From positions 307 to 64,306 of IMG/VR virus record IMGVR_UViG_3300042890_003772: a stretch of 64,000 nucleotides of DNA; one strand, given 5' to 3'. Of this stretch, positions 1-64,000 are shown piece after piece. The notes under the pieces were generated by a model, which did no database searches, was not told where the DNA came from, and was given only the letters and a program-made list of their open reading frames with translations. This DNA is from a virus. Both the position numbers and the translations under genes were made by a program. Each line of letters opens with the position of its first letter. The stretch's first letter is position 1.

Positions 1-345
1 GTACAATTCACACACATACGCAAATGCTTCAATTTGCATTACAAATTCGTCTGTTTCAATCCAGTTATTAAATTCTGGATGATACAGTTTAAAATACTCA
101 ATTAACGATTGTTTAACTGCGGCAAAATCAAACGACGCAAAATTAATAAATTTACTTGCTTGGTAGATTTTGTCCCAAGATTCTGCTTTTGAAAGTGTAA
201 TGGCCATAGAGTTATCTGATGCTCGGACTAATTATAATATTTATTTGAATGCGCGTTAGCGGTTCCTGTGTAACTTTACTTATTTAGCGGTTTTAATAGC
301 TAGATGTTAAGTTATATAAATATTGTTTTGTACTGGAGCATAACG

Positions 346-816
346 ATGATAAACAAAGAATCAATAGATTTAATTAAATTCTATGAAAGTTGCGAGCTTG
401 AAGCGTATGAATGTGCAACTTCAAAGTCACTACCACCTGGGAAAAAGTTTTGGACTATTGGGTGGGGTAACACTTTTTACGCAGATGGACGCGCTGTCCA
501 CGCGACTGATAAAATTACACAAGCAGAAGCAGATAAACTTTTTGAAGATGTGCTTAAAACATTTGAAGATAAAGTATTAAAAGCGGTACAAGTACCTCTT
601 ACTGAAAATCAATTAGGTGCGTTAACCAGTTTTGCGTATAATTGTGGTATTGGTAACTTGAACGCGTCAACACTACTTAAAAAAGTAAACGCTAAAGATT
701 ATGCGGCTGCAGCTAAAGAGTTTCACAAGTGGAATAAATCAAACGGCAAAGTGCTAAAAGGTTTAGTTGCACGACGTGAAAAAGAATCACAATTATTTGA
801 ACATGTAGGTAGCTAA
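346..816 (+). CDS. Endolysin, phage lysozyme family (GH24-like)
   Basis: Translation has the ...TIGWGNT... core and the phage_lysozyme-like layout. GGAG lies 9 nt upstream of ATG 346 and TATAAATA at 315-322. The ORF track start at 304 is an upstream extension. Confidence 0.75.
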   Translation: MINKESIDLIKFYESCELEAYECATSKSLPPGKKFWTIGWGNTFYADGRAVHATDKITQAEADKLFEDVLKTFEDKVLKAVQVPLTENQLGALTSFAYNCGIGNLNASTLLKKVNAKDYAAAAKEFHKWNKSNGKVLKGLVARREKESQLFEHVGS

Positions 817-818
817 GC

Positions 819-1112
819 ATGAGTACACCATATGCTGTCAAAAATTATGCAGGTACAGTTGTAATTCCGAGTATAGCTGATAAGACAGGTAAAGATACTA
901 GTACCAGCTTATCGTTTTTTGGTAGACAATATCCAGATTACGGTCGGGAATTAAACACAAATGTATTGCATCTAATGGAACATTTTGCATCATCATCTGC
1001 CCCAACGAAGCCAGTTGTGGGGCAGCTATTTTATAATTCTGAAAAAAAGAATATGATGATTTGCACTAGCGCAGGCGTAACACCTGTTTGGGCTACACTT
1101 GCGCAAGCATAG
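819..1112 (+). CDS. Hypothetical protein
   Basis: 97-aa ORF coupled to the lysozyme stop (TAAGCATG). Confidence 0.45.
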   Translation: MSTPYAVKNYAGTVVIPSIADKTGKDTSTSLSFFGRQYPDYGRELNTNVLHLMEHFASSSAPTKPVVGQLFYNSEKKNMMICTSAGVTPVWATLAQA

Positions 1113-1556
1113 TTAATCCCACAGATGAGTAAAATATTTTGCAAATAAGCGCGCTCCGTTATCAAAGCGTGCTTTATTTGCAATATAGTCGTCATCATGA
1201 TCCCACATCATTGCATAGTTACTAAACACGTATATAATTTCATCAATTATATACGTCCAGCCTTCAATTTCATCTAAACCATTTGAATCTTTAGTATCAA
1301 ATGATGGAGGATATCCGTTGATACCTTCATCTTTAAATTTAATCATAACTGCTGCAATGATAGTAGCTAGTGTATCATCAGCATTCCATGTATCCCATTT
1401 ATCAACTTTAATATAGTTGATACGGTCCCACTCAATAAGTTTAAGCCATTTTAAACCGTTATGTATTTGATGGTTTAACTCATTTGAAATACCAAGCTTT
1501 TCAAAAAAGTCATAAAATGGTCTATGCTTTGACCAGTTCCCGGTATATATTTTCAT
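1113..1556 (-). CDS. Hypothetical protein
   Basis: 147-aa ORF. Its start overlaps the stop of the upstream minus-strand ORF. Confidence 0.5.
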   Translation of the reverse strand: MKIYTGNWSKHRPFYDFFEKLGISNELNHQIHNGLKWLKLIEWDRINYIKVDKWDTWNADDTLATIIAAVMIKFKDEGINGYPPSFDTKDSNGLDEIEGWTYIIDEIIYVFSNYAMMWDHDDDYIANKARFDNGARLFAKYFTHLWD

Positions 1557-1771
1557 TATTCTGCCCTAATTATATGGTATTGTTTCTCGTTAACGATAAC
1601 ATTATATCCAATTTCACCACATTGAGCTATTAAGAACTCAACAAACTGATCAAAGTATCGGTTAGTTACTACTTGTTTAACATCAGACTCACTAACAGTA
1701 ACACCCACGGGCGAGACTACTAATAGCTTTAAATAGGAGCTTAGCAATTTATAAAAGTTTGGTTTATTCAT
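1556..1771 (-). CDS. Hypothetical protein
   Basis: 71-aa ORF (MNKPNFYK...). Confidence 0.45.
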   Translation of the reverse strand: MNKPNFYKLLSSYLKLLVVSPVGVTVSESDVKQVVTNRYFDQFVEFLIAQCGEIGYNVIVNEKQYHIIRAE

Positions 1772-1924
1772 GATACCTCATCCTCGTGAACTACCTCAAT
1801 TATGTTCCATAAATTATTTTCATTCATTGCATTATGTAAACACATAGCATTAATTGCTTCATCGTAGTTATGAAATGGGATACTGTTATCATCTTTATCT
1901 ACTAGCATATACATAATATTGTCC
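1768..1924 (-). CDS. Hypothetical small protein (52 aa)
   Basis: Translated by hand: MYMLVDKDDNSIPFHNYDEAINAMCLHNAMNENNLWNIIEVVHEDEVS. Its stop overlaps the next start (ATGA). It is not in the ORF track because it is under 60 aa. Confidence 0.3.
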
Positions 1925-1934
1925 TATATTTGTT

Positions 1935-2177
1935 TTAAATGTTTGCACCACATATAGTGCAGATATGATCTTCTACTTGCTCGTGATCGCATGCATCTTG
2001 CAATCTATGCAGAGCCTGAACTCTAAGGTTTTTGGTCTGGATATATTTATCATATAATATTTTTGATTGATCTTGATACTTAACCGCTAATTCATATGCA
2101 GCTAAGTATTCATCTAATAAGATTACGGTGGATAGTTCAAGTTCTGCAAATTCGTTTTTAAGTGATGTTAACGACAT
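1935..2177 (-). CDS. Hypothetical protein with a C-terminal Cys/His cluster
   Basis: 80 aa ending ...CDHEQVEDHICTICGANI. Confidence 0.45.
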   Translation of the reverse strand: MSLTSLKNEFAELELSTVILLDEYLAAYELAVKYQDQSKILYDKYIQTKNLRVQALHRLQDACDHEQVEDHICTICGANI

Positions 2178-2249
2178 ATGTTGTCTCCTAATTTAGATGC
2201 TACATGATTGATATAAATATACGATTTACACTACAAATGAATAGTTGCC

Positions 2250-3266
2250 ATGAAATTATATGAATTATTTGAAGCTGAAGAATCTTCAGCACCTAAAACA
2301 AAACGATCAGCGTATGAGCAGTTGCTACCGTATAAGAATGATGCTGCTGTTTATATTAGTATGTCAAAAAACAGTAAGCCACCGATTAGCACTAAGTCAA
2401 CCGACGCTCCAGCCGGAATATATGCTTACCCGCTAAAGTCAACTTGGGCTAAGTATAATGTTGAGCAAAATCAAAACTTTGACAATTATCCGTATGCAAA
2501 CAACCACCCATATATTCATATCATAAAATTTCCACACGAAATCTTAGCTACTGATAGATATAGAAACTTAGAAAACGATATTAATGTTTTAAAAAATAGA
2601 TACTCACATTTAGTTAATCTAGATAAAGAACTTGAGCGCATTGCATACAAACAACCATTTGAAGCGTTCTGGCAATTAACAAAATACATTGCTAAAGAGT
2701 TAAGTCCTGAAAGATATCAACAACAATGGGCTAAAATTCTACTTGCTTTAAATTATAGTGGGTTTGCAGACTCTAATGAACTAATTCACGATGGTGAGCA
2801 AGTACAAGTACTGCTACTAAACAAAGACAAACTAGTTGTTCTAGATACTATTTTCAATAATGATTTTACGAAACGTAAATCAGAGTTACTGAGCATTTAC
2901 AACATTGATGCTCTTGAAGAAGCATTAGATGATAAAACTAAAAAAGTGAGTGTTATTTTAAGATCAATATCTGGTGAGTTATGTCAGAAACTTCAACGGT
3001 TGTTAGAATCAAAAGCTGCAGATCGCTCATTGTATGAATTCTTACACGGTCGTAGCGATACAGATGTTAAATTGTTATTGTTAGTATGGCTTAACGGTGT
3101 AGTAGATTTTAATAATGTCCGTACAAATCTTGCCACGTATCAGCAATCTGCGTTAAATGATAGCCCAGTAAGCTTGTTTGATTATGCTAAGCGCAACGTT
3201 AAGTTCCCATGGGTTCACGATACGCTTATTCACAATCTTGAATTATTCAAGTCAAAAGCTGGCTAG
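2250..3266 (+). CDS. Hypothetical protein with an N-terminal CTS-like signature (MKLYELFEAEE)
   Basis: 338-aa ORF with TATAAATA at 2212-2219. Its N-terminus resembles T4 internal-protein and Alt leaders. Confidence 0.55.
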   Translation: MKLYELFEAEESSAPKTKRSAYEQLLPYKNDAAVYISMSKNSKPPISTKSTDAPAGIYAYPLKSTWAKYNVEQNQNFDNYPYANNHPYIHIIKFPHEILATDRYRNLENDINVLKNRYSHLVNLDKELERIAYKQPFEAFWQLTKYIAKELSPERYQQQWAKILLALNYSGFADSNELIHDGEQVQVLLLNKDKLVVLDTIFNNDFTKRKSELLSIYNIDALEEALDDKTKKVSVILRSISGELCQKLQRLLESKAADRSLYEFLHGRSDTDVKLLLLVWLNGVVDFNNVRTNLATYQQSALNDSPVSLFDYAKRNVKFPWVHDTLIHNLELFKSKAG

Positions 3267-4025
3267 TTATTCCATACTAGCTGCGTTAATAAAATACAAA
3301 TGGGATGAAATATATTTTTCATCCCATACCGAATAAATTTCACTTAGCTTATCAGCAAGCTCTTTAAGTACTACATGGGTATGATGAAAGTTAACTGTTG
3401 CTATTCGATTATTTGCAAACGCGGTACCTATATGGCTTACTACATCATTATCGCGAATTGAAAAATGATTAATCCATGGTAGCTGTATCATAACATTAGA
3501 TGGTAATGTTTGATCTATATTCAATGTATCATCCAACATCTCATTATTAACAACGAGCTGCACATTGTATTGCTGGTTACCAGTAAAGGTAACAGATAAT
3601 TTATCACTATCTGCTAGTTTCCATATAAGCGTAATATTACCATCAATAGATGCCATTAACGGTATTGAAAATAACGAGTATGTTTGTACAAAAGTATATG
3701 CATCATCAATAACTGTAGGTGCAAGCTTATTAGCTAATCTACTATCTGTTTCTTCTATCCAAGTAATTAATTCAGACACAATGTTAGTAGCCATAACATT
3801 AAATTGAGCTTTTACACGGTAAGGTGTATCACAATGTGTACATGTAATTACCTTATTAGCCTCTAATAGACCAGCTAATACATCAATGGGTGTCTGTTCA
3901 AAGCGTTCGTATTCAGCAAGTACGCAATCACCACCTTTAGATTGTATCTGGTTACCTGTACCACATTTAGGGCAGTGCAGCGTTGTAGTATCAAACATAC
4001 CCATATCAAAATGTCTCCAATTCAT
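3267..4025 (-). CDS. Zinc-ribbon protein (CPKCG...CTHCD)
   Basis: 252 aa with two CxxC pairs near the N-terminus. Translationally coupled to the downstream nucleotidyltransferase gene. Confidence 0.5.
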   Translation of the reverse strand: MNWRHFDMGMFDTTTLHCPKCGTGNQIQSKGGDCVLAEYERFEQTPIDVLAGLLEANKVITCTHCDTPYRVKAQFNVMATNIVSELITWIEETDSRLANKLAPTVIDDAYTFVQTYSLFSIPLMASIDGNITLIWKLADSDKLSVTFTGNQQYNVQLVVNNEMLDDTLNIDQTLPSNVMIQLPWINHFSIRDNDVVSHIGTAFANNRIATVNFHHTHVVLKELADKLSEIYSVWDEKYISSHLYFINAASME

Positions 4026-4957
4026 TACAATGTCTTTTTTACAATATCAAGATGTATGGTCTCAATAACCGTATTCCAAAATTCACGATCTACGTCTTGC
4101 GGTAGTGTAGATTCATCTGATAACGCTAATGTTTCTTTAGTGATTCGTTCAATTTCTGGTTCGACCTCCGTCAAAAAATCTAGCTCACCAGCTTTAACCT
4201 TTATCAGAAAATCTGTTTCATCTAGTGGATATTCAAAGTAACCTTTAGTAAAGATGTCTCGAGCTTGATACCCGGCACGTAAGCAGTGCGACACAGCTTT
4301 CCAATCAACTCCAAGATTTTCTTTTGCTAATTTAGAACGCTCTCCATAATTTGCATAAATTTTTTCAAGCGTATCTAGCATATACTTAATTTTTAGATTG
4401 TCTTGAAACTTGCTACCAGCAAATTCATAGTATCTGTTACCTTTGTAGTCGATCCACTTTCCAAAGTCATTTATTGGAAAGTACATATCTTCAACAACTA
4501 AGTTAGCGTCGTGGTTTTTAAGGTAGTCAATGAGTTTTTCTAACTCACCAACCCGTGAGCCTTTAATGCCATATTTAGCTGCTTGTTTACGTACGTATCC
4601 AATATATGACTTCATTGATTTTGTATAAAATCGATGGCGATTACTCACAAGAAAATCCCAGATATCACTGGTGACAATACGTTTATCTACACCACCATGC
4701 AACATATCAAGTGCAACCGTTTCACCTTTACACGCAAGATCAATAAAGTAACTTAATGAGTAAAATGTACGATCAATATCATCTTTAGTATTTTTACCAG
4801 AATGATTGCTGGTGCTCTTGTCGACGTGATAGCTTGCTTTACCTAATAAAATTTCACTAGCGGTAGGTAAAACTATACCTTTATAATCCTTATCGGAGTT
4901 AGGTGTGTCTAAATCGTACAAGTGACTACCGAACAATGTTTCAACTATAATATTCAT
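4025..4957 (-). CDS. Predicted nucleotidyltransferase (pol-beta superfamily)
   Basis: The N-terminus FGSHLYDLDTPNSDKDYKGIV fits the G[GS]-x9-SDxD minimal nucleotidyltransferase motif, as in the PF10127-type family. Confidence 0.5.
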   Translation of the reverse strand: MNIIVETLFGSHLYDLDTPNSDKDYKGIVLPTASEILLGKASYHVDKSTSNHSGKNTKDDIDRTFYSLSYFIDLACKGETVALDMLHGGVDKRIVTSDIWDFLVSNRHRFYTKSMKSYIGYVRKQAAKYGIKGSRVGELEKLIDYLKNHDANLVVEDMYFPINDFGKWIDYKGNRYYEFAGSKFQDNLKIKYMLDTLEKIYANYGERSKLAKENLGVDWKAVSHCLRAGYQARDIFTKGYFEYPLDETDFLIKVKAGELDFLTEVEPEIERITKETLALSDESTLPQDVDREFWNTVIETIHLDIVKKTL

Positions 4958-5166
4958 TTACTGTTCCTAAAGATTTCATCAAACTTAAAGTCTAACGCTT
5001 GTTGCATACGAGCAGTACTTTTAGATGGGGTGTCACGTGCAACGCTTTCTGCGTGACACATACTGCGATCGGACATAATTTGTTTAAGTTCTAGTTCTGA
5101 TATCATAGCAGATCTACTAATTTTACTATTTAAGTTTTGGTCGTTAACTACCATAGTATTCACCAT
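4954..5166 (-). CDS. Hypothetical protein
   Basis: 70-aa ORF inside an overlapping minus-strand operon. Confidence 0.4.
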   Translation of the reverse strand: MVNTMVVNDQNLNSKISRSAMISELELKQIMSDRSMCHAESVARDTPSKSTARMQQALDFKFDEIFRNSK

Positions 5167-5391
5167 TTAAAAAATAACGTTTGCATAACGTAAGAACATT
5201 TTATTTACATCTTCACGAAACTTACGAGTAATTGCAGCATTTTTGTTTATTTGTAACTGTGTAGCAAATATACCGCATTGATCGCACTCACTAAAATACG
5301 ACGGTAGCTCTTTAACTACACCTCTATGTTCAAAAATCTCTAGATCTTCAAACGATACCGCGGTATCATCTCCGCATATACTACAAAGCAT
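5167..5391 (-). CDS. Small C4 zinc-ribbon protein
   Basis: MLCSICGDD...CDQCG. Confidence 0.45.
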   Translation of the reverse strand: MLCSICGDDTAVSFEDLEIFEHRGVVKELPSYFSECDQCGIFATQLQINKNAAITRKFREDVNKMFLRYANVIF

Positions 5392-5448
5392 TCTAAACCT
5401 CTTTATAATTGATTTAAAATACTATTGTAGTATATTTTAACATAAAAA

Positions 5449-6570
5449 TCAAATGGTATCTGCACTAAATTCAATATTTAGTACGTACTTTTTAAAGTAA
5501 TCAATATAGTTAACTTCTTTATGCCTAAATGCAGCAATCATTAAATGAAACAATGGATTATCTTTATGCTTTAAGCAAAAATCTTTAACTTCTAATCCAC
5601 CATCAATTACTACTGTAGCATCAACTGCAAGTGTAAGATCTCGTAATAAGTTAACCGCGCGGGTTTCAATAGCTTCTACTTTATTAAACAGTTCTGTATC
5701 ACCAATGCTGACACAATAAGCTTTAAAATCGTCTACTTTTTCATCTGCAACCATTTCCGCGATATTACGTTCAGTTGTAAATGTGCAGTTATGATGTAGT
5801 AAGTCGTACCAAGCACATTTCCATTTATATCGCTCACCTGCACTTGTTTCAAAAACATAGCCTTCAAAATTTTCAGCTGAGGCTAGCACATCTTTTAATT
5901 TTCCTAACCAATTTACATCATTAGTATCAACTGAAAATCTATCTACTAGGTTGATAGTACGAAATAATTTATTACATAGCTCAAGAAGCTCACTATAAGT
6001 CCAATACCTACCAGTAATATTCTCACGTACAGCTAATAATGTTAGCTTTACTTCATCGTATTTTAATACAATACGATTACTAGGTGCGGTATATTCAAAA
6101 ATTGGAGTAGCTTTAATTTCTTGAGTTAATAGATACTCACTTAATCGATATTCAGGAGACTCATCATTAAATATAGCGTTTACGTTCTGACTAATTTCAT
6201 TATCAAAACTCTTTTTAGTTTTAAAAACAATCTTATCATTAATGCGTACAGGTGAAATCATTGACCCATCACGCTTATCATAAGTTGATTGAATATCATT
6301 CCAGTCAATAACTTCTTCTTTTGTTTCAGGACGCTCGTTTACATTAAAGAATTTATGAAATGTTCTCGATGCAACATTACCTTCTGCGTCAAATGTGATA
6401 CCTCTACATTCACGAGCCCACTCTGCGTCTTCACCAGCAAATGTATCTCGATCTTGAAACATATAGCTAATTACTGTACAACCATTTTCATGTCTAACTA
6501 CGTTAATTTCAGACTTATCGCTGATATGTGGTAGTAAGTCGTTGATATTATTAATAATTGGAAAAGTCAT
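5449..6570 (-). CDS. rnlA: RNA ligase 1 (T4 gp63 / Rnl1 family)
   Basis: ECRGITFDAEGNV...HKFFNVNERP...DGSMISP...KIVFKTKKS is collinear with the T4 Rnl1 motifs ECRGIMFE...EKFFNLNENP...DGSLVST...EILFKSKGS. Confidence 0.8.
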   Translation of the reverse strand: MTFPIINNINDLLPHISDKSEINVVRHENGCTVISYMFQDRDTFAGEDAEWARECRGITFDAEGNVASRTFHKFFNVNERPETKEEVIDWNDIQSTYDKRDGSMISPVRINDKIVFKTKKSFDNEISQNVNAIFNDESPEYRLSEYLLTQEIKATPIFEYTAPSNRIVLKYDEVKLTLLAVRENITGRYWTYSELLELCNKLFRTINLVDRFSVDTNDVNWLGKLKDVLASAENFEGYVFETSAGERYKWKCAWYDLLHHNCTFTTERNIAEMVADEKVDDFKAYCVSIGDTELFNKVEAIETRAVNLLRDLTLAVDATVVIDGGLEVKDFCLKHKDNPLFHLMIAAFRHKEVNYIDYFKKYVLNIEFSADTI

Positions 6571-6609
6571 TTATGCACCTTTTGATTTAATTGATTGCTT
6601 TAAAATAAT

Positions 6610-6638
6610 ATTATAGTACAATTATAGTGTTAAGTCAA
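6610..6638 (-). promoter_or_regulatory. Consensus sigma70-type early promoter, TTGACT-N17-TATAAT
   Basis: The reverse complement reads ttaacTTGACTtaacactataattgtacTATAATattatttta, which would drive rnlA. Confidence 0.6.
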
Positions 6639-6946
6639 GTTAAATATTGTACTCTGCGATAATTCTTACGAACGTTACCTACCGTGTTCCACATGATAAG
6701 TCTTTTTGTCTCAAATACGACACATTGATGGTATAAATCATCTAAGTTATATTCAATACAGATGCACCCGTCCTCAGTAGTACAGGTACGTGTGATAGAT
6801 GCGTCTGTATACCGATCAAGCCATTGCAGTGCTCTAGCTCTCAGCGATTCATCATATAAATTAGTTAGATTATTAATATCGTCAATGTGTTGTTGCATTT
6901 GTATTCCCTTCAAATAACCTATATTCAATGCGAGATATTCCTTCAT
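6635..6946 (-). CDS. Hypothetical protein
   Basis: 103-aa ORF. Its 5' end overlaps the 3' end of the upstream kinase gene, and the true start may be the internal Met near 6898. Confidence 0.35.
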   Translation of the reverse strand: MKEYLALNIGYLKGIQMQQHIDDINNLTNLYDESLRARALQWLDRYTDASITRTCTTEDGCICIEYNLDDLYHQCVVFETKRLIMWNTVGNVRKNYRRVQYLT

Positions 6947-8003
6947 TATACATAGGTAGTGTAAACGATTTCATCATATGTAAGTATACATCATCACTTA
7001 TAGATTTACCAGCTTGACTTCTAATTTCATTGCGCCGTGCAAGTTCTGACATACCAGTTAAAAATAGTATGCACTCAACTCTATAATGTTTACCAAACTG
7101 ACCAATCCAACGACGTCTTGATTTTTTGCTCAAATTAGTCATATCGACAACTACGTTTGCATTAGTTGATTTAGCGGACTGAACTACTCTAGCAATTTCA
7201 TCATCGATAGCGGTTTTAACTTGCTTATCATTAGCTTGTAAGTGAAACGCTTCATTGTATGTAATGTTCATACGAGCTGCAATAGCTTCAAGCACGTTAT
7301 CTCTGGAGATAACAATTGTATCTGCAGGTAACGTTTCAACGTATGAAGATTTACCGCTACCAGGTAGACCACATAGTATAGTTAATCTATTTTTAGTAAT
7401 ATTAATATCAGGTTTATCAACTAACCGATCAACAATTGTTTTTGTGCGGTTAACTATTAATTCACCTAATTTAGTTCGAGCATCAGCACCTTTTGCAAAT
7501 CTACCGAGTGTGTCGCATCGAGTAATTCGACTAACATACGATAAAAACGTACGTTCACCTTCAAATATATTAAGAGCTTTTTCATCTAGCACAATGTCAT
7601 TATCTTCAATTAATACTAAATCAAATAGTAAACTGTGACCAGCTATAGTACGCAGAGTCATTATTTTATCTTCTGTTGACATATCTGTTCTATTTAATAT
7701 ATCAATCGCTAAAAACATGCTAATCGATTCATGTTGTACAAATCTAGCACGTGTTTTTTCTGGAATCTCGATACGAGCTGATGGTTTGCCGATATCATGT
7801 AGCAATGCAGCCCATTGTACAATATCATCTTCATTATATAATTCAGCTATTTTAGCCACCATAAGTGTATGAGTACTCACACGACCTTCTAGGTGATACG
7901 GGTTTAATGTAGTTGCATTAAAATGGTGATTACTGTTCTCCATATCACTCCACAATTTAGGGAATTCTATTTGCAACCACTCTACTTTTTGATTTGTGTC
8001 CAT
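6882..8003 (-). CDS. Bifunctional HD-domain phosphohydrolase / P-loop polynucleotide 5'-kinase (RNA end-healing enzyme)
   Basis: The N-terminal half has HD motifs (H...LLHDIGK). The C-terminal half has a Walker A motif (GLPGSGKSS) and a kinase-like region. It sits next to rnlA. The ATG at 8003 is preferred over the GTG at 8015. Confidence 0.6.
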   Translation of the reverse strand: MDTNQKVEWLQIEFPKLWSDMENSNHHFNATTLNPYHLEGRVSTHTLMVAKIAELYNEDDIVQWAALLHDIGKPSARIEIPEKTRARFVQHESISMFLAIDILNRTDMSTEDKIMTLRTIAGHSLLFDLVLIEDNDIVLDEKALNIFEGERTFLSYVSRITRCDTLGRFAKGADARTKLGELIVNRTKTIVDRLVDKPDINITKNRLTILCGLPGSGKSSYVETLPADTIVISRDNVLEAIAARMNITYNEAFHLQANDKQVKTAIDDEIARVVQSAKSTNANVVVDMTNLSKKSRRRWIGQFGKHYRVECILFLTGMSELARRNEIRSQAGKSISDDVYLHMMKSFTLPMYNEGISRIEYRLFEGNTNATTH

Positions 8004-8029
8004 AATAATCACCACGATAAAAAAATAAT

Positions 8030-8058
8030 ATTATAGTACACCTGCAATTATAAATCAA
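8030..8058 (-). promoter_or_regulatory. Sigma70-type early promoter, TTGATT-N17-TATAAT
   Basis: The reverse complement reads TTGATTtataattgcaggtgtacTATAATattattttt. It shares a 19-nt core with the rnlA promoter. Confidence 0.55.
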
Positions 8059-8121
8059 GTTATACGTGCATGTTATATGGAATAAATATATAATATACAC
8101 CTTAGATTTATGGAGCTATGT

Positions 8122-8376
8122 ATGCAATACGCTTTTAAGCACACAGTAACTGCTGTAAAATGGAATGGTAATAACTATCAAGCCATTTATGATATGACGG
8201 CTCAATTTAATTTAGAAAACACTCTTATATATGATGGTTCAAAATCATTATATGTAGGTGAAGAAGAGGCTGCGTTAGGTGAATACGTAGTTGTATGGCC
8301 TACTGTACCTGGTACTATTCAATCTGTGCTATACGACGAAGCATCATTTGAACATCAATTTGGAAAACTTCATTAA
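8122..8376 (+). CDS. Hypothetical protein
   Basis: ORF with GGAG 6 nt upstream of ATG 8122. Confidence 0.4.
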   Translation: MQYAFKHTVTAVKWNGNNYQAIYDMTAQFNLENTLIYDGSKSLYVGEEEAALGEYVVVWPTVPGTIQSVLYDEASFEHQFGKLH

Positions 8377-9101
8377 TATTTTCCATACCAATCAACTGGA
8401 GGAGTCTGCCCGCGTATAATATATTTACGTTCTGCAGATTTTAGACTATCAACCTGCTGCAAGCCAATAGGATTACGTATTGGACTAGTAAAGAATTGTA
8501 CTATAGCAGGCATTACAGTCGCCACCTCCTCATCTACACCTAGTATTTGCAACGGATAGTGTGCATTATTAAACACTTTTTGCATCTTTTCAATCGTTCT
8601 AGGTTTTGATTCGTGCGTATCTTTAATATACTCTGGTGGCACAAAGCGTCTACGTGATTCAGCCCGAGTTAATGATCGCTCTAATTCAGATTCTTTATAT
8701 AACATCATTACATCATAACCGTATTGACGTAGTCTACGCATACGCACGATAGTGCTATGAACATTAGATGCGGTAGTGTCAATAATAACTGGTAGCATAC
8801 TGGTTAGGTATAACTCAAGTTGTGATGACATTAACTCTTTAGTTCTATTTTGAATTGATACTGCTCCTGGAGCCTCAACTTCAGCGCTTGTACTAATAGG
8901 TACATCATGCTTCTTGCTCAAGTATTCATAAAATTTATCGTAATCTAATACGCGTGGTTTAATGCTATGTGATACAGTTAGTTCTTGAATAATATCTTTC
9001 ACGATTGTGCTTTTTCCACTAGCAGGAATACCACCTAAGAATAAGCACTTAAAAATACCTTTGTCGTAGATTCCTTCTGATAATATGTCATGCAATTTCA
9101 T
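8373..9101 (-). CDS. P-loop kinase-like protein with an N-terminal CTS-like signature (MKLHDILSEG)
   Basis: Walker A motif GGIPASGKST. Translationally coupled to the upstream ADP-ribosyltransferase gene (ATGA). Confidence 0.5.
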   Translation of the reverse strand: MKLHDILSEGIYDKGIFKCLFLGGIPASGKSTIVKDIIQELTVSHSIKPRVLDYDKFYEYLSKKHDVPISTSAEVEAPGAVSIQNRTKELMSSQLELYLTSMLPVIIDTTASNVHSTIVRMRRLRQYGYDVMMLYKESELERSLTRAESRRRFVPPEYIKDTHESKPRTIEKMQKVFNNAHYPLQILGVDEEVATVMPAIVQFFTSPIRNPIGLQQVDSLKSAERKYIIRGQTPPVDWYGKY

Positions 9102-9691
9102 GAAAGTGCCTCTTCTAAATGATCAAACCATAAGTCCATTGTGACCACGTAACAGTTATTAGCAATCATAACTTCACTACCATCTTCTAATGCTGCGTGG
9201 AGGTTCTTAGATATATATGTTGAAAGATATTGATCTAATTTTTGATAGAATTGTTGATCATATTTTTTTGCTGGATCTGCATCTTTACTAGATTCAAGCT
9301 TTGACACTGTATCGTACAAATCACCTACTTGAGGGCTCCACAAGTACTTTAATGGTCCAATAGGAAACAACACATATGCTTCACCATAAACTTCTGCAAC
9401 TTCCCAATCAGAGGTTGCAAAGATCGCATTACGGAATGGTAACCCAGCATGCTTAGTAAAGTAATCGTTAATATAATTATGAATCGTTATATTAGTATCT
9501 TTAGGACTTCTACTATCTAGTGATGGATGAATAACGGTCATTGGTGGTATATTGCTATCTTGTATTCCTCGAGATAATGGCACCCCAACGTTATTATACT
9601 CCGCAATAATTGGAGCACAATCACGTTTTAATATTGCTACAATTTCATCGATGCTATGATTATCATTATTAAGAATTTCATTTAGTTTCAT
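9098..9691 (-). CDS. ADP-ribosyltransferase, ModA/ModB/Alt-like, paralog 3
   Basis: The R (PLSRG), STS (IFATSDWE) and E (GSEVMIAN) motifs match T4 ModA (PLWRG, VVSASYD, EQEVMIP). N-terminus MKLNEIL. Confidence 0.55.
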   Translation of the reverse strand: MKLNEILNNDNHSIDEIVAILKRDCAPIIAEYNNVGVPLSRGIQDSNIPPMTVIHPSLDSRSPKDTNITIHNYINDYFTKHAGLPFRNAIFATSDWEVAEVYGEAYVLFPIGPLKYLWSPQVGDLYDTVSKLESSKDADPAKKYDQQFYQKLDQYLSTYISKNLHAALEDGSEVMIANNCYVVTMDLWFDHLEEALS

Positions 9692-10326
9692 TTTATTAAC
9701 TCCTGAACTACTTTTCCATAATCATAGATACTAACCATATAGCAATCATTTGCAAACATTATTTCGTGATCACTGGCAGTAGCTGCAAGTAAATCTTTAT
9801 TTGTATAGGTATTAATATATTGATTGAGTTTATCAAGCAGCAGCTTATTGTTGTAGTCACTAGCAGGTAAAGTACTGTCTAAACGATCCTCATCTGGATC
9901 AAACGCTGTACCATCTCCCAAGTTAGCAATTGTAGTGTCAACAACAGCAAACAGATCTTCTATATTAGGGCTCCAGATGAAATTTAATTCACCTACTGGG
10001 AACACTACGCTGACGGAACCATATCCAGCTGCACGTGGTTGATTACCTGTGGCAAATATTCCATTACGTAACGGAAAATGAAATTTTGTTTGAAACTCTT
10101 GATTTAAAAACTTATGTATTAATCTAGGCGTATCTAATGGAGTTCTATCTAATCTAGGTTTAATTAAGTTAATATGACCTGGATAGGCTTTACCGCTATT
10201 ACTACCTCTAAACAAGCAATCACCGTTATTTTGCTTTAGTATTTCAATATACGGTCCGCAATGCTGCTTAATAGTTTCAACAATATGTGATAAATCAGTT
10301 GCATCTATAACTTCATGTAATCTCAC
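9688..10326 (-). CDS. ADP-ribosyltransferase, ModA/ModB/Alt-like, paralog 2
   Basis: CLFRG, IFATGN and DHEIMFAN motifs. Paralogous to its two neighbours. Confidence 0.55.
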   Translation of the reverse strand: MRLHEVIDATDLSHIVETIKQHCGPYIEILKQNNGDCLFRGSNSGKAYPGHINLIKPRLDRTPLDTPRLIHKFLNQEFQTKFHFPLRNGIFATGNQPRAAGYGSVSVVFPVGELNFIWSPNIEDLFAVVDTTIANLGDGTAFDPDEDRLDSTLPASDYNNKLLLDKLNQYINTYTNKDLLAATASDHEIMFANDCYMVSIYDYGKVVQELIK

Positions 10327-10895
10327 GACATCACCGCATCTTTAATCATACCATAATTTTGAATCATAATACACTTATTGTTAAGCATAACTTCATGACC
10401 TGTTTGTATAGCTTTATCCAATTCATTATTTTGATACGCATCAGCTATGCTAGCAACAGCATTTATTAATGATTGTTTAGAGCTTTCAAGTGTCTCAAAG
10501 TCAAAGGTTTTATCCAATTGAACATATAAATCACTAATTTGTTTGCTCCAAATATAGTGCAATTCGCCAATTGGAAACACCGCATAAACCGGTCCGTAAT
10601 ACCGTGCATCATCATAACTGCTAGATGCAAAAACGCCATTGCGATATGGAAAACCAAATGCACGCTTGAACGATTGATTTAGTGCATCGTGTAGCACTCG
10701 AGGGGTATCAACCGGAACTCTATTTAAGTTAGGTTCTATTACATTAAAACCTTCAACGTTGGTAAATCTACTACCTTTATATCCACGAAATAATGGAGCA
10801 CCGTCAGTATGCTTTAATACTTCAATATAAGGAGCACATAACTGCTTTAATTTAGCAATATCTACATCTGGAACTGCGATTTCGTATAATTTCAT
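10323..10895 (-). CDS. ADP-ribosyltransferase, ModA/ModB/Alt-like, paralog 1
   Basis: PLFRG, VFASSSYD and GHEVMLNN motifs. N-terminus MKLYEI. Confidence 0.55.
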   Translation of the reverse strand: MKLYEIAVPDVDIAKLKQLCAPYIEVLKHTDGAPLFRGYKGSRFTNVEGFNVIEPNLNRVPVDTPRVLHDALNQSFKRAFGFPYRNGVFASSSYDDARYYGPVYAVFPIGELHYIWSKQISDLYVQLDKTFDFETLESSKQSLINAVASIADAYQNNELDKAIQTGHEVMLNNKCIMIQNYGMIKDAVMS

Positions 10896-10922
10896 TACTG
10901 TAAACTCTAAGGTATAATTGAT

Positions 10923-10930
10923 TATTTATG
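10923..10930 (-). promoter_or_regulatory. Late-promoter-like box CATAAATA (minus strand)
   Basis: Lies 26 nt upstream of the paralog 1 ATG at 10895. Confidence 0.4.
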
Positions 10931-11513
10931 CACTGAATTCTAAATTAAAGTCCATATTTTTAGTAACATTTAATTCAATGTACATTAACATCATTGCAAC
11001 ATTTAACGTGTTAGTATTTGGTATTTTAGTTGACTTAATTTTTAATAATTGAACGCGTGGATCATACGCAATAATTGTTTTAAGTTCATCTTCAACCTGA
11101 ATCACTACTTCATCATCTAACGGCTCAAACAATAATTCAGGAATAATGGATCCAAACCCAGGCATCATTACTCGACTACCTTTTATTGTATTAATATGAT
11201 TTAGTATATTTCGTTCAACTAGACTAACATCAGTAAGGGTAAATGTATTATTACCGGGATTTTCAATATTATAATTTGCTGATATAGGTGATGTTAGTCC
11301 TTGCGTATTAGTAGCTGGAAACACACCTTTTTTAATTGTACCTGAATTAAAATCGATAGTAGAAAAACCTCTATATAGTGTACCGTTATAATTAAGGTTA
11401 TTAGTACCATTCAATATACTAGTTGATTTGGTATTAGTACCTTTTACTGTTGGTGTCGCTATAAGCGATGAAAGATCGATACCCAGTGTGTTAACTGTTT
11501 GCCGTTGTGCCAT
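10926..11513 (-). CDS. gp25: Baseplate wedge protein, gp25/GPW family
   Basis: IKGSRVMMPGFGSIIPELLFEPLDDEV...YDPRV matches the T4 gp25 motif KGSRPFDPEFGCDLSDQLFE...YEPRI. Confidence 0.7.
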   Translation of the reverse strand: MAQRQTVNTLGIDLSSLIATPTVKGTNTKSTSILNGTNNLNYNGTLYRGFSTIDFNSGTIKKGVFPATNTQGLTSPISANYNIENPGNNTFTLTDVSLVERNILNHINTIKGSRVMMPGFGSIIPELLFEPLDDEVVIQVEDELKTIIAYDPRVQLLKIKSTKIPNTNTLNVAMMLMYIELNVTKNMDFNLEFSA

Positions 11514-14500
11514 TACCTACTCCAATACTTATTTCTAGTTTTATGAGTCCGTCCAATTTCAGCCTCATTATTTGTATATTTCTGAGTCATGTCGGTATTA
11601 GATTTATTATCTGACCTAATCCATGGTTCGTGTTTTGGTATTCTCAATGGATATGCGGCTATTAATGCAGCTGATGATGATGCAGCTCTAGGTCCATTCA
11701 TTTTTGTTAATATCGCTGCCCTATCTTGATCAGGTATTTTATCTAACAAGCTCATCATTGTTTCGTTTGGCATACTCATTAAGAAGTTATTAAGCTCCTC
11801 ATCTGGGATACGTGCAAGATCAGCTCCCAATAATTCAGGTGACATATTTGAGAATACATCAATTAAATCAGCAAGTGGTGCACGATTAATTAAATCAGTA
11901 AAATCATTAATTGGTATATCTTTCAACATACTACCAACATCATCTGGCTCCATACCATTTAGTAGTGATGTTACGTCTTTATCATTAAAGTCGGATAATA
12001 CTCCAGTTGCATCAGGACCACTTAACGTTGGAAGCACCGCACTCATTTGCGTAACTTCATCATTTGTCATACTATTTAGCGCTTCAGTTGCATCCATACT
12101 TGCAGCAGATGTAAATACTGCAACTTTATCCTTGTCACTTAAACTTGTTAAAAATTTAGATACTTGTGGTAGTACAACACCGGTATCTGGCACCATGGTT
12201 AGCAGTTGACCGCGTTGATCTGGTGACATTTGCTCCATAAGATTATTGACATCTTCAGGTGGTAAATCAGCAATTTTTGCGCCAATATCTGCACCAGTCA
12301 TGCTATTTGAAAAGGTGCTTTGAAAATTCCCGGGAATAATTTTTGATGTATCAAATCGTTGAACATCGGTACTATCTACGGTTAATTTGTCGGTCGGTAT
12401 ATACGACATTGCTTCACCTAATGCGGATGGCTCCATATTAGCCAGTACACTATTAATCTCGTCTGGTGATCTAGTTGCTAAAATTCTACCAAAATTAGGA
12501 TACTTAAGCGCGTTATCAGGAGTAACAGTGTTTTGATCTACTGCAACCCCGTTTGCATCTACAGTAGATTTTTCTGTATTTGCACGTGCAATTAACTCGC
12601 CTGCGAGCGCAGGATGTAAATTACATACCGTATTAGGATCTATTTTTTCTAATAATGCTGCTAATTTATCTGACTGCATATTTGATAACATGTCACCTAA
12701 TTTAGCACTTTGCATATCGTTTAATATGTTAGTATCTGGTATATTATCTACCACATCGTTAATTTGATCCGATGGAATTTTTGATAATATATTACCTAAT
12801 TGAGGTGACGGTAATTGAGATAAAATACCATCTAAGTCTTCTGGTGGTAATGATTGCATTATACCGCCAGCTGCAGCTCCACTAATCTTATCTAGAATAC
12901 CAGGTAGCATATCAGCTGGTATATTTGATGATACTTGCCCAAACATATCTGCACCAACACTACTAAGCAGATTACTAACAACCTCATCTGACATTTCTGA
13001 TAACGCACGACCAAGATCTTCACTAGGCATATTTGCCATAGTGTCGCTAATACTATCACTTGAAATAGATCCCAATACCTGAGCTAGTTGTGCAGATGTT
13101 AGGTTAGAAGCAGCACTATCACCTGACGTATCACTTGAAACTGGTGTTACAGTTGGATCAACTAAAACTCCATCGACTAATACCGGTGTAACGTCTGCAC
13201 CAGTTGAACCAACTGAGCCTGCAACACCTAGAGCTGCTTTAGTCTTACTTGCTACAGCTTGTGGTGCTACTATACCACTGGTTGCACTAATAGCGGCACT
13301 ACCTAGTATTATTGAACCACTTCTAATAGTTAGTGATGATTTATTAGTAATGTTAAATTTAGTTGTAACCGCATCAAGTGTATTGCCACTTAATACTAGA
13401 TTATTTGTACCGGTAACTGTTGTGCGTTTACCTTCAGCTTTTAACGCTGTAGTACCTTTAAGGTTAAGCACCTTACCTTGAATGTAGCAGTTTGATTTTG
13501 CAATAGTAGTTATCTTATCGCTAGTAGTGTTAATTTCTTTAGTGCTACGTAAGTTAGTTTTTTGTGAACGTACATAATAATTTGTTTTTGCAGTAGAGGT
13601 TATAACGTCGCTACTGTTACTGATGACATGATTAGATGATAGTACGATATCATGATTAGCATTCATGTGTATATCTTCTGCGTGCATTCTAATAGACTGC
13701 TTTGCATTTAAATTAATATCTGCATCAGAATTAATAGATATTGATTGGCTAGCGTAGATATCAATAGATCCATCTTGATCAAGTTCAATCCAGTTATTAC
13801 CTTCAGCTGTGTTAATGTATATTCTTTCATTAGTATCATCAATTATAATATTATGTCCACAAGAAGATCTAATACGTATTCTACAATTATCAGCACTATC
13901 ATCCATTGACCATGAATGAAAGCCTGGTGTAGTCATTGAATATATCTGACTATCGTAGTTGTCACCATTGGCGGTAAATTTACGATCTGGATTAATTCTA
14001 GATCGTTTATATCCAGACGTGGTATCAGCAACTTGTGATTCTGTATACTTGTTTTTTATATATTGATCACTTAATCCAGTTACCCCTGGATCTGTAACAC
14101 GTGATACGTATTCAGGACGATTAGTATCTGTGCCAAACGCTTTTGTTATGTTAGTTGATAATGGTTGAATAGGTTTTTCGGTAGATGATAGTGGGCCAGA
14201 ATATTTACCATCTTTATCTTTAATATGTCTACCATGAGGCATAGTATGTTCCATGAATCTTGGAGGCATACATCCAAAGAAGACTCTGCTAGTTGGATCA
14301 CCATTTAAGCACATAATAACAGCTTCAGAACCGACTTTTGGTAGTGCCCACATGCCATACGATGTAGATCCTTCCGTTACAGAATCATCTGGACCTCTAT
14401 TAATATTTGTAGATATCATTCCACCAAATGGAGTAATATAGTTGCACCACGGTAAGTTTTCGTATGGCGTACCTGGTAAGTCTCCGTATGCCTGACAATA

Positions 14501-14599
14501 TACTTTTATTCTACCTCGACCTTGCGGGTCGTTAGTATCTACTATTAACCCAGTAGATACCACTGTATATGGATTTACGTTTTGATTTGGACCGTACAT
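11513..14599 (-). CDS. gp5: Baseplate central spike, gp5-like (OB fold plus beta-helix) with a C-terminal helical-repeat extension
   Basis: The N-terminus DTNDPQGRGRIKVY...LPWC is a gp5/VgrG-type OB fold. It is followed by a beta-helix rich in Ser, Thr and Asn. The C-terminal third is about 25 degenerate LxxMxPxDL repeats. Confidence 0.6.
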   Translation of the reverse strand: MYGPNQNVNPYTVVSTGLIVDTNDPQGRGRIKVYCQAYGDLPGTPYENLPWCNYITPFGGMISTNINRGPDDSVTEGSTSYGMWALPKVGSEAVIMCLNGDPTSRVFFGCMPPRFMEHTMPHGRHIKDKDGKYSGPLSSTEKPIQPLSTNITKAFGTDTNRPEYVSRVTDPGVTGLSDQYIKNKYTESQVADTTSGYKRSRINPDRKFTANGDNYDSQIYSMTTPGFHSWSMDDSADNCRIRIRSSCGHNIIIDDTNERIYINTAEGNNWIELDQDGSIDIYASQSISINSDADINLNAKQSIRMHAEDIHMNANHDIVLSSNHVISNSSDVITSTAKTNYYVRSQKTNLRSTKEINTTSDKITTIAKSNCYIQGKVLNLKGTTALKAEGKRTTVTGTNNLVLSGNTLDAVTTKFNITNKSSLTIRSGSIILGSAAISATSGIVAPQAVASKTKAALGVAGSVGSTGADVTPVLVDGVLVDPTVTPVSSDTSGDSAASNLTSAQLAQVLGSISSDSISDTMANMPSEDLGRALSEMSDEVVSNLLSSVGADMFGQVSSNIPADMLPGILDKISGAAAGGIMQSLPPEDLDGILSQLPSPQLGNILSKIPSDQINDVVDNIPDTNILNDMQSAKLGDMLSNMQSDKLAALLEKIDPNTVCNLHPALAGELIARANTEKSTVDANGVAVDQNTVTPDNALKYPNFGRILATRSPDEINSVLANMEPSALGEAMSYIPTDKLTVDSTDVQRFDTSKIIPGNFQSTFSNSMTGADIGAKIADLPPEDVNNLMEQMSPDQRGQLLTMVPDTGVVLPQVSKFLTSLSDKDKVAVFTSAASMDATEALNSMTNDEVTQMSAVLPTLSGPDATGVLSDFNDKDVTSLLNGMEPDDVGSMLKDIPINDFTDLINRAPLADLIDVFSNMSPELLGADLARIPDEELNNFLMSMPNETMMSLLDKIPDQDRAAILTKMNGPRAASSSAALIAAYPLRIPKHEPWIRSDNKSNTDMTQKYTNNEAEIGRTHKTRNKYWSR

Positions 14600-14625
14600 T
14601 ACTTACCCTTATTAATTAGTGTAGC

Positions 14626-15141
14626 TTACCATTTACTACAAATATTGTTAAATTTTCGATAATCGTACACGTATGGTGTATCGCATACCATATAAAATTT
14701 AATATACTGTAAGTTACCAATTTTTACAGTATCATGATAATGAATAAAATTTGGTGCGCTAGGAAATATTAGTAGCTCACCCATATTTGGTGCATGTTTA
14801 AACTTAAACGTCTTAAATATTAATTCGCCACCATACACATCAGTAGATATATCAAATGGTGTTGTATTGTTGTATGTGCTGATAGGTATGTATCCAGTAA
14901 AATCGTATTTGTTTATACGGGTCCATTTTCTATTAAAATATACACTATTATCACAAATTGGCCGTACGATTACATCACCAAAATTTGCAGGTACTAATTC
15001 AGCTATTTTGACATTATAATACTTTTCAACAACAGCAATCACGCTATTAGCTTTATGAGTGGTGAATTCCAACACATTATCAGATTGACATTTTAGTGGT
15101 GGTATAAAACCGTCTATTAAGATGATAGGAGGGCTAAGCAC
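14626..15141 (-). CDS. Hypothetical protein (possible baseplate component)
   Basis: 171-aa ORF directly upstream of the spike gene. Confidence 0.4.
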   Translation of the reverse strand: MLSPPIILIDGFIPPLKCQSDNVLEFTTHKANSVIAVVEKYYNVKIAELVPANFGDVIVRPICDNSVYFNRKWTRINKYDFTGYIPISTYNNTTPFDISTDVYGGELIFKTFKFKHAPNMGELLIFPSAPNFIHYHDTVKIGNLQYIKFYMVCDTPYVYDYRKFNNICSKW

Positions 15142-15785
15142 TGTGATATTAAGCCTTCAAGTTTAGGGTCGATTGTGCTATTAGTATGTTTTAACAAATT
15201 TACACCAGCTAAGAAGTCATCTAATCCAGTACGATCGTTAAGATTAACTTGAACATTTTTAATAACTTCATTACCTAATTTGCAAGTAACTGTTATTACT
15301 GGACGTTCTTCAACACCATTATCTGCGGTTTCAATTTGTTGATGACCAGATAAATTAAATTTGTATTTTGAATTACCGTATTCAAACTCAACCGTACTAT
15401 CAGTTAATTTAATGTTTTTTGCATTTAAGCTGCAGCATGCAGCACCGGTATCAACTTTACTTTTAATTGGTTGATTGTTATTTAATCCCATAATAGTTAT
15501 ATCAACGTGCTGCCCAATCGTCGACTCTAATATTATTGTTTTACTAAGGGTATATGCATTATCTATAAAATTAGAGACACCACAAACATATTGCCCTTGA
15601 TATTCATAGATATGAAACACTGGAATATTATTTGAGATATCATCTAATGATGGGCAATGCGTGTATAACAGGGTTGCATCTTCACATGTAACAGTTTGAG
15701 TAAATGGCCAGGTAGTGCTAAATGTTTCTAGTAATTTATCTGTTTCTTGTGGTATGTTATTTTCCGATAAAATCAAGGTGGTCAT
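15117..15785 (-). CDS. Hypothetical protein (possible baseplate component)
   Basis: 222-aa ORF overlapping the next ORF in an operon. Confidence 0.4.
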   Translation of the reverse strand: MTTLILSENNIPQETDKLLETFSTTWPFTQTVTCEDATLLYTHCPSLDDISNNIPVFHIYEYQGQYVCGVSNFIDNAYTLSKTIILESTIGQHVDITIMGLNNNQPIKSKVDTGAACCSLNAKNIKLTDSTVEFEYGNSKYKFNLSGHQQIETADNGVEERPVITVTCKLGNEVIKNVQVNLNDRTGLDDFLAGVNLLKHTNSTIDPKLEGLISQCLALLSS

Positions 15786-15801
15786 AGCTATCTCTTAGTT
15801 T

Positions 15802-15809
15802 TATAAATA
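15802..15809 (+). promoter_or_regulatory. Late promoter box TATAAATA
   Basis: Exact T4 late consensus 42 nt upstream of ATG 15851. Confidence 0.45.
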
Positions 15810-15850
15810 TAATCATATTTATTAGTTGTATCTCCGGAGTGTATAGCATA

Positions 15851-16906
15851 ATGAGACTGACAGATTATTTAAATGAAAGCGGTGACGCTGCGATCTCTGG
15901 TGGAGATATCGCTGGATTTCGTGCGCCAATGTTTTCAAAACCAATAACACGTAAGCGTAAGAAAAAGTACAAGTTGACAGAAGATAAAAAAGTTAATGAT
16001 TTTAGTAGTGTTGATGTAGTATCAAAATTACAAGGTGCAGAAAAAGCAAATGAGCTTAAACAAGATTCTGTAGCGTATGGTATAGAAGATGCTGATGGTA
16101 ATATTACAAAAGTATATGTTAGCAAAGAGCAAGATGGTGAGTTTAAACAAGCGTTAAGTAAGATATTACAAGATGAAGATCACGTTGATGTTAACGAAAT
16201 TTTATTTAACTTAAGAAACTCTTTTGATATCTTATATGTTGAGTGGCCAAAGCTACCAGAAGATGAAGAAGTTGATAATGTGCTTGATACCAAAAAAGAT
16301 GGTGATAAACCTGAGGGTGATGTTCCACCAGAGGGAGCAGAAGGTGAACTACCTGCTGAGCTACCACCGGCAGCACCTGCTGTAGATGATTCAAGCATAC
16401 TACTTAAAGTTATTGATATGTTAAAAGCGGATGCTGATTCAAAAACGGCTGAAGCAAAAGCAAAGACAGCTCAAGCTGAAGCTGAGCAAGCAAAGTTAAC
16501 TATTCAATTAACTAACACTAAAGTTAAAAATGAAGAAGATATGCTTCGTGCTGAAGAGCACTTTAAGAAGCAAGCTGAAGAAAAGAAAGAAGCGGATAGA
16601 TTGGCTAAATTAGCGAAATACCGTAATGAAGTAACTAATACTCCAACCTATGAAGGTGTTATGAATTTTAACGATATTATGAATGAAGATATTACAGCTA
16701 ATGTAAATGCAATTCAAACCAAAATTGCTGCAATATCTGTACAAAAAGCTCGTGCAAGTAAATTATATGATGATCAGATTCGTAGATTACAGCAGCAATT
16801 AGCTATGATTAATAAGCAAGCAACTGCTCGTGGAGCTGCTCAACCTGCACAGCAAACACAACCAGAACAACAACCTGCACAACAAGGTCAACAACCTACC
16901 GTGTAA
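15851..16906 (+). CDS. Coiled-coil protein with a Lys-rich N-terminus and a Gln/Pro-rich C-terminus
   Basis: ORF with GGAG at 15836-15839. Its 3' end overlaps the convergent 1236-aa gene by 11 nt. Confidence 0.5.
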   Translation: MRLTDYLNESGDAAISGGDIAGFRAPMFSKPITRKRKKKYKLTEDKKVNDFSSVDVVSKLQGAEKANELKQDSVAYGIEDADGNITKVYVSKEQDGEFKQALSKILQDEDHVDVNEILFNLRNSFDILYVEWPKLPEDEEVDNVLDTKKDGDKPEGDVPPEGAEGELPAELPPAAPAVDDSSILLKVIDMLKADADSKTAEAKAKTAQAEAEQAKLTIQLTNTKVKNEEDMLRAEEHFKKQAEEKKEADRLAKLAKYRNEVTNTPTYEGVMNFNDIMNEDITANVNAIQTKIAAISVQKARASKLYDDQIRRLQQQLAMINKQATARGAAQPAQQTQPEQQPAQQGQQPTV

Positions 16907-19900
16907 CGTTTGGTTGCGGTGTTATAACGGGCACTGGAGTTAGGTTAGATTGTGATTTAACCCAGTTGCTCATCACCTCTAGTAACGCTGCATTTGAAGC
17001 AGCTGTATTTGTAACATCACCTGGAACGCTACCAAGGAATGTTAGTAATTGTTTACCGACATCAGCAATTGTAGCTGATATTTCATTACTTAATGATTCT
17101 GTAATTTGAGTCGATGGTAGTTTTTTAGGTTCATCAGGTGTAATTTGAACCGCAGTTTGTTTATTAGCATCAGCAGCTGGTTTTGCAGTACCTTCAGATT
17201 TATCATCATCTGAAAAGTACTTATAAGCCTCGTATCCAGCATAACCTACTGCCGCAGCTCCAAGTGCACCAAGCACTACCGGTGATGACACTGCCCCAGC
17301 AACCATAGTACCTATACCGGCAATAGCTTCACCCGCCATAGTTAACATACCCGCACCTTCTATCGCAGTTGCTGCAGTTCCGGCTGCTCTAGCTAACCCA
17401 ACACCTTTTTGTAACGCACCACCGCCTAACACTAGTGCCGCTACTGCAGTTGCAACAGCGCCAGCTAACCCATCAAATAGCGATGAAATGTGATTTAACG
17501 TATCAGCTAGAGTTTTTTCAGCTTCAAGATATGCAGGCTCTTGTGCTTTTTGTAGCGCTTCACCTTGTGCTTTGACCTCCTCAATACTTGCACCATTTTT
17601 CATACGATTAAGTGCAGATTCTTGTTCTAATTGTTGACTTGCTGGTACTTCAATTGTCTTTTTTAGTGCATCTGATAGTTTTGCTTCGCTCTGCTGTGCA
17701 ATAGTATTAACACCTGAGAACTGCATAGATAAGCTTTTTTTCTCTTCAGGTGTAGCAGCACCTTTAATTTTTTCTGTTTGTGCCTGTTTAATATCATTCT
17801 GAAACTTTGCAATTTGTGTTCCAGTTTCAGCTACTAATTTATTCTGCTCTTCTGTACGTGCACTAGCATCAATCATTAATGCATCGTTGTATGCATTCAT
17901 TTTGTCTGTAGATAACCCGTAGTCGGCTGCTGATACACCTACTTGTTGACCAGCTTGAGATAGTGTGGCCACAAAATTAGTTATGCCGCCAACATCACCT
18001 AAAATCTCATCCGGTGAAAGCCCTTCACCTACTGTTAGCACTGCTTTAGCAAACTCTTCAGTAGCTTCCTTTGACATACCTAATGCAGCTGCAAACTCTA
18101 CCTGTTTTTGAATTTGCATTACTCTTGCGGCACGATCTGCAGAATTCATTTTTTGTAATGTGCTTCTAAATGCTGCATCTTTAGATATGTTCATAGTCAT
18201 ATCTGTCATTTCTTGAGTACTTAATCCAACAACCGTTGACATTTGCTTCATGCTATGTTGCATATCAGCAATCTGATCAGTAGTTAATCCAGTTATTTGT
18301 GATAATTGCTTAAATGCTAACTGATTTTTTGCTATAACCTGTGGATCGGTACCGTACACGCGCTCATATTGATCATGAGTTGCTTGCATTTGTTGCGTTA
18401 TAGCTCCAACACCTTCATTCACCCACGCGGTTTTATAATCGCTAAACACCTTCATGAAATCAGCTTCACCGAGGTCTAGTTTAGTTGCGTTAGTTGATCC
18501 GGTAGCGGTACGATCTAGCTGTATGTTGTTGCTTACAAACGCATCGTATTCTGTAGATGTAAACTTATTAACATCTTTTGCAAAACCGTATACCGCTTTT
18601 ACCATATTACCAACAGCACCAAGCACTTCTTTTGCAATAGCGCCACCACCACCTGCTGTTTCTACCGCACCGCGAACATCTCTACCTGATATTGATCCAT
18701 TATTGCGTTTAATAGCAGCTAACTCAGCAAGCATTTTACCAGTAGCTGTATTACTACTACGCAGGGTTGCTAGTGCCTTACCTTGACCTTTGTTGTAGCC
18801 CTCTAAATCTACCGCAGTTCGGGAAAACGCATCCGATAGCTGCGCTTGTGACTCTGTTAACTTATTAGTTACAGAATCAGCAACTTTAACATCAATCCCG
18901 GTGGCTACTTTAGCTTGAATATCTGCCAAAGCATCAAGCATTGCGGAATCAGTAATGCCTGAATCTTTTCCACTTTTGATTAGATTTTGTAATAGTTTGG
19001 TGTCTTCTTTGCCTAATATTTGATTAGTGCTCAACAACTTTTCAGTTAATTGAGCCATATACTGATTATAATCACCAATATATTTTAATTGCTCATATGA
19101 CTTTAGCTCATCTGCTTGATTATTAGAGCCAACTAGCGCTTCACGCACTAATGCAACAACAGTGTTTTGTAACTCTACTTCTGACCCATCAGCAAAAGTT
19201 TTAGCAGCCTCTGATAGTACTCTTGCACCATTAGCTTCAAATGCACTAATAGATTGCGCTGCATAGTTTTCAACTGCAGTTAATACACTAACATGATCTC
19301 TTCCAAGCTGTGATGCAGTGGCTGCTACCGCCTCATTTAATATATCAGCGTGAACTTGTGAAAAACTATTTTTAATATCAGTTACAAACCCAACTTGTGC
19401 TGCTAGTAGATTTTTTACAGCATCTTCCGTTATACTGGTGTTAACATTAACGCTACTAACCCCAGTCATTGCATTAGTTAACTGATCATTAACTTTTATT
19501 AACTCTTCAAACCACTTACCCTGTACCTTTGCGGTACCATCAGCATTCCTACCAACTCTCAATAACTCAGTAAGTGCATCGAATACCGCTGTGTTCTCAC
19601 CACTCGCATCTTGCTTATCTATTATGCCACTGGTAGATTGTAGCTTAGTTAAAAATGCTGTTTTAGCTTGCTCTAGTTTAGCACCATCTAAAGTTTTAGT
19701 TAATTCCTGTAATTCATCTTGAAACTGTCCACCGTACGGCCCAAGACTACTTAGTAATGCAGCGTAATCTTCCTGATACGTTTGAATCTCTGTTAATGCA
19801 TTACCCACTGTACTAGTGTTAACAGTCATCGAGCTTAATGCAGTATTAAGTGTTAGTAAACGATCAACTACACTTTGAGTACCGGTAGCTAATGCCGTAA

Positions 19901-20606
19901 CGGTAGCATCTATAGCAGTAATATTCGCAGGATCAACACTAACGTCGTTATTTTCGCGTACCGCTTTAGCTAGGTTTTCTCTAACATGATGAAATTCTGT
20001 AGTTGTTTCTCCAATTGCGGTTCCGGCGTTCACAAACGCTTGTACAATTGACATGTTAGCTCGGGTAATATTATTACCGCTCAGACCCATTGCAGTATTA
20101 AACTCTGCAAATGCTTTTTGATATTGTTGCGCATCTACAACACTACCAAACTGTTTAAACTGATCGTTTACCGCATTAGCGGTATTATCAGTAATTGATT
20201 TCCACGATGATGATATTTTTGCGTTAGATCTGGTAAGTGCACTAACAGTGTGAGATACATAATTATTAACAGAATTAGCACCGGTGTTATACGCATCTGT
20301 TATTGTTTTAATCGACTCTTGTTGACGTTTTTCAGCTTCAATTGATCTATTAAGCGTCTTAAGCTGTTCACCTAGGAGTGCATTAGCGGTTTTAGATGAC
20401 TTAGTAGCAGTTTCAATAGCGCTCTTAAACGCACCTAACTGATCTGCCGCAGCTTTTGATTTATTACCTAGGTTAACGGTATTTTGACCTTGGTTATTCT
20501 GAGCTTCAGAAATAGTACGTACCGATTTAGCAAAATCGCTTGCTGCACCGGAGATATCATATATTATTCGTTGAAGTCTAAGAACCTCATTATTATCCAA
20601 AGCCAT
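16896..20606 (-). CDS. Putative tail tape measure protein (1236 aa)
   Basis: Long alpha-helical protein rich in Ala, Gln and Thr. It has a C-proximal glycine-zipper hydrophobic segment (AGTAATAIEGAGMLTMAGEAIAGIGTMVAGAV...) typical of tape measure proteins. Confidence 0.45.
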   Translation of the reverse strand: MALDNNEVLRLQRIIYDISGAASDFAKSVRTISEAQNNQGQNTVNLGNKSKAAADQLGAFKSAIETATKSSKTANALLGEQLKTLNRSIEAEKRQQESIKTITDAYNTGANSVNNYVSHTVSALTRSNAKISSSWKSITDNTANAVNDQFKQFGSVVDAQQYQKAFAEFNTAMGLSGNNITRANMSIVQAFVNAGTAIGETTTEFHHVRENLAKAVRENNDVSVDPANITAIDATVTALATGTQSVVDRLLTLNTALSSMTVNTSTVGNALTEIQTYQEDYAALLSSLGPYGGQFQDELQELTKTLDGAKLEQAKTAFLTKLQSTSGIIDKQDASGENTAVFDALTELLRVGRNADGTAKVQGKWFEELIKVNDQLTNAMTGVSSVNVNTSITEDAVKNLLAAQVGFVTDIKNSFSQVHADILNEAVAATASQLGRDHVSVLTAVENYAAQSISAFEANGARVLSEAAKTFADGSEVELQNTVVALVREALVGSNNQADELKSYEQLKYIGDYNQYMAQLTEKLLSTNQILGKEDTKLLQNLIKSGKDSGITDSAMLDALADIQAKVATGIDVKVADSVTNKLTESQAQLSDAFSRTAVDLEGYNKGQGKALATLRSSNTATGKMLAELAAIKRNNGSISGRDVRGAVETAGGGGAIAKEVLGAVGNMVKAVYGFAKDVNKFTSTEYDAFVSNNIQLDRTATGSTNATKLDLGEADFMKVFSDYKTAWVNEGVGAITQQMQATHDQYERVYGTDPQVIAKNQLAFKQLSQITGLTTDQIADMQHSMKQMSTVVGLSTQEMTDMTMNISKDAAFRSTLQKMNSADRAARVMQIQKQVEFAAALGMSKEATEEFAKAVLTVGEGLSPDEILGDVGGITNFVATLSQAGQQVGVSAADYGLSTDKMNAYNDALMIDASARTEEQNKLVAETGTQIAKFQNDIKQAQTEKIKGAATPEEKKSLSMQFSGVNTIAQQSEAKLSDALKKTIEVPASQQLEQESALNRMKNGASIEEVKAQGEALQKAQEPAYLEAEKTLADTLNHISSLFDGLAGAVATAVAALVLGGGALQKGVGLARAAGTAATAIEGAGMLTMAGEAIAGIGTMVAGAVSSPVVLGALGAAAVGYAGYEAYKYFSDDDKSEGTAKPAADANKQTAVQITPDEPKKLPSTQITESLSNEISATIADVGKQLLTFLGSVPGDVTNTAASNAALLEVMSNWVKSQSNLTPVPVITPQPNVTR

Positions 20607-20642
20607 TATTCTTTCACCTGTAAATTAAAACAATTTGTATAA

Positions 20643-20650
20643 TATTTATC
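20643..20650 (-). promoter_or_regulatory. Late-promoter-like GATAAATA (minus strand)
   Basis: Lies 37 nt upstream of ATG 20606. Confidence 0.4.
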
Positions 20651-20665
20651 TATGCTTGCTAAATA

Positions 20666-20673
20666 CATAAATA
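20666..20673 (+). promoter_or_regulatory. Late-promoter-like CATAAATA
   Basis: Lies 43 nt upstream of ATG 20716 and is divergent from the box at 20643. Confidence 0.4.
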
Positions 20674-20715
20674 TATGTTAAACTTGATTTAAATTACAAT
20701 TTGGAGTATTACTCA

Positions 20716-21096
20716 ATGACCGAAAGAAAAGAAATGCTTAAAAGCATGTTGGATGCAATCATCGCTGAAGATGAGGAATTGGCGGAACAATATTTCCACG
20801 ATTATGCAACTGCTAAAATGCGTGAATTAGTTGCTGAAGTTAAAGCAGAAGATGATGAAATGTCTGATGAAGATGATGAAATGTCAGACGAAGATGGTGA
20901 AATGTCGGATGAAATGTCAGATGAAGATGATGAAATGTCAGATGAAGATGACGAAGAAGATGACGAAGACTATGATGACGAAGAAGATGACGAAGAATCT
21001 GATGAAGAAGATGAAATGTCAGACGAAGATGAAGATGAAGATGAAGATGAAGATGAGCTTGATGCAGAAGATGAAGATTACGAAGAAACAAAGTAA
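20716..21096 (+). CDS. Highly acidic D/E-repeat protein
   Basis: Repeats of DEDDEMS/DEDGEMS and poly-DE. GGAG at 20703-20706. The TTG at 20701 is rejected as the start. Confidence 0.55.
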   Translation: MTERKEMLKSMLDAIIAEDEELAEQYFHDYATAKMRELVAEVKAEDDEMSDEDDEMSDEDGEMSDEMSDEDDEMSDEDDEEDDEDYDDEEDDEESDEEDEMSDEDEDEDEDEDELDAEDEDYEETK

Positions 21097-21111
21097 TCTC
21101 AAGCTCTAAAG

Positions 21112-21141
21112 AAAAAGCGGATAAAATATCCGCTTTTTTTA
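21112..21141. terminator. Bidirectional rho-independent terminator
   Basis: agcggata-aaa-tatccgct followed by T7, lying between convergent genes. Confidence 0.7.
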
Positions 21142-21148
21142 TGTCTAA

Positions 21149-21784
21149 TTAACCAAGTTTATATTCTTGTCTTAACCATTTTTTAACTTCAGCAACTAAG
21201 TATTTTTGTGCTGATTGATCTTCGCGAACTGATTCTGCTAATGACATAACAATGCGACCAGTTTTACTTGATTCTAATGACTCATATATTGAGGATGGGT
21301 ATGCACTTGAGCAACTTGGTGTCGATACGATATCAATAGTAATTAAGTTAAATCCACTAACGATACCACTTTCGTTAACATCACCAGCACCACGGCTACT
21401 AACACCCATTTTAACGCCACTTTCAGTGATCAACACTTTAGCAATTTGACCCATTGGAGTACCTAAGATTTTTGCTTTACCAAAAACCTGATTACCTTCA
21501 AGTCTAAGATCAGTAATTACGTGACTGATACGATCACTAGAAACAACTAATGAATTTGGGTGATCTAATTCACCAAAAATACCACCATCGTTTTTAATTG
21601 ATTCGTTTAATTTATGTACGGCTGCTTGCATTTCTGCAATTGGATATATACGACCGTTTCTATTACGGACTTCTGACTCCATAAAGCAACCACTCAAGAA
21701 TAAGTTCTTACCATCGGTAGAAGCTTCTTGAATTAGGTTGCCTTGCTCGTAAGATAAGGTTTCTACTAATAGTTCTGTTTTCAT
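21149..21784 (-). CDS. gp21: Prohead core protease, T4 gp21 family
   Basis: GELDHPNS, GKAKILGTPMGQI and GVSSRGAGDV match T4 gp21 GEFNHPDS, GKAKLTDNPMGNI and GVSSRALGSL. Confidence 0.8.
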   Translation of the reverse strand: MKTELLVETLSYEQGNLIQEASTDGKNLFLSGCFMESEVRNRNGRIYPIAEMQAAVHKLNESIKNDGGIFGELDHPNSLVVSSDRISHVITDLRLEGNQVFGKAKILGTPMGQIAKVLITESGVKMGVSSRGAGDVNESGIVSGFNLITIDIVSTPSCSSAYPSSIYESLESSKTGRIVMSLAESVREDQSAQKYLVAEVKKWLRQEYKLG

Positions 21785-21896
21785 TGCTTGATTACACCTA
21801 AATATTAAATTATTATAATATTTATAGCTAATAGTTCTGTTTTCATTGCTTGATTACACCTAAATATTAAATTATTATAATATTTATAGCTAATAG
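21767..21896 (-). repeat. Tandem 62-bp duplication carrying a late promoter box and the first codons of gp21
   Basis: ctaatagttctgttttcattgcttgattacacctaaatattaaattattataatatttatag occurs twice in a row. The minus strand reads TATAAATA at 21819-21826 and at 21881-21888. Confidence 0.85.
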
Positions 21897-21899
21897 CAC

Positions 21900-21907
21900 G
21901 ATAAATA
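21900..21907 (+). promoter_or_regulatory. Late-promoter-like GATAAATA
   Basis: Lies 34 nt upstream of ATG 21941. Confidence 0.4.
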
Positions 21908-21940
21908 AAGGTAATCAAATTTTTTTAATAGGTATGTAAT

Positions 21941-23116
21941 ATGGAACTTAATAGAATGTTACAGTTGGCCGGATTAGTTTCTGAGAGCCACGATAAGGTA
22001 GCAGAATTACCAGCTAGTGTAACTATGCTGCCAGAAAAAACAACGTTAACAGAGACTGATAAATCATCTGAATATAGTCGCTGGTTGCAATTAGCTGGAT
22101 TAGTATCTGAAAATGAGTTAGATGAGTATGCGGTTGATAATTGGCTGCTACTTGAGGGTCCAAATGAGGAGTACGCAATTGCTAATTTGGCAACACAGAT
22201 CAAAGCTGCTTATCTGGAGGATGGTGGTGCAGAAGATAAAAGTGTAAAAGAAATTGTTAAGTACATTACAGATACAACTAATGTTGGACCCAACGTTACT
22301 GCTACTGTTAATAATCCATATTTTAAATGGATTATCTCGAGATTCATAGGTACAAAAAAAGCGCCTAGAGATTTGCATATAGGGGATTTAACGACTCTTC
22401 AAACCAATCTAAAGAAGTTTGACGATAAAGCAATACGGGCTGCATTAAAGAAAGGTGGTGTAAATACTGACCTTAATAATCACACATATGCAACATTTCA
22501 AAAAGATATTGTTCCTAAATTAGACGATGCCAACAAAACAAAATTAGATAATGAACAAAAAGCTAAGGTTTACGCCGCGGGTCAAAAGCATGTTATTTAT
22601 CAAAATGTTATGGGGAAGGACGGTAAACCTGTTAAAGATGAATACGGTCATGTAATACATAATATGACTGCTATTGAAGCTGAACATACAGCTGAATCAG
22701 GTATTACTAATATCGTTGGGTCACCATCGACTAACGATACATTTCATGCATTTACAGTGAATAATAAATTTGCTTCAATGTATTTTGGTGGTGTGTTGCT
22801 TAATGATTATTATCCCAAAGCAGCTGTTGGTTGGTGTACAGGCTTACTGGGACATTCTGAAAAAGCACCTCATGTTGAACGTACACAGTTTGATACTTAC
22901 CATGGTGAAGGTAAAGGTAAGATTTATATTATCTTTACTAAACTTAAAGGTATGAAACGTCGTTTTCAATTACATATGGAAAAAGATCAATTCATGCAAG
23001 AGGATAATACTGCGATACCTAAAGAAGATATTGCTGAATTGAGTAAAATTCCAGAGTACACTGAGTTTTTGAATTTCTTAATTAAAAAATACTACCACGT
23101 ACCGGAATCAAAATAA
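21941..23116 (+). CDS. Hypothetical protein with a duplicated N-terminal motif (MLQLAGLVSE / WLQLAGLVSE)
   Basis: 391-aa ORF. Confidence 0.5.
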   Translation: MELNRMLQLAGLVSESHDKVAELPASVTMLPEKTTLTETDKSSEYSRWLQLAGLVSENELDEYAVDNWLLLEGPNEEYAIANLATQIKAAYLEDGGAEDKSVKEIVKYITDTTNVGPNVTATVNNPYFKWIISRFIGTKKAPRDLHIGDLTTLQTNLKKFDDKAIRAALKKGGVNTDLNNHTYATFQKDIVPKLDDANKTKLDNEQKAKVYAAGQKHVIYQNVMGKDGKPVKDEYGHVIHNMTAIEAEHTAESGITNIVGSPSTNDTFHAFTVNNKFASMYFGGVLLNDYYPKAAVGWCTGLLGHSEKAPHVERTQFDTYHGEGKGKIYIIFTKLKGMKRRFQLHMEKDQFMQEDNTAIPKEDIAELSKIPEYTEFLNFLIKKYYHVPESK

Positions 23117-23592
23117 TGTTATTAAACGAGATATTAAAAGATCGTGATATCCCGACTGTGCATTGGATGAATATGGGCCCAGCTCATATGGGTATGTTTG
23201 CTGTTAATCGCAATCAGTACGCTATTCAAATGATTAAAGTAGAAGAAGGTAATCCAATACATGAAGCTATCCCGGATCAAGCGCTAACGGATAACACCTT
23301 CTTTTTCTCGTTTGCTGCAATAGTAAATGGAATGCCAGTAGATACCGACACAGGTAAACATGAGGCGTTAGCGGTATTCAGTACCATTATGCAAACATTA
23401 GTTAAGTTTGTATATGATAATAAAGTAGATACGCTGTATTTTGGTTGCGCTACTGATCATGCAAAACTAAAAAGTTTGTATCAACGAATTATTACTAGAT
23501 ATTCAAACGAGCATAATTGGCAAACAGTTGCAACAACCACTGTGAATTATATGGGTGGCAATAAATTTGTATGGGTTGTAGCTAAACAATAA
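23116..23592 (+). CDS. Hypothetical protein with an N-terminal CTS-like signature (MLLNEILKD)
   Basis: 158 aa, coupled to the upstream gene by TAATG. Confidence 0.5.
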   Translation: MLLNEILKDRDIPTVHWMNMGPAHMGMFAVNRNQYAIQMIKVEEGNPIHEAIPDQALTDNTFFFSFAAIVNGMPVDTDTGKHEALAVFSTIMQTLVKFVYDNKVDTLYFGCATDHAKLKSLYQRIITRYSNEHNWQTVATTTVNYMGGNKFVWVVAKQ

Positions 23593-23625
23593 GTTCCAAC
23601 ATAACTATAATAATTAGATTTGAAA

Positions 23626-23661
23626 CTAAAAAGCGGAGTATCATACTCCGCTTTCTTTTTA
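23626..23661. terminator. Bidirectional rho-independent terminator
   Basis: agcggagta-tca-tactccgct followed by a T-run. Confidence 0.7.
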
Positions 23662-24009
23662 TTCTTTATGCGATAACATTTCTTGATATGTTATTGGTTG
23701 AAAATTTGTATACAATTCTAACCGATCACTGGTATTTAATTCCTGACCAATACACCAAAATTTTAAAATATATTTAAAATGTTTTAGAATGTAATATATT
23801 ACCATATCCCGGTGATCAGGCGATATGTTAGCAGAGTTGTGCACTATTCGATATTCTGATATTGAAAATGCAATATATTTGTCAAGTTCTATCAAATTAG
23901 GATAATACTTAACGTTACCTGATTCACTTCTAGTTTGTAGTTGAAATACTCCATCAAACCCAGTATCATCTGAATGCAAATGCACTACATCGAATGAGAT
24001 ACTATCCAT
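23659..24009 (-). CDS. Hypothetical protein
   Basis: 116-aa ORF. Confidence 0.4.
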   Translation of the reverse strand: MDSISFDVVHLHSDDTGFDGVFQLQTRSESGNVKYYPNLIELDKYIAFSISEYRIVHNSANISPDHRDMVIYYILKHFKYILKFWCIGQELNTSDRLELYTNFQPITYQEMLSHKE

Positions 24010-24062
24010 GTCTCCCTCCTGAAAACAATAAGTTACTCAGGTATTTACTACTTTACATGCAC

Positions 24063-25367
24063 CTATAGCTCTAATTCTTGCAACTCTTTTCTGTACATTT
24101 TAATACAATTTGTCTTTACTAACACAGCAATATCTTTTTCTGTTTTTTCGATTGTTTTATCTAACTTGCTAATATCATCTTTAGTTAAATTATATAATCG
24201 AATATCCAATAAGCTGGTAATATCAATAAATCCATGTTCAGTTAATAAGTCTTCTAGCTCTTTTTTACTCTTACTTGAAAACAATTTACTGTTTTCAATA
24301 TACCACATAATAAATCTACGCTTCTCTGTATACCAGGTTAAATCCGCATTTAATAATTCTAATAATTTTAATCTGCGATCTTCATACTTATCTAATCTAA
24401 ACGCAACAAAGTAATCGATAATATCCTGAACCGACTTGAACACTTTAATATGACCTTCTTCAGTCCATGCAGTTAAGTTCTGAGTGTCTTTACCAATTAA
24501 CTTAAACTTAGTTAGAATCTCTTCATGTGATAATTGCGTTGTAGTTCTTGGAACATTTATATAAAAATCAAATGAAGCCTCAGTAGACTTATCTTCACTA
24601 TCTTTAATAAGCCCCGCATCCTGCATTTTTATTAAATGAGCCTTATAATCATCTTGATACAAGCCGATTGGTAATTCTGTAATTCTAATTGTTGTAGTGT
24701 TTACTAATTCATACACACCAGTGTTGATAATTTGCTCACCATTAGTACTAACAGTACCTTTAAATCCATTATACCAAGGTAATATACGTTCAGGTACTTC
24801 ACCAGATAATAAAGCTAATATGTTATCACGTAGATCTATAGGATTATGTTTTAATATATGAGTTGCGTATCCTGTACCCATACCTCTTGAACCGTTTATT
24901 AATATATTAGGTAGTATAGGTAAATAAAAATCTGGTTCAATTGGTTGTCCATCAGAATCTAAATGATTTAATATAATATCATCTTCTTTTTTAAATATCT
25001 TTCTAAAGCTATCCGTAAACTCGGTAAAGATATATCTTGGTGCTGATGCATCGCTAGATAATCTACTACCAAACTGACCATTAGGTTTAAAATAATTTAA
25101 GTTATTACTACCAGCATAGTTTTGTGCAAGCCCAATAATAGTTTCATTTAAACTAGCTTCACCGTGATGATAATCAGATATTTGAGATATAAAACCTGAC
25201 ACTTGAGCCACTTTAATTTCACCTGCATTTTCACCACGCTTGATCATTCCAAATATACATTTCCGTTGAGAAGGTTTAAACCCATCTATTACTGATGGAA
25301 TTGATCGTACACAATCAGCAATACTGTATTGCTTAAATTCGTTATCAAAGAAATGTTTAATCTTCAT
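24063..25367 (-). CDS. gp52: DNA topoisomerase II medium subunit (T4 gp52-like, GyrA N-terminal-like)
   Basis: IDGFKPSQRK, YHHGE, GQFGSR and RYIF motifs, as in T4 gp52. Confidence 0.8.
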   Translation of the reverse strand: MKIKHFFDNEFKQYSIADCVRSIPSVIDGFKPSQRKCIFGMIKRGENAGEIKVAQVSGFISQISDYHHGEASLNETIIGLAQNYAGSNNLNYFKPNGQFGSRLSSDASAPRYIFTEFTDSFRKIFKKEDDIILNHLDSDGQPIEPDFYLPILPNILINGSRGMGTGYATHILKHNPIDLRDNILALLSGEVPERILPWYNGFKGTVSTNGEQIINTGVYELVNTTTIRITELPIGLYQDDYKAHLIKMQDAGLIKDSEDKSTEASFDFYINVPRTTTQLSHEEILTKFKLIGKDTQNLTAWTEEGHIKVFKSVQDIIDYFVAFRLDKYEDRRLKLLELLNADLTWYTEKRRFIMWYIENSKLFSSKSKKELEDLLTEHGFIDITSLLDIRLYNLTKDDISKLDKTIEKTEKDIAVLVKTNCIKMYRKELQELEL

Positions 25368-25608
25368 TAGTGCACCCAGCGGTTTGTAAAAAATTAATTA
25401 ATCTATTATATTGGTTAAGTTCAAGATATGAGATATGATTATCCTGTGGATCTACAATATTATCTAATGAGGCATATCTTAATGTGGCTCCAGACCGAAA
25501 TGTTATCTTAACTAACTCATCTTGTATCCGATATGAGCGGACATGTTCTGCCAATATTCTAACCGGGTTAGTAGTAATATTATATTGCCGACCAGTAAAA
25601 CGTATCAT
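25357..25608 (-). CDS. Hypothetical small protein between the topoisomerase subunit genes
   Basis: 83-aa ORF that overlaps gp52 by 11 nt. Confidence 0.35.
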   Translation of the reverse strand: MIRFTGRQYNITTNPVRILAEHVRSYRIQDELVKITFRSGATLRYASLDNIVDPQDNHISYLELNQYNRLINFLQTAGCTNED

Positions 25609-27488
25609 TAATCATCTCCGCTTAGAATATTCAACCAGTTTTTACGTTCACCAGTTTTACCAACATCTTTACTAAACGCTAGCTTGATTGATGCAACATC
25701 ATGCTCATCTTCAATCTCATACTTAACTAGATTATTTTCAGAGTTAGCAAGATAACCTTTAAAGTCTGCTGCAGTACTGGTACCTAAACCTTTAAAATAC
25801 TTTGATGTAAACTTCTTGGTGTTTTTAGCTTTCCATTTATGAAAATCTTGTTCGTCGTAAAACTCAATTATATCTTTACCACAAGTAACTTTGATTAAGG
25901 GTGTTTTGAATCTATGAATAACATTAAGCGTAAACAATTCAGGCCAAAATGTATGAATCATGTTAATTAATAGCCCTGATATATGCGTACCATCTAGATC
26001 CTGATCGGTTAAGAAGCAGATTTTACCGTAACGTAATTGCTTAACATCTGTTACTTTTTCACCTAATTTTAAACCAGTTATAGTTAAGATGTTCTTAAAC
26101 TCTTCGTTTTCCATTAATTTTTTAGCAGTGGTGTTACCAACATTTAGCGGCTTACCTTTTAATGGAAACACCCCATGTATTTGAGGATCTCTAGCACTAC
26201 CAATAGCTTTTGCAGCTGAATCACCTTCTGTGATGAATACGATACACTTACTTCGATCTTTCTTTTCAACAGCATCAATAAGTTTAATAATTCGACTTGG
26301 ATCTAACTTATCAGATGTTTTATTTAATTTTCGTAACTCAGCTTGTAAATTAGCGTTTTCTTTTGCTTGAACCCAATCTAGAATGCTTTGAACTATTTCG
26401 GATTTAATAATTTTACCGATAAACTTATCTGTTACTTCAAAGGTGGTACCAAAATTTTTAACTTCAGTAATTAAATCTTCTTTTGTTTGACTAGAGTATC
26501 GAGGTCGAATAATATTACAGTTAATAAACAAGTTTAAATGATTCTTAATTTCACCAGGCCTAACTTGTACTTTGTGCTTTTTAAGAATATATTCTCTTAA
26601 TTTATTAGTTATTTGATCTGCAATATAACTTACATGCATACCACCAGTTATTGTTTCATTATTATTTACAAATGAAACATGACTAAACCCACCTTCAGAC
26701 TTACTAACTCCAACCTGCCACTTGTTATTCTCATCGTAGAGGTAGTCCTCAGTGTACATTCGTATGTAACCCTCAAAAGACCCAACGCTAACAAGTGAAT
26801 TATTTAAATATATCTTCAGGTGTGGATTACACCCGGCCACATCGTAGACACGCTTACAAAGCTTTTTATAGTTACCATCAGATAAACCTTCTAGATTAAA
26901 TTTTGCATAATCTGGATCAAATGTAATTTTAGTCATTCGATCTTTTGATTTTTTAATAATAGGTTCGGACCTAGCTCGGCTATTATCTGTATGATATTGA
27001 TTAAACGAGTTTTTACCATCGCACGTATGCACATGAAATGACTTACTAAAGATAGCTGTTAAGGCCGCACCTTCACCGTTTTGACCATTTAACTCAGTGT
27101 CTTCAGAGTCATCAAAATTACTACCAGATCTCAATTCAAATATCATTTCTGGAATATACTGATTATGTTCAGAATGTTTAACAATAACAATACCTCCGTT
27201 ATCATAAACTGATATAGCTCCAGTTTCTTGACTTATATCAACCTTAATAGTATCAACATGCGCACCTTCTGGCGTCTTAGCAAAATCAACTGAATTACAC
27301 AATACCTCATCAAAGATCTTAATTAACGCAGGCGTCCATGTAATCTGTTCTTTTACAAACTTATTATCTTCAATTACATATGTGTCAGCTGTATGTGCAG
27401 AAATGCTACCCACGTATCTACCAGGTCGTAATAATACATGAGATATTTCATCTAGTTTTTGATATTTTTGTTCAATGTGTTTTGTCAT
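25608..27488 (-). CDS. gp39: DNA topoisomerase II large subunit, fused gp39/gp60 type (GyrB-like ATPase plus Toprim)
   Basis: LRPGRYVGS and a GHKL ATPase with a Toprim region. The real start is MTKHIEQ at 27488, and the in-frame extension up to 27665 is rejected. Confidence 0.75.
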   Translation of the reverse strand: MTKHIEQKYQKLDEISHVLLRPGRYVGSISAHTADTYVIEDNKFVKEQITWTPALIKIFDEVLCNSVDFAKTPEGAHVDTIKVDISQETGAISVYDNGGIVIVKHSEHNQYIPEMIFELRSGSNFDDSEDTELNGQNGEGAALTAIFSKSFHVHTCDGKNSFNQYHTDNSRARSEPIIKKSKDRMTKITFDPDYAKFNLEGLSDGNYKKLCKRVYDVAGCNPHLKIYLNNSLVSVGSFEGYIRMYTEDYLYDENNKWQVGVSKSEGGFSHVSFVNNNETITGGMHVSYIADQITNKLREYILKKHKVQVRPGEIKNHLNLFINCNIIRPRYSSQTKEDLITEVKNFGTTFEVTDKFIGKIIKSEIVQSILDWVQAKENANLQAELRKLNKTSDKLDPSRIIKLIDAVEKKDRSKCIVFITEGDSAAKAIGSARDPQIHGVFPLKGKPLNVGNTTAKKLMENEEFKNILTITGLKLGEKVTDVKQLRYGKICFLTDQDLDGTHISGLLINMIHTFWPELFTLNVIHRFKTPLIKVTCGKDIIEFYDEQDFHKWKAKNTKKFTSKYFKGLGTSTAADFKGYLANSENNLVKYEIEDEHDVASIKLAFSKDVGKTGERKNWLNILSGDD

Positions 27489-27610
27489 GTATAATATCTT
27501 TAAGTTGAAAATGATTCTATTTAGCTTCGAGTGGCGCGTAGTATAGACAATTGGGATTGAAAAATCTACTACATAAATACAATATTGTTTTACATTTTTG
27601 AGATTTATAT

Positions 27611-28090
27611 ATGCTGAACCTATACTTCTATCATACAGCTCCAAAATCATTGCTACATCATCCAATTACAAGAAACGCAGGTAATATATATGACAATATC
27701 CCGCGGGAAATGATGACACACCACGAAGCTCTTGAGTTTATTAAGTCATTAAATGCTAATGAGCCCAACGACTGGCGATTGCCAACTGTGAGTGAAATGA
27801 AATCGCTACTAGCTGAAGCCGTTAGTCCCGGAACCCAAATGAACTACCGCATGCCAAATATCGACATATACTGGACTAGTGAAGCCGGTGAAGTGAGTGG
27901 TGTGCATGTAGTAATACCGTTTGATGATGGTGGTGGTGCAGAAGAAGGTGATCTTGAGGGGTTCTTTGAGTGGGCGGACATTGACGACCTTACCGACGTA
28001 GAGGTCGTAAGTGAAGAGGATGAAGCATACGTATACCCCGTACGAGGTAAACTTGAACCGTTCATTCCCGTAAGTCAACGCAATCAATAA
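27611..28090 (+). CDS. Hypothetical protein with a DUF1566/Lcl-like motif (WRLPTVSEMKSLL) and an acidic tail
   Basis: 159-aa ORF. Confidence 0.4.
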   Translation: MLNLYFYHTAPKSLLHHPITRNAGNIYDNIPREMMTHHEALEFIKSLNANEPNDWRLPTVSEMKSLLAEAVSPGTQMNYRMPNIDIYWTSEAGEVSGVHVVIPFDDGGGAEEGDLEGFFEWADIDDLTDVEVVSEEDEAYVYPVRGKLEPFIPVSQRNQ

Positions 28091-28228
28091 CGAGTGATAT
28101 ATGAAGGTGGTACTTTAGTACACGAAAAAAACTCCTATAAAAACATACAGTTACTTGATATTTTACACCAGTGAAGTTATTATAGATATATAATGCACAT
28201 CTTTTATTATTTGGACCTTTCGATTTCC

Positions 28229-28236
28229 TATAAATA
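28229..28236 (+). promoter_or_regulatory. Late promoter box TATAAATA
   Basis: Lies 32 nt upstream of ATG 28268. Confidence 0.45.
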
Positions 28237-28267
28237 GGTGATTATTGTATCGATTATGGTGATGTAT

Positions 28268-28891
28268 ATGTTGTTATCAGAGTTGTTGTTAGAGACGCCC
28301 CAGTTAATTGATCCGATAGGTAATATTGGAGTTAATAATGACACCACTAATAGCTTATTGTATCGTCAATTACGCAAGAAATTCAGTAAGTTAGTGCATT
28401 CTCTAACTGATGATATATCTATTGTACGTATTGAGAATCCAAGTGGTGAGGAGTTTGATTTTGAATACATTGGATTTGATGATCAAGATAAGCGTATTGG
28501 TATGGTGTCGCGAGTAGTAGTTACTAAGGATAAAGTGCTCGGGCCATATGTATATCAATCATTTATCTGGGTTAGTGATGATTATAAAAAGCAGTTTAAA
28601 TCATGGCCTAAAAAGATAGTGTTTGAATATTTGATTCCTCGTTACAAAACAATTACCTCTGATATACTCCACACTCCAATGGGTATGAAGTTCTGGGCGC
28701 AATTAATTAGTCATGCGCTATCAAAAGGTTTACACGCGTATTATTACAATGCAGCTGGTAAACAAATTGTTAAAATTCAATCCACTAATCATTTGTCCGA
28801 ATTGCAGAAACAGTATAATATATGGGAACATGGACATACAGGTACTGATAAGCTGGTGGTTATATCATCAAAGGTATATAACGAATCATAG
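28268..28891 (+). CDS. Hypothetical protein with an N-terminal CTS-like signature (MLLSELLLE)
   Basis: The internal Met with GGTGA upstream is preferred over the ORF track start at 28238. Confidence 0.45.
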   Translation: MLLSELLLETPQLIDPIGNIGVNNDTTNSLLYRQLRKKFSKLVHSLTDDISIVRIENPSGEEFDFEYIGFDDQDKRIGMVSRVVVTKDKVLGPYVYQSFIWVSDDYKKQFKSWPKKIVFEYLIPRYKTITSDILHTPMGMKFWAQLISHALSKGLHAYYYNAAGKQIVKIQSTNHLSELQKQYNIWEHGHTGTDKLVVISSKVYNES

Positions 28892-28943
28892 CTGGAAAAA
28901 TGTGGTATAATATGATACAATTAAATTTTGTATCGAGGAATAT

Positions 28944-29381
28944 ATGTCTGAAAAATTGGATGTATTTGAAGTATTAAATAATATTAATGCTAAGAACTAC
29001 AATTATTTAAGCTCACTAGATGATGAGCTTAAGAAGCAATTTACACCGTATGTTGTGCATAATTGGATCAGTAGTACTACTGATCCATTGCAAATGATAT
29101 TACTACAGCGATTTGTTAACTGTAGATACTTTGAGTTATCAAATCATCCTGAGTTAATTTATAAGTTATTTTGTGTATCAGCTACTAGTCGTAATATGCG
29201 ATATAACTGGATTTATAAGAAGTCTGCAAAGACTGATGCGGTTGATATTATTGCAAGGTATTTAAATTGTTCAAAAAAAGAAGCGCGATTGCACGAGCGG
29301 TTTTTTAATGTAGAAGATATTAATGAAATGATTAACGATCTAGGATATCAGCCAGCGGAAGTTAAGAAGTTAAAAATATAA
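28944..29381 (+). CDS. Hypothetical protein
   Basis: 145-aa ORF. Confidence 0.45.
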   Translation: MSEKLDVFEVLNNINAKNYNYLSSLDDELKKQFTPYVVHNWISSTTDPLQMILLQRFVNCRYFELSNHPELIYKLFCVSATSRNMRYNWIYKKSAKTDAVDIIARYLNCSKKEARLHERFFNVEDINEMINDLGYQPAEVKKLKI

Positions 29382-29384
29382 ATA
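29377..29384 (+). promoter_or_regulatory. Late promoter box TATAAATA
   Basis: Overlaps the stop of the upstream gene and lies 33 nt upstream of ATG 29417. Confidence 0.45.
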
Positions 29385-29416
29385 CCTTATTTCTAAAAGA
29401 TATAAGGTTTAATATA

Positions 29417-31195
29417 ATGTTACTTAATGAAATTGCTACTGATATTGCTCGGGATGAAGAGAACGATATTAATACGCACACATTTAATAGTGCTGCATCA
29501 GAAAAATTAGCATCAGGTACTAAGCAAATTAGAATTGATATGACTCCAGATGATGAGGATGAATTCGAGGCTCGTACCGAAATGGTAAAAAATAGTGTTT
29601 CAAATTTTAGTGGCTTACCAGCTCACGAACGTGCTACATTAGAGTTAAGTGCAAGACCACCAGAATATGTAACTGCGATATATGCATATACATTGAAAAA
29701 AAATCCAGGTACAGTTGATGATACTTTAAAGGTTATGCGTATCATGTCTGCAGTTAAGAACAGAAATTCTAAAGAAGTGATGCCTAAAGAAGAGGTTCAA
29801 GCTTATTTGGATGCAAGTGTAGAACGTATTTTAAAGCTTACAGGTAAGTATAGTCAAAGCATGAGTAAGTACGGTAAAAATAAGCGAGCAAATGACGAAG
29901 GTGATCGAATGCATCAAATTTACCGTCAATTTTTAGCTCCATACTTTACTGGTAAGTTTAATAAGAATAGTGTTATTGTACCGCTAGGTTCAACCTCTGG
30001 ATTAGTAGGTGAGTTTGCAGAGGCTTTGAGTAAAAAAATACACGTAGATCTTGATGTAGTATCAGGCGCATTTATTAAAAATCATTATCCTAAACTAGAT
30101 TGGTATAATAAGGGTACTAAGGATTCACTAGACCGTAAGGTATTGCGCACACCTAAGTCATACACAGATGAGTTAGAGCGCAACCCGTCAATGATCGCGG
30201 ATCCAACTGTGCAAGAATGGGTTAGAAAGCTATCAACAGCTAGATCACAGCTCGCTGCTGCTATAAAAGCAAAAGCGCCAGTAGGTGAGCAAAAACCATT
30301 AAAGGAACATGTAAATTTATGTCTTAAAAATTTAAGTCAATCATTAACGCATTACATCACGGCATCTCAAGCAGCGGTAAGTGCTACACTTAAGGAGATT
30401 GTTGCGTGCCGTAAAAGATATGCATCGCTTGAAGCGTGTGTTAAATCTACAGAATACAAAAAATTGCGCGCAAAATTTAAACAAGAAGTTGCTGTAATTA
30501 GAGCAATTACGTTACCTACATACGACGTAGGTCATTTTAATGATATTAAACAAGAGCTACATACCGTATCAACTTATATTGCTGCACAGGATAGTGTTGC
30601 TGATGATATCGATGAGATTGTACAGAATGTAAATGCAATGATAGCAGCCAGAGTAAATGATGCCCCATTACAGTTGCAGAATAGAATTGATAGTAATCGC
30701 GCTAAGTTTATTAGCAGTGTATCAAAATTAATTGATAAAGCTGTTAATGAACCATTTAAAGTTCATAATTATTATGCAAACCGAGATGTAAATAACGGTA
30801 AGGCGTTAAGTGCATATATGGTGTTACATGATAAGTTGTATGATAAACTTGACGGTAAAAATATTATCTTAGTTGATGATAATATCGGAACTGGTGCTAC
30901 TGTAATTGATGCTGTAAAATCAATTTATTATGCTGGAATATCTCCACGTAATATTATTGTTATGGCACCACATTATCTCGAAAGCGGTGATAAAGAAGAG
31001 GGTACCGATAGTAGGGCAATTGCAGCTGCAAAACGTGCGTATAATACCAGAGAAGCTGAAAATACAACAGTATTGCGTCAACCAGTAAGTTCAGCTGATG
31101 TTAAAAAGCATTTGAGCAACTTAGATCAGGTGAATAAGTTAAGAAACATTAACAAAGCTGGTGCAGAAAGACTCAAGAGTAAATTAGGTCAATAA
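29417..31195 (+). CDS. Phosphoribosyltransferase-domain protein with a long N-terminal helical region and a CTS-like N-terminus (MLLNEIATD)
   Basis: The C-proximal GKNIILVDDNIGTGATVIDAV is a type I PRTase or PRPP-binding motif. Confidence 0.5.
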   Translation: MLLNEIATDIARDEENDINTHTFNSAASEKLASGTKQIRIDMTPDDEDEFEARTEMVKNSVSNFSGLPAHERATLELSARPPEYVTAIYAYTLKKNPGTVDDTLKVMRIMSAVKNRNSKEVMPKEEVQAYLDASVERILKLTGKYSQSMSKYGKNKRANDEGDRMHQIYRQFLAPYFTGKFNKNSVIVPLGSTSGLVGEFAEALSKKIHVDLDVVSGAFIKNHYPKLDWYNKGTKDSLDRKVLRTPKSYTDELERNPSMIADPTVQEWVRKLSTARSQLAAAIKAKAPVGEQKPLKEHVNLCLKNLSQSLTHYITASQAAVSATLKEIVACRKRYASLEACVKSTEYKKLRAKFKQEVAVIRAITLPTYDVGHFNDIKQELHTVSTYIAAQDSVADDIDEIVQNVNAMIAARVNDAPLQLQNRIDSNRAKFISSVSKLIDKAVNEPFKVHNYYANRDVNNGKALSAYMVLHDKLYDKLDGKNIILVDDNIGTGATVIDAVKSIYYAGISPRNIIVMAPHYLESGDKEEGTDSRAIAAAKRAYNTREAENTTVLRQPVSSADVKKHLSNLDQVNKLRNINKAGAERLKSKLGQ

Positions 31196-31261
31196 TGCAC
31201 TGGATTTAAATCGTTAAATATGTGATAATATAATCTCAATATTAATTAAAGAGATTAAATA

Positions 31262-31444
31262 ATGCTAAAACTTTATTTTAAGGTACTTGGGGTTATAGTA
31301 CTCTTCGGTCTACAGATAGCAGTAGCGCTACCATATTACTTTTCATCATCAAATTGGTATGACTTCACTACTGGTTGGTTTATTGTGTTAGTAGCTGATC
31401 CGGTGATTGTCTGGTATTTGATAGCCAAAGCAAACTGGAAATAA
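31262..31444 (+). CDS. Small membrane protein (2 TM)
   Basis: 60 aa, hydrophobic. Confidence 0.4.
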   Translation: MLKLYFKVLGVIVLFGLQIAVALPYYFSSSNWYDFTTGWFIVLVADPVIVWYLIAKANWK

Positions 31445-31445
31445 T

Positions 31446-31577
31446 ATGGATTTAATTATAAGTCTATTAGTTGCAATAGAGGTCTCAACTCTTTTGTTTT
31501 TTATATTTGCATTAGTGCCATTATCGGTACTGTATGCATGCACATTGCTCATCGTCAAAATTCGAGATAAATTATGA
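31446..31577 (+). CDS. Small membrane peptide (43 aa)
   Basis: MDLIISLLVAIEVSTLLFFIFALVPLSVLYACTLLIVKIRDKL. Its stop overlaps the next start (ATGA). Confidence 0.3.
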   Translation: MDLIISLLVAIEVSTLLFFIFALVPLSVLYACTLLIVKIRDKL

Positions 31578-32434
31578 AAAAAATATTACTTACAGTAGCT
31601 GTTGCAATGGCTGTTGCAACACTATCTGGTTGTTCAAATGTAAATGTGGGTGAAGTGGGGATCAAGGTTCACCTACTAGGTGGTGATAAAGGTGTTGATT
31701 CTGAGCAACTGGGTCCAGGACGTTATTGGATTGGTATGAATGAACAGTTATATACATTTCCAACGTTTATGCAAAACTATACTTGGGCTAAATCACACAA
31801 TGAAGGTCGTGCGGAAGATGAATCTATTACGTTTCAAACTAAAGAAGGATTATCTGTAAACGCTGATATTGGGATTACATACACTCTTCAACCAGATAAG
31901 ATTCCATTATTATTTCAAAAGTACCGCAAAGGTATTACTGAAATCACCGATATTTACTTACGTAATCTAGTTCGTGATGCTATTAATACAGAATCGTCTA
32001 CTAAACCAATTGAATCAGTATACGGTGAAGGTAAAGCGGAATTAATCAAAGCTGCTGAAGTTAGAGTACGTACCGAGATTGAACAGTACGGTATTCACTT
32101 AGATCACTTATCATGGGTCGGTAATATCAGACTACCAGAAACTGTAACTAACGCAATTGATGCTAAGATTTCAGCATCGCAAGTTGCAATCACACGGCAA
32201 AACGAAATCGAAACCGCTAAAGCTGAAGCACAGAAAGCGATTGCAATTGCAGAAGGTGAAGCTAATGCAAGATTGTTAGTGGCTGAAGCGGAAGCAAAAG
32301 CCATTCGCTTAAAAGGTGAAGCGGTTAAGAATAACCCAGGTGTGGCGGAATTAAACGCTATTGAGAAATGGAACGGGGTATTACCTGTAACCATGTTGCC
32401 AAACAGTTCTGTACCGATGATTGGTATTAAATAG
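31574..32434 (+). CDS. SPFH/Band-7 (stomatin/HflKC-like) domain lipoprotein
   Basis: Lipobox LSGC at residues 17-20. SPFH-like core and a C-terminal Ala/Glu-rich coiled coil (AEAEAKAIRLKGEA). Confidence 0.55.
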   Translation: MKKILLTVAVAMAVATLSGCSNVNVGEVGIKVHLLGGDKGVDSEQLGPGRYWIGMNEQLYTFPTFMQNYTWAKSHNEGRAEDESITFQTKEGLSVNADIGITYTLQPDKIPLLFQKYRKGITEITDIYLRNLVRDAINTESSTKPIESVYGEGKAELIKAAEVRVRTEIEQYGIHLDHLSWVGNIRLPETVTNAIDAKISASQVAITRQNEIETAKAEAQKAIAIAEGEANARLLVAEAEAKAIRLKGEAVKNNPGVAELNAIEKWNGVLPVTMLPNSSVPMIGIK

Positions 32435-32512
32435 CTTGATATTTACATCTAGTTGTACTATAATACCAATTGTTGTAAGAGGTAATTATTTTCACTAACT
32501 AAATAAATCATA

Positions 32513-33181
32513 ATGTTCTATGAATGTCAATTTTGTAATAAGCTTTTTAAGAGAGAAGCAGCTTTCATTAAGCATTACTGTAATGAAAGACGTAAGCATG
32601 ATGAACTTACTAACATAAACGGTCAAATAGGTTTCTTCTTATACGAACGCTGGGTGTTGATAAGACACAGTAGAACAGTTGATATAGAAGACTTTAAAGC
32701 GTCTAGATTTTTTAATGCATTTGTAAAGTTTGCAAAATATTATAAGTCAATTAAAGGTTTAGCAGATATTGATCAATTTTTACGGTTAATGATATCAAAA
32801 AATATTCAACCAAGTAACTGGGTAACTGATAGAGTTATTAGTTATTATTTGGATGTAGTTGATACCGCTCCACCGATACATAAGATTAACGAAACGTGTA
32901 AATATATTATAAAGCTGTCTGAGGCGTATGATTGCTCAACCAGTGAGATATATAAACATATTGATTTTTATGTAATGATAGATTTTATAAAGATGCATAA
33001 GTTATCACCATGGATATTACTACATAGTAGAAAGTTTATTGTATGGGTTAGGCATTTAGATGATGAGCAGCAATTAATAATTGATGCAGTAGTAGATAGT
33101 AGTAAGTGGAAGCACACATTTAGTGCTGATAGGAAGCATACTATATTAGCAAAACGTTGTTGTGAAGAATTAGATATATAA
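32513..33181 (+). CDS. Hypothetical protein with an N-terminal zinc-finger-like CxxC...HxxC
   Basis: MFYECQFCNKLF...HYCNE. Confidence 0.4.
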   Translation: MFYECQFCNKLFKREAAFIKHYCNERRKHDELTNINGQIGFFLYERWVLIRHSRTVDIEDFKASRFFNAFVKFAKYYKSIKGLADIDQFLRLMISKNIQPSNWVTDRVISYYLDVVDTAPPIHKINETCKYIIKLSEAYDCSTSEIYKHIDFYVMIDFIKMHKLSPWILLHSRKFIVWVRHLDDEQQLIIDAVVDSSKWKHTFSADRKHTILAKRCCEELDI

Positions 33182-33210
33182 AATATTCTCGTGAATTTAG
33201 GAGTAGTAGA

Positions 33211-33474
33211 ATGAGTGCAGAATTAGATACATCTGTGATACCAGAAGGGTTTTATTGTTACCGAACAGGTACTGATGGTGAGCCAGTTGTTTGTCCGTAC
33301 TGGAGTTTAAGTAGTGAACACCCTGAGCAGAGTAATGGTTTTTGCGCATTTTTAAATATTGGTGACTGGATGGAAAACGGATCCTGGTTATTATGGGATC
33401 AAATAAAAGAATGCGATGTTAATAACAATATAGAGTATAATTTAACTGGCATAGATGAATTAGATGTACTATAA
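33211..33474 (+). CDS. Hypothetical protein
   Basis: 87-aa ORF. Confidence 0.4.
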   Translation: MSAELDTSVIPEGFYCYRTGTDGEPVVCPYWSLSSEHPEQSNGFCAFLNIGDWMENGSWLLWDQIKECDVNNNIEYNLTGIDELDVL

Positions 33475-33495
33475 TAATAATGTAGGAGACATTAA

Positions 33496-33831
33496 ATGAA
33501 AACAGCAAAAGAACGAAACGATAGTACCGTATATTCAATAAATAAAAAATTATCTTTTTTTGAACAACATTGCAATCAAGTTGATCACTTGTTAAATATG
33601 CGAGAAAATAACGGTGTATTTAATACAACATTAGTATATACTCACTCAAACGATTTTGTAAAACCGGATAGATATGATGTTATCTTTTTACCGTCTTCGC
33701 AGATTCAATCTAGTATTATTGATGATACAATTGTGTGGTTAATTGGATTAGGATACGAAGCAGTAAAGCAAACATTTACTAGTTCAAGCGGTAACGTATA
33801 TGTATCGGTATACGTTAACTGGGCCTTATAA
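33496..33831 (+). CDS. Hypothetical protein
   Basis: 111-aa ORF. Confidence 0.4.
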   Translation: MKTAKERNDSTVYSINKKLSFFEQHCNQVDHLLNMRENNGVFNTTLVYTHSNDFVKPDRYDVIFLPSSQIQSSIIDDTIVWLIGLGYEAVKQTFTSSSGNVYVSVYVNWAL

Positions 33832-33847
33832 TATTAGGAGTAAAAAA

Positions 33848-34036
33848 ATGCATAGTAGAATTACAGTAATTGAAAAGACAACCGAACATGATTTAAATAA
33901 AGAGCTTGTTGATTTTGCTCAGACCCATACTGTAATTGATACTTACTCATATAAATTTGACGAGACCAGGTTCTTCGTCGCAACACTAGCATCAAAACAA
34001 ATGTACCCGTCAACTGTAGACTTATTGGTGAATTAA
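33848..34036 (+). CDS. Hypothetical small protein
   Basis: AGGAG at 33836-33840 precedes ATG 33848. Confidence 0.35.
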   Translation: MHSRITVIEKTTEHDLNKELVDFAQTHTVIDTYSYKFDETRFFVATLASKQMYPSTVDLLVN

Positions 34037-34702
34037 TTGAAAATCGTAGTTTTAACCGGCGCAGGGATTAGCGCAGAATCAGGCATTAGCACATTCCGTG
34101 ATACCGAAGGATTGTGGGAGAGCAATAATATTGAAGAAGTCGCCTCACCTAATGGCTGGGCAGAAAATCCCGATTTAGTAAATAATTTTTATAATCAACG
34201 TAGAGCGCAGCTACAAACAGTTGAGCCAAATGCTGCACATATAGCATTAGTAGAGCTTGCAAAAAAACATGATGTGCATATTATTACTCAAAATGTTGAC
34301 GATCTACATGAACGAGCTGGATCTCAAAACATCCTGCATTTACATGGTGAGTTATTAAAAGTGCGTGATGAGGTTACAGGTGAAGTGTATTATCATCCTG
34401 GAGACTTAGATTATACAGAATTAAGTCCAAATGGAAACACATTACGTCCGCATATTGTTTGGTTTTATGAGATGGTACCATTAATTACTGATGCTCAACA
34501 ACTGGTAGCGCAAGCAGAACATTTAATTATCATAGGTACTAGTTTGCAGATATATCCAGCGGCAGGATTGATTGATTATGCACCAACTGGTTGCCCGGTT
34601 ACGGTAATTGATACAATTGACCCAGCAGCACAATATGAGTATACATTTATCAATGGTCCAGCTTCATCAAGAGTTCCAGCGTTTGTACAAACATTAATCT
34701 AA
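34037..34702 (+). CDS. cobB-like: Sir2-family NAD-dependent deacylase, CobB-like, lacking the zinc-binding cysteines
   Basis: VVLTGAGISAESGISTFRDTEGLWE, NVDDLHERAG, HLHGELLKVR and IGTSLQIYPAAG are near-collinear with E. coli CobB. CobB CxxC...CxxC positions are replaced by DE..G and NGN. TTG start with GGTGA upstream. Confidence 0.75.
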   Translation: MKIVVLTGAGISAESGISTFRDTEGLWESNNIEEVASPNGWAENPDLVNNFYNQRRAQLQTVEPNAAHIALVELAKKHDVHIITQNVDDLHERAGSQNILHLHGELLKVRDEVTGEVYYHPGDLDYTELSPNGNTLRPHIVWFYEMVPLITDAQQLVAQAEHLIIIGTSLQIYPAAGLIDYAPTGCPVTVIDTIDPAAQYEYTFINGPASSRVPAFVQTLI

Positions 34703-34711
34703 ATAATAATT

Positions 34712-34752
34712 AAAAAAACAGCGATAGTGCTTAGGTGCTATCGCTGTTTTTG
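34712..34752. terminator. Bidirectional rho-independent terminator
   Basis: acagcgatag...ctatcgctgt followed by a T-run. Confidence 0.7.
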
Positions 34753-35055
34753 TTTGTGCTTTTTTATTTTTCGCTCTAACGCATTAATTTGGTTAACGTA
34801 TACTTTATTAACTGCAACTAACTCCTCTAATCTATAAACATAATTAAGTTCAATACTATGAACTTTATTATCGTAATCAGCTACAACCTCAATATCATCC
34901 ATCCCTAATCTAACAACCTGCTTATGTAATTCCGCAAGCTGGTTATTCATCCAAAATATCGTGCAAAACCCCAAACGGATAATAATCACTTTATTTCTGC
35001 GAACAGATATTTTTTGTATATTAGGTGTGTTTAGCTCAAATTCTACTAAAAACAT
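34738..35055 (-). CDS. Hypothetical protein
   Basis: 105-aa ORF. Confidence 0.4.
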   Translation of the reverse strand: MFLVEFELNTPNIQKISVRRNKVIIIRLGFCTIFWMNNQLAELHKQVVRLGMDDIEVVADYDNKVHSIELNYVYRLEELVAVNKVYVNQINALERKIKKHKQKQR

Positions 35056-35106
35056 ATAAAATCACCACTAAATTTAATTATTTAAGTGAAACGAGTAACA
35101 GTCTAG

Positions 35107-35114
35107 TATAAATA
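35107..35114 (+). promoter_or_regulatory. Late promoter TATAAATA upstream of the scaffold gene
   Basis: Exact box 55 nt upstream of ATG 35169. Confidence 0.5.
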
Positions 35115-35168
35115 TAAGTTAATTGGGTGAATCCCAAAAACCAATTTTATACTAGGAGTATTTTTACA

Positions 35169-36086
35169 ATGAATGAGATTCTTGAAAAATTGCTTAACTC
35201 AGAAATTCTGAACGATGAAAGCAAAAAAGAATTAGAAGAAGCATTTAAAACTACTTTAGATGAAGCGGTCGCAGTTGCGGTTGCTGAAGCCAAAGAAGAA
35301 ACAAGTGCCCAAACTAAGATCGAATTACATGAACAATTTGCTCAACAAAAAGAATTGTTAATAGATGCTGTTGAATCTAAAGTTAATGACTTTTTGTTGC
35401 AAGAAATGGCTACATTGAAAGCTGATATCAAATCTTTCCGTGACCTTGAAGCAGAAAAAGCAATTGAAATTGCTAAAGAAAAAACCAAACTTGGCGAACG
35501 TCTTGCAAAAGACATGACTAAATTAGTTAACAAACTAGACACATTCTTAGAGATGAGAATTACTTCTGAGTTTGATGTATTAAAAGAAGACATTCTTGAA
35601 GCTAAAAAACTAGAATTTGGTAAAAAAATCTTTGAAGCATTTTTACCTGAATATAGAAAATATTTTGTTGATCCCAATGAAACGGAAGCTGCGCTTAACG
35701 AAGCCAAGATCAAAATTGACAAGCTTAGCTCTAAATACAAAAATGTTAAAAAAGAAAAAGAAGCGTTATATCGTAAAGTGAAGCTGGAAGGGGTGTTATC
35801 ACCATTAACTGGTAGACACCGTGATCTAATGGAATCGATTTTATCTAGCGTAGGGACAGAAAAACTTGAAGATGCATATAAATTATACATCAATAAAGTT
35901 CTTAAAGAATCTACTGATAAGCCGACTAAAGTGATTAAGGAATCGGCAGCGCCTGCACAAGAAGCACCGGTTACAGAAACCGTTGTAATTACAGGTGACG
36001 ATGAAACTCATGTTGTTACTGAAGCTGTTGTTGATGATTTAGCAGATACGAAGTCGTATTTTATGAAATTAGCCGGAATCGTTTGA
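35169..36086 (+). CDS. gp22: Prohead core scaffold protein, gp22-like
   Basis: Glu/Lys-rich coiled coil immediately upstream of the gp23-like gene, with N-terminus MNEILEKLLNSEILNDE. AGGAG lies 10 nt upstream. Confidence 0.65.
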   Translation: MNEILEKLLNSEILNDESKKELEEAFKTTLDEAVAVAVAEAKEETSAQTKIELHEQFAQQKELLIDAVESKVNDFLLQEMATLKADIKSFRDLEAEKAIEIAKEKTKLGERLAKDMTKLVNKLDTFLEMRITSEFDVLKEDILEAKKLEFGKKIFEAFLPEYRKYFVDPNETEAALNEAKIKIDKLSSKYKNVKKEKEALYRKVKLEGVLSPLTGRHRDLMESILSSVGTEKLEDAYKLYINKVLKESTDKPTKVIKESAAPAQEAPVTETVVITGDDETHVVTEAVVDDLADTKSYFMKLAGIV

Positions 36087-36093
36087 TTCGCAA

Positions 36094-36101
36094 CATAAAT
36101 A
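36094..36101 (+). promoter_or_regulatory. Late-promoter-like CATAAATA upstream of the major capsid gene
   Basis: Lies 37 nt upstream of ATG 36138. Confidence 0.4.
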
Positions 36102-36137
36102 CATTTAATTTAAAAATTTTATTGGAGTTGTTACATA

Positions 36138-37499
36138 ATGAAAGAGTTATTAGAAAATTGGAGTGAAGTTAAATCAGCACTTTTGACTGGTTTATCTGAA
36201 AATAAACGCAAAATGGTTGCACCATTATTAGAAAACCAAAGAAGCCAAATGATCATGGAATCAGCTTCAACAGGTTCTACAGATGGTTCAGCAATCGCTG
36301 GTTTCCGTAAAATTATGATCCCGATGATTCGTCGTGTGATTCCTAATGCTATCGCAACAGAAATCGTTGGTGTTCAACCAATGACTGGTCCTGTTGGCCA
36401 AGTATATTCAATGCGTTATTTGTACAAAGAAGCTGTTACTAACCCAACAATCAATTCATCTTACGATCCAACAGGCGCTAACGCATCTGCAAGTATCGTA
36501 GCGAATTCAGAAGCATTTGGTAACGTTAACGCTTTACGTCGTTTCTATTCTGGTCAAGTTAACACATCTACAGTTGTTGGTTCAACTGGTACTGACGTAT
36601 TAGCTGGTGCTGCAATTGGCGCAACTGGTGCAACTGGTCAAGGCTGGGGTTCAGCATTAGACGCAGCTTCTGGTCCTAACGCAGGTGGTCATGGTTCTTA
36701 CTTAGAGGGCAATGGCGGCCGTAAAATGGGCTTAGAAATCGTGTCTCAAGCTGTTGAAGCTAAATCACGTAAATTACAAGCTAGCTGGACCATTGAAGCA
36801 ATGCAAGATTTGCAAAACCAACATGGTTTAGATATTGAAAACGAAATGACACAAGCTATGTCTGCTGAAATCGTTCAAGAAATTGACAACGAAATCATCA
36901 CTGACTTGATCTCATTAGCTGGTACAACTGCAGCTTATGATGGTTCAGTTCCTGTTGCAGCTGGCTTCTACAAACCAACATTCGTTGGTGATCGTTTAGC
37001 TAACTTAGGTGTTCAAATTAACGTTGTAGCAAACGAGATTGCACGCAAAACTCGTCGCGCAGCTGGTAATTTCATCGTATGTAGCCCAATGATTGTTTCT
37101 ACATTACAAGCAGCATCTAAATCAGTATTTGCTCCTGCTGTAGAAGGTTCATTCGTAGGTCCAAACAACACTAAATTAGTTGGTACTTTAAATGGTAACA
37201 TTAAAGTTTACAGCTACTTGTGGAACCAATCACAAGCTACTGAAATTTCTGGTACAGGTAACGATGTTATCTTAATCGGTTATAAAGGTGGTAATGGTGA
37301 AACTGATTCAGGTTACTTCTACGCTCCTTATATTCCTTTGATGAGCAGCGGTATTGTTGTTAACCCAACAACTTTCCAACCTGTAATTAGCTTGATGACA
37401 CGTTATGGTAAAGCAACATTTACCGATACAACAACATCGTTGGGCAACACAGCTGACTACTATGGTAAAATTGTTGTTTCTAGCTTAAGCTTGTTATAA
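36138..37499 (+). CDS. gp23: Major capsid protein, T4 gp23 family
   Basis: IPMIRRVIPNAIATEIVGVQPMTGPVGQVYSMRY matches T4 gp23 MGMVRRAIPNLIAFDICGVQPMNSPTGQVFALR. Confidence 0.85.
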   Translation: MKELLENWSEVKSALLTGLSENKRKMVAPLLENQRSQMIMESASTGSTDGSAIAGFRKIMIPMIRRVIPNAIATEIVGVQPMTGPVGQVYSMRYLYKEAVTNPTINSSYDPTGANASASIVANSEAFGNVNALRRFYSGQVNTSTVVGSTGTDVLAGAAIGATGATGQGWGSALDAASGPNAGGHGSYLEGNGGRKMGLEIVSQAVEAKSRKLQASWTIEAMQDLQNQHGLDIENEMTQAMSAEIVQEIDNEIITDLISLAGTTAAYDGSVPVAAGFYKPTFVGDRLANLGVQINVVANEIARKTRRAAGNFIVCSPMIVSTLQAASKSVFAPAVEGSFVGPNNTKLVGTLNGNIKVYSYLWNQSQATEISGTGNDVILIGYKGGNGETDSGYFYAPYIPLMSSGIVVNPTTFQPVISLMTRYGKATFTDTTTSLGNTADYYGKIVVSSLSLL

Positions 37500-37526
37500 G
37501 CTAAACTGCTCCTAGTAGTTTAATTA

Positions 37527-37560
37527 AAGAACCTGCTGATAACCTCAGCAGGTTTTTTAT
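37527..37560 (+). terminator. Rho-independent terminator after the major capsid gene
   Basis: acctgctga-taacc-tcagcaggt followed by T6. Confidence 0.75.
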
Positions 37561-37682
37561 TGTTTATTATACCGTGCAAATTTAATGGAGATGCGGGGGT
37601 AAATTAAAAGTAATACAATCACATTGGTATACACTAGACGTAGGAGCTCCTAAATATCTACTATATGTCTGAGTGAATAATA

Positions 37683-38204
37683 ATGAACTTTACACAATTT
37701 TTAATCGAGTCCGAAATATCCGGACTAAAAGAACTTAAATTAAAGCGATATAAAGGTATTGTTGGGAAACCAATGATGGAATATGTCTACTTTCATCGAA
37801 ACTATATTAATAAATTTCCGCAATGGCAAGTTAATATTGTTGAGAAGATGAGCAAACTACCAGAAGACTTTAAATTTAATACTATCCGATATAATACTAA
37901 AACTAATGTAGTTACTTTTATTAACTCGCCAGATTTTGATACTGCTGATGAGCCAATAAGCGGTGATAATTATACTGTAGATAATGACGGTAATCTTAAG
38001 TTTTACAAACAACCAGCTAATCCAACAGTATGGCACAATAAATGGTTGTGGGTTATGGATGATTATCCAGGATTTGACGTCACGCAAGCAAAAGAACGTA
38101 GTGTGTTTTGGAATAAACACTTACCTAATGAACCAGGGATTAAAAAACGTATTGGTAGCTCTACGTTTTGGAATAGCTTAGATTTTAATAAGACAAGAGA
38201 TTAA
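37683..38204 (+). CDS. Hypothetical protein
   Basis: 173-aa ORF. Confidence 0.45.
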   Translation: MNFTQFLIESEISGLKELKLKRYKGIVGKPMMEYVYFHRNYINKFPQWQVNIVEKMSKLPEDFKFNTIRYNTKTNVVTFINSPDFDTADEPISGDNYTVDNDGNLKFYKQPANPTVWHNKWLWVMDDYPGFDVTQAKERSVFWNKHLPNEPGIKKRIGSSTFWNSLDFNKTRD

Positions 38205-38205
38205 T

Positions 38206-38787
38206 ATGAAATTTTTAAGACAATTATTAAAAGAAGATTTATGGCAGCACGATAATATTAATCAAACATTTGATAGCGCTGAAACTTCACTAAATCAAAT
38301 TCCAAGCACATTTAAAGTCGTTAATGGAATGAACGGATGGGTGCCAGGCACCATAAATGCTGATATCGGTGGCGGTAAAGAATTTTCAGTAGATGGAGCA
38401 GTAACGCATAAGTTTACCGTTGCATTAAAATCGGTAGGTGTAACTAACATAGTTTACGACCCATTTAATAGAACTACTGCACATAACACCGCTGCAGCTC
38501 AAACAATAAGAGATGGTAAGGCTGATACAGCAACTGTTAACAATGTGTTAAACGTTATTCAAGAACCTACTATTAGAGCTCGTGTTATTATGCAAGCGCA
38601 CAATGCTGTTAAAGATGGTGGCACAGCTTACTTTTTAATCTATCAAGGTGATAAATCTGGTCAAGGTAGAGATACCAAAAAAGGTAGATGGCAAAACAAT
38701 ATGGCTGCTAATGAATATGTAGGTGAAGTTAGTAGATTCTTTAGTCATGTTACCAAAAAAGGTAATTTAATTATAGGGCGTAAGTAA
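38206..38787 (+). CDS. Hypothetical protein (N-terminus MKFLRQLLKEDLW)
   Basis: 193-aa ORF. Confidence 0.45.
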   Translation: MKFLRQLLKEDLWQHDNINQTFDSAETSLNQIPSTFKVVNGMNGWVPGTINADIGGGKEFSVDGAVTHKFTVALKSVGVTNIVYDPFNRTTAHNTAAAQTIRDGKADTATVNNVLNVIQEPTIRARVIMQAHNAVKDGGTAYFLIYQGDKSGQGRDTKKGRWQNNMAANEYVGEVSRFFSHVTKKGNLIIGRK

Positions 38788-39174
38788 ATGTTATTAAATG
38801 AAATATTTGGATACGCAGGATCATTTGTAATTGTAAACGGTTATACATTTGATGAATCACCGCATGCAAAGTTAAGATATAACGAGCGTATTAAATCATA
38901 TAATATTAAATTGAGCGATATTGAAAATATGTTCAAGCAACTTATAAGACGTGTTGAACGTTTAGATAAAAATGATGTATCTACTAAGAATATATTCTTA
39001 TATTCTAAATCACTTATGTTACCGATCGTGCTGCAACGGATAGGAAATAAAGAGTTTATAATTAAAACATATTTGTTTATCGGTACAGATAAGAAAACAA
39101 AAAATGCACCACCTGATACCGCAAATATTGTATTAGAGCATTACGGTGAGTTGAGTTATATGGAAGTAGCATAA
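38788..39174 (+). CDS. Hypothetical protein with an N-terminal CTS-like signature (MLLNEIFGY)
   Basis: 128-aa ORF. Confidence 0.45.
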   Translation: MLLNEIFGYAGSFVIVNGYTFDESPHAKLRYNERIKSYNIKLSDIENMFKQLIRRVERLDKNDVSTKNIFLYSKSLMLPIVLQRIGNKEFIIKTYLFIGTDKKTKNAPPDTANIVLEHYGELSYMEVA

Positions 39175-39219
39175 AAAGATCGTTAGTAATCAACTAATAG
39201 TTTATAGTCCTACGTGTTC

Positions 39220-39227
39220 GATAAATA
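39220..39227 (+). promoter_or_regulatory. Late-promoter-like CGATAAATA upstream of the giant fibre gene
   Basis: The same TTCGATAAATA context recurs at 51878 and 57870. Confidence 0.4.
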
Positions 39228-39288
39228 CGGATTAATTAAACATAATTAGATGTTGATTCCAGGTTTAAATGTATAGAGGATATAATAA

Positions 39289-42200
39289 ATGTTAGCAGAT
39301 GGTTTACAGTTCCTAGAAGGGTCGGTCAATACTAATCTTGTTTTGCCCGCCTTGTCAGAAAGCGGTAGAAATGCATTAGTTAATGTTAATGTTGGTGAAG
39401 TAGTATTTCAGACGACCGGTCAAAAAGGTATTTACGTCTATAATGGTACTAGCTGGCAATATGGGCTATCTATCGCATTAGATAGCACAAATCCAACTAC
39501 ATTATTTGGATATGGAATTACAGATGCAGTTCGTGCAAATGCCGCCATTACCGCAGGTACTGGAACTAAAATCACATATGATAATAAGGGGCTTGTAACA
39601 GGGTCTACTACATTAGACATTAGTGATATTCCAAACCTACCAACCTCTAAATTAACTGGACAAATAACTATAGGTCAATTACCTGACCTAGGATCAACTG
39701 CAAGCACATATGTAAAAGTATATGTTGATGCAACAGGTCGTGTAGTTGGTGGTGAAACTACTGCCACATTAGCTACATTAGGTATTACTGATGCAATTCA
39801 AGCTAATACCGCAATTACAGCCGGTACCGGCACAAAAATAACTTACGATTCAAAAGGTTTAGTAATATCATCTGATGTATTAACCGCGTTAGATATACCA
39901 GATATAGAGACCAGTAAATTACTAGGTAGAATTACACCGGAACAATTACCATTGCTCGGTGATTCTGTTGCTGGGTACAGCAGTGTATCGATAGATGCAA
40001 CTGGTCGTGTGGTTGGAGGTAGTAATCCAACTACATTAGGTGGCTATGGTATTATCGATGCTGTGTTAGCTAATTCACAGATTGTAGGTAGCACAGGCAC
40101 TAAAATTACCTATGATTACAAAGGGTTAGTTACATCATCAACGCAGTTAATTGCGAGTGATATTCCATCGTTAGATGCAAGTAAAATTACCACGGGTAGA
40201 TTTTCAGCTAATTTCTTACCATTTATTGAGACATTAACACCTGGTACGTATACTAAAGTAACTGTTGATAGTACTGGTCGAGTAATTGCATGTGAAACAC
40301 CTACTACTATAGATGAGTATGGTATTACTGATGCAATGCGAGCTAATCCCGCAATTACACCAGGTACTGGTACAAAAATTACATATGATGCGCAAGGGTT
40401 AATCACAGATGCTGCAGTCTTAGCACCAACCGATATTCCAAGCTTACCAGCATCAAAAATTGTATCAGGGGTATTAAGTTCAAGTTTATTGCCAAACTCA
40501 GGTGTAACAGCTGGTGATTACTACAAAGTAACTGCAGATATACATGGTCGTATCACGGCAGGTGCTAGTACATTAGATATATCTGATATTACCGACTTAT
40601 CTACGGTATTAGCAAGTAAAGCTACTCCTGCAAACATCACTGACGCTATTGATGCAGTGTATGGTGGTGTAGGTGTACCTGGAAACACACTTAAAAAGAT
40701 TTACGATATTGCAGTTGCTAGCAACCACGAGATAACAGTCGCTGATACAAATGCAAGAATTGGAACATACGTTTCATCATTACCTACCAACATCTTTGTT
40801 GTTAACGATGGTGACGGTGAATGGGCGTTATATAAAGCGTTAGCAACCGGCCTAGCCACTAACAATAACGTTATAAAATTATCAGATCCTAGTATATTAA
40901 ACACCGCGAATGGTTATATACCTGAAGATCGTACAAATAAAGATACTGATCCAACATTAGCAGCTAATAGTGATATTAAATATCCATCACAAAAAGCAAT
41001 AAAAGCGTATGCCGATACAAAGGTACCTAAAAATGCGTTAATTACAGCTGGTACAGGAGCAAAGCTTACCTACAATCAATTTGGTTTGGTAACCGGAACT
41101 GGTACATTACTAGCTAGTGATATTCCAAACCTGGATGCAAGTAAAATTACATCCGGTATCTTACCAACATCAGTATTACCCACCTCAGGTGCTAACCCAT
41201 CACTATCATACGTAAAAGTAAACGTTGATACATATGGCCGGGTAATATCTGGATCAACAGAGTTAGCAGCAGGTAATATACCGTCATTAGATGCAAGTAA
41301 AATTACATCTGGTAAATTACTAGTTAGTGTAATGCCAAACTTAGGTACACCTGTATCAACGTACACCAAGGTACGTATTGATAGTACTGGTCGTGTGGTA
41401 TCTGGCTCAAATCCAACAGCACTCGCTGATTACGGAATAACAGACGCTGTTACAGCTAACCCAACCATTGCAGCTGGCGCTGGGATTAAGATAAGTTATG
41501 ATAGTAAAGGGTTAGTTACAGGCTCAACATCATTAGTAGCCAACGATATTCCAAACATATCCGCTGCAAAAATTACCTCAGGTGTTTTAAATAGCTCCGT
41601 ATTACCTACATCAGGTATTGCTGAAGGTAATTATAAATCAGTTACCGTAGATTCACATGGTCGAGTAATATCTGGTACAAACACATTAACATTTGATGAT
41701 GTATCTGGATTAACATCTGCGATTACAAACGCAGCATCTAATGCAAGTGTATCAACAGCAATTAATACAGCAATTTCTAACTTACGAGCTGATGTACCTT
41801 CTCAAGGAAGTACATTAAAAGGCTTGTACGACATGGTGCTGGCGAGCAACCATGAGCTTAACGCTGCAACAGTTGTAGCTAGAGATGCATTAGAAATTGT
41901 ATCGTTACCAACTAACGTATTTGTATTAGACGATGGTGACGGGCAATGGGCGTTATATAAAGCATTATATTCAGACTCACAGTTTAACGATTACCTCATT
42001 ACGCATCCAACAGCTGTTGCTAGCGATAGATATGTAAAGGTATCTGATCAAACATCATTGAACGCATCACTGGGTACATCTACTGAGGTTAAAACTAATA
42101 AATCAACAAATATTGAGCTACTTGATGGATTGTCAGCAAGTAACGTTAAATATCCAACACAGCTTGCAGTAAAAACATACGTTGATAACCAAATACAAAC

Positions 42201-45200
42201 AGTTGCAACTGTAGTTGCCGATTCATTAACAGATATTATTACAACATCTGCACTACCAGAAGGTGCTGATTTAGCTCTTAATAAATTAGTATTAGATAAT
42301 GATCCAAGATTATCTGGTAATAGTGCACCGATGTCTCATCAACATCCAATATCAGATATTATTGATTTAGCTACAATACTTGACGGTAAAGTTAACGCAA
42401 TCAGTATACCAGCTGGTAGCGGTCCATATATTACATATAATAATCAAGGTGTTGTAACTGCATCTAGACAACTAACCTCATTAGACCTACCGTTAGTCCC
42501 AGTAAATAAAATTGACGGTGTATTAACATCAAGTCAGTTACCAACTAATACTGTATATACTGATGTTAGCGGTACGATTGCAGTTAGTAAATTACCAAGT
42601 ACTGTTTTGTTATCAACAAACCTACCTGGTGATATAGTAACAACTAGTACTGGTGGTGTAATTGCTCAAGCTAAGTTACCAACTACATTAGTATACGTTG
42701 ATGGAACTGGTAAAATACCTGAAAGCTTAATACCGGCATCGTCTCAAGTATCGTTAATTGATACCATTACAGTTGCCGATTTAATTGAATTAAACGCTAA
42801 CACAACCGCGGTAGTTGGTACAATCGCAATTGTTGTTGATACTAGCGAAACATATGTACAAACAACCAATGGTTGGACCAAATTAAATGTACCGTCAGGA
42901 ACTGTATCATCTATTAATGGTCGCTCAGGTGTAATTAGTAAAATACTACCAGCTGATATCGATGGAGATTTTGTAAACTCTATTAATGGCCGTACTGGTA
43001 TAATCGATAAAATTCATACATCAGATTTAGATGGTAATTTTATTGAATCTATTAATGGTAAATCTGGGGTTATTAGTAAAATTGAACCAGCAGATATTAC
43101 TGGGTTATTTGATGATACATTAGCTACAGTAACATTATTAGCTGGGGTGTTACCAGAATTTACCGGTGATGTGTATTCAGAGATTGGTACAAACGTTTTA
43201 ACTTTAAATGATGTTCCAGGATTAGATACAGAAGTATTCTACTCATCAATTAAAGTTAACAGCAAAGGTATTGTTGTTGAAGGTAGTGAGGTTGGTAACG
43301 GTGGTTCAATAATATCATTTGAACAAACTGATGCACGATACGTACTTAAATCATACTTAGGACTAAAAGATACTGCTGGTGGTGTTGCTGGACTAAACAG
43401 TTCAGGTGTATTACCGCTAACTGTATTGCCAGCATTCACTGGAGACCTTACATCACCAGCTGGTTCAAATGTATTAACATTAAAAACTATTGCTGGTTTA
43501 AACAGTACTAATACATTCTCATCTGTTACTGTAAACCGTAAAGGTTTAGTAACTGGTGGTTCAACTCAAATTGTATATAATAAAGCACAAGCCGACGCAT
43601 TATTCTTATCTATTAATGACGCTGGTGCAAAAAATACAGCTAATGGATATGTCGGATTAAACGCTGATGCGGTGATGTATGCAGCTCAATTACCTGGGTT
43701 TGTTGGTGATGTAACTGCACCAATTGGATCACGTACATTAACATTGAATACTATACCAGGTGTTACACCTGGTGCAAGTTACTCTACTGTTGTTGTAAAT
43801 AGTAAAGGTATTGTAACATCAGGTACATTAGCTTCAACAGCTGCGGGTGATATTGCTGCAACATATGTAACAAAAGTATCATTAGGTAATAGAAACGCAG
43901 CGAACGGATACCTAGGATTAAATTCAAGTGCAAAAATAGACTCACAATACTTACCGTTATTATTCTTAAACAATAGATTTATTGTAAACACAATAGCTGA
44001 ACGTAATGCAATCACAGATGCACATATGGGTGATATTGCTATCGTTAATGGTTCGGTAGGTAAATGTTATATCTTAAATGCAGCAACCTCTGCTAATCCT
44101 GATAATTGGGTAGAATTGGTAACATCTAATAACGTTTACCAAGTAAACGGTAAAGCTGGTCTAGTAGAACTAGTATTAAGTGATATTAATGGTACACTTG
44201 ATATCAGTAAACTACCTATTCGTACTGCTGGTGATGTAATTACCGATCCAACAACGCGTGAATTAAGATTAAAAGATGTTGGTGTTAACGCACTAGCTAG
44301 TGGAGCAACTGCAACATATAAATCGGTAACTGTTAACAGTAAAGGTTTAGTAACGGGTGGATCAAATCCAACTACATTAGCCGGATACGGCATTACTGAC
44401 GCAATTAGTACACGTAGATTACCACTGCACGATGATGGTGAGGCACCATTCTTGACACTAGGTTTCGAAGGTACCATCGACCCAACCATGGTACAGAGTG
44501 ATATATTCACTGTAGACGAATTACCGGTTGATGGAGTAATTAACAAATTATATAGAATAGTTGGCACTAATAAGTCATACGTTTGGGACGGTACTGCATT
44601 TGTACAAATGACTACAACTGATGCAAGCTTGCTAAATGTTGGGACATTACCTGCAGCGAGATTACCAGCATTTACTGGTGATGCAACTGTACCGCTTGGT
44701 ACGAGTGCAATAACCTTAGCTAATACTGGTGTAACAGCTGGAACATACACACAGCTAACTGTTGATACTAAAGGTCGAGTAATATCAGCTACACAAGCAC
44801 CACCACCAGACGCATATACTAGATCACAAGCGGATGCAAAATATGTAACGCAAACATCGTTAGGTCTTAGAAATACCGCAAACGGGTACGTTGGGTTAGA
44901 TAGTAGCAATAAAATTGATTCCAACTTATTGCCATCGATATCAATAAGTGATATTTTCCCGGTAAACACATTAGCTGAACGTGATGCATTAACTACAACA
45001 CATATTGGTGATATGGCAGTTGTAGGTGGTGAGGTTAACGTTAACTATATCTTATCTGGTGTTAATCCTCGTGTGTGGACACCAATGGCTAACCCAATGG
45101 GTGGAGTCGTTGCAGTTAACGGTTCAACTGGATCAATAACATTAACGTTAGATAACATTTCTGGATCACTACAAAACTCCGCACTACCAGCGTTTGTCGG

Positions 45201-48200
45201 GGATATTACATCTGTAGCTGGATCTAATACGCTAACAATTGATAAAATTCGTGGAATAACAGTTGATGCAGATTTTAATGCAACTACATTACCTACAGAT
45301 GGATATTCATTAACGTATATGGCGAGTAGCGGTAAAGCTACTTGGAGACCAACCGGTACAGATGCAACTAACTTAATAACTGGTATTTTACCTGTTGGTA
45401 GATTACCTGCATTAACAGGTGACATCACAACGGTGGTGGGACACAATGTTGCAACAGTTGGTAAATTAAACGGTATTACATTAGATACCGGGTTTACTAC
45501 CGTTACACCACCAACTAATGGTTACGTGTTAACATATGCATCAGTTGGATCAAAAGCTACTTGGAAAGCATTAGATGCAAGTAAAGTTACTGTTGGTACG
45601 TTACCAGTAGCAAGACTACCGGCGTTAACAGGTACAGATGTAACAGCTGATGCTGGAACGGGGGTATTAAAGTTATCAACAACTGGTGTTGCTGCAGGCA
45701 CATATACTTCAGTTACAGTTAACACTAAAGGTCGAGTTACAGCTGGAACGGTAATACCAATCGTAGACGCATATTCAAAACTTGTATCTGATAACAAATA
45801 TGTTGCAAAATCAGTATTAGGTAACAGAAATACTGCTAATGGTTATGTTGGGTTAAATAGTGATAACAAAATGAACGTAGTTCATTTACCCGCTATTACC
45901 ATGAATATTATATTTGCTGTAGCTACATTAGCGCAAAGAGATGCACTAACAACTCAGCATATCGGTGATGTTGCTATTGTTGGTGGTACAGTTAATCGCA
46001 CATACATCTTATCAGCTGTTTCACCTAAAGTTTGGATTGAATTGCTGAACCCATTAGGTGGAGTATTATCACTCAATGGAGCTACAGGTGTTGTAAACTT
46101 AACACTAGATAATATTGAAGGTACATTACACTCAGGTGCATTACCAGCATTTACTGGCGATGTAACGTCAATGGCTGGTGATAATGTACTAGAATTAGCT
46201 GCAACTGGAACAGCTGGTACATACTATAAAGTTACTACTGATGTTAAAGGACGTGTAACATCAGGTGCAACAACACTTGCTGTTAGTGACTTACCAGAGC
46301 TACCATGGAGCAAAGTATCAGTCGATATGCCAACAACCTTGACTGGGTTTGGCATCACTGATGCGATTAATACATCAAGACTGCAAGCTGGTGATAATGG
46401 TGAAGATAAACTAGCTACCGTTGGTAGTAATGGTGCAATTGCTCCTAGTTTACTACCAGCGTTTACTGGTGATGATATTACATCAGCAGTTGGTTCGAGC
46501 GTATTAGCGTTAACCGAAACAGGTGTAACTGCAGGTACTTATACTGCAGTTACAGTAGATGTTAAAGGTCGTGTAACATCCGGCTCGTATGCTCCACCAC
46601 CAGATGCATATACAAAAACGGAAACTGACGGTAAGTATGTACTTAAAACAACTCTAGGTACAAGAAATGCTGCAAATGGCTGGGTTGGGTTAGATAGCAA
46701 TAGTAAAATTAGCGCAAGTTTATTGCCATCACTTGCTATTAACTCAATATATCCAGTTACCACAATAATAGCTCGTGACGCATTAACTACTACACATTTA
46801 GGTGATGTTGCGATTGTTGGTGGATCGGTAAATGTTAACTATATGTTAACATCGGTAACTCCAACAAGAGTATGGACACCAATTTCAAATCCATTAGGTA
46901 GTGTAACTTCCATCAATGGTTCAACAGGTGTAGTTACATTAGACCTATCAAATATAACTGGGACATTACGCCTCGACTCATTGCCAACATTTACTGGTGA
47001 TGTATCGCTATTACCTGAAACAAGCATACTTAAAGTTTTAAGCTTGAATGGTATAGTATTAGATACTACACATAATGAAGCTGTACTGCCAAACAACGGT
47101 AATGTATTAACTTACTCGTCAGCTGATAGTAAAGCTATGTGGCAGTCATTAAGTGCAAATCATATAGCTACAGGTACGTTATCTGCATCTGTAATGCCTG
47201 CATTTAATGGTGATGCCATTTCAACAACAGGTAACGCAAACCTAACAGTTGTTGCTTTAAACGGTATAGCATTAGATCGTGAATTTGATCCTTTCTCGCA
47301 CCCAACTAATAATCATGTACTTTCATATGATACTGCTGGAGTTAAAGCTACATGGAAAGCGTTAAGTGCGAGTAATATATTAACTGGTACATTGCCAGCT
47401 GGTAGATTACCGGAACTTATAGGTGATGTTACTTCAAACGCTGGATCTAATACATTACTATTAACTGATACTGGTGTTGTTGCAGGTACTTACAGTAGTG
47501 TAACCGTAGATACAAAAGGTCGAGTCGTATCAGGTACAGCTGTACCCAACACTGATGCATATTCAAAAATTGTCTCAGATAACAAATATGTTGCAAAAGT
47601 AACATTAGGTGGTCGTAATGAGATTAACGGATTCGTTGGATTAAATAGTGAACGTAAAATTGATGCTGTATATTTACCAGATATCACATTAAACGACATC
47701 GCTGTTGTATCAACCATAGTTGAACGAGATGCACTAACTACTAATCATATCGGTGATATCGCAATAGTTGGTGGTTCTGTTAATAAAACATTTATTTTAT
47801 CATCTACTTCACCACGCACATGGACAGAGTTAGTAAATCCATTAGGCGGAGTAACATCGTTAAATGGTCAAACAGGCAATGTAAATTTAACGTTAAGTAA
47901 TATTAACGGTATATTAGATACATCAGCATTACCAATGTTTACAGGTGATGTTACTTCACTTGAAGGTAGTAACGTATTAACTTTAGCAACTACTGGTGCA
48001 GCCGGTACCTATTATAAAGTAACTACAGATACAAAAGGTAGAGTAACAGCCGGTGTAGCCGCATTAGTTAGCAGTGATATCCCACCACTTAGCTGGAGTA
48101 AGGTTGTATATGGTAGACCGACAACACTAAGTGGCTACGGTATTACCAACGCAATTACTTCTGATAGATTACCGGTAGGTGATGATGGTGTTAGTAAGAT

Positions 48201-49674
48201 AGTAGTATTAGGAAATAACGGTAAGATCGATGAGGCTTTATTGCCATCACTTGCCATATCTGATACATTTACGTTCTTTGACACTGGTGCTACTAAAGAC
48301 AGTATTACAATAGAAGGTAGCCCTGCGCTATATGCGCAACGTGGTGATATTGCTATCGTAGGCGGTATTGTAAATTCTACATACATATTAACAACCAACA
48401 CCCCTGGTAATATAACTGATTGGGTGCAGTTAAGAACTGGATCTGGCGTTACATCTGTTAACGGACAAACTGGTACAGTTGTGTTGGATTACAATGCAAT
48501 TGATAGTGTATCTAGTAGCTTCGTAACACCTGGATCATATAGCAGCGTAACAGTTAACGCACATGGTCGAATTACTGGTGTAAACGGTACACGTTATGCA
48601 GCACTTAATAGTTCTAACGTAATTAGTGGATCTGCAGTACCCGCATTTACTGGTGGTGATGTAATATCGGAAGGTGGAACATTAGTATTATCTTTAGCGG
48701 ATAGTGGTGTTACAGCTGGTACCTACAATATGGTTACAGTTGATGCTAAAGGTCGTATTACTGAGGGTACACTAACTACCGTATTAGATGACACCGGAGT
48801 AACCCCAGGTACATATAAATCAGTAACGGTAGATATTAAAGGTCGAGTAACTGGTGCAACTAACCCAACCACATTAGCTGGCTATGGGATTACCGATGGG
48901 TTTACACCTAATGATGCAACGTGGGACATGTTCTCAACGACAGGTGAAGCTACCACAGTTCCCGGTGGAGAGCCCGTAATTATAGGGGGTGTAAGTAGTG
49001 TTAATGGTAAGATCGGTACAGTTGCATTAGTAAAAGGTGATCTAGGGTTAGGAAATGTAAATAATACTACCGACGCAGCTAAACCAATATCTACCGCAAC
49101 ACAAGCAGCATTAGATACCAAACAAGCGGTGCTAGTAAGTGGTACTAATATTAAAACCATTAACGGTGTATCGATTATTGGAAGTGGTGATGTTACTATT
49201 AGTGGTAGCGGTGAAGTTGGAACTACTACGGGGACTGGAACAACCACCGTATTAAGTATATCACCTGTATTAGTAACACCAGATATTGGAACTCCATCAG
49301 CTGGGAACTTAACAAATTGTACAGTTGATGGTACTAACGGTGTTGGATTTATAAATGTACCACAGCTTAGCAAATCTGTGTCATACACATGCGTATTGTC
49401 AGATGCGGGCAAACACATTTATCACCCAACAAGTGATTTAAATACGCGTACATATACTATTCCATCAAATATGTTAGTACCGTATCCAATTGGTACTGCA
49501 ATACAATTTGTTAATATGTCACCAAACGCAATCAACATCGCAATCGATACTGATACGATGTATCTATCAGGACCTGGAACAACTGGTACACGTATCTTAG
49601 CATTATATGGTACAGCTACTGCACTAAAAGTAACTGATACAACTTGGATTATTTCAGGCACAGGATTAACCTGA
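39289..49674 (+). CDS. Giant tail fibre protein (3461 aa), proximal long-tail-fibre-like, with hierarchical internal repeats
   Basis: About 17 copies of Y-x-x-V-T-V-D-x-x-G-R-V, 7-8 copies of a 90-aa GTGTKITYDxKGLV unit, and 5 super-repeats of about 0.9 kb. The C-terminal 120 aa is shared with the next fibre gene. Confidence 0.7.
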   Translation: MLADGLQFLEGSVNTNLVLPALSESGRNALVNVNVGEVVFQTTGQKGIYVYNGTSWQYGLSIALDSTNPTTLFGYGITDAVRANAAITAGTGTKITYDNKGLVTGSTTLDISDIPNLPTSKLTGQITIGQLPDLGSTASTYVKVYVDATGRVVGGETTATLATLGITDAIQANTAITAGTGTKITYDSKGLVISSDVLTALDIPDIETSKLLGRITPEQLPLLGDSVAGYSSVSIDATGRVVGGSNPTTLGGYGIIDAVLANSQIVGSTGTKITYDYKGLVTSSTQLIASDIPSLDASKITTGRFSANFLPFIETLTPGTYTKVTVDSTGRVIACETPTTIDEYGITDAMRANPAITPGTGTKITYDAQGLITDAAVLAPTDIPSLPASKIVSGVLSSSLLPNSGVTAGDYYKVTADIHGRITAGASTLDISDITDLSTVLASKATPANITDAIDAVYGGVGVPGNTLKKIYDIAVASNHEITVADTNARIGTYVSSLPTNIFVVNDGDGEWALYKALATGLATNNNVIKLSDPSILNTANGYIPEDRTNKDTDPTLAANSDIKYPSQKAIKAYADTKVPKNALITAGTGAKLTYNQFGLVTGTGTLLASDIPNLDASKITSGILPTSVLPTSGANPSLSYVKVNVDTYGRVISGSTELAAGNIPSLDASKITSGKLLVSVMPNLGTPVSTYTKVRIDSTGRVVSGSNPTALADYGITDAVTANPTIAAGAGIKISYDSKGLVTGSTSLVANDIPNISAAKITSGVLNSSVLPTSGIAEGNYKSVTVDSHGRVISGTNTLTFDDVSGLTSAITNAASNASVSTAINTAISNLRADVPSQGSTLKGLYDMVLASNHELNAATVVARDALEIVSLPTNVFVLDDGDGQWALYKALYSDSQFNDYLITHPTAVASDRYVKVSDQTSLNASLGTSTEVKTNKSTNIELLDGLSASNVKYPTQLAVKTYVDNQIQTVATVVADSLTDIITTSALPEGADLALNKLVLDNDPRLSGNSAPMSHQHPISDIIDLATILDGKVNAISIPAGSGPYITYNNQGVVTASRQLTSLDLPLVPVNKIDGVLTSSQLPTNTVYTDVSGTIAVSKLPSTVLLSTNLPGDIVTTSTGGVIAQAKLPTTLVYVDGTGKIPESLIPASSQVSLIDTITVADLIELNANTTAVVGTIAIVVDTSETYVQTTNGWTKLNVPSGTVSSINGRSGVISKILPADIDGDFVNSINGRTGIIDKIHTSDLDGNFIESINGKSGVISKIEPADITGLFDDTLATVTLLAGVLPEFTGDVYSEIGTNVLTLNDVPGLDTEVFYSSIKVNSKGIVVEGSEVGNGGSIISFEQTDARYVLKSYLGLKDTAGGVAGLNSSGVLPLTVLPAFTGDLTSPAGSNVLTLKTIAGLNSTNTFSSVTVNRKGLVTGGSTQIVYNKAQADALFLSINDAGAKNTANGYVGLNADAVMYAAQLPGFVGDVTAPIGSRTLTLNTIPGVTPGASYSTVVVNSKGIVTSGTLASTAAGDIAATYVTKVSLGNRNAANGYLGLNSSAKIDSQYLPLLFLNNRFIVNTIAERNAITDAHMGDIAIVNGSVGKCYILNAATSANPDNWVELVTSNNVYQVNGKAGLVELVLSDINGTLDISKLPIRTAGDVITDPTTRELRLKDVGVNALASGATATYKSVTVNSKGLVTGGSNPTTLAGYGITDAISTRRLPLHDDGEAPFLTLGFEGTIDPTMVQSDIFTVDELPVDGVINKLYRIVGTNKSYVWDGTAFVQMTTTDASLLNVGTLPAARLPAFTGDATVPLGTSAITLANTGVTAGTYTQLTVDTKGRVISATQAPPPDAYTRSQADAKYVTQTSLGLRNTANGYVGLDSSNKIDSNLLPSISISDIFPVNTLAERDALTTTHIGDMAVVGGEVNVNYILSGVNPRVWTPMANPMGGVVAVNGSTGSITLTLDNISGSLQNSALPAFVGDITSVAGSNTLTIDKIRGITVDADFNATTLPTDGYSLTYMASSGKATWRPTGTDATNLITGILPVGRLPALTGDITTVVGHNVATVGKLNGITLDTGFTTVTPPTNGYVLTYASVGSKATWKALDASKVTVGTLPVARLPALTGTDVTADAGTGVLKLSTTGVAAGTYTSVTVNTKGRVTAGTVIPIVDAYSKLVSDNKYVAKSVLGNRNTANGYVGLNSDNKMNVVHLPAITMNIIFAVATLAQRDALTTQHIGDVAIVGGTVNRTYILSAVSPKVWIELLNPLGGVLSLNGATGVVNLTLDNIEGTLHSGALPAFTGDVTSMAGDNVLELAATGTAGTYYKVTTDVKGRVTSGATTLAVSDLPELPWSKVSVDMPTTLTGFGITDAINTSRLQAGDNGEDKLATVGSNGAIAPSLLPAFTGDDITSAVGSSVLALTETGVTAGTYTAVTVDVKGRVTSGSYAPPPDAYTKTETDGKYVLKTTLGTRNAANGWVGLDSNSKISASLLPSLAINSIYPVTTIIARDALTTTHLGDVAIVGGSVNVNYMLTSVTPTRVWTPISNPLGSVTSINGSTGVVTLDLSNITGTLRLDSLPTFTGDVSLLPETSILKVLSLNGIVLDTTHNEAVLPNNGNVLTYSSADSKAMWQSLSANHIATGTLSASVMPAFNGDAISTTGNANLTVVALNGIALDREFDPFSHPTNNHVLSYDTAGVKATWKALSASNILTGTLPAGRLPELIGDVTSNAGSNTLLLTDTGVVAGTYSSVTVDTKGRVVSGTAVPNTDAYSKIVSDNKYVAKVTLGGRNEINGFVGLNSERKIDAVYLPDITLNDIAVVSTIVERDALTTNHIGDIAIVGGSVNKTFILSSTSPRTWTELVNPLGGVTSLNGQTGNVNLTLSNINGILDTSALPMFTGDVTSLEGSNVLTLATTGAAGTYYKVTTDTKGRVTAGVAALVSSDIPPLSWSKVVYGRPTTLSGYGITNAITSDRLPVGDDGVSKIVVLGNNGKIDEALLPSLAISDTFTFFDTGATKDSITIEGSPALYAQRGDIAIVGGIVNSTYILTTNTPGNITDWVQLRTGSGVTSVNGQTGTVVLDYNAIDSVSSSFVTPGSYSSVTVNAHGRITGVNGTRYAALNSSNVISGSAVPAFTGGDVISEGGTLVLSLADSGVTAGTYNMVTVDAKGRITEGTLTTVLDDTGVTPGTYKSVTVDIKGRVTGATNPTTLAGYGITDGFTPNDATWDMFSTTGEATTVPGGEPVIIGGVSSVNGKIGTVALVKGDLGLGNVNNTTDAAKPISTATQAALDTKQAVLVSGTNIKTINGVSIIGSGDVTISGSGEVGTTTGTGTTTVLSISPVLVTPDIGTPSAGNLTNCTVDGTNGVGFINVPQLSKSVSYTCVLSDAGKHIYHPTSDLNTRTYTIPSNMLVPYPIGTAIQFVNMSPNAINIAIDTDTMYLSGPGTTGTRILALYGTATALKVTDTTWIISGTGLT

Positions 49675-49689
49675 TAAGTGATGGGCTCC

Positions 49690-49722
49690 ACAGCTATTAC
49701 TGTGGAGCCCCTTAATTATAGT
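49690..49722 (+). terminator. Stem-loop terminator after the giant fibre gene
   Basis: gggctccacag-ctatta-ctgtggagccc, with a weak T-tract after it. Confidence 0.5.
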
Positions 49723-49766
49723 GAGATCAGTTAACTAATCATTACATAAATATGGTGTTTGTAATT

Positions 49767-49774
49767 TATAAATA
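49767..49774 (+). promoter_or_regulatory. Late promoter TATAAATA
   Basis: Lies 59 nt upstream of ATG 49833. Confidence 0.45.
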
Positions 49775-49832
49775 AGCTTATGTGAATTAGTGCAGTCATT
49801 ACAATATTGATATTAAAGGGTTTAAATAGTTC

Positions 49833-50996
49833 ATGCCAACGATAACTAATAACACAACAGCCAATTACGCGATACCGCTACCAGCAAGCACCAATAGGAT
49901 TGTTGACGATATTCCTAGAATGATTAGTGCATTAACTACTATCGATACATTACTAGCTACTAAAGCTACAGTTGGTGATAATAACGTAGAGTTAGACGTT
50001 AACGGTCACTTATCAATGACTGTGATGCCGGGATTTACAGGAGATGTGGAAGCTGCACCTGGGACATCAATACTAACATTATCGGTAATATCAACACCTG
50101 GAACGTATAAATCTGTTACTGTGGACGCCACTGGTCGTGTGGTAAGCGGCACAAATCCAAACACGATAGATAGTTATGGTATCATAGACGCAGTCAAAAC
50201 AAATACACTGGGTGCTCATGGTGGTGTTGCAACATTAAATATGTATGGAGTATTAACTGCAGATCAATCACCTGCATACACCGGTGGGGAAGTTGTTTCA
50301 TCTGCAGGGTCACTTGAGTTATCGCTACTACCGAGTGGTGTATCAGTAGGTACTTATAATCAAGTAACAGTTGATGCTAAGGGCCGCGTTACAGCAGCTA
50401 CAAACACAGCAGGTCAAGCAAACGGTGTAGCTACATTAAATAGTGGAAGTTTATTATCGACTGCTCAAATGCCTGCGTTTACTGGAGATGTTACATCTAT
50501 CGCTGGTAGCTTAGCATTATCGTTAGCGGACAATGGTGTAGCTGCTGGTACGTATACAACAGTTACTGTTGATAGTAAGGGTCGTGTAACATCAGGTGCA
50601 AATACTGCATATATTCAATCAGGTGGAACTTTAACTAATTGTACAATTGATGGTACAAATCCCGTCGGATATTTAAATATTCCTCAAAATAAAAAAAATG
50701 AAGCATATGTATTAACATTGAGTGATGCAGGTAAACATATATTTCATGAATCAACGGATTTAACAGCTCGTACATATACAATACCAGCTAACAGCTCAGT
50801 ACCGTATCCAATCGGAACCGCATTAGGATTTATCAATATGTCACCAAATGTAGTTAATATTGTAATTAATACTGACACTATGTATCTTGCAGGATCAGGT
50901 TTAACTGGGCCTAGAGTGTTAGCTTTATACGGTACCGCTACTGCAATAAAGATGACAGACACTACGTGGATTATATCTGGTGTAGGGTTAACATAA
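49833..50996 (+). CDS. Tail fibre protein paralog A (387 aa)
   Basis: N-terminal anchor motif NYAIPLPASTNRIVDDIPRMISALTTID. VTVDxxGRV repeats. The C-terminal 120 aa is about 75% identical to the C-terminus of the giant fibre. Confidence 0.65.
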   Translation: MPTITNNTTANYAIPLPASTNRIVDDIPRMISALTTIDTLLATKATVGDNNVELDVNGHLSMTVMPGFTGDVEAAPGTSILTLSVISTPGTYKSVTVDATGRVVSGTNPNTIDSYGIIDAVKTNTLGAHGGVATLNMYGVLTADQSPAYTGGEVVSSAGSLELSLLPSGVSVGTYNQVTVDAKGRVTAATNTAGQANGVATLNSGSLLSTAQMPAFTGDVTSIAGSLALSLADNGVAAGTYTTVTVDSKGRVTSGANTAYIQSGGTLTNCTIDGTNPVGYLNIPQNKKNEAYVLTLSDAGKHIFHESTDLTARTYTIPANSSVPYPIGTALGFINMSPNVVNIVINTDTMYLAGSGLTGPRVLALYGTATAIKMTDTTWIISGVGLT

Positions 50997-51826
50997 TGAG
51001 TGGCTCATTTCAAATGGCAGTAAACAGCTTTACTGTTGCGACAAACGTGGGTCAAGCAATATATATAACTCCAGGTACATATCTGTGGACTGCACCATTA
51101 GGTGTAAGCAGCGTATCAGTAGTAGCCATTGGTGGAGGTGGAGCTGGTGGATACGGCAACTCGTATGGTGGCGGTGGAGCAGGTGGGAACTTACGGTACA
51201 CTAATAATATACCTGTAAGTCCTGGAACTAGCTACACTGTAGTAGTAGGTGCCGGTGGAACAACCACATTAACTAATGGTACTGCAGGTGGTAGTAGCTC
51301 ATTTGGCTTCAGTGTGGTCGCTGCAGGTGGTCGAGGTGGTGGTAGTATTGCAGGTACACCTGTAACTACTGGTAATATTGGTAGTGGTGGTAATGGTGGA
51401 ACCGGTGGTGTTGTAGATGGCGGTGGCGGTGGAGCAGGTGGTTACGCAGGAACTGGTGGTAATGGTGGAAGTAACGCTAGTGTGCAACCTACGGCTGGTA
51501 TAGGCGGCGGTGGGGGTGGCGGTGGATCTGGTAGTGGTGGAGCAGGTGGTGGTGGTGTAGGATTATACGGACAGAGTACAAATGGTGCAGCCGGTGTAAC
51601 TAAAGCCCTACTAATTGATGGTATAGTACAAGGTGGAGGTGGATCAGGTGGATCTGGTGGAGCAACTAAAACCTTTGGTATCGATCAAATAGGTGCAGTT
51701 GGTGGTTTACGAGGTGGTGGAGGTGGTGGTGGATATACAGGAGGTGCAGGTGGAGCTGGCGGTGTACGTATAGTGTGGCCCGGTACTACAAGACAATTCC
51801 CGTCAACATTTACGGTGGATGTTTAA
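50996..51826 (+). CDS. Glycine-rich protein, possibly a gp38-like adhesin
   Basis: TPGTYLWTAPLGVSSVSVVAIGGGGAGG followed by many poly-Gly motifs. Coupled by TAATG to the preceding fibre gene. Confidence 0.5.
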   Translation: MSGSFQMAVNSFTVATNVGQAIYITPGTYLWTAPLGVSSVSVVAIGGGGAGGYGNSYGGGGAGGNLRYTNNIPVSPGTSYTVVVGAGGTTTLTNGTAGGSSSFGFSVVAAGGRGGGSIAGTPVTTGNIGSGGNGGTGGVVDGGGGGAGGYAGTGGNGGSNASVQPTAGIGGGGGGGGSGSGGAGGGGVGLYGQSTNGAAGVTKALLIDGIVQGGGGSGGSGGATKTFGIDQIGAVGGLRGGGGGGGYTGGAGGAGGVRIVWPGTTRQFPSTFTVDV

Positions 51827-51924
51827 CATTATTATCAAGTTTTACACTATCATTCACGTAATTTAAATTAATAATTATACGATAAATAGTACACACAAGT
51901 AAGTTTAATAATACTAAGGTTATC

Positions 51925-53082
51925 ATGACGGTTACTGTAACAAATAATATTACACCTAATTATGCAATAGCATTACCATCCTTATCAAATAGGGTGGTTG
52001 ATGATGTTCCAAGATTAATTAGCGCTGTAAGCACTATTGATACAGTACTATCATTAAAATTAGATGCTAGCACAGTAGGTGCAATTAACGGAGTAGCATC
52101 ATTAGGTGATGATGGTAGACTATCCACCACTCAGCTCCCCGCGTTTATTGGCGATGTTACTTCTACAACAGGTTCAAATACCTTAAATCTATCCACAACC
52201 GGTGTAACTGCAGGTACATATAATTCAGTTACAGTAGACACAAAAGGTCGAGTAACAGCAGGATCCGTATCACCGGTGCTACCGGACCAATCAGGTCAAA
52301 CTGGTAAGTATTTAACCACAAACGGTGTAGACGCATCATGGAATAACGTTACAAGCGGTGTAATTCCAACTATCATACAGTATTCAAATTATACTGCAGC
52401 TGCAAATGATCTAGTTCGGTGTAACACTGCAACCGGTGCATTCAATATAATTTTTCCACTGAATCCAGTGGATGGTACAATAATTGGAGTTGTAGATGTA
52501 GGTAATACATTTGGTATTAATCATTTAACTATAGTACCGGTAGGAGGTACAATTGAAAATGATTCATCATATATATTAGATATTAATGGCACATATGCAT
52601 CATTTATATATAATACATATAATACTAATTGGCGTATATTAGAAACACCTATTGAGTTTAGCGTTAGTACAGTGCCAACTTGGAACCAAAACACTACAGG
52701 TACTGCTGCAGGGTTAAGTGTAACATTAGCAGTAGATAGTGGCGGTACAGGTGTAAAAACAATACCTACAGGTAGTGTGTTACTAGGAAATGGAGCATCC
52801 GCAGTTCAAACAGTAGCACCAGGTGCAAGTGGTAATGTATTAGTGAGTAACGGTGCAACTTGGACCAGTGGGGCAGCTCCATCATCTATACCTACACAGA
52901 CAGGTAATGATGGTAAATTTTTAACTACTGATGGTACGGTACCATCTTGGCAATCGGTGGCGGGTACACCAACATTGGCAACATTTTATTGGAATGCAGA
53001 CGAACTTATGGTAAATCATTTTGATCCATTATTAGTACCATCAATCGTAGATGGTGAATTTATTTTGGTGTATAACGGATGA
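51925..53082 (+). CDS. Tail fibre protein paralog B (385 aa)
   Basis: N-terminal NYAIALPSLSNRVVDDVPRLISAVSTID. GKYLTTNG..SW motifs and a C-proximal LVRCNT...DINGTYASFIY..NWRIL module. CGATAAATA at 51881. Confidence 0.6.
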   Translation: MTVTVTNNITPNYAIALPSLSNRVVDDVPRLISAVSTIDTVLSLKLDASTVGAINGVASLGDDGRLSTTQLPAFIGDVTSTTGSNTLNLSTTGVTAGTYNSVTVDTKGRVTAGSVSPVLPDQSGQTGKYLTTNGVDASWNNVTSGVIPTIIQYSNYTAAANDLVRCNTATGAFNIIFPLNPVDGTIIGVVDVGNTFGINHLTIVPVGGTIENDSSYILDINGTYASFIYNTYNTNWRILETPIEFSVSTVPTWNQNTTGTAAGLSVTLAVDSGGTGVKTIPTGSVLLGNGASAVQTVAPGASGNVLVSNGATWTSGAAPSSIPTQTGNDGKFLTTDGTVPSWQSVAGTPTLATFYWNADELMVNHFDPLLVPSIVDGEFILVYNG

Positions 53083-53579
53083 CAATAACAAATTTAGGGC
53101 GAATAGGTTTCGTAATACAAGGTACCTTTGTGCAAGGTACTACGTATAAACGATTAGATGTAGTTAGATACGGTAATGCTACATATACTTGCAATGTAAC
53201 TACAACTACACAAACACCTGGGGTTGGAACTGATTGGCAGCTGTACGCCTTAGATGGTGGTACAGGTGTAACACCGATAAGGATGAACTTTTACGGTAAT
53301 TTATTTGTACAAACTGGACAGGTGAGATGGTATCCTCAAAATTCTTGCAGTATAAACCAAGTATTCGCTACATTAGGTGTTTCAATTACAAGTAGCATAA
53401 TTGCAGTTATACGAAAGAATGAAACACAGATACTAACCGTGACAATTCCCGCCAATACTTATAAGTCAACTATTCAGACCGGGCTTACAATACCTATGAC
53501 TACTAGTGATTACTTAACAGTTGATATTACACAAGCTTCTGGCGGAAGCAATTTAACTATAACTATAGGATACACCTAA
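53079..53579 (+). CDS. Hypothetical fibre-associated protein
   Basis: 166 aa, coupled by ATGA. Confidence 0.45.
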   Translation: MTITNLGRIGFVIQGTFVQGTTYKRLDVVRYGNATYTCNVTTTTQTPGVGTDWQLYALDGGTGVTPIRMNFYGNLFVQTGQVRWYPQNSCSINQVFATLGVSITSSIIAVIRKNETQILTVTIPANTYKSTIQTGLTIPMTTSDYLTVDITQASGGSNLTITIGYT

Positions 53580-55597
53580 TGGCAATTACCCCTACCGCGC
53601 TTGGCACCAGGTCGATTCAAATAACCACATCTGGTACTAATAATACACAAGCTGATTTCTTTTTAAAAGTCAAAAATGCTATGATAGGTACCTCACCTGT
53701 TATGACAACAGGTTGGACGCTATTTGACGAATTTGCTACAGGTCATCAATATACTCAAGTTTTTAGAGCAATAAATGCTGACGCAGCCACCTATAAATTA
53801 ATTATATTACGGTATAATATACTAGCTAATGAAATTTATACGACTACTGCTGAATCGTGGAACGCCACTACCCATGTAGCTACAAATGAGGCGTATACAT
53901 ATTTTGAATGTGCACCAATAAGCTATATGCTTAATAATTGTGATCTTATTATTTTTATTTCACCAAGGTACTGTATTTTATTTTCTTATATTAATAATGA
54001 GCCTGGGCTTTGGGCGGGCGTTGTTGAAATGGCCCGTGAAGATTCTAATGATACTAGCGCCAACAATTATCCCTGCTGGGGGTGGACAAGTTCTACACTT
54101 CCGCTATTAGGGTGTGATGATGTAGCTCATAGACCTGGTGGTAGCAATGCTGATGATTTTTTAATTTCATTACCTAGAACAAGAACTGGACTCACAGGTG
54201 CTGCAGCTGCGAGAAACTTTAGTGCAGTATATGATGTAGTGGCGCATCCAACATTCCAAGCTACTACCAGTACATTTTTATACCACATTGGTAGCGTTAA
54301 TAATAAATTTGCTACAAATGCATGGAACTCTGCAGGTAAGCTTGCAATGCCAATAAGACCAATTTACAACTATGATCAAGTTACCATTTGTAACTATGGT
54401 ACTATATTTGGTCTCAAAATCTGCCCGACTATTGGCATTGCAATGAACAAGGTAGCCCTGACAATAGATGCCGATGGTAACTATTCGAGTGCAGGTACTT
54501 CGAATGATCATTGGGTTTTAAATCATAATTGGAAAGCTTCAACGAATGTAGCGTCATCCTGGTGGGGTAATACGAGTATTACTAAGACTGCAATAAATGT
54601 GGGAGGAGTGCAATCCAGAGCAATGGTGAGCACTGGCAGTGCTTATTATATAACATGTAGTGATAATACTTTGAGAAAAGTAGATATTGCAAGTCAAGTT
54701 GTAACTATTGTGGTCCCCGTAAACAGTATACAATATTATGGAGATCTTAGATTTGATAATGAACGATATATATACTTTGGTCATGGTTCAGGTGTCGGGC
54801 GGTTAGACACGTGGGACGATACGTATGTGTTAGTTACTTGGAACCAAAGCGCTGTTAATAGAATAGGGTTGTCTAGTACACACGTATGGATTTGCCCACA
54901 AAGCGCTAATGCGACTCAGAGTGTATCTAGATTTTTAAGATCAGCAACATTCGATAGTACTACTGTTAATGCAGGTAATGTTTCTGTAGTTATTGTAGAG
55001 AATGTACTTTATAGTGCAATTGAGTGTACTGTTGACGGTGATGCAATTCTAATTCAACAAACATCTAGTACGGCTGGTAGTGCTAGAACAGTTAAAATTA
55101 CAGCAGCAGGTGTAGTATCAGTGCTTAATCAATTTACTGCAAGTGTTGCATTTGGAGCATCCTCAATAATACCGCTTAGTGCTCAATGTTGGGTAATACA
55201 CATTCAAGTATCATCTAGTACTACACACGCCTTTACATTCAACCCTAGAACTATGACGCAAATAGGCACCACTTCTACGTCAAACATTTCACATGCAATA
55301 ACAAGTGGGCAGGGCAGAAATGGGTGGGCAAGAATTGGAGGAATGATAATCTCTATGGTAATGCCAACAGATGCTGGTTCTGCCGTGATTATGAGATTAG
55401 GAACTACAATGGTCACTAATGTTGTGACTCGTGGTACGTTAACCGCTACAACTGGACCCTCAACATATACGATGATGTGGTCAGATGGTACAAAAATAAT
55501 ATTAAGTTCTAGCTCAGGAATTATAATTTATTCTAATATTAACGGGCCGTATCCACAAACAGGTACGACTCTTGGTCAAGCTTTGATACCGTCATGA
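53579..55597 (+). CDS. Hypothetical large fibre or baseplate-associated protein (672 aa)
   Basis: Coupled by TAATG. No recognisable motifs. Confidence 0.45.
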   Translation: MAITPTALGTRSIQITTSGTNNTQADFFLKVKNAMIGTSPVMTTGWTLFDEFATGHQYTQVFRAINADAATYKLIILRYNILANEIYTTTAESWNATTHVATNEAYTYFECAPISYMLNNCDLIIFISPRYCILFSYINNEPGLWAGVVEMAREDSNDTSANNYPCWGWTSSTLPLLGCDDVAHRPGGSNADDFLISLPRTRTGLTGAAAARNFSAVYDVVAHPTFQATTSTFLYHIGSVNNKFATNAWNSAGKLAMPIRPIYNYDQVTICNYGTIFGLKICPTIGIAMNKVALTIDADGNYSSAGTSNDHWVLNHNWKASTNVASSWWGNTSITKTAINVGGVQSRAMVSTGSAYYITCSDNTLRKVDIASQVVTIVVPVNSIQYYGDLRFDNERYIYFGHGSGVGRLDTWDDTYVLVTWNQSAVNRIGLSSTHVWICPQSANATQSVSRFLRSATFDSTTVNAGNVSVVIVENVLYSAIECTVDGDAILIQQTSSTAGSARTVKITAAGVVSVLNQFTASVAFGASSIIPLSAQCWVIHIQVSSSTTHAFTFNPRTMTQIGTTSTSNISHAITSGQGRNGWARIGGMIISMVMPTDAGSAVIMRLGTTMVTNVVTRGTLTATTGPSTYTMMWSDGTKIILSSSSGIIIYSNINGPYPQTGTTLGQALIPS

Positions 55598-55782
55598 TAA
55601 CTATTACAAAATTAGCAACAGTAATGGTAGGTGCAAAAAGTATGAAACCTGCAATGTCAGGAAATACCAACAACACACCATTTAAGGTATTCACCATATT
55701 TAAAGCTGCATACAGTAATATTACAGGTAAAGGTGCAGGCACAAAAGCACCTGGCCAATTATTGCAGCGGTTTTGGAGTTAA
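55594..55782 (+). CDS. Small protein, paralog 1 with a duplicated N-terminus
   Basis: Shares an identical 61-nt, 20-aa start (MITITKLATVMVGAKSMKPA) with the next gene. Confidence 0.4.
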   Translation: MITITKLATVMVGAKSMKPAMSGNTNNTPFKVFTIFKAAYSNITGKGAGTKAPGQLLQRFWS

Positions 55783-55783
55783 T

Positions 55784-56179
55784 ATGATAACTATTACAAA
55801 ATTAGCAACAGTAATGGTAGGTGCAAAAAGTATGAAACCTGCAAATACCGGTACAAGTTTATTGAACGTATTTAAGCCGGTAACATACTTTAAAGGTATT
55901 GCTTCAATAGTAGGTAAATCAGCTACTGTTAGCAAAACACACTGTACAACTAGCAGCCTTAAGCTATTAGTTTTTAAGTCGCCAGTATATTTTAAAGCTA
56001 CAACTACACAATCAGGTAGTGGGGTGTTAATAATTAAATCTTTTGCGGTTGTATCTATACTGCGCTACATAGGATTTAAATCACCTGGGTATTTTATTGC
56101 TAGTTTTTCTAATATAGGTAATGCAAGCGGTAAACCTATCCCACAACTACCATCAACACAATCTTGGACGTCTTTATGA
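55784..56179 (+). CDS. Small protein, paralog 2 with a duplicated N-terminus
   Basis: GGAG precedes ATG 55784. The ORF track start at 55733 is rejected. Confidence 0.45.
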   Translation: MITITKLATVMVGAKSMKPANTGTSLLNVFKPVTYFKGIASIVGKSATVSKTHCTTSSLKLLVFKSPVYFKATTTQSGSGVLIIKSFAVVSILRYIGFKSPGYFIASFSNIGNASGKPIPQLPSTQSWTSL

Positions 56180-56427
56180 ATTTAAGAAATTATTTATCAT
56201 CAGCAACATTGTTTTACACTGATATTACAAGAGAACAGATTGATGAATTAGCAGTAACTCATTGGTTTACTATATTAGACGATATTATATATGTTGGTAC
56301 CAACGAACCAATCGAAGGGTTTACAGAATTATTTCCAGAGCCATTACCAGTTGACGAACCGGTAACTGAAGCTATAGTAGATCCAGTTGTTGAACCAGTA
56401 GTAGAACCTGCAGTAACTGTAAAATAA
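56176..56427 (+). CDS. Hypothetical protein with a PVxEP-repeat tail
   Basis: Coupled by ATGA. The C-terminus reads PVDEPVTEAIVDPVVEPVVEPAV. Confidence 0.4.
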   Translation: MNLRNYLSSATLFYTDITREQIDELAVTHWFTILDDIIYVGTNEPIEGFTELFPEPLPVDEPVTEAIVDPVVEPVVEPAVTVK

Positions 56428-56439
56428 GGTATATAGTTA

Positions 56440-57849
56440 ATGGCAAAGAGATTATCATTTACACTTACAGGTAACACCGATCAACCTCGTGCACCCGATA
56501 CACAGATATTAAATCAAGATACTACGGGAACTGCAACTAATGCCATTAATATAGTCGGTGGTAAAACTGGGTGTATTCTATACCAAGAATACACCCACAC
56601 TACCACTATGCTTGCTCCGGGTAATACTAATCAAATTTTATCAATTGATAAAAACGGTTTACCGGTGTGGGTAGATAACACCGCTACTAATATGGTAGGC
56701 GGTAAAGCTGGTCAAGTATTGTATCAATCAAATCCGAATATTACTACAACTACTAATACTGGAAAACCAGGGCAAGCATTAATACTAGATAAAAACTCTA
56801 TTCCCACTTGGACCGATATTATATCTAATGCAACCCTTAATGTAGCCGGCGGTAAAGCTGGTCAAGTATTATATCAATCTGGCTCGACAACTACATCATT
56901 TACCAACAGCGGCACTCCGGGTCAAATACTAGGATTAAATAAATTTGGCATACCTGACTGGACAGATTTAAATACCACCGCAAGCAATATCATAGGTGGT
57001 AAAGCGGGTCAAGTATTATATCAATCAGGTCCAAATACAACCACCACCACATTATCTGGTATACCTGGACAAGCATTACTGTTAAATATTAATGGTGTTC
57101 CAGAGTGGTCTGATATATCCACAGCAAATATTACATCATCTAATAATACATCATCAACTAGTGGTGGTACAGCAACGGGTGTTTTTGCATTAAAAGCAAA
57201 CACCACTGGTGTTGGAAATGCCGCATATGGGTACAATTCATTAAAATCAAATACAACCGGTAGTAGCAATTCTAGCTATGGATACAATTCATTAAAATCC
57301 AACGCAGCGGGTGATAGTAATACAGCTTTTGGGAGCTCTACACTACAATCAAACACTAATGGTAGTAATAATACCGCTATAGGTAAACAAGCGCTACAAG
57401 ATAGCACCGGATCAGGTAATATAGCTATTAACCCATGTGATTCAAAAAGTGCATACACTCCAATATTTAACCCAACTACTGAAGATGATCGATTATGTCT
57501 TGGATCATATAATATAACTAATGCTTACGTAAGTGTACCGTGGACTACCAAAGCAGATATACGAGATCAAGTAAATATTGAAGACCTACCATATGGGTTA
57601 GATTTTATAGCTAAATTAAAACCAACTCAATATCAATTTACGAGTAACAGAGAATCTACCACTCCGGTTGGGATAATCAGGTACGGCTTCTCTGCACAAG
57701 ATGTATTAGAAATTGATGATAGTGCACATATAATAGACAATGAAGATCCAAATAATTTAAAAATAAATGAATCAAGTTTGATTGCAATATTAGTTAAAGC
57801 TATTCAAGAACTACAAGCAGAAGTTAATCTATTAAAAAACAATAGTTAA
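56440..57849 (+). CDS. Tail fibre protein with a C-terminal intramolecular-chaperone (peptidase S74-like) domain
   Basis: About five 40-aa GGKAGQVLYQS...PGQAL..W repeats, then NTxGxxNTAxG repeats, then GLDFIAKLKPTQYQF...YGFSAQDVLEI...ELQAEVNLL, as in T5 pb1-type and endosialidase chaperone domains. Confidence 0.6.
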   Translation: MAKRLSFTLTGNTDQPRAPDTQILNQDTTGTATNAINIVGGKTGCILYQEYTHTTTMLAPGNTNQILSIDKNGLPVWVDNTATNMVGGKAGQVLYQSNPNITTTTNTGKPGQALILDKNSIPTWTDIISNATLNVAGGKAGQVLYQSGSTTTSFTNSGTPGQILGLNKFGIPDWTDLNTTASNIIGGKAGQVLYQSGPNTTTTTLSGIPGQALLLNINGVPEWSDISTANITSSNNTSSTSGGTATGVFALKANTTGVGNAAYGYNSLKSNTTGSSNSSYGYNSLKSNAAGDSNTAFGSSTLQSNTNGSNNTAIGKQALQDSTGSGNIAINPCDSKSAYTPIFNPTTEDDRLCLGSYNITNAYVSVPWTTKADIRDQVNIEDLPYGLDFIAKLKPTQYQFTSNRESTTPVGIIRYGFSAQDVLEIDDSAHIIDNEDPNNLKINESSLIAILVKAIQELQAEVNLLKNNS

Positions 57850-57872
57850 GCTCAACAATGATGTAGTTATTC

Positions 57873-57880
57873 GATAAATA
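57873..57880 (+). promoter_or_regulatory. Late-promoter-like CGATAAATA
   Basis: Lies 29 nt upstream of ATG 57909. Confidence 0.4.
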
Positions 57881-57908
57881 CAGCTAGACAAATAAATTTG
57901 GGTACCGC

Positions 57909-58715
57909 ATGCCTACTGTAATTGACAATAAGACCTCAAACTACGCTATACCGCTACCCGCGGTATCAAATCGATTAGTAGATGATATCGCTAGACTTTC
58001 TAGTGCATTGTTTACTATTGATCTTGTTTTAGCGTTAAAGCAGGATCAATCTACTGCAGGTGCAATTAACGGGATAGCTACATTAGATAATAACGGCCGC
58101 TTAACAGCTACGCAATTACCTGCATTATCAGGAGATGTAACACTAAACGCCGGATCCACTGCATTAACACTATCAAACACTGGGGTCTCCGCAGGGACGT
58201 ACAGCTCTGTTACTGTTGATACTAAAGGTCGTGTAACATCGGGGACAACGGTGTCTTCATCGACTCTCCAACCTACCGGAATTATAACAACAAATTATAC
58301 TGCATCTGTATACCAGCTTATCAAAGCAAGTACTGTTGATGGTATTATTACTATTATATTGCCGTCTACTCCGATAGACGGTGCAATGATATGTATTGTT
58401 GATGTTGGAAATCATTGTGGATTTAATGCAGTAACGATTCAATCCGGTGCAGGTGATACGATTAATTTTACATCATCGCAGGTATTAAATAATAATGGTA
58501 TGTGCATTACATATGTGTACATAGCCACTTCTGCCAATTGGCAGATATATAGCACCTCATTAGCAACTAGCGGTTCGACAAGTGGGTTTAATGGAGTTGA
58601 AACAAGATTAGATGGGGGAGCTCCATACATGGATGCAAGTACAACGATTATAATTGATGGCGGATCACCGATTACGATATTAGGTGTTCAAGATATTGAT
58701 GGAGGTAGTGAATAA
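57909..58715 (+). CDS. Tail fibre protein paralog C (268 aa)
   Basis: N-terminal NYAIPLPAVSNRLVDDIARLSSALFTID. A VTVDTKGRV motif and a C-terminal module. Confidence 0.6.
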   Translation: MPTVIDNKTSNYAIPLPAVSNRLVDDIARLSSALFTIDLVLALKQDQSTAGAINGIATLDNNGRLTATQLPALSGDVTLNAGSTALTLSNTGVSAGTYSSVTVDTKGRVTSGTTVSSSTLQPTGIITTNYTASVYQLIKASTVDGIITIILPSTPIDGAMICIVDVGNHCGFNAVTIQSGAGDTINFTSSQVLNNNGMCITYVYIATSANWQIYSTSLATSGSTSGFNGVETRLDGGAPYMDASTTIIIDGGSPITILGVQDIDGGSE

Positions 58716-60412
58716 TGACAACGAGAATACAATTTAGACGCGGATTAGCGTCAAATTGGGCGATAACAAATCCTACATTATATCAAGGTGAATTAGGGCT
58801 TGAGTTAGATACTAATAATATAAAGATAGGTGATGGGGTAGCTGCCTGGAACTCGTTGAATTATAGTAAATTTTTACCTGTACAAACAAATAACAGTGGT
58901 AAATATTTAACTACTAATGGTACAGATGCATCGTGGGCATCAACCACTGGAACTGGCACATTAGTTCTATCAACATCTCCAACATTAGTAACACCTATAC
59001 TAGGAACACCCACATCTGGTGATTTAACTAATTGTACTAATGCGGTCGGATATGGGTTAAAATCAGCTACAACAATAGTGAGTGTAAGTGCCGCAACAGC
59101 ACCATCTGCAGGTCAAGTATTAGTCGCCACCAATTCAACGACAGCACAATGGCAAACACCTGCAGTATCGTTACCTACTCAGACTGAAAACAGTGGTAAG
59201 TACTTAACAACAGATGGATCGAGTGCATCATGGGCATCTACCACCGGTACGGGAACATTAGTTTTAAATATATCACCAACTATTGACGCGCCAAGAATCA
59301 CTACAACTGTACTAGTTGGACCAAGTACTGCAGCAAACCTAACACGCTTTCCAAACGCTGTAGCTGTTGTATCTAGTACGGTAGCTGGTATACAACATAA
59401 TGAATCACATAATATTGGATTAATTGCGGAGGGAACTGCAAATGCTGCTGATTCTACTATTTACGGTATCGGTGTTTATGGGGTTGGTTATACTAACGCT
59501 GGAACTCGTTCTGGAGGAATAGTTGGTGAAGGACATGTATCAAACACTACAGATGGTGGTAGTGCGATAGGTGTACGGGGATACTCAAACGATACTCATG
59601 CAGGTGGTATGAATATCGGGCTATATGCTGATGCTGGTGGTAGTGCGGTTAATAATTACGCGTTATACATGAACAGTGGTGATATTACTAATATTGCCGC
59701 ACAAACATGGAATTTAGGTGGGAACCTAACATTTAGTGGAGCCTTTACAGTAGCAGTACCAACATTGAGCTTAACTAATGCATTAAGTGTTGCGAGTGGT
59801 GGGACTGGTACAAGCTCATTAGCGCTTAATAATATTTTATTAGGTAATGGTACTAACGCTGTGCAAGCGGTACCACCGGGCACATCTGGTAATATATTAA
59901 CCAGTAACGGTAACACGTGGGTTAGCGCTACACCCACTGCAACATTACCGTTGCAAACCGGTAATGCTGGTAGGTTTTTAGCTACTGATGGAACTGGAAC
60001 ATCATGGCAAGCTGTATCTAGTGGTATGGCACCAACACCAATAATGACAGCAGACTATACAGCGGTTACAAATGATTTAGTGCGTTGCAATACAACTAGT
60101 TCTTCGTTTAATGTTACATTACCTTCTGCTCCAATTGACGGAGCATTTGTAGGTATTATAGATATAAATAATACATTCAGTACAAATAATCTCACGGTGC
60201 TGCCAGGTGTAGGTAAGACGGTTGAAGGTAATAGCACATACATATTAGACATAAATGGTGCGTATATTGCGTTTATATACTCCACCACATCTACTGATTG
60301 GCATTTAATGTGTATACCACCTGCAACAGCACCTGCAACAGCTGTTACAAGTGGTGGTAGCTCTTCATCATCAGTGGGTTTTGAAGCAAATTTCATGCTA
60401 ATGGGAGCATAA
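58715..60412 (+). CDS. Tail fibre protein (565 aa)
   Basis: Repeated GKYLTTxG..SW and GNILTSNGNTWVS motifs. C-terminal LVRCNT...DINGAYIAFIY..DWHLM module. Confidence 0.6.
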   Translation: MTTRIQFRRGLASNWAITNPTLYQGELGLELDTNNIKIGDGVAAWNSLNYSKFLPVQTNNSGKYLTTNGTDASWASTTGTGTLVLSTSPTLVTPILGTPTSGDLTNCTNAVGYGLKSATTIVSVSAATAPSAGQVLVATNSTTAQWQTPAVSLPTQTENSGKYLTTDGSSASWASTTGTGTLVLNISPTIDAPRITTTVLVGPSTAANLTRFPNAVAVVSSTVAGIQHNESHNIGLIAEGTANAADSTIYGIGVYGVGYTNAGTRSGGIVGEGHVSNTTDGGSAIGVRGYSNDTHAGGMNIGLYADAGGSAVNNYALYMNSGDITNIAAQTWNLGGNLTFSGAFTVAVPTLSLTNALSVASGGTGTSSLALNNILLGNGTNAVQAVPPGTSGNILTSNGNTWVSATPTATLPLQTGNAGRFLATDGTGTSWQAVSSGMAPTPIMTADYTAVTNDLVRCNTTSSSFNVTLPSAPIDGAFVGIIDINNTFSTNNLTVLPGVGKTVEGNSTYILDINGAYIAFIYSTTSTDWHLMCIPPATAPATAVTSGGSSSSSVGFEANFMLMGA

Positions 60413-60413
60413 C

Positions 60414-60740
60414 GTGGCAACATCGTACAAAGTTTTGGGTCAATTAAATCCAACTGCAACGACTATGACTAATCTATACACTGTACCAGGTGCAACATCA
60501 GCCGTGTGTAGCACGTTATCAGTTGCTAATCTTGGACCATCTACAACTTTTAGAATCGCTGTTAGACCTGTAGGTGCAGCATTAGTTAATCAACATTATA
60601 TTGCATATGATACACCAGTAAATCAATACGACACTGTGTTTTTAACGATTGGTGTAACTCTTGCAGCAACTGATATTATTTCAGTGTACGCGGGCACAGC
60701 AACTGTAGCATTTAGCTTGTTCGGGTCGGAGATAGCATAA
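60414..60740 (+). CDS. Hypothetical small protein (GTG start)
   Basis: GGGAG lies 5 nt upstream of GTG 60414. Confidence 0.35.
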   Translation: MATSYKVLGQLNPTATTMTNLYTVPGATSAVCSTLSVANLGPSTTFRIAVRPVGAALVNQHYIAYDTPVNQYDTVFLTIGVTLAATDIISVYAGTATVAFSLFGSEIA

Positions 60741-62701
60741 TGTCTGCTATTAATATGAAAGCTAAAACAATGGCAACTAAGGCTATGAATTTAGCTGCAC
60801 AGCGAGTTAATTCAACTAGAAATCCACTACCTTACACAAGACCAACTGAATGGATGACACTTCCCACTGTACTTGCCACAGACCAAAAATTTGTTGGATT
60901 GCACATGGTTACAGTTGACAGTTGTTTTTGTGCTTTATCTGCATCTGGTGCATATACAGTTGATTGGGGTGATGGTTTAACAGAAAACTTCGCTGCTGGC
61001 GTTACGGCTTATCATCAATATAATTACAATACACTAACAACAACCAGCACATCAAATGCAACTGTAACATCGTTTGGGTATAAACAAGCAATTGTAACTG
61101 TTACTCCACAGGCTGGTAATAACTTAGCCGCATTAAATCTCAATGTAAAACATAATCAAACTGGATTACAAGCGTATAGTTCGGGATTTGTTGATATTGC
61201 TATTGCTAGTCCTTATTTGGTTGATTGTTTTATTGGAAGTTCGGATAGAGCTGGAACGCAAGCAATAACAATGCAAGACTTGGAAATAGTAAACATTGTT
61301 AAATCTGCAGTATTGGATTTTAGTTATTGCTTGCTCGGGTGTTCTTCTCTACAATCAGTTATTGCTATTGACACTTCTGCTTGTATTACTGCTACAAATA
61401 TGTTCGGTAGTTGCTCTGGCTTGCAAACAGTTCCTTTGTTTAATCTAGCAGCTTGTACTACTGCTTCTGGTATGTTCAGTAGTTGCTCTGGCTTGCAAAC
61501 AGTTCCTTTGTTTAATCTAGCAGCTTGTACTTTTACTGCAAGTATGTTCACTAATTGCTATAGCCTACAAACAGTACCTTTGTTTAATTTAAGTGCATTA
61601 ACTAATGCTTCAAATATGTTTAGTAATTGCTATAGCCTACAAACAGTACCTTTGTTTAATCTAGCAGCTTGTACTAATACTTCAAATATGTTCATTAATT
61701 GCCTTAGTCTGCAAACAGTTCCTTTGTTTAATTTAAGTGCATTAACTAATGCTACAAGTATGTTCAGTAGTTGCCGTAGCTTACAAACAGTTCCTTTGTT
61801 TAATTTAAGTGCAGTAACTAATGCTACTAGTATGTTCATTAATTGCCTTAGTCTGCAAACAGTTCCTTTGTTTAATTTAAGTGCATTAACTAATGCTACA
61901 AGTATGTTCAGTAGTTGCCGTAGCTTACAAACAGTTCCTTTGTTTAATTTAAGTGCAGTAACTAATGCTACAAGTATGTTCCAGAGTTGCTCTGGCTTGC
62001 AAACAGTACCTTTGTTTAATCTAGCAGCTTGTACTAATGCTACAAGTATGTTCAGTAGTTGCTCTGGCTTACAAACAGTTCCTTTGTTTAATTTAAGTGC
62101 AGTAACTAATGCTACAAGTATGTTCATTAATTGCCTTAGTCTGCAAACAGTTCCTTTGTTTAATTTAAGTGCATTAACTAATGCTACAAGTATGTTCAGT
62201 AGTTGCCGTAGCTTACAAACAGTTCCTTTGTTTAATTTAAGTGCATTAACTAATGCTACAAGTATGTTCACTAGTTGCCTTAGTCTGCAAACAGTTCCTT
62301 TGTTTAATTTAAGTGCAGTAACTAATGCTACAAGTATGTTCAATAGTTGCTCTGGCTTACAAACAGTTCCTTTGTTTAATTTAAGTGCAGTAACTAATGC
62401 TACAAGTATGTTCAATAATTGCCTTAGTCTGCAAACAGTTCCTTTGTTTAATCTAGCAGCTTGTACTACTACTACAAGTATGTTCAGTAGTTGCTATAGC
62501 CTAGTAAAAGCAACATGCACAGGAACTAAAGTATCAATTGATTATACCAACTGCAAACTATCAGCAACCCAACTAAATGATATATACACTAACTTAGCAT
62601 CAGGTGTAGTGAGCCAAACAATAACGGTAACCGGTAACTGGGGGTCCGCTACATCCACAACATCAATAGCCACAGCAAAAGGCTGGACTGTAACAGGGTA
62701 A
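60740..62701 (+). CDS. Repeat protein: 16 tandem 24-aa units (MFxxCxxLQTVPLFNLSAxTNATS), LRR-like/DUF285-like beta-solenoid; putative receptor-binding or decoration protein
   Basis: A 72-bp period from about 61330 to 62510, with units nearly identical at the DNA level. Confidence 0.65.
   Translation: MSAINMKAKTMATKAMNLAAQRVNSTRNPLPYTRPTEWMTLPTVLATDQKFVGLHMVTVDSCFCALSASGAYTVDWGDGLTENFAAGVTAYHQYNYNTLTTTSTSNATVTSFGYKQAIVTVTPQAGNNLAALNLNVKHNQTGLQAYSSGFVDIAIASPYLVDCFIGSSDRAGTQAITMQDLEIVNIVKSAVLDFSYCLLGCSSLQSVIAIDTSACITATNMFGSCSGLQTVPLFNLAACTTASGMFSSCSGLQTVPLFNLAACTFTASMFTNCYSLQTVPLFNLSALTNASNMFSNCYSLQTVPLFNLAACTNTSNMFINCLSLQTVPLFNLSALTNATSMFSSCRSLQTVPLFNLSAVTNATSMFINCLSLQTVPLFNLSALTNATSMFSSCRSLQTVPLFNLSAVTNATSMFQSCSGLQTVPLFNLAACTNATSMFSSCSGLQTVPLFNLSAVTNATSMFINCLSLQTVPLFNLSALTNATSMFSSCRSLQTVPLFNLSALTNATSMFTSCLSLQTVPLFNLSAVTNATSMFNSCSGLQTVPLFNLSAVTNATSMFNNCLSLQTVPLFNLAACTTTTSMFSSCYSLVKATCTGTKVSIDYTNCKLSATQLNDIYTNLASGVVSQTITVTGNWGSATSTTSIATAKGWTVTG
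61330..62510 (+). repeat. Tandem array of 72-bp near-identical repeats (16 copies) inside the CDS
   Basis: Direct reading: ...atgttcagtagttgc(c/t)(c/g)t(a/g)gc(t/c)t(a/g)caaacagttcctttgtttaatttaagtgca(g/t)taactaatgctacaagt... reiterated. Confidence 0.9.
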
Positions 62702-62705
62702 TGAT

Positions 62706-62915
62706 ATGAGTTTTTTTAGAATAGATAATGATAATTTACATGAGGCTCCTAATTTTGTGTACGCACCTGATTATGAATTATCCATAGATGAAAAGGATAC
62801 TTATACATATCCAACTGAAGGTGGCTGGTATTGGTTTGATACTATAGCAGAAGCAAGAGAGTTTTTTAATATACCAGAGCCCATCATTGATGAAGGATTA
62901 GTAAATGACGAATAG
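62706..62915 (+). CDS. Hypothetical small acidic protein
   Basis: 69-aa ORF. Confidence 0.35.
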   Translation: MSFFRIDNDNLHEAPNFVYAPDYELSIDEKDTYTYPTEGGWYWFDTIAEAREFFNIPEPIIDEGLVNDE

Positions 62916-63789
62916 ATTATCATCGGCTCTACAAGTTGTTACACCGGGAACAACTGGTAATGTATTAACTAGTAATGGATCAACATGGGTAAGTGCAACC
63001 CCTGCTGTATCACTACCAACTCAAACAAGCAATACAGGTAAATACTTAACAACTGATGGTACAGTTGCAGCATGGGCGACTATATCGAGTGGATTGACAT
63101 CAACTCCGGTACAAACATCAGCTTATACAGCTGCAGTATATGAGTTAGTACGTACCAATACAACATCTGGGTCATTTACAGTTACATTACCTGCATCACC
63201 AATTGATGGTGCTCAAATTGGTGTTATCGATATAGCTAAAACATTTGGATCGTATCCATTAACATTAGCGCCAGGGGTTGGTGCAACTATTGAAGGTGAT
63301 AGTACTGCAATGTTATTAGATATTAATGGTGCTTATGTTGCGTTTGTATATACGGCATCCCTAACAAATTGGCGGTTATTATCTATACCATTTGGAGGTA
63401 ATGGTGTGATTAGTAACGGTGGCTTAGTACCAACTACTGTTAAAATTGCAAATTATTCTACATCCAGTAATGAGTTAGTTAGATGTAATACATCAGGTGG
63501 AGCGTTTAGCGTGACTATGCCTGCAGCTCCATTAGATGGTGCAATCATTGGATTTGTTGATATAAATAACACATTTGCAACCAACAATTTAACAATCTTA
63601 CCAGCTGGTAAAACAATTGAGGGAGACGCAACCTCATATGTACTAGATATAAGTGGAGTGTATGTGTCGTTTATATATACATCAACAACAGGTAATTGGC
63701 GGTTATTAGAAACGCCAACAATATCGTTATCATCATCTACCACATCGATTGGTAAATCGATAGCAATGTCCATCGCCTTTGGGGGGTAA
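62905..63789 (+). CDS. Tail fibre protein with two copies of the C-terminal LVRxNT...NWRLL module
   Basis: GNVLTSNGSTWVSATPAVSLPTQTSNTGKYLTTDG motif. The module repeats at about 63143-63386 and 63473-63713. Confidence 0.6.
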   Translation: MTNRLSSALQVVTPGTTGNVLTSNGSTWVSATPAVSLPTQTSNTGKYLTTDGTVAAWATISSGLTSTPVQTSAYTAAVYELVRTNTTSGSFTVTLPASPIDGAQIGVIDIAKTFGSYPLTLAPGVGATIEGDSTAMLLDINGAYVAFVYTASLTNWRLLSIPFGGNGVISNGGLVPTTVKIANYSTSSNELVRCNTSGGAFSVTMPAAPLDGAIIGFVDINNTFATNNLTILPAGKTIEGDATSYVLDISGVYVSFIYTSTTGNWRLLETPTISLSSSTTSIGKSIAMSIAFGG

Positions 63790-63792
63790 TAT

Positions 63793-64000
63793 ATGGCAAA
63801 TCCAAATATAATAAACATTACAGCAATGTATGGTAAGACTACATATCTAACACCCGCGGTTACAACTGCGGTCGTATTATTGACAAACCCCAGTGGTAGC
63901 GGTAAAGTATATAAAGTAAATCAAATCTTAGCAGCTAACATAGACGGTACAAATAGTATTAACGCCACTATATCAAATTATAGTAACGGTGCAGTAGCTC
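63793..64000 (+). CDS. Hypothetical protein, 5' partial in this window (runs past the end)
   Basis: ATG at 63793 (MANPNIINITAMYGKTTYL...) with no stop before 64000. Confidence 0.4.
   Translation, partial: MANPNIINITAMYGKTTYLTPAVTTAVVLLTNPSGSGKVYKVNQILAANIDGTNSINATISNYSNGAVA

Follow-up and report, generated by a model that had tools for sequence, protein, structure and literature searches.

A tandem-repeat DUF285/PARCEL solenoid gene in the tail-fibre cluster of an uncultured jumbo myovirus

The solenoid gene and its neighbours

The window considered here, i.e. the whole stretch of 64,000 nucleotides that was analysed (positions 307 to 64,306 of the IMG/VR record IMGVR_UViG_3300042890_003772), belongs to an uncultured jumbo myovirus of the T4 superfamily. 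Its major capsid protein shares 62% identity with that of the Xanthomonas jumbo phage XacN1, and T4-type topoisomerase II, baseplate hub and RNA ligase/fibre-attachment genes were found. The gene encoding the repeats lies within a fibre cluster, where the first-pass annotation had placed it, as the genes around it match tail-fibre PHROGs, Mtd_N and Peptidase_S74. The features of the locus are the following:

58715..60412, + strand: fibre gene of 565 aa upstream of the cassette; its N-terminal domain is Mtd_N and its C-terminal domain of the phrog_4302 type
60414..60740, + strand: 108-aa ORF with a GTG start, the conserved upstream partner in the cassette; its stop overlaps the ATG of the solenoid gene (TAATG)
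60740..62701, + strand: LRR-like beta-solenoid protein of the DUF285/PARCEL type, 653 aa (stop codon counted in the end coordinate)
60815..61144, + strand: N-terminal domain (aa 26-135), a jelly-roll-like beta-sandwich in which the motif YTVDWGDG is invariant
61145..61399, + strand: opening turns of the solenoid, which are irregular; the degenerate unit is among them (AlphaFold2 strand pattern and sequence)
61328..61399, + strand: degenerate unit CLLGCSSLQSVIAIDTSACITATN, directly before the first complete unit
61400..62479, + strand: array of 15 complete 72-bp (24-aa) units, consensus MFSSCLSLQTVPLFNLSALTNATS (Tandem Repeats Finder and sequence)
62480..62698, + strand: half unit and C-terminal cap, aa 581-653 (...CKLSATQLNDIYTNL...QTITVTGNWG...IATAKGWTVTG)
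61630..62415, - strand: antisense ORF (261 aa), a by-product of the stop-free reverse frame of the repeat unit
62706..62915, + strand: 69-aa ORF, the conserved downstream partner, with the motif APNFV.APDYEL...YTYP..GWYWFD, overlapping with the beginning of the fibre gene that follows
62905..63789, + strand: fibre-like gene of 294 aa downstream of the cassette, containing two phrog_4302-type domains

No near-identical DNA was found among cultured phages, and no exact 30-mer of the repeat unit in IMG/VR. The 108-aa ORF, the solenoid gene and an ORF of about 65 aa form a cassette whose order is kept in the related loci L001-L005, L007/L087 and L008; in L167, L168 and L004, the gene order that includes the upstream 565-aa fibre gene is also repeated. 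A homologue of the 108-aa protein is encoded immediately upstream of the solenoid gene in at least 51 related loci, and a homologue of the 69-aa protein directly downstream in 52 of the 96 loci that have room for one. The 108-aa protein has at least 7986 database homologues, nearly all of 108-109 aa. It is co-conserved with the C-terminal cap, which is the best-conserved part of the solenoid protein family-wide: in distant loci, their median identities reach 63% and 68%, respectively, whereas that of the N-terminal domain is only 38%. The 108-aa protein has no Pfam or NCBIfam match and no PDB relative by profile search, and its weak PHROG matches are to the N-terminal parts of longer tail-fibre families. 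The 69-aa protein has no match in Pfam, PHROG, NCBIfam or the PDB.

Anatomy of the repeat array

Sixteen near-identical in-frame 72-bp repeats had been announced at this locus. All copies are indeed in frame within the ORF, the MF dipeptides of the complete units being spaced by exactly 24 residues. The count becomes 15 full units and partial ones, as the 16th copy ('MFSSCYSL') is incomplete and leads into the unique C-terminal cap. Near-identity holds for the core only: mean nucleotide identity is 90% among units 5-14 and 84.5% among all 15 units, while units 1-4, 9 and 15 each show 10-19 mismatches to the core in their 72 positions. Units 5, 7 and 11 are identical (72/72), and units 5-6, 7-8 and 11-12 make up a higher-order repeat. 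Tandem Repeats Finder accordingly reports a period of 144 (61378..62500, 7.7 copies, 87% matches, score 1532) besides the period of 72 (15.5 copies, 83% matches, score 1312). The longest exact repeats in the array measure 141 bp (offset 144), 129 bp (offset 288) and 127 bp (offset 432).

Within the unit, M1, F2, C5, L8-N15, A18 and T20 do not vary; the variable positions are 3, 4, 6, 7, 17, 19 and 21-24, and codon 16 undergoes synonymous changes only. The variable sites between units affect all three codon positions (11, 7 and 9 sites, respectively).

The open antisense frame had been viewed as a by-product of the repeat, and its lack of conservation agrees with this. The longest antisense stop-free stretch spans 287 codons in the window, 58 in the closest orthologue (L087), 54 in L002 and 140 in L008. 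The palindromy described for PARCEL repeats was considered as the cause of this open frame and rejected: no inverted repeat of at least 10 nt (7-nt seed) occurs within 80 nt in the region 61300..62560, and the antisense ORF is not conserved. Folding of four units as single-stranded DNA does not depart from that of shuffled sequences either (z = -0.28).

Family and fold of the encoded protein

The product of ORF 60740..62701 belongs to the DUF285/PARCEL branch of the leucine-rich-repeat (LRR) superfamily. It matches DUF285 (Pfam PF03382) over five stretches with 154.8 bits (cut-off 25, E 9.8e-46) and the PARCEL repeat (NCBIfam TIGR02167) with 32.3 bits (cut-off 30, E 6e-8), which bears out the DUF285/LRR likeness first suspected from the motif alone. 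The LRR_5 HMM (PF13306) gives no match to the protein at E <= 1; several of its homologues do carry PF13306. Structure prediction had been recommended as a check for a beta-solenoid, and the AlphaFold2 model (pLDDT 87.7) is all-beta, with short strands in each 24-residue turn. Foldseek relates this model with a probability of 1.00 to the BspA-type LRR proteins 4gt6 and 4h09, to the pneumococcal adhesin PcpA, to Toll-like receptors (TLRs) and to LGR5; the TM-scores to BspA-type LRR structures are low (0.2-0.37) because curvature and length differ. In phmmer searches against the PDB, the matches are 24-residue LRR proteins, with LRRTM at E 4e-10. Both the periodic strand pattern and the solved LRR proteins found as best structural matches therefore place the protein in the LRR superfamily at the fold level. 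Homologous phage proteins are also present in BFVD.

Residues 1-25, which precede the N-terminal domain, are modelled as a low-confidence helix. The fold matches of the N-terminal domain are weak and include a weak resemblance to carbohydrate-binding modules. A PKD identity, guessed from its WGDG motif, was discarded, as the domain corresponds neither to the PKD HMM nor to a PKD/Ig fold.

The array is a fast-changing instance of an already known type of surface-protein repeat. Like the PARCEL/DUF285 proteins (PMC2996958), it consists of tandem repeats of about 25 residues in which hydrophobic positions are conserved and polar ones variable, and the number of repeats varies (4-21 units among the relatives). 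The distribution is sporadic in both cases and tied to mobile elements, including phages and giant viruses. The window protein nevertheless differs from PARCEL proteins in several respects. Its unit has 24 residues instead of 25 and carries the motif MF..C.SLQTVPLFN, compared with W(D/N)(T/V)S.V..M..MF..A..FNQ.I in the example sequences of PMC2996958. Its coding DNA lacks dyad symmetry and the protein lacks a membrane-targeting signal. Homogeneity among its units is unusually high, three copies being identical; in most PARCEL tracts, every unit is unique. Finally, the model is an all-beta solenoid, whereas amphipathic helices were proposed in 2010 (Roske et al., PMC2996958). The BspA-type LRR (LRR_5) proteins 4gt6, 4h09 and PcpA (4cp6), the best solved matches, share the LRR-superfamily solenoid and are of the cell-surface adhesin type, but they are bacterial, have secretion signals and belong to a family whose HMM misses the window protein.

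Concerted evolution of the units

The arrays of three orthologues contain 7, 8 and 11 units, compared with 15 in the window. Among the 41 units of these four arrays, 39 have their nearest neighbour in their own genome, and mean unit identity is 0.83-0.92 within a genome against 0.75-0.83 between genomes. The units thus group by genome and not by position, and their synonymous codons are genome-specific. For example, Pro12 is encoded by CCT in all units of the window and of L087, by CCC in 8/8 units of L008 and by CCA in 6/7 units of L002. Synonymous divergence within arrays (pS 0.10-0.30) is also lower than that of the flanks between orthologues (0.31-0.52). Moreover, codons 6-7 and codons 16-19 each have multi-nucleotide variants, and all four combinations of these are found, which implies that units recombined with each other. 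Sequence comparison therefore indicates that the arrays are homogenised within each phage lineage by concerted evolution, in line with the recent or concerted expansion originally suggested. As a gauge of positive selection between units, the ratio pN/pS (0.44-0.83) is above the flank values (0.20-0.25) and below 1.

This homogenisation is a family-wide property. At the protein level, the window array ranks near the 95th percentile among the top 120 matches, but several relatives are more homogeneous at the DNA level (0.88-0.92 versus 0.80-0.85), so that the window array is not an outlier.

Variation between strains and limits of assembly

Several contigs whose flanks are identical to those of the window carry rearranged arrays of 13, 9 or 8 units. 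The first of them, L167, shows no mismatch over the 6326 nt upstream of the array; its 13 units are pieced together exactly from window segments (+1, -1 and -2 units). L169 has nine units and L175 eight, and in-register deletions distinguish L168 (-144 bp), L169 (-432 bp) and L177. Furthermore, a contig of sample 3300059473 encodes, between the same 108-, 69- and 294-aa neighbours, a 605-aa product that is exactly two units shorter than the 653-aa protein of the window. All variant arrays are exact mosaics of existing segments with zero new substitutions. Along with the array sizes of the orthologues, these data uphold the proposal that the array is a substrate for recombination that alters copy number.

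Length or phase variation had been suggested as a possible outcome of this. The part concerning length holds, and it extends to composition; the part concerning phase does not. All observed gains and losses (72, 144, 288, 432, 576 or 648 bp) are multiples of 72 bp, so that the frame is kept and the outcome is variation in length and surface without on/off switching. A phase-variable contingency locus is therefore rejected: the unit is 3 x 24 bp and the array is internal to the ORF. Comparable changes are known in the collagen-like repeats of dairy-phage receptor-binding proteins and in the repeats of streptococcal alpha C and M proteins, whose number changes by homologous recombination and whose in-frame changes alter length and epitopes. 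Those repeats are short, unstructured, coiled-coil or collagen-like, whereas the window unit would be one folded solenoid turn; unlike in them, the order of the units also changes in arrays of the window type.

Alternatively, the array could be real and fixed, its apparent copy number and strain differences resulting from mis-threading by short-read de Bruijn assembly. The three longest exact repeats equal or exceed common maximum k values. The junctions of L168 and L169 fall exactly within the 141- and 127-bp repeats, as does the middle junction of L175 within one of them. About ten assemblies break within the array, of five contigs with the 108-aa gene, four stop within the solenoid gene, and nearly all contigs carrying the 69-aa gene begin inside it or just past it. 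In exact look-ups in a protein collection, the 653-aa protein was absent while its neighbours were present, and four modelled 605-aa variants were absent too. The warning that the region might be an assembly artefact thus applies to the exact copy number: the window's count of 15 is uncertain because most assemblies break inside the array, and assembly could have produced some of the variants seen between strains. However, the four novel junctions of L167 share just 28, 16, 30 and 24 bp with the window arrangement, and the junction of L177 shares 37 bp. The smallest k of the JGI metaSPAdes workflow is 33; k-mers spanning the L167 junctions must therefore exist in the reads, and these overlaps of 16-30 bp are too short for assembly collapse. 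In addition, orthologues with 80-90% identity that carry 7, 8 or 11 units and lineage-specific codons are beyond any assembler. A single fixed array is thus rather unlikely.

Proposed role

Taken as a whole, these data are probably best explained by a DUF285/PARCEL solenoid that would serve as a virion-surface adhesin and whose array evolves in concert by recombination or slippage of whole units. The following model can be drawn. The protein is made of a small jelly-roll-like N-terminal domain, then about 20 all-beta solenoid turns, 15 of them near-identical turns of 24 residues, and the conserved C-terminal cap. It is expressed from the late tail-fibre operon, translationally coupled to the conserved 108-aa protein and followed by the conserved protein of about 65 aa. 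On the virion, it would act as an accessory adhesin of the baseplate or fibres, anchored through the C-terminal cap, perhaps together with the 108-aa protein, and contacting the host surface through the variable face of the solenoid and the N-terminal domain. The evolution of the array is the part that the data do show: whole 72-bp units are added, deleted and reshuffled when units in register undergo unequal homologous recombination or replication slippage, and solenoid length and the order of variant units differ even between phages with identical flanking DNA.

The putative role in host recognition or decoration is suggested by gene context and analogy. In a P2-like Klebsiella prophage, ST16-OXA48phi5.4, BspA/DUF285 LRRs are fused to the baseplate protein gpI (QBP07953; Tail_P2_I + Big_2 + LRR), which argues for display on the virion. 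As in the window, a beta-sandwich with FTVDYGDG precedes BspA/DUF285 repeats in this tail-module protein, and a small ORF and a tail-fibre gene directly follow. It differs in that its LRR is covalently fused to Tail_P2_I and Big_2, in that its repeats are diverged, with about 30% identity to those of the window, and in that it has neither the conserved 108-aa partner nor the C-terminal cap. Purified virions of AaV were found to contain two DUF285 proteins (PMC7507832). In the jumbo phage Goslar, DUF7941-LRR/beta-helix proteins were proposed as accessory host-recognition elements of the baseplate 'fibre cloud' (bioRxiv 10.64898/2026.04.21.720040); the likeness is one of phage type and proposed role, Goslar belongs to the Chimalliviridae and uses a DUF7941 attachment module, and the role in Goslar is itself predicted. 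Published work on DUF285 or LRR receptor-binding proteins of phages was found to consist of annotations and predictions, with no functional study.

Several observations count against the adhesin. The strand LQTVPLFN is invariant in all units; should this face be the one that binds a ligand, it would do so without diversification between units. The ratio pN/pS between units, though elevated, stays below 1. In addition, no fibre-attachment domain is recognisable in the protein, its N-terminal domain has weak fold matches, the 108-aa partner has no solved relative and the matching PHROG families are all of 'unknown function'. The first of these would suit a structural spacer or decoration, i.e. 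a rigid rod that would tune the reach or spacing of neighbouring fibres or shield them, with a nearly neutral number of units. The conservation of this predicted strand face across the family, the range of 4-21 units reached without gene loss and a pN/pS below 1 between units point in the same direction. This function appears unlikely, however, as the variation is focused on ten positions and is not mainly synonymous, as the solved LRR and BspA-type relatives (PcpA, TLRs) are binding modules and as the N-terminal domain resembles, if weakly, modules that bind carbohydrates.

The lack of a recognisable attachment domain would be expected of a protein absent from the virion and merely encoded among fibre genes, such as an interaction scaffold, a superinfection exclusion protein or an effector acting in or on the infected cell. 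The annotation of all matching PHROGs would also suit this reading, and bacterial PARCEL proteins are located at the cell surface (PMC2996958). Nevertheless, sequence inspection reveals neither signal peptide nor lipobox nor transmembrane segment, the gene forms a tightly coupled part of a late fibre operon, many phages share the order of that operon, and both the LRR-gpI fusion and the AaV virion proteins speak for a place on the particle, so that a non-virion function is quite improbable.

Targeted hypermutation by a diversity-generating retroelement or a similar programmed mutator, which the clustering of variable positions and the Mtd_N domain of the upstream fibre gene might evoke, is effectively refuted: Mtd_N is just a fibre N-terminal domain, no reverse transcriptase was found among the scanned ORFs (a subset of all ORFs), the differences between units involve all four bases and multi-nucleotide blocks, and the variant arrays are mosaics without new substitutions.

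The adhesin reading can be extended further, with a small chance of being right. The cassette may be a widespread, previously undescribed host-recognition module of thousands of mostly environmental phages, in which the array would be the recombination-driven diversifier of a C-terminally anchored adhesin. Such an orientation would be the reverse of that of classical fibres, which have a conserved N-terminus and a variable C-terminus. If this were true, whole turns with different surface residues would be shuffled, duplicated and deleted, tuning the length and the binding surface of the adhesin, and this fast enough for otherwise identical genomes to differ.

Significance

Metagenome assemblies break or collapse at the solenoid gene, so that its length is not to be relied on when fibre loci are compared from short reads. 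DUF285/PARCEL repeats are common across phage, giant-virus and bacterial genomes, and this locus offers a concrete and testable setting in which array turnover can be seen among strains as well as among related phage lineages. Should the protein prove to be a virion adhesin, shuffling whole solenoid turns would give host range a simple way to vary, with no retroelement required.

The fibre locus and its genomic context

The window comes from an uncultured phage of low GC content (~35%). The major head protein shares 62% identity with that of the Xanthomonas jumbo phage XacN1, and related jumbo myoviruses match as well. The phage also has genes for topoisomerase II subunits of the T4 type, for a baseplate hub/lysozyme and for a homologue of RNA ligase/tail-fibre-attachment proteins. 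No DNA similar to the window was found among cultured phages. From ~39 kb to the window end, the + strand carries a series of fibre-like genes; in one of these a Peptidase_S74 chaperone domain was recognised and in another a Mtd_N domain. A 3461-aa ORF (39289..49674, +) with several tail-fibre-type PHROG repeats and no Pfam domain appears to encode a giant fibre protein. Four ORFs of this locus (51925..53082, 57909..58715, 58715..60412 and 62905..63789, the last with two copies) share a phrog_4302-type C-terminal domain (...YELVR.NT..G.F.VTLP..P.DGA.IG..DI...F....LT..P...IEG.....LDI.G.Y..F.Y.....W.L), which suggests a family of paralogous fibre tips.

Several features lie outside the locus. 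On the minus strand, 4025..8015 contains a cluster that resembles RNA repair, with genes for a polynucleotide-kinase-like domain protein, a T4 gp63-like RNA ligase/fibre-attachment catalyst and a nucleotidyltransferase of the RlaP family. Two genes immediately upstream of those for the head are unusual in a structural region: 34037..34702 codes for a Sir2-family protein (E 3.5e-39), and 29417..31195 for a protein of 592 aa whose PRTase-like match is weak and below threshold. An AT-rich stretch between divergent genes contains a 62-bp sequence duplicated perfectly in tandem (21766..21896; 2.1 copies, 100% match). A degenerate 12/18/21-bp repeat of GAT/GAA-rich units (20848..21087), read as an acidic Asp/Glu-rich tract, lies just outside the ATG of a 1236-aa minus-strand ORF (16896..20606), so that it would be coding only if that ORF started further upstream or if there were a small ORF of its own.

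Anatomy of the repeat array

Tandem Repeats Finder calls a period-72 array at 61378..62494 (15.5 copies, 83% matches, score 1312), together with a period-144 higher-order repeat (7.7 copies, 87% matches). The whole array is in frame with the solenoid gene (60740..62701, +, 653 aa). When the protein is cut at each 'MF', the following parts are obtained:

61328..61399, + strand: degenerate unit, 5' of the complete units
61400..62479, + strand: 15 complete 24-residue units, with an MF spacing of exactly 24 residues
after the complete units: sixteenth half unit 'MFSSCYSL', running on into a unique C-terminal cap

The coordinates, unit length and motif proposed by the first-pass annotation are all correct, but its 'sixteen near-identical' units slightly overstate both number and uniformity, as there are 15 complete units plus partial ones. 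Nucleotide identity averages 84.5% for all 15 units and 90% for units 5–14, and the DNA of units 5, 7 and 11 is identical. Exact repeats reach 141 bp at an offset of 144, 129 bp at 288 and 127 bp at 432. The core units each carry two N-x-S/T sequons (N-L-S and N-A-T; ~25 altogether in 61400..62479), the second site being usually T-N-M in the wider family; such sites might matter, for example, to a cytoplasmic N-glycosyltransferase.

Array differences between near-identical genomes

The 108-aa and 69-aa proteins encoded on either side of the solenoid gene were also found on ~12 short contigs from other samples. Most of these start or stop inside the solenoid gene, indicating that assemblers fail there. 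Five contigs are informative, the flanks of L167, L168 and L169 having been compared with the window:

L167: no mismatch in 6326 nt upstream; 13 units; junctions share 28, 16, 30 and 24 bp
L168: no mismatch in 2388 nt of flank; 144 bp missing; junction shares 141 bp
L169: 3 mismatches in 1861 nt of flank; 432 bp missing, 9 units; junction shares 127 bp
L175: whole array spanned, 8 units; junctions share 53, 141 and 71 bp
L177: in-register 288-bp deletion; junction shares 37 bp

The L167 array is an exact mosaic of five window segments, with changes of +1, -1 and -2 units. The JGI metaSPAdes workflow uses k values from 33 upward; the L167 junctions are too short for graph collapse at k >= 33, so at least the L167 arrangement must exist in the reads. 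A 4033-nt contig from another sample also has the 108/69/294-aa neighbours; its solenoid gene product of 605 aa is shorter than the window protein by exactly two units, the length expected from L167, and exact look-up of modelled 605-aa sequences gave no match. For L168, L169 and the middle junction of L175, an assembly artefact from loop skipping is an equally good explanation. We conclude that genomes identical elsewhere do differ in array structure, and that the exact unit number in any short-read assembly, the window's 15 included, is uncertain. The initial caveat of an assembly artefact holds for exact copy number and for these three junctions, but not for L167 (16–30 bp). The array was also proposed to be a recombination substrate that alters copy number, which agrees with the 13 units of L167 versus 15 in the window and with the 7–15 units of orthologues.

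Every array change seen is a multiple of 72 bp and the array lies inside the ORF, so that solenoid length and unit order change and the frame never does. Phase (on/off) variation, suggested earlier, finds no support here. A diversity-generating retroelement is ruled out for practical purposes, as the ORFs scanned yielded no reverse transcriptase and the variant arrays are exact mosaics, without any new substitution relative to window segments. The 261-aa antisense ORF does exist. As first supposed, it is a by-product: the consensus unit lacks stop codons in one reverse frame, and the closest orthologue has only 58 open antisense codons.

Concerted evolution of the array

Four orthologues were compared: the window and loci L087, L002 and L008, whose N-domain DNA is 88%, 81% and 78% identical to that of the window. 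They carry 15, 11, 7 and 8 complete units, respectively. Unit identity is 0.83–0.92 inside one genome versus 0.75–0.83 across genomes, and for 39 of the 41 units the most similar unit lies in the same genome. The choice of synonymous codon is genome-specific: Pro12 is encoded by CCT in the window and L087, by CCC in all eight L008 units and by CCA in six of the seven L002 units. Furthermore, pS is lower within arrays (0.10–0.30) than in flanks between orthologues (0.31–0.52). Taken together, these sequence comparisons give a clear signature of arrays evolving in concert, in line with the 'recent or concerted' expansion initially proposed. In the window array, multi-nucleotide variants at codons 6–7 (SG, YS, LS, RS) and 16–19 (LAAC, LSAL, LSAV) occur in all four combinations, which indicates that segments were exchanged between units. 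Among 31 complete relatives, with 4 to 21 units and within-array identity up to 0.92, the window's array is no outlier.

Two unit lineages are mixed in the window's array (61400..62479): the LAAC units ('CTA GCA GCT TGT') resemble the LGAC units of L008, and the LSAL units ('TTA AGT GCA TTA') have a block identical to that of L002. This mix could reflect inter-phage recombination or ancestral polymorphism.

Protein family and fold

The solenoid protein matches Pfam DUF285 (E 9.8e-46, 154.8 bits, cut-off 25), confirming the likeness to DUF285/LRR-like repeats first noticed from the sequence, and scores above the cut-off of NCBIfam TIGR02167 'PARCEL repeat-containing surface protein'. Unlike PARCELs, which are named for their dyad symmetry, the window's repeat DNA has none. 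A PDB sequence search retrieved only 24-residue LRR proteins (LRRTM, repebodies, VLRs). The AlphaFold2 model, built with a 30-sequence alignment (pLDDT 87.7, pTM 0.76), supports the expected beta-solenoid: residues 1–25 are disordered or helical and are followed by a beta-sandwich, a long solenoid with 3–4 short strands and no helix per 24-residue turn, and a small alpha/beta cap. Top Foldseek matches in the PDB are BspA-type LRR proteins (4gt6, 4h09), the pneumococcal adhesin PcpA and TLR/LGR ectodomains; in BFVD the best matches, all uncharacterised, are labelled 'bacterial surface protein 26-residue repeat' or 'BspA family LRR' and come from giant viruses, cultured jumbo phages and phages not in culture. 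Neither signal peptide nor lipobox was found in the N-terminal sequence.

Four giant proteins (P0244–P0247, 2385–4087 aa) contain 18–34 tandem copies matching N-domain profile positions ~36–84, the YTVDWGDG region, so part of the N-domain is kin to a repeat module found elsewhere.

A conserved three-gene cassette

The ATG of the solenoid gene overlaps the stop of the 108-aa ORF (TAATG), with GGAG eight bases upstream, and the downstream 69-aa ORF overlaps the next fibre gene. This three-gene order is repeated in related contigs: among loci retrieved with the N-domain, a 108-aa homologue lies directly upstream in at least 51, and the small ORF is present in 52 of the 96 having room downstream. 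Across 24 distant loci, the C-cap (68% median identity to the window) and the 108-aa protein (63%) are better conserved than the small ORF (41%) and the N-domain (38%). It is thus the C-terminal end of the solenoid protein that is conserved, jointly with the 108-aa protein. The family of the latter (window 60414..60740) is very large, strongly conserved and uncharacterised, with at least 7986 matches, nearly all of 108–109 aa, no Pfam domain and no solved relative; its conservation exceeds that of the neighbouring fibre genes. The N-domain was detected in 2664 representatives of 50% identity clusters, nearly always near the N-terminus.

The small ORF (~63–90 aa) directly follows the solenoid gene in many phages, has no family match and carries the motif APNFV.APDYEL...YTYP..GW(Y/H)WF(D/N)...A..FF. 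It could encode an assembly factor or chaperone. Its copies include:

window, 62706..62915
L002, 1892..2122
L003, 4108..4380
L004, 12332..12523

Possible function of the solenoid protein

We favour the view that the solenoid protein is a virion-surface accessory adhesin, since its gene belongs to a late fibre operon of conserved order, it lacks a secretion signal and comparable modules have been detected in, or proposed for, virions elsewhere. DUF285 proteins were detected in purified AaV virions (PMC7507832), and LRR/beta-helix modules were proposed as host-recognition elements round the baseplate of Goslar (bioRxiv 10.64898/2026.04.21.720040). In a P2-like Klebsiella prophage (ST16-OXA48phi5.4, QBP07953; L006 3327..6353), the baseplate protein gpI (Tail_P2_I) reaches 1008 aa through the addition of a Big_2 domain, a beta-sandwich carrying the FTVDYGDG motif (YTVDWGDG in the window's N-domain) and BspA/DUF285 LRRs, a natural fusion that puts such a module on a baseplate.

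A solenoid that only sets length or decorates the virion is unlikely: a between-unit pN/pS below 1 would fit such a spacer, but the variation is concentrated at ten positions (3, 4, 6, 7, 17, 19 and 21–24) and is not chiefly synonymous. A non-structural role is likewise unlikely. For the favoured adhesin, the C-terminal conservation suggests that the C-cap is the anchor, perhaps with the 108-aa protein as an intermediary; the N-domain, which is CBM-like, and the variable turns would in that case sit distally.

Earlier work had already described or annotated PARCEL/DUF285 repeats, the variation in their number and their occurrence in phages and giant viruses (PMC2996958). What deserves recording is the conserved three-gene cassette with its ubiquitous 108-aa partner, the conservation at the C-terminus, not the N-terminus, and the clear concerted evolution combined with strain-level reshuffling of whole solenoid turns.
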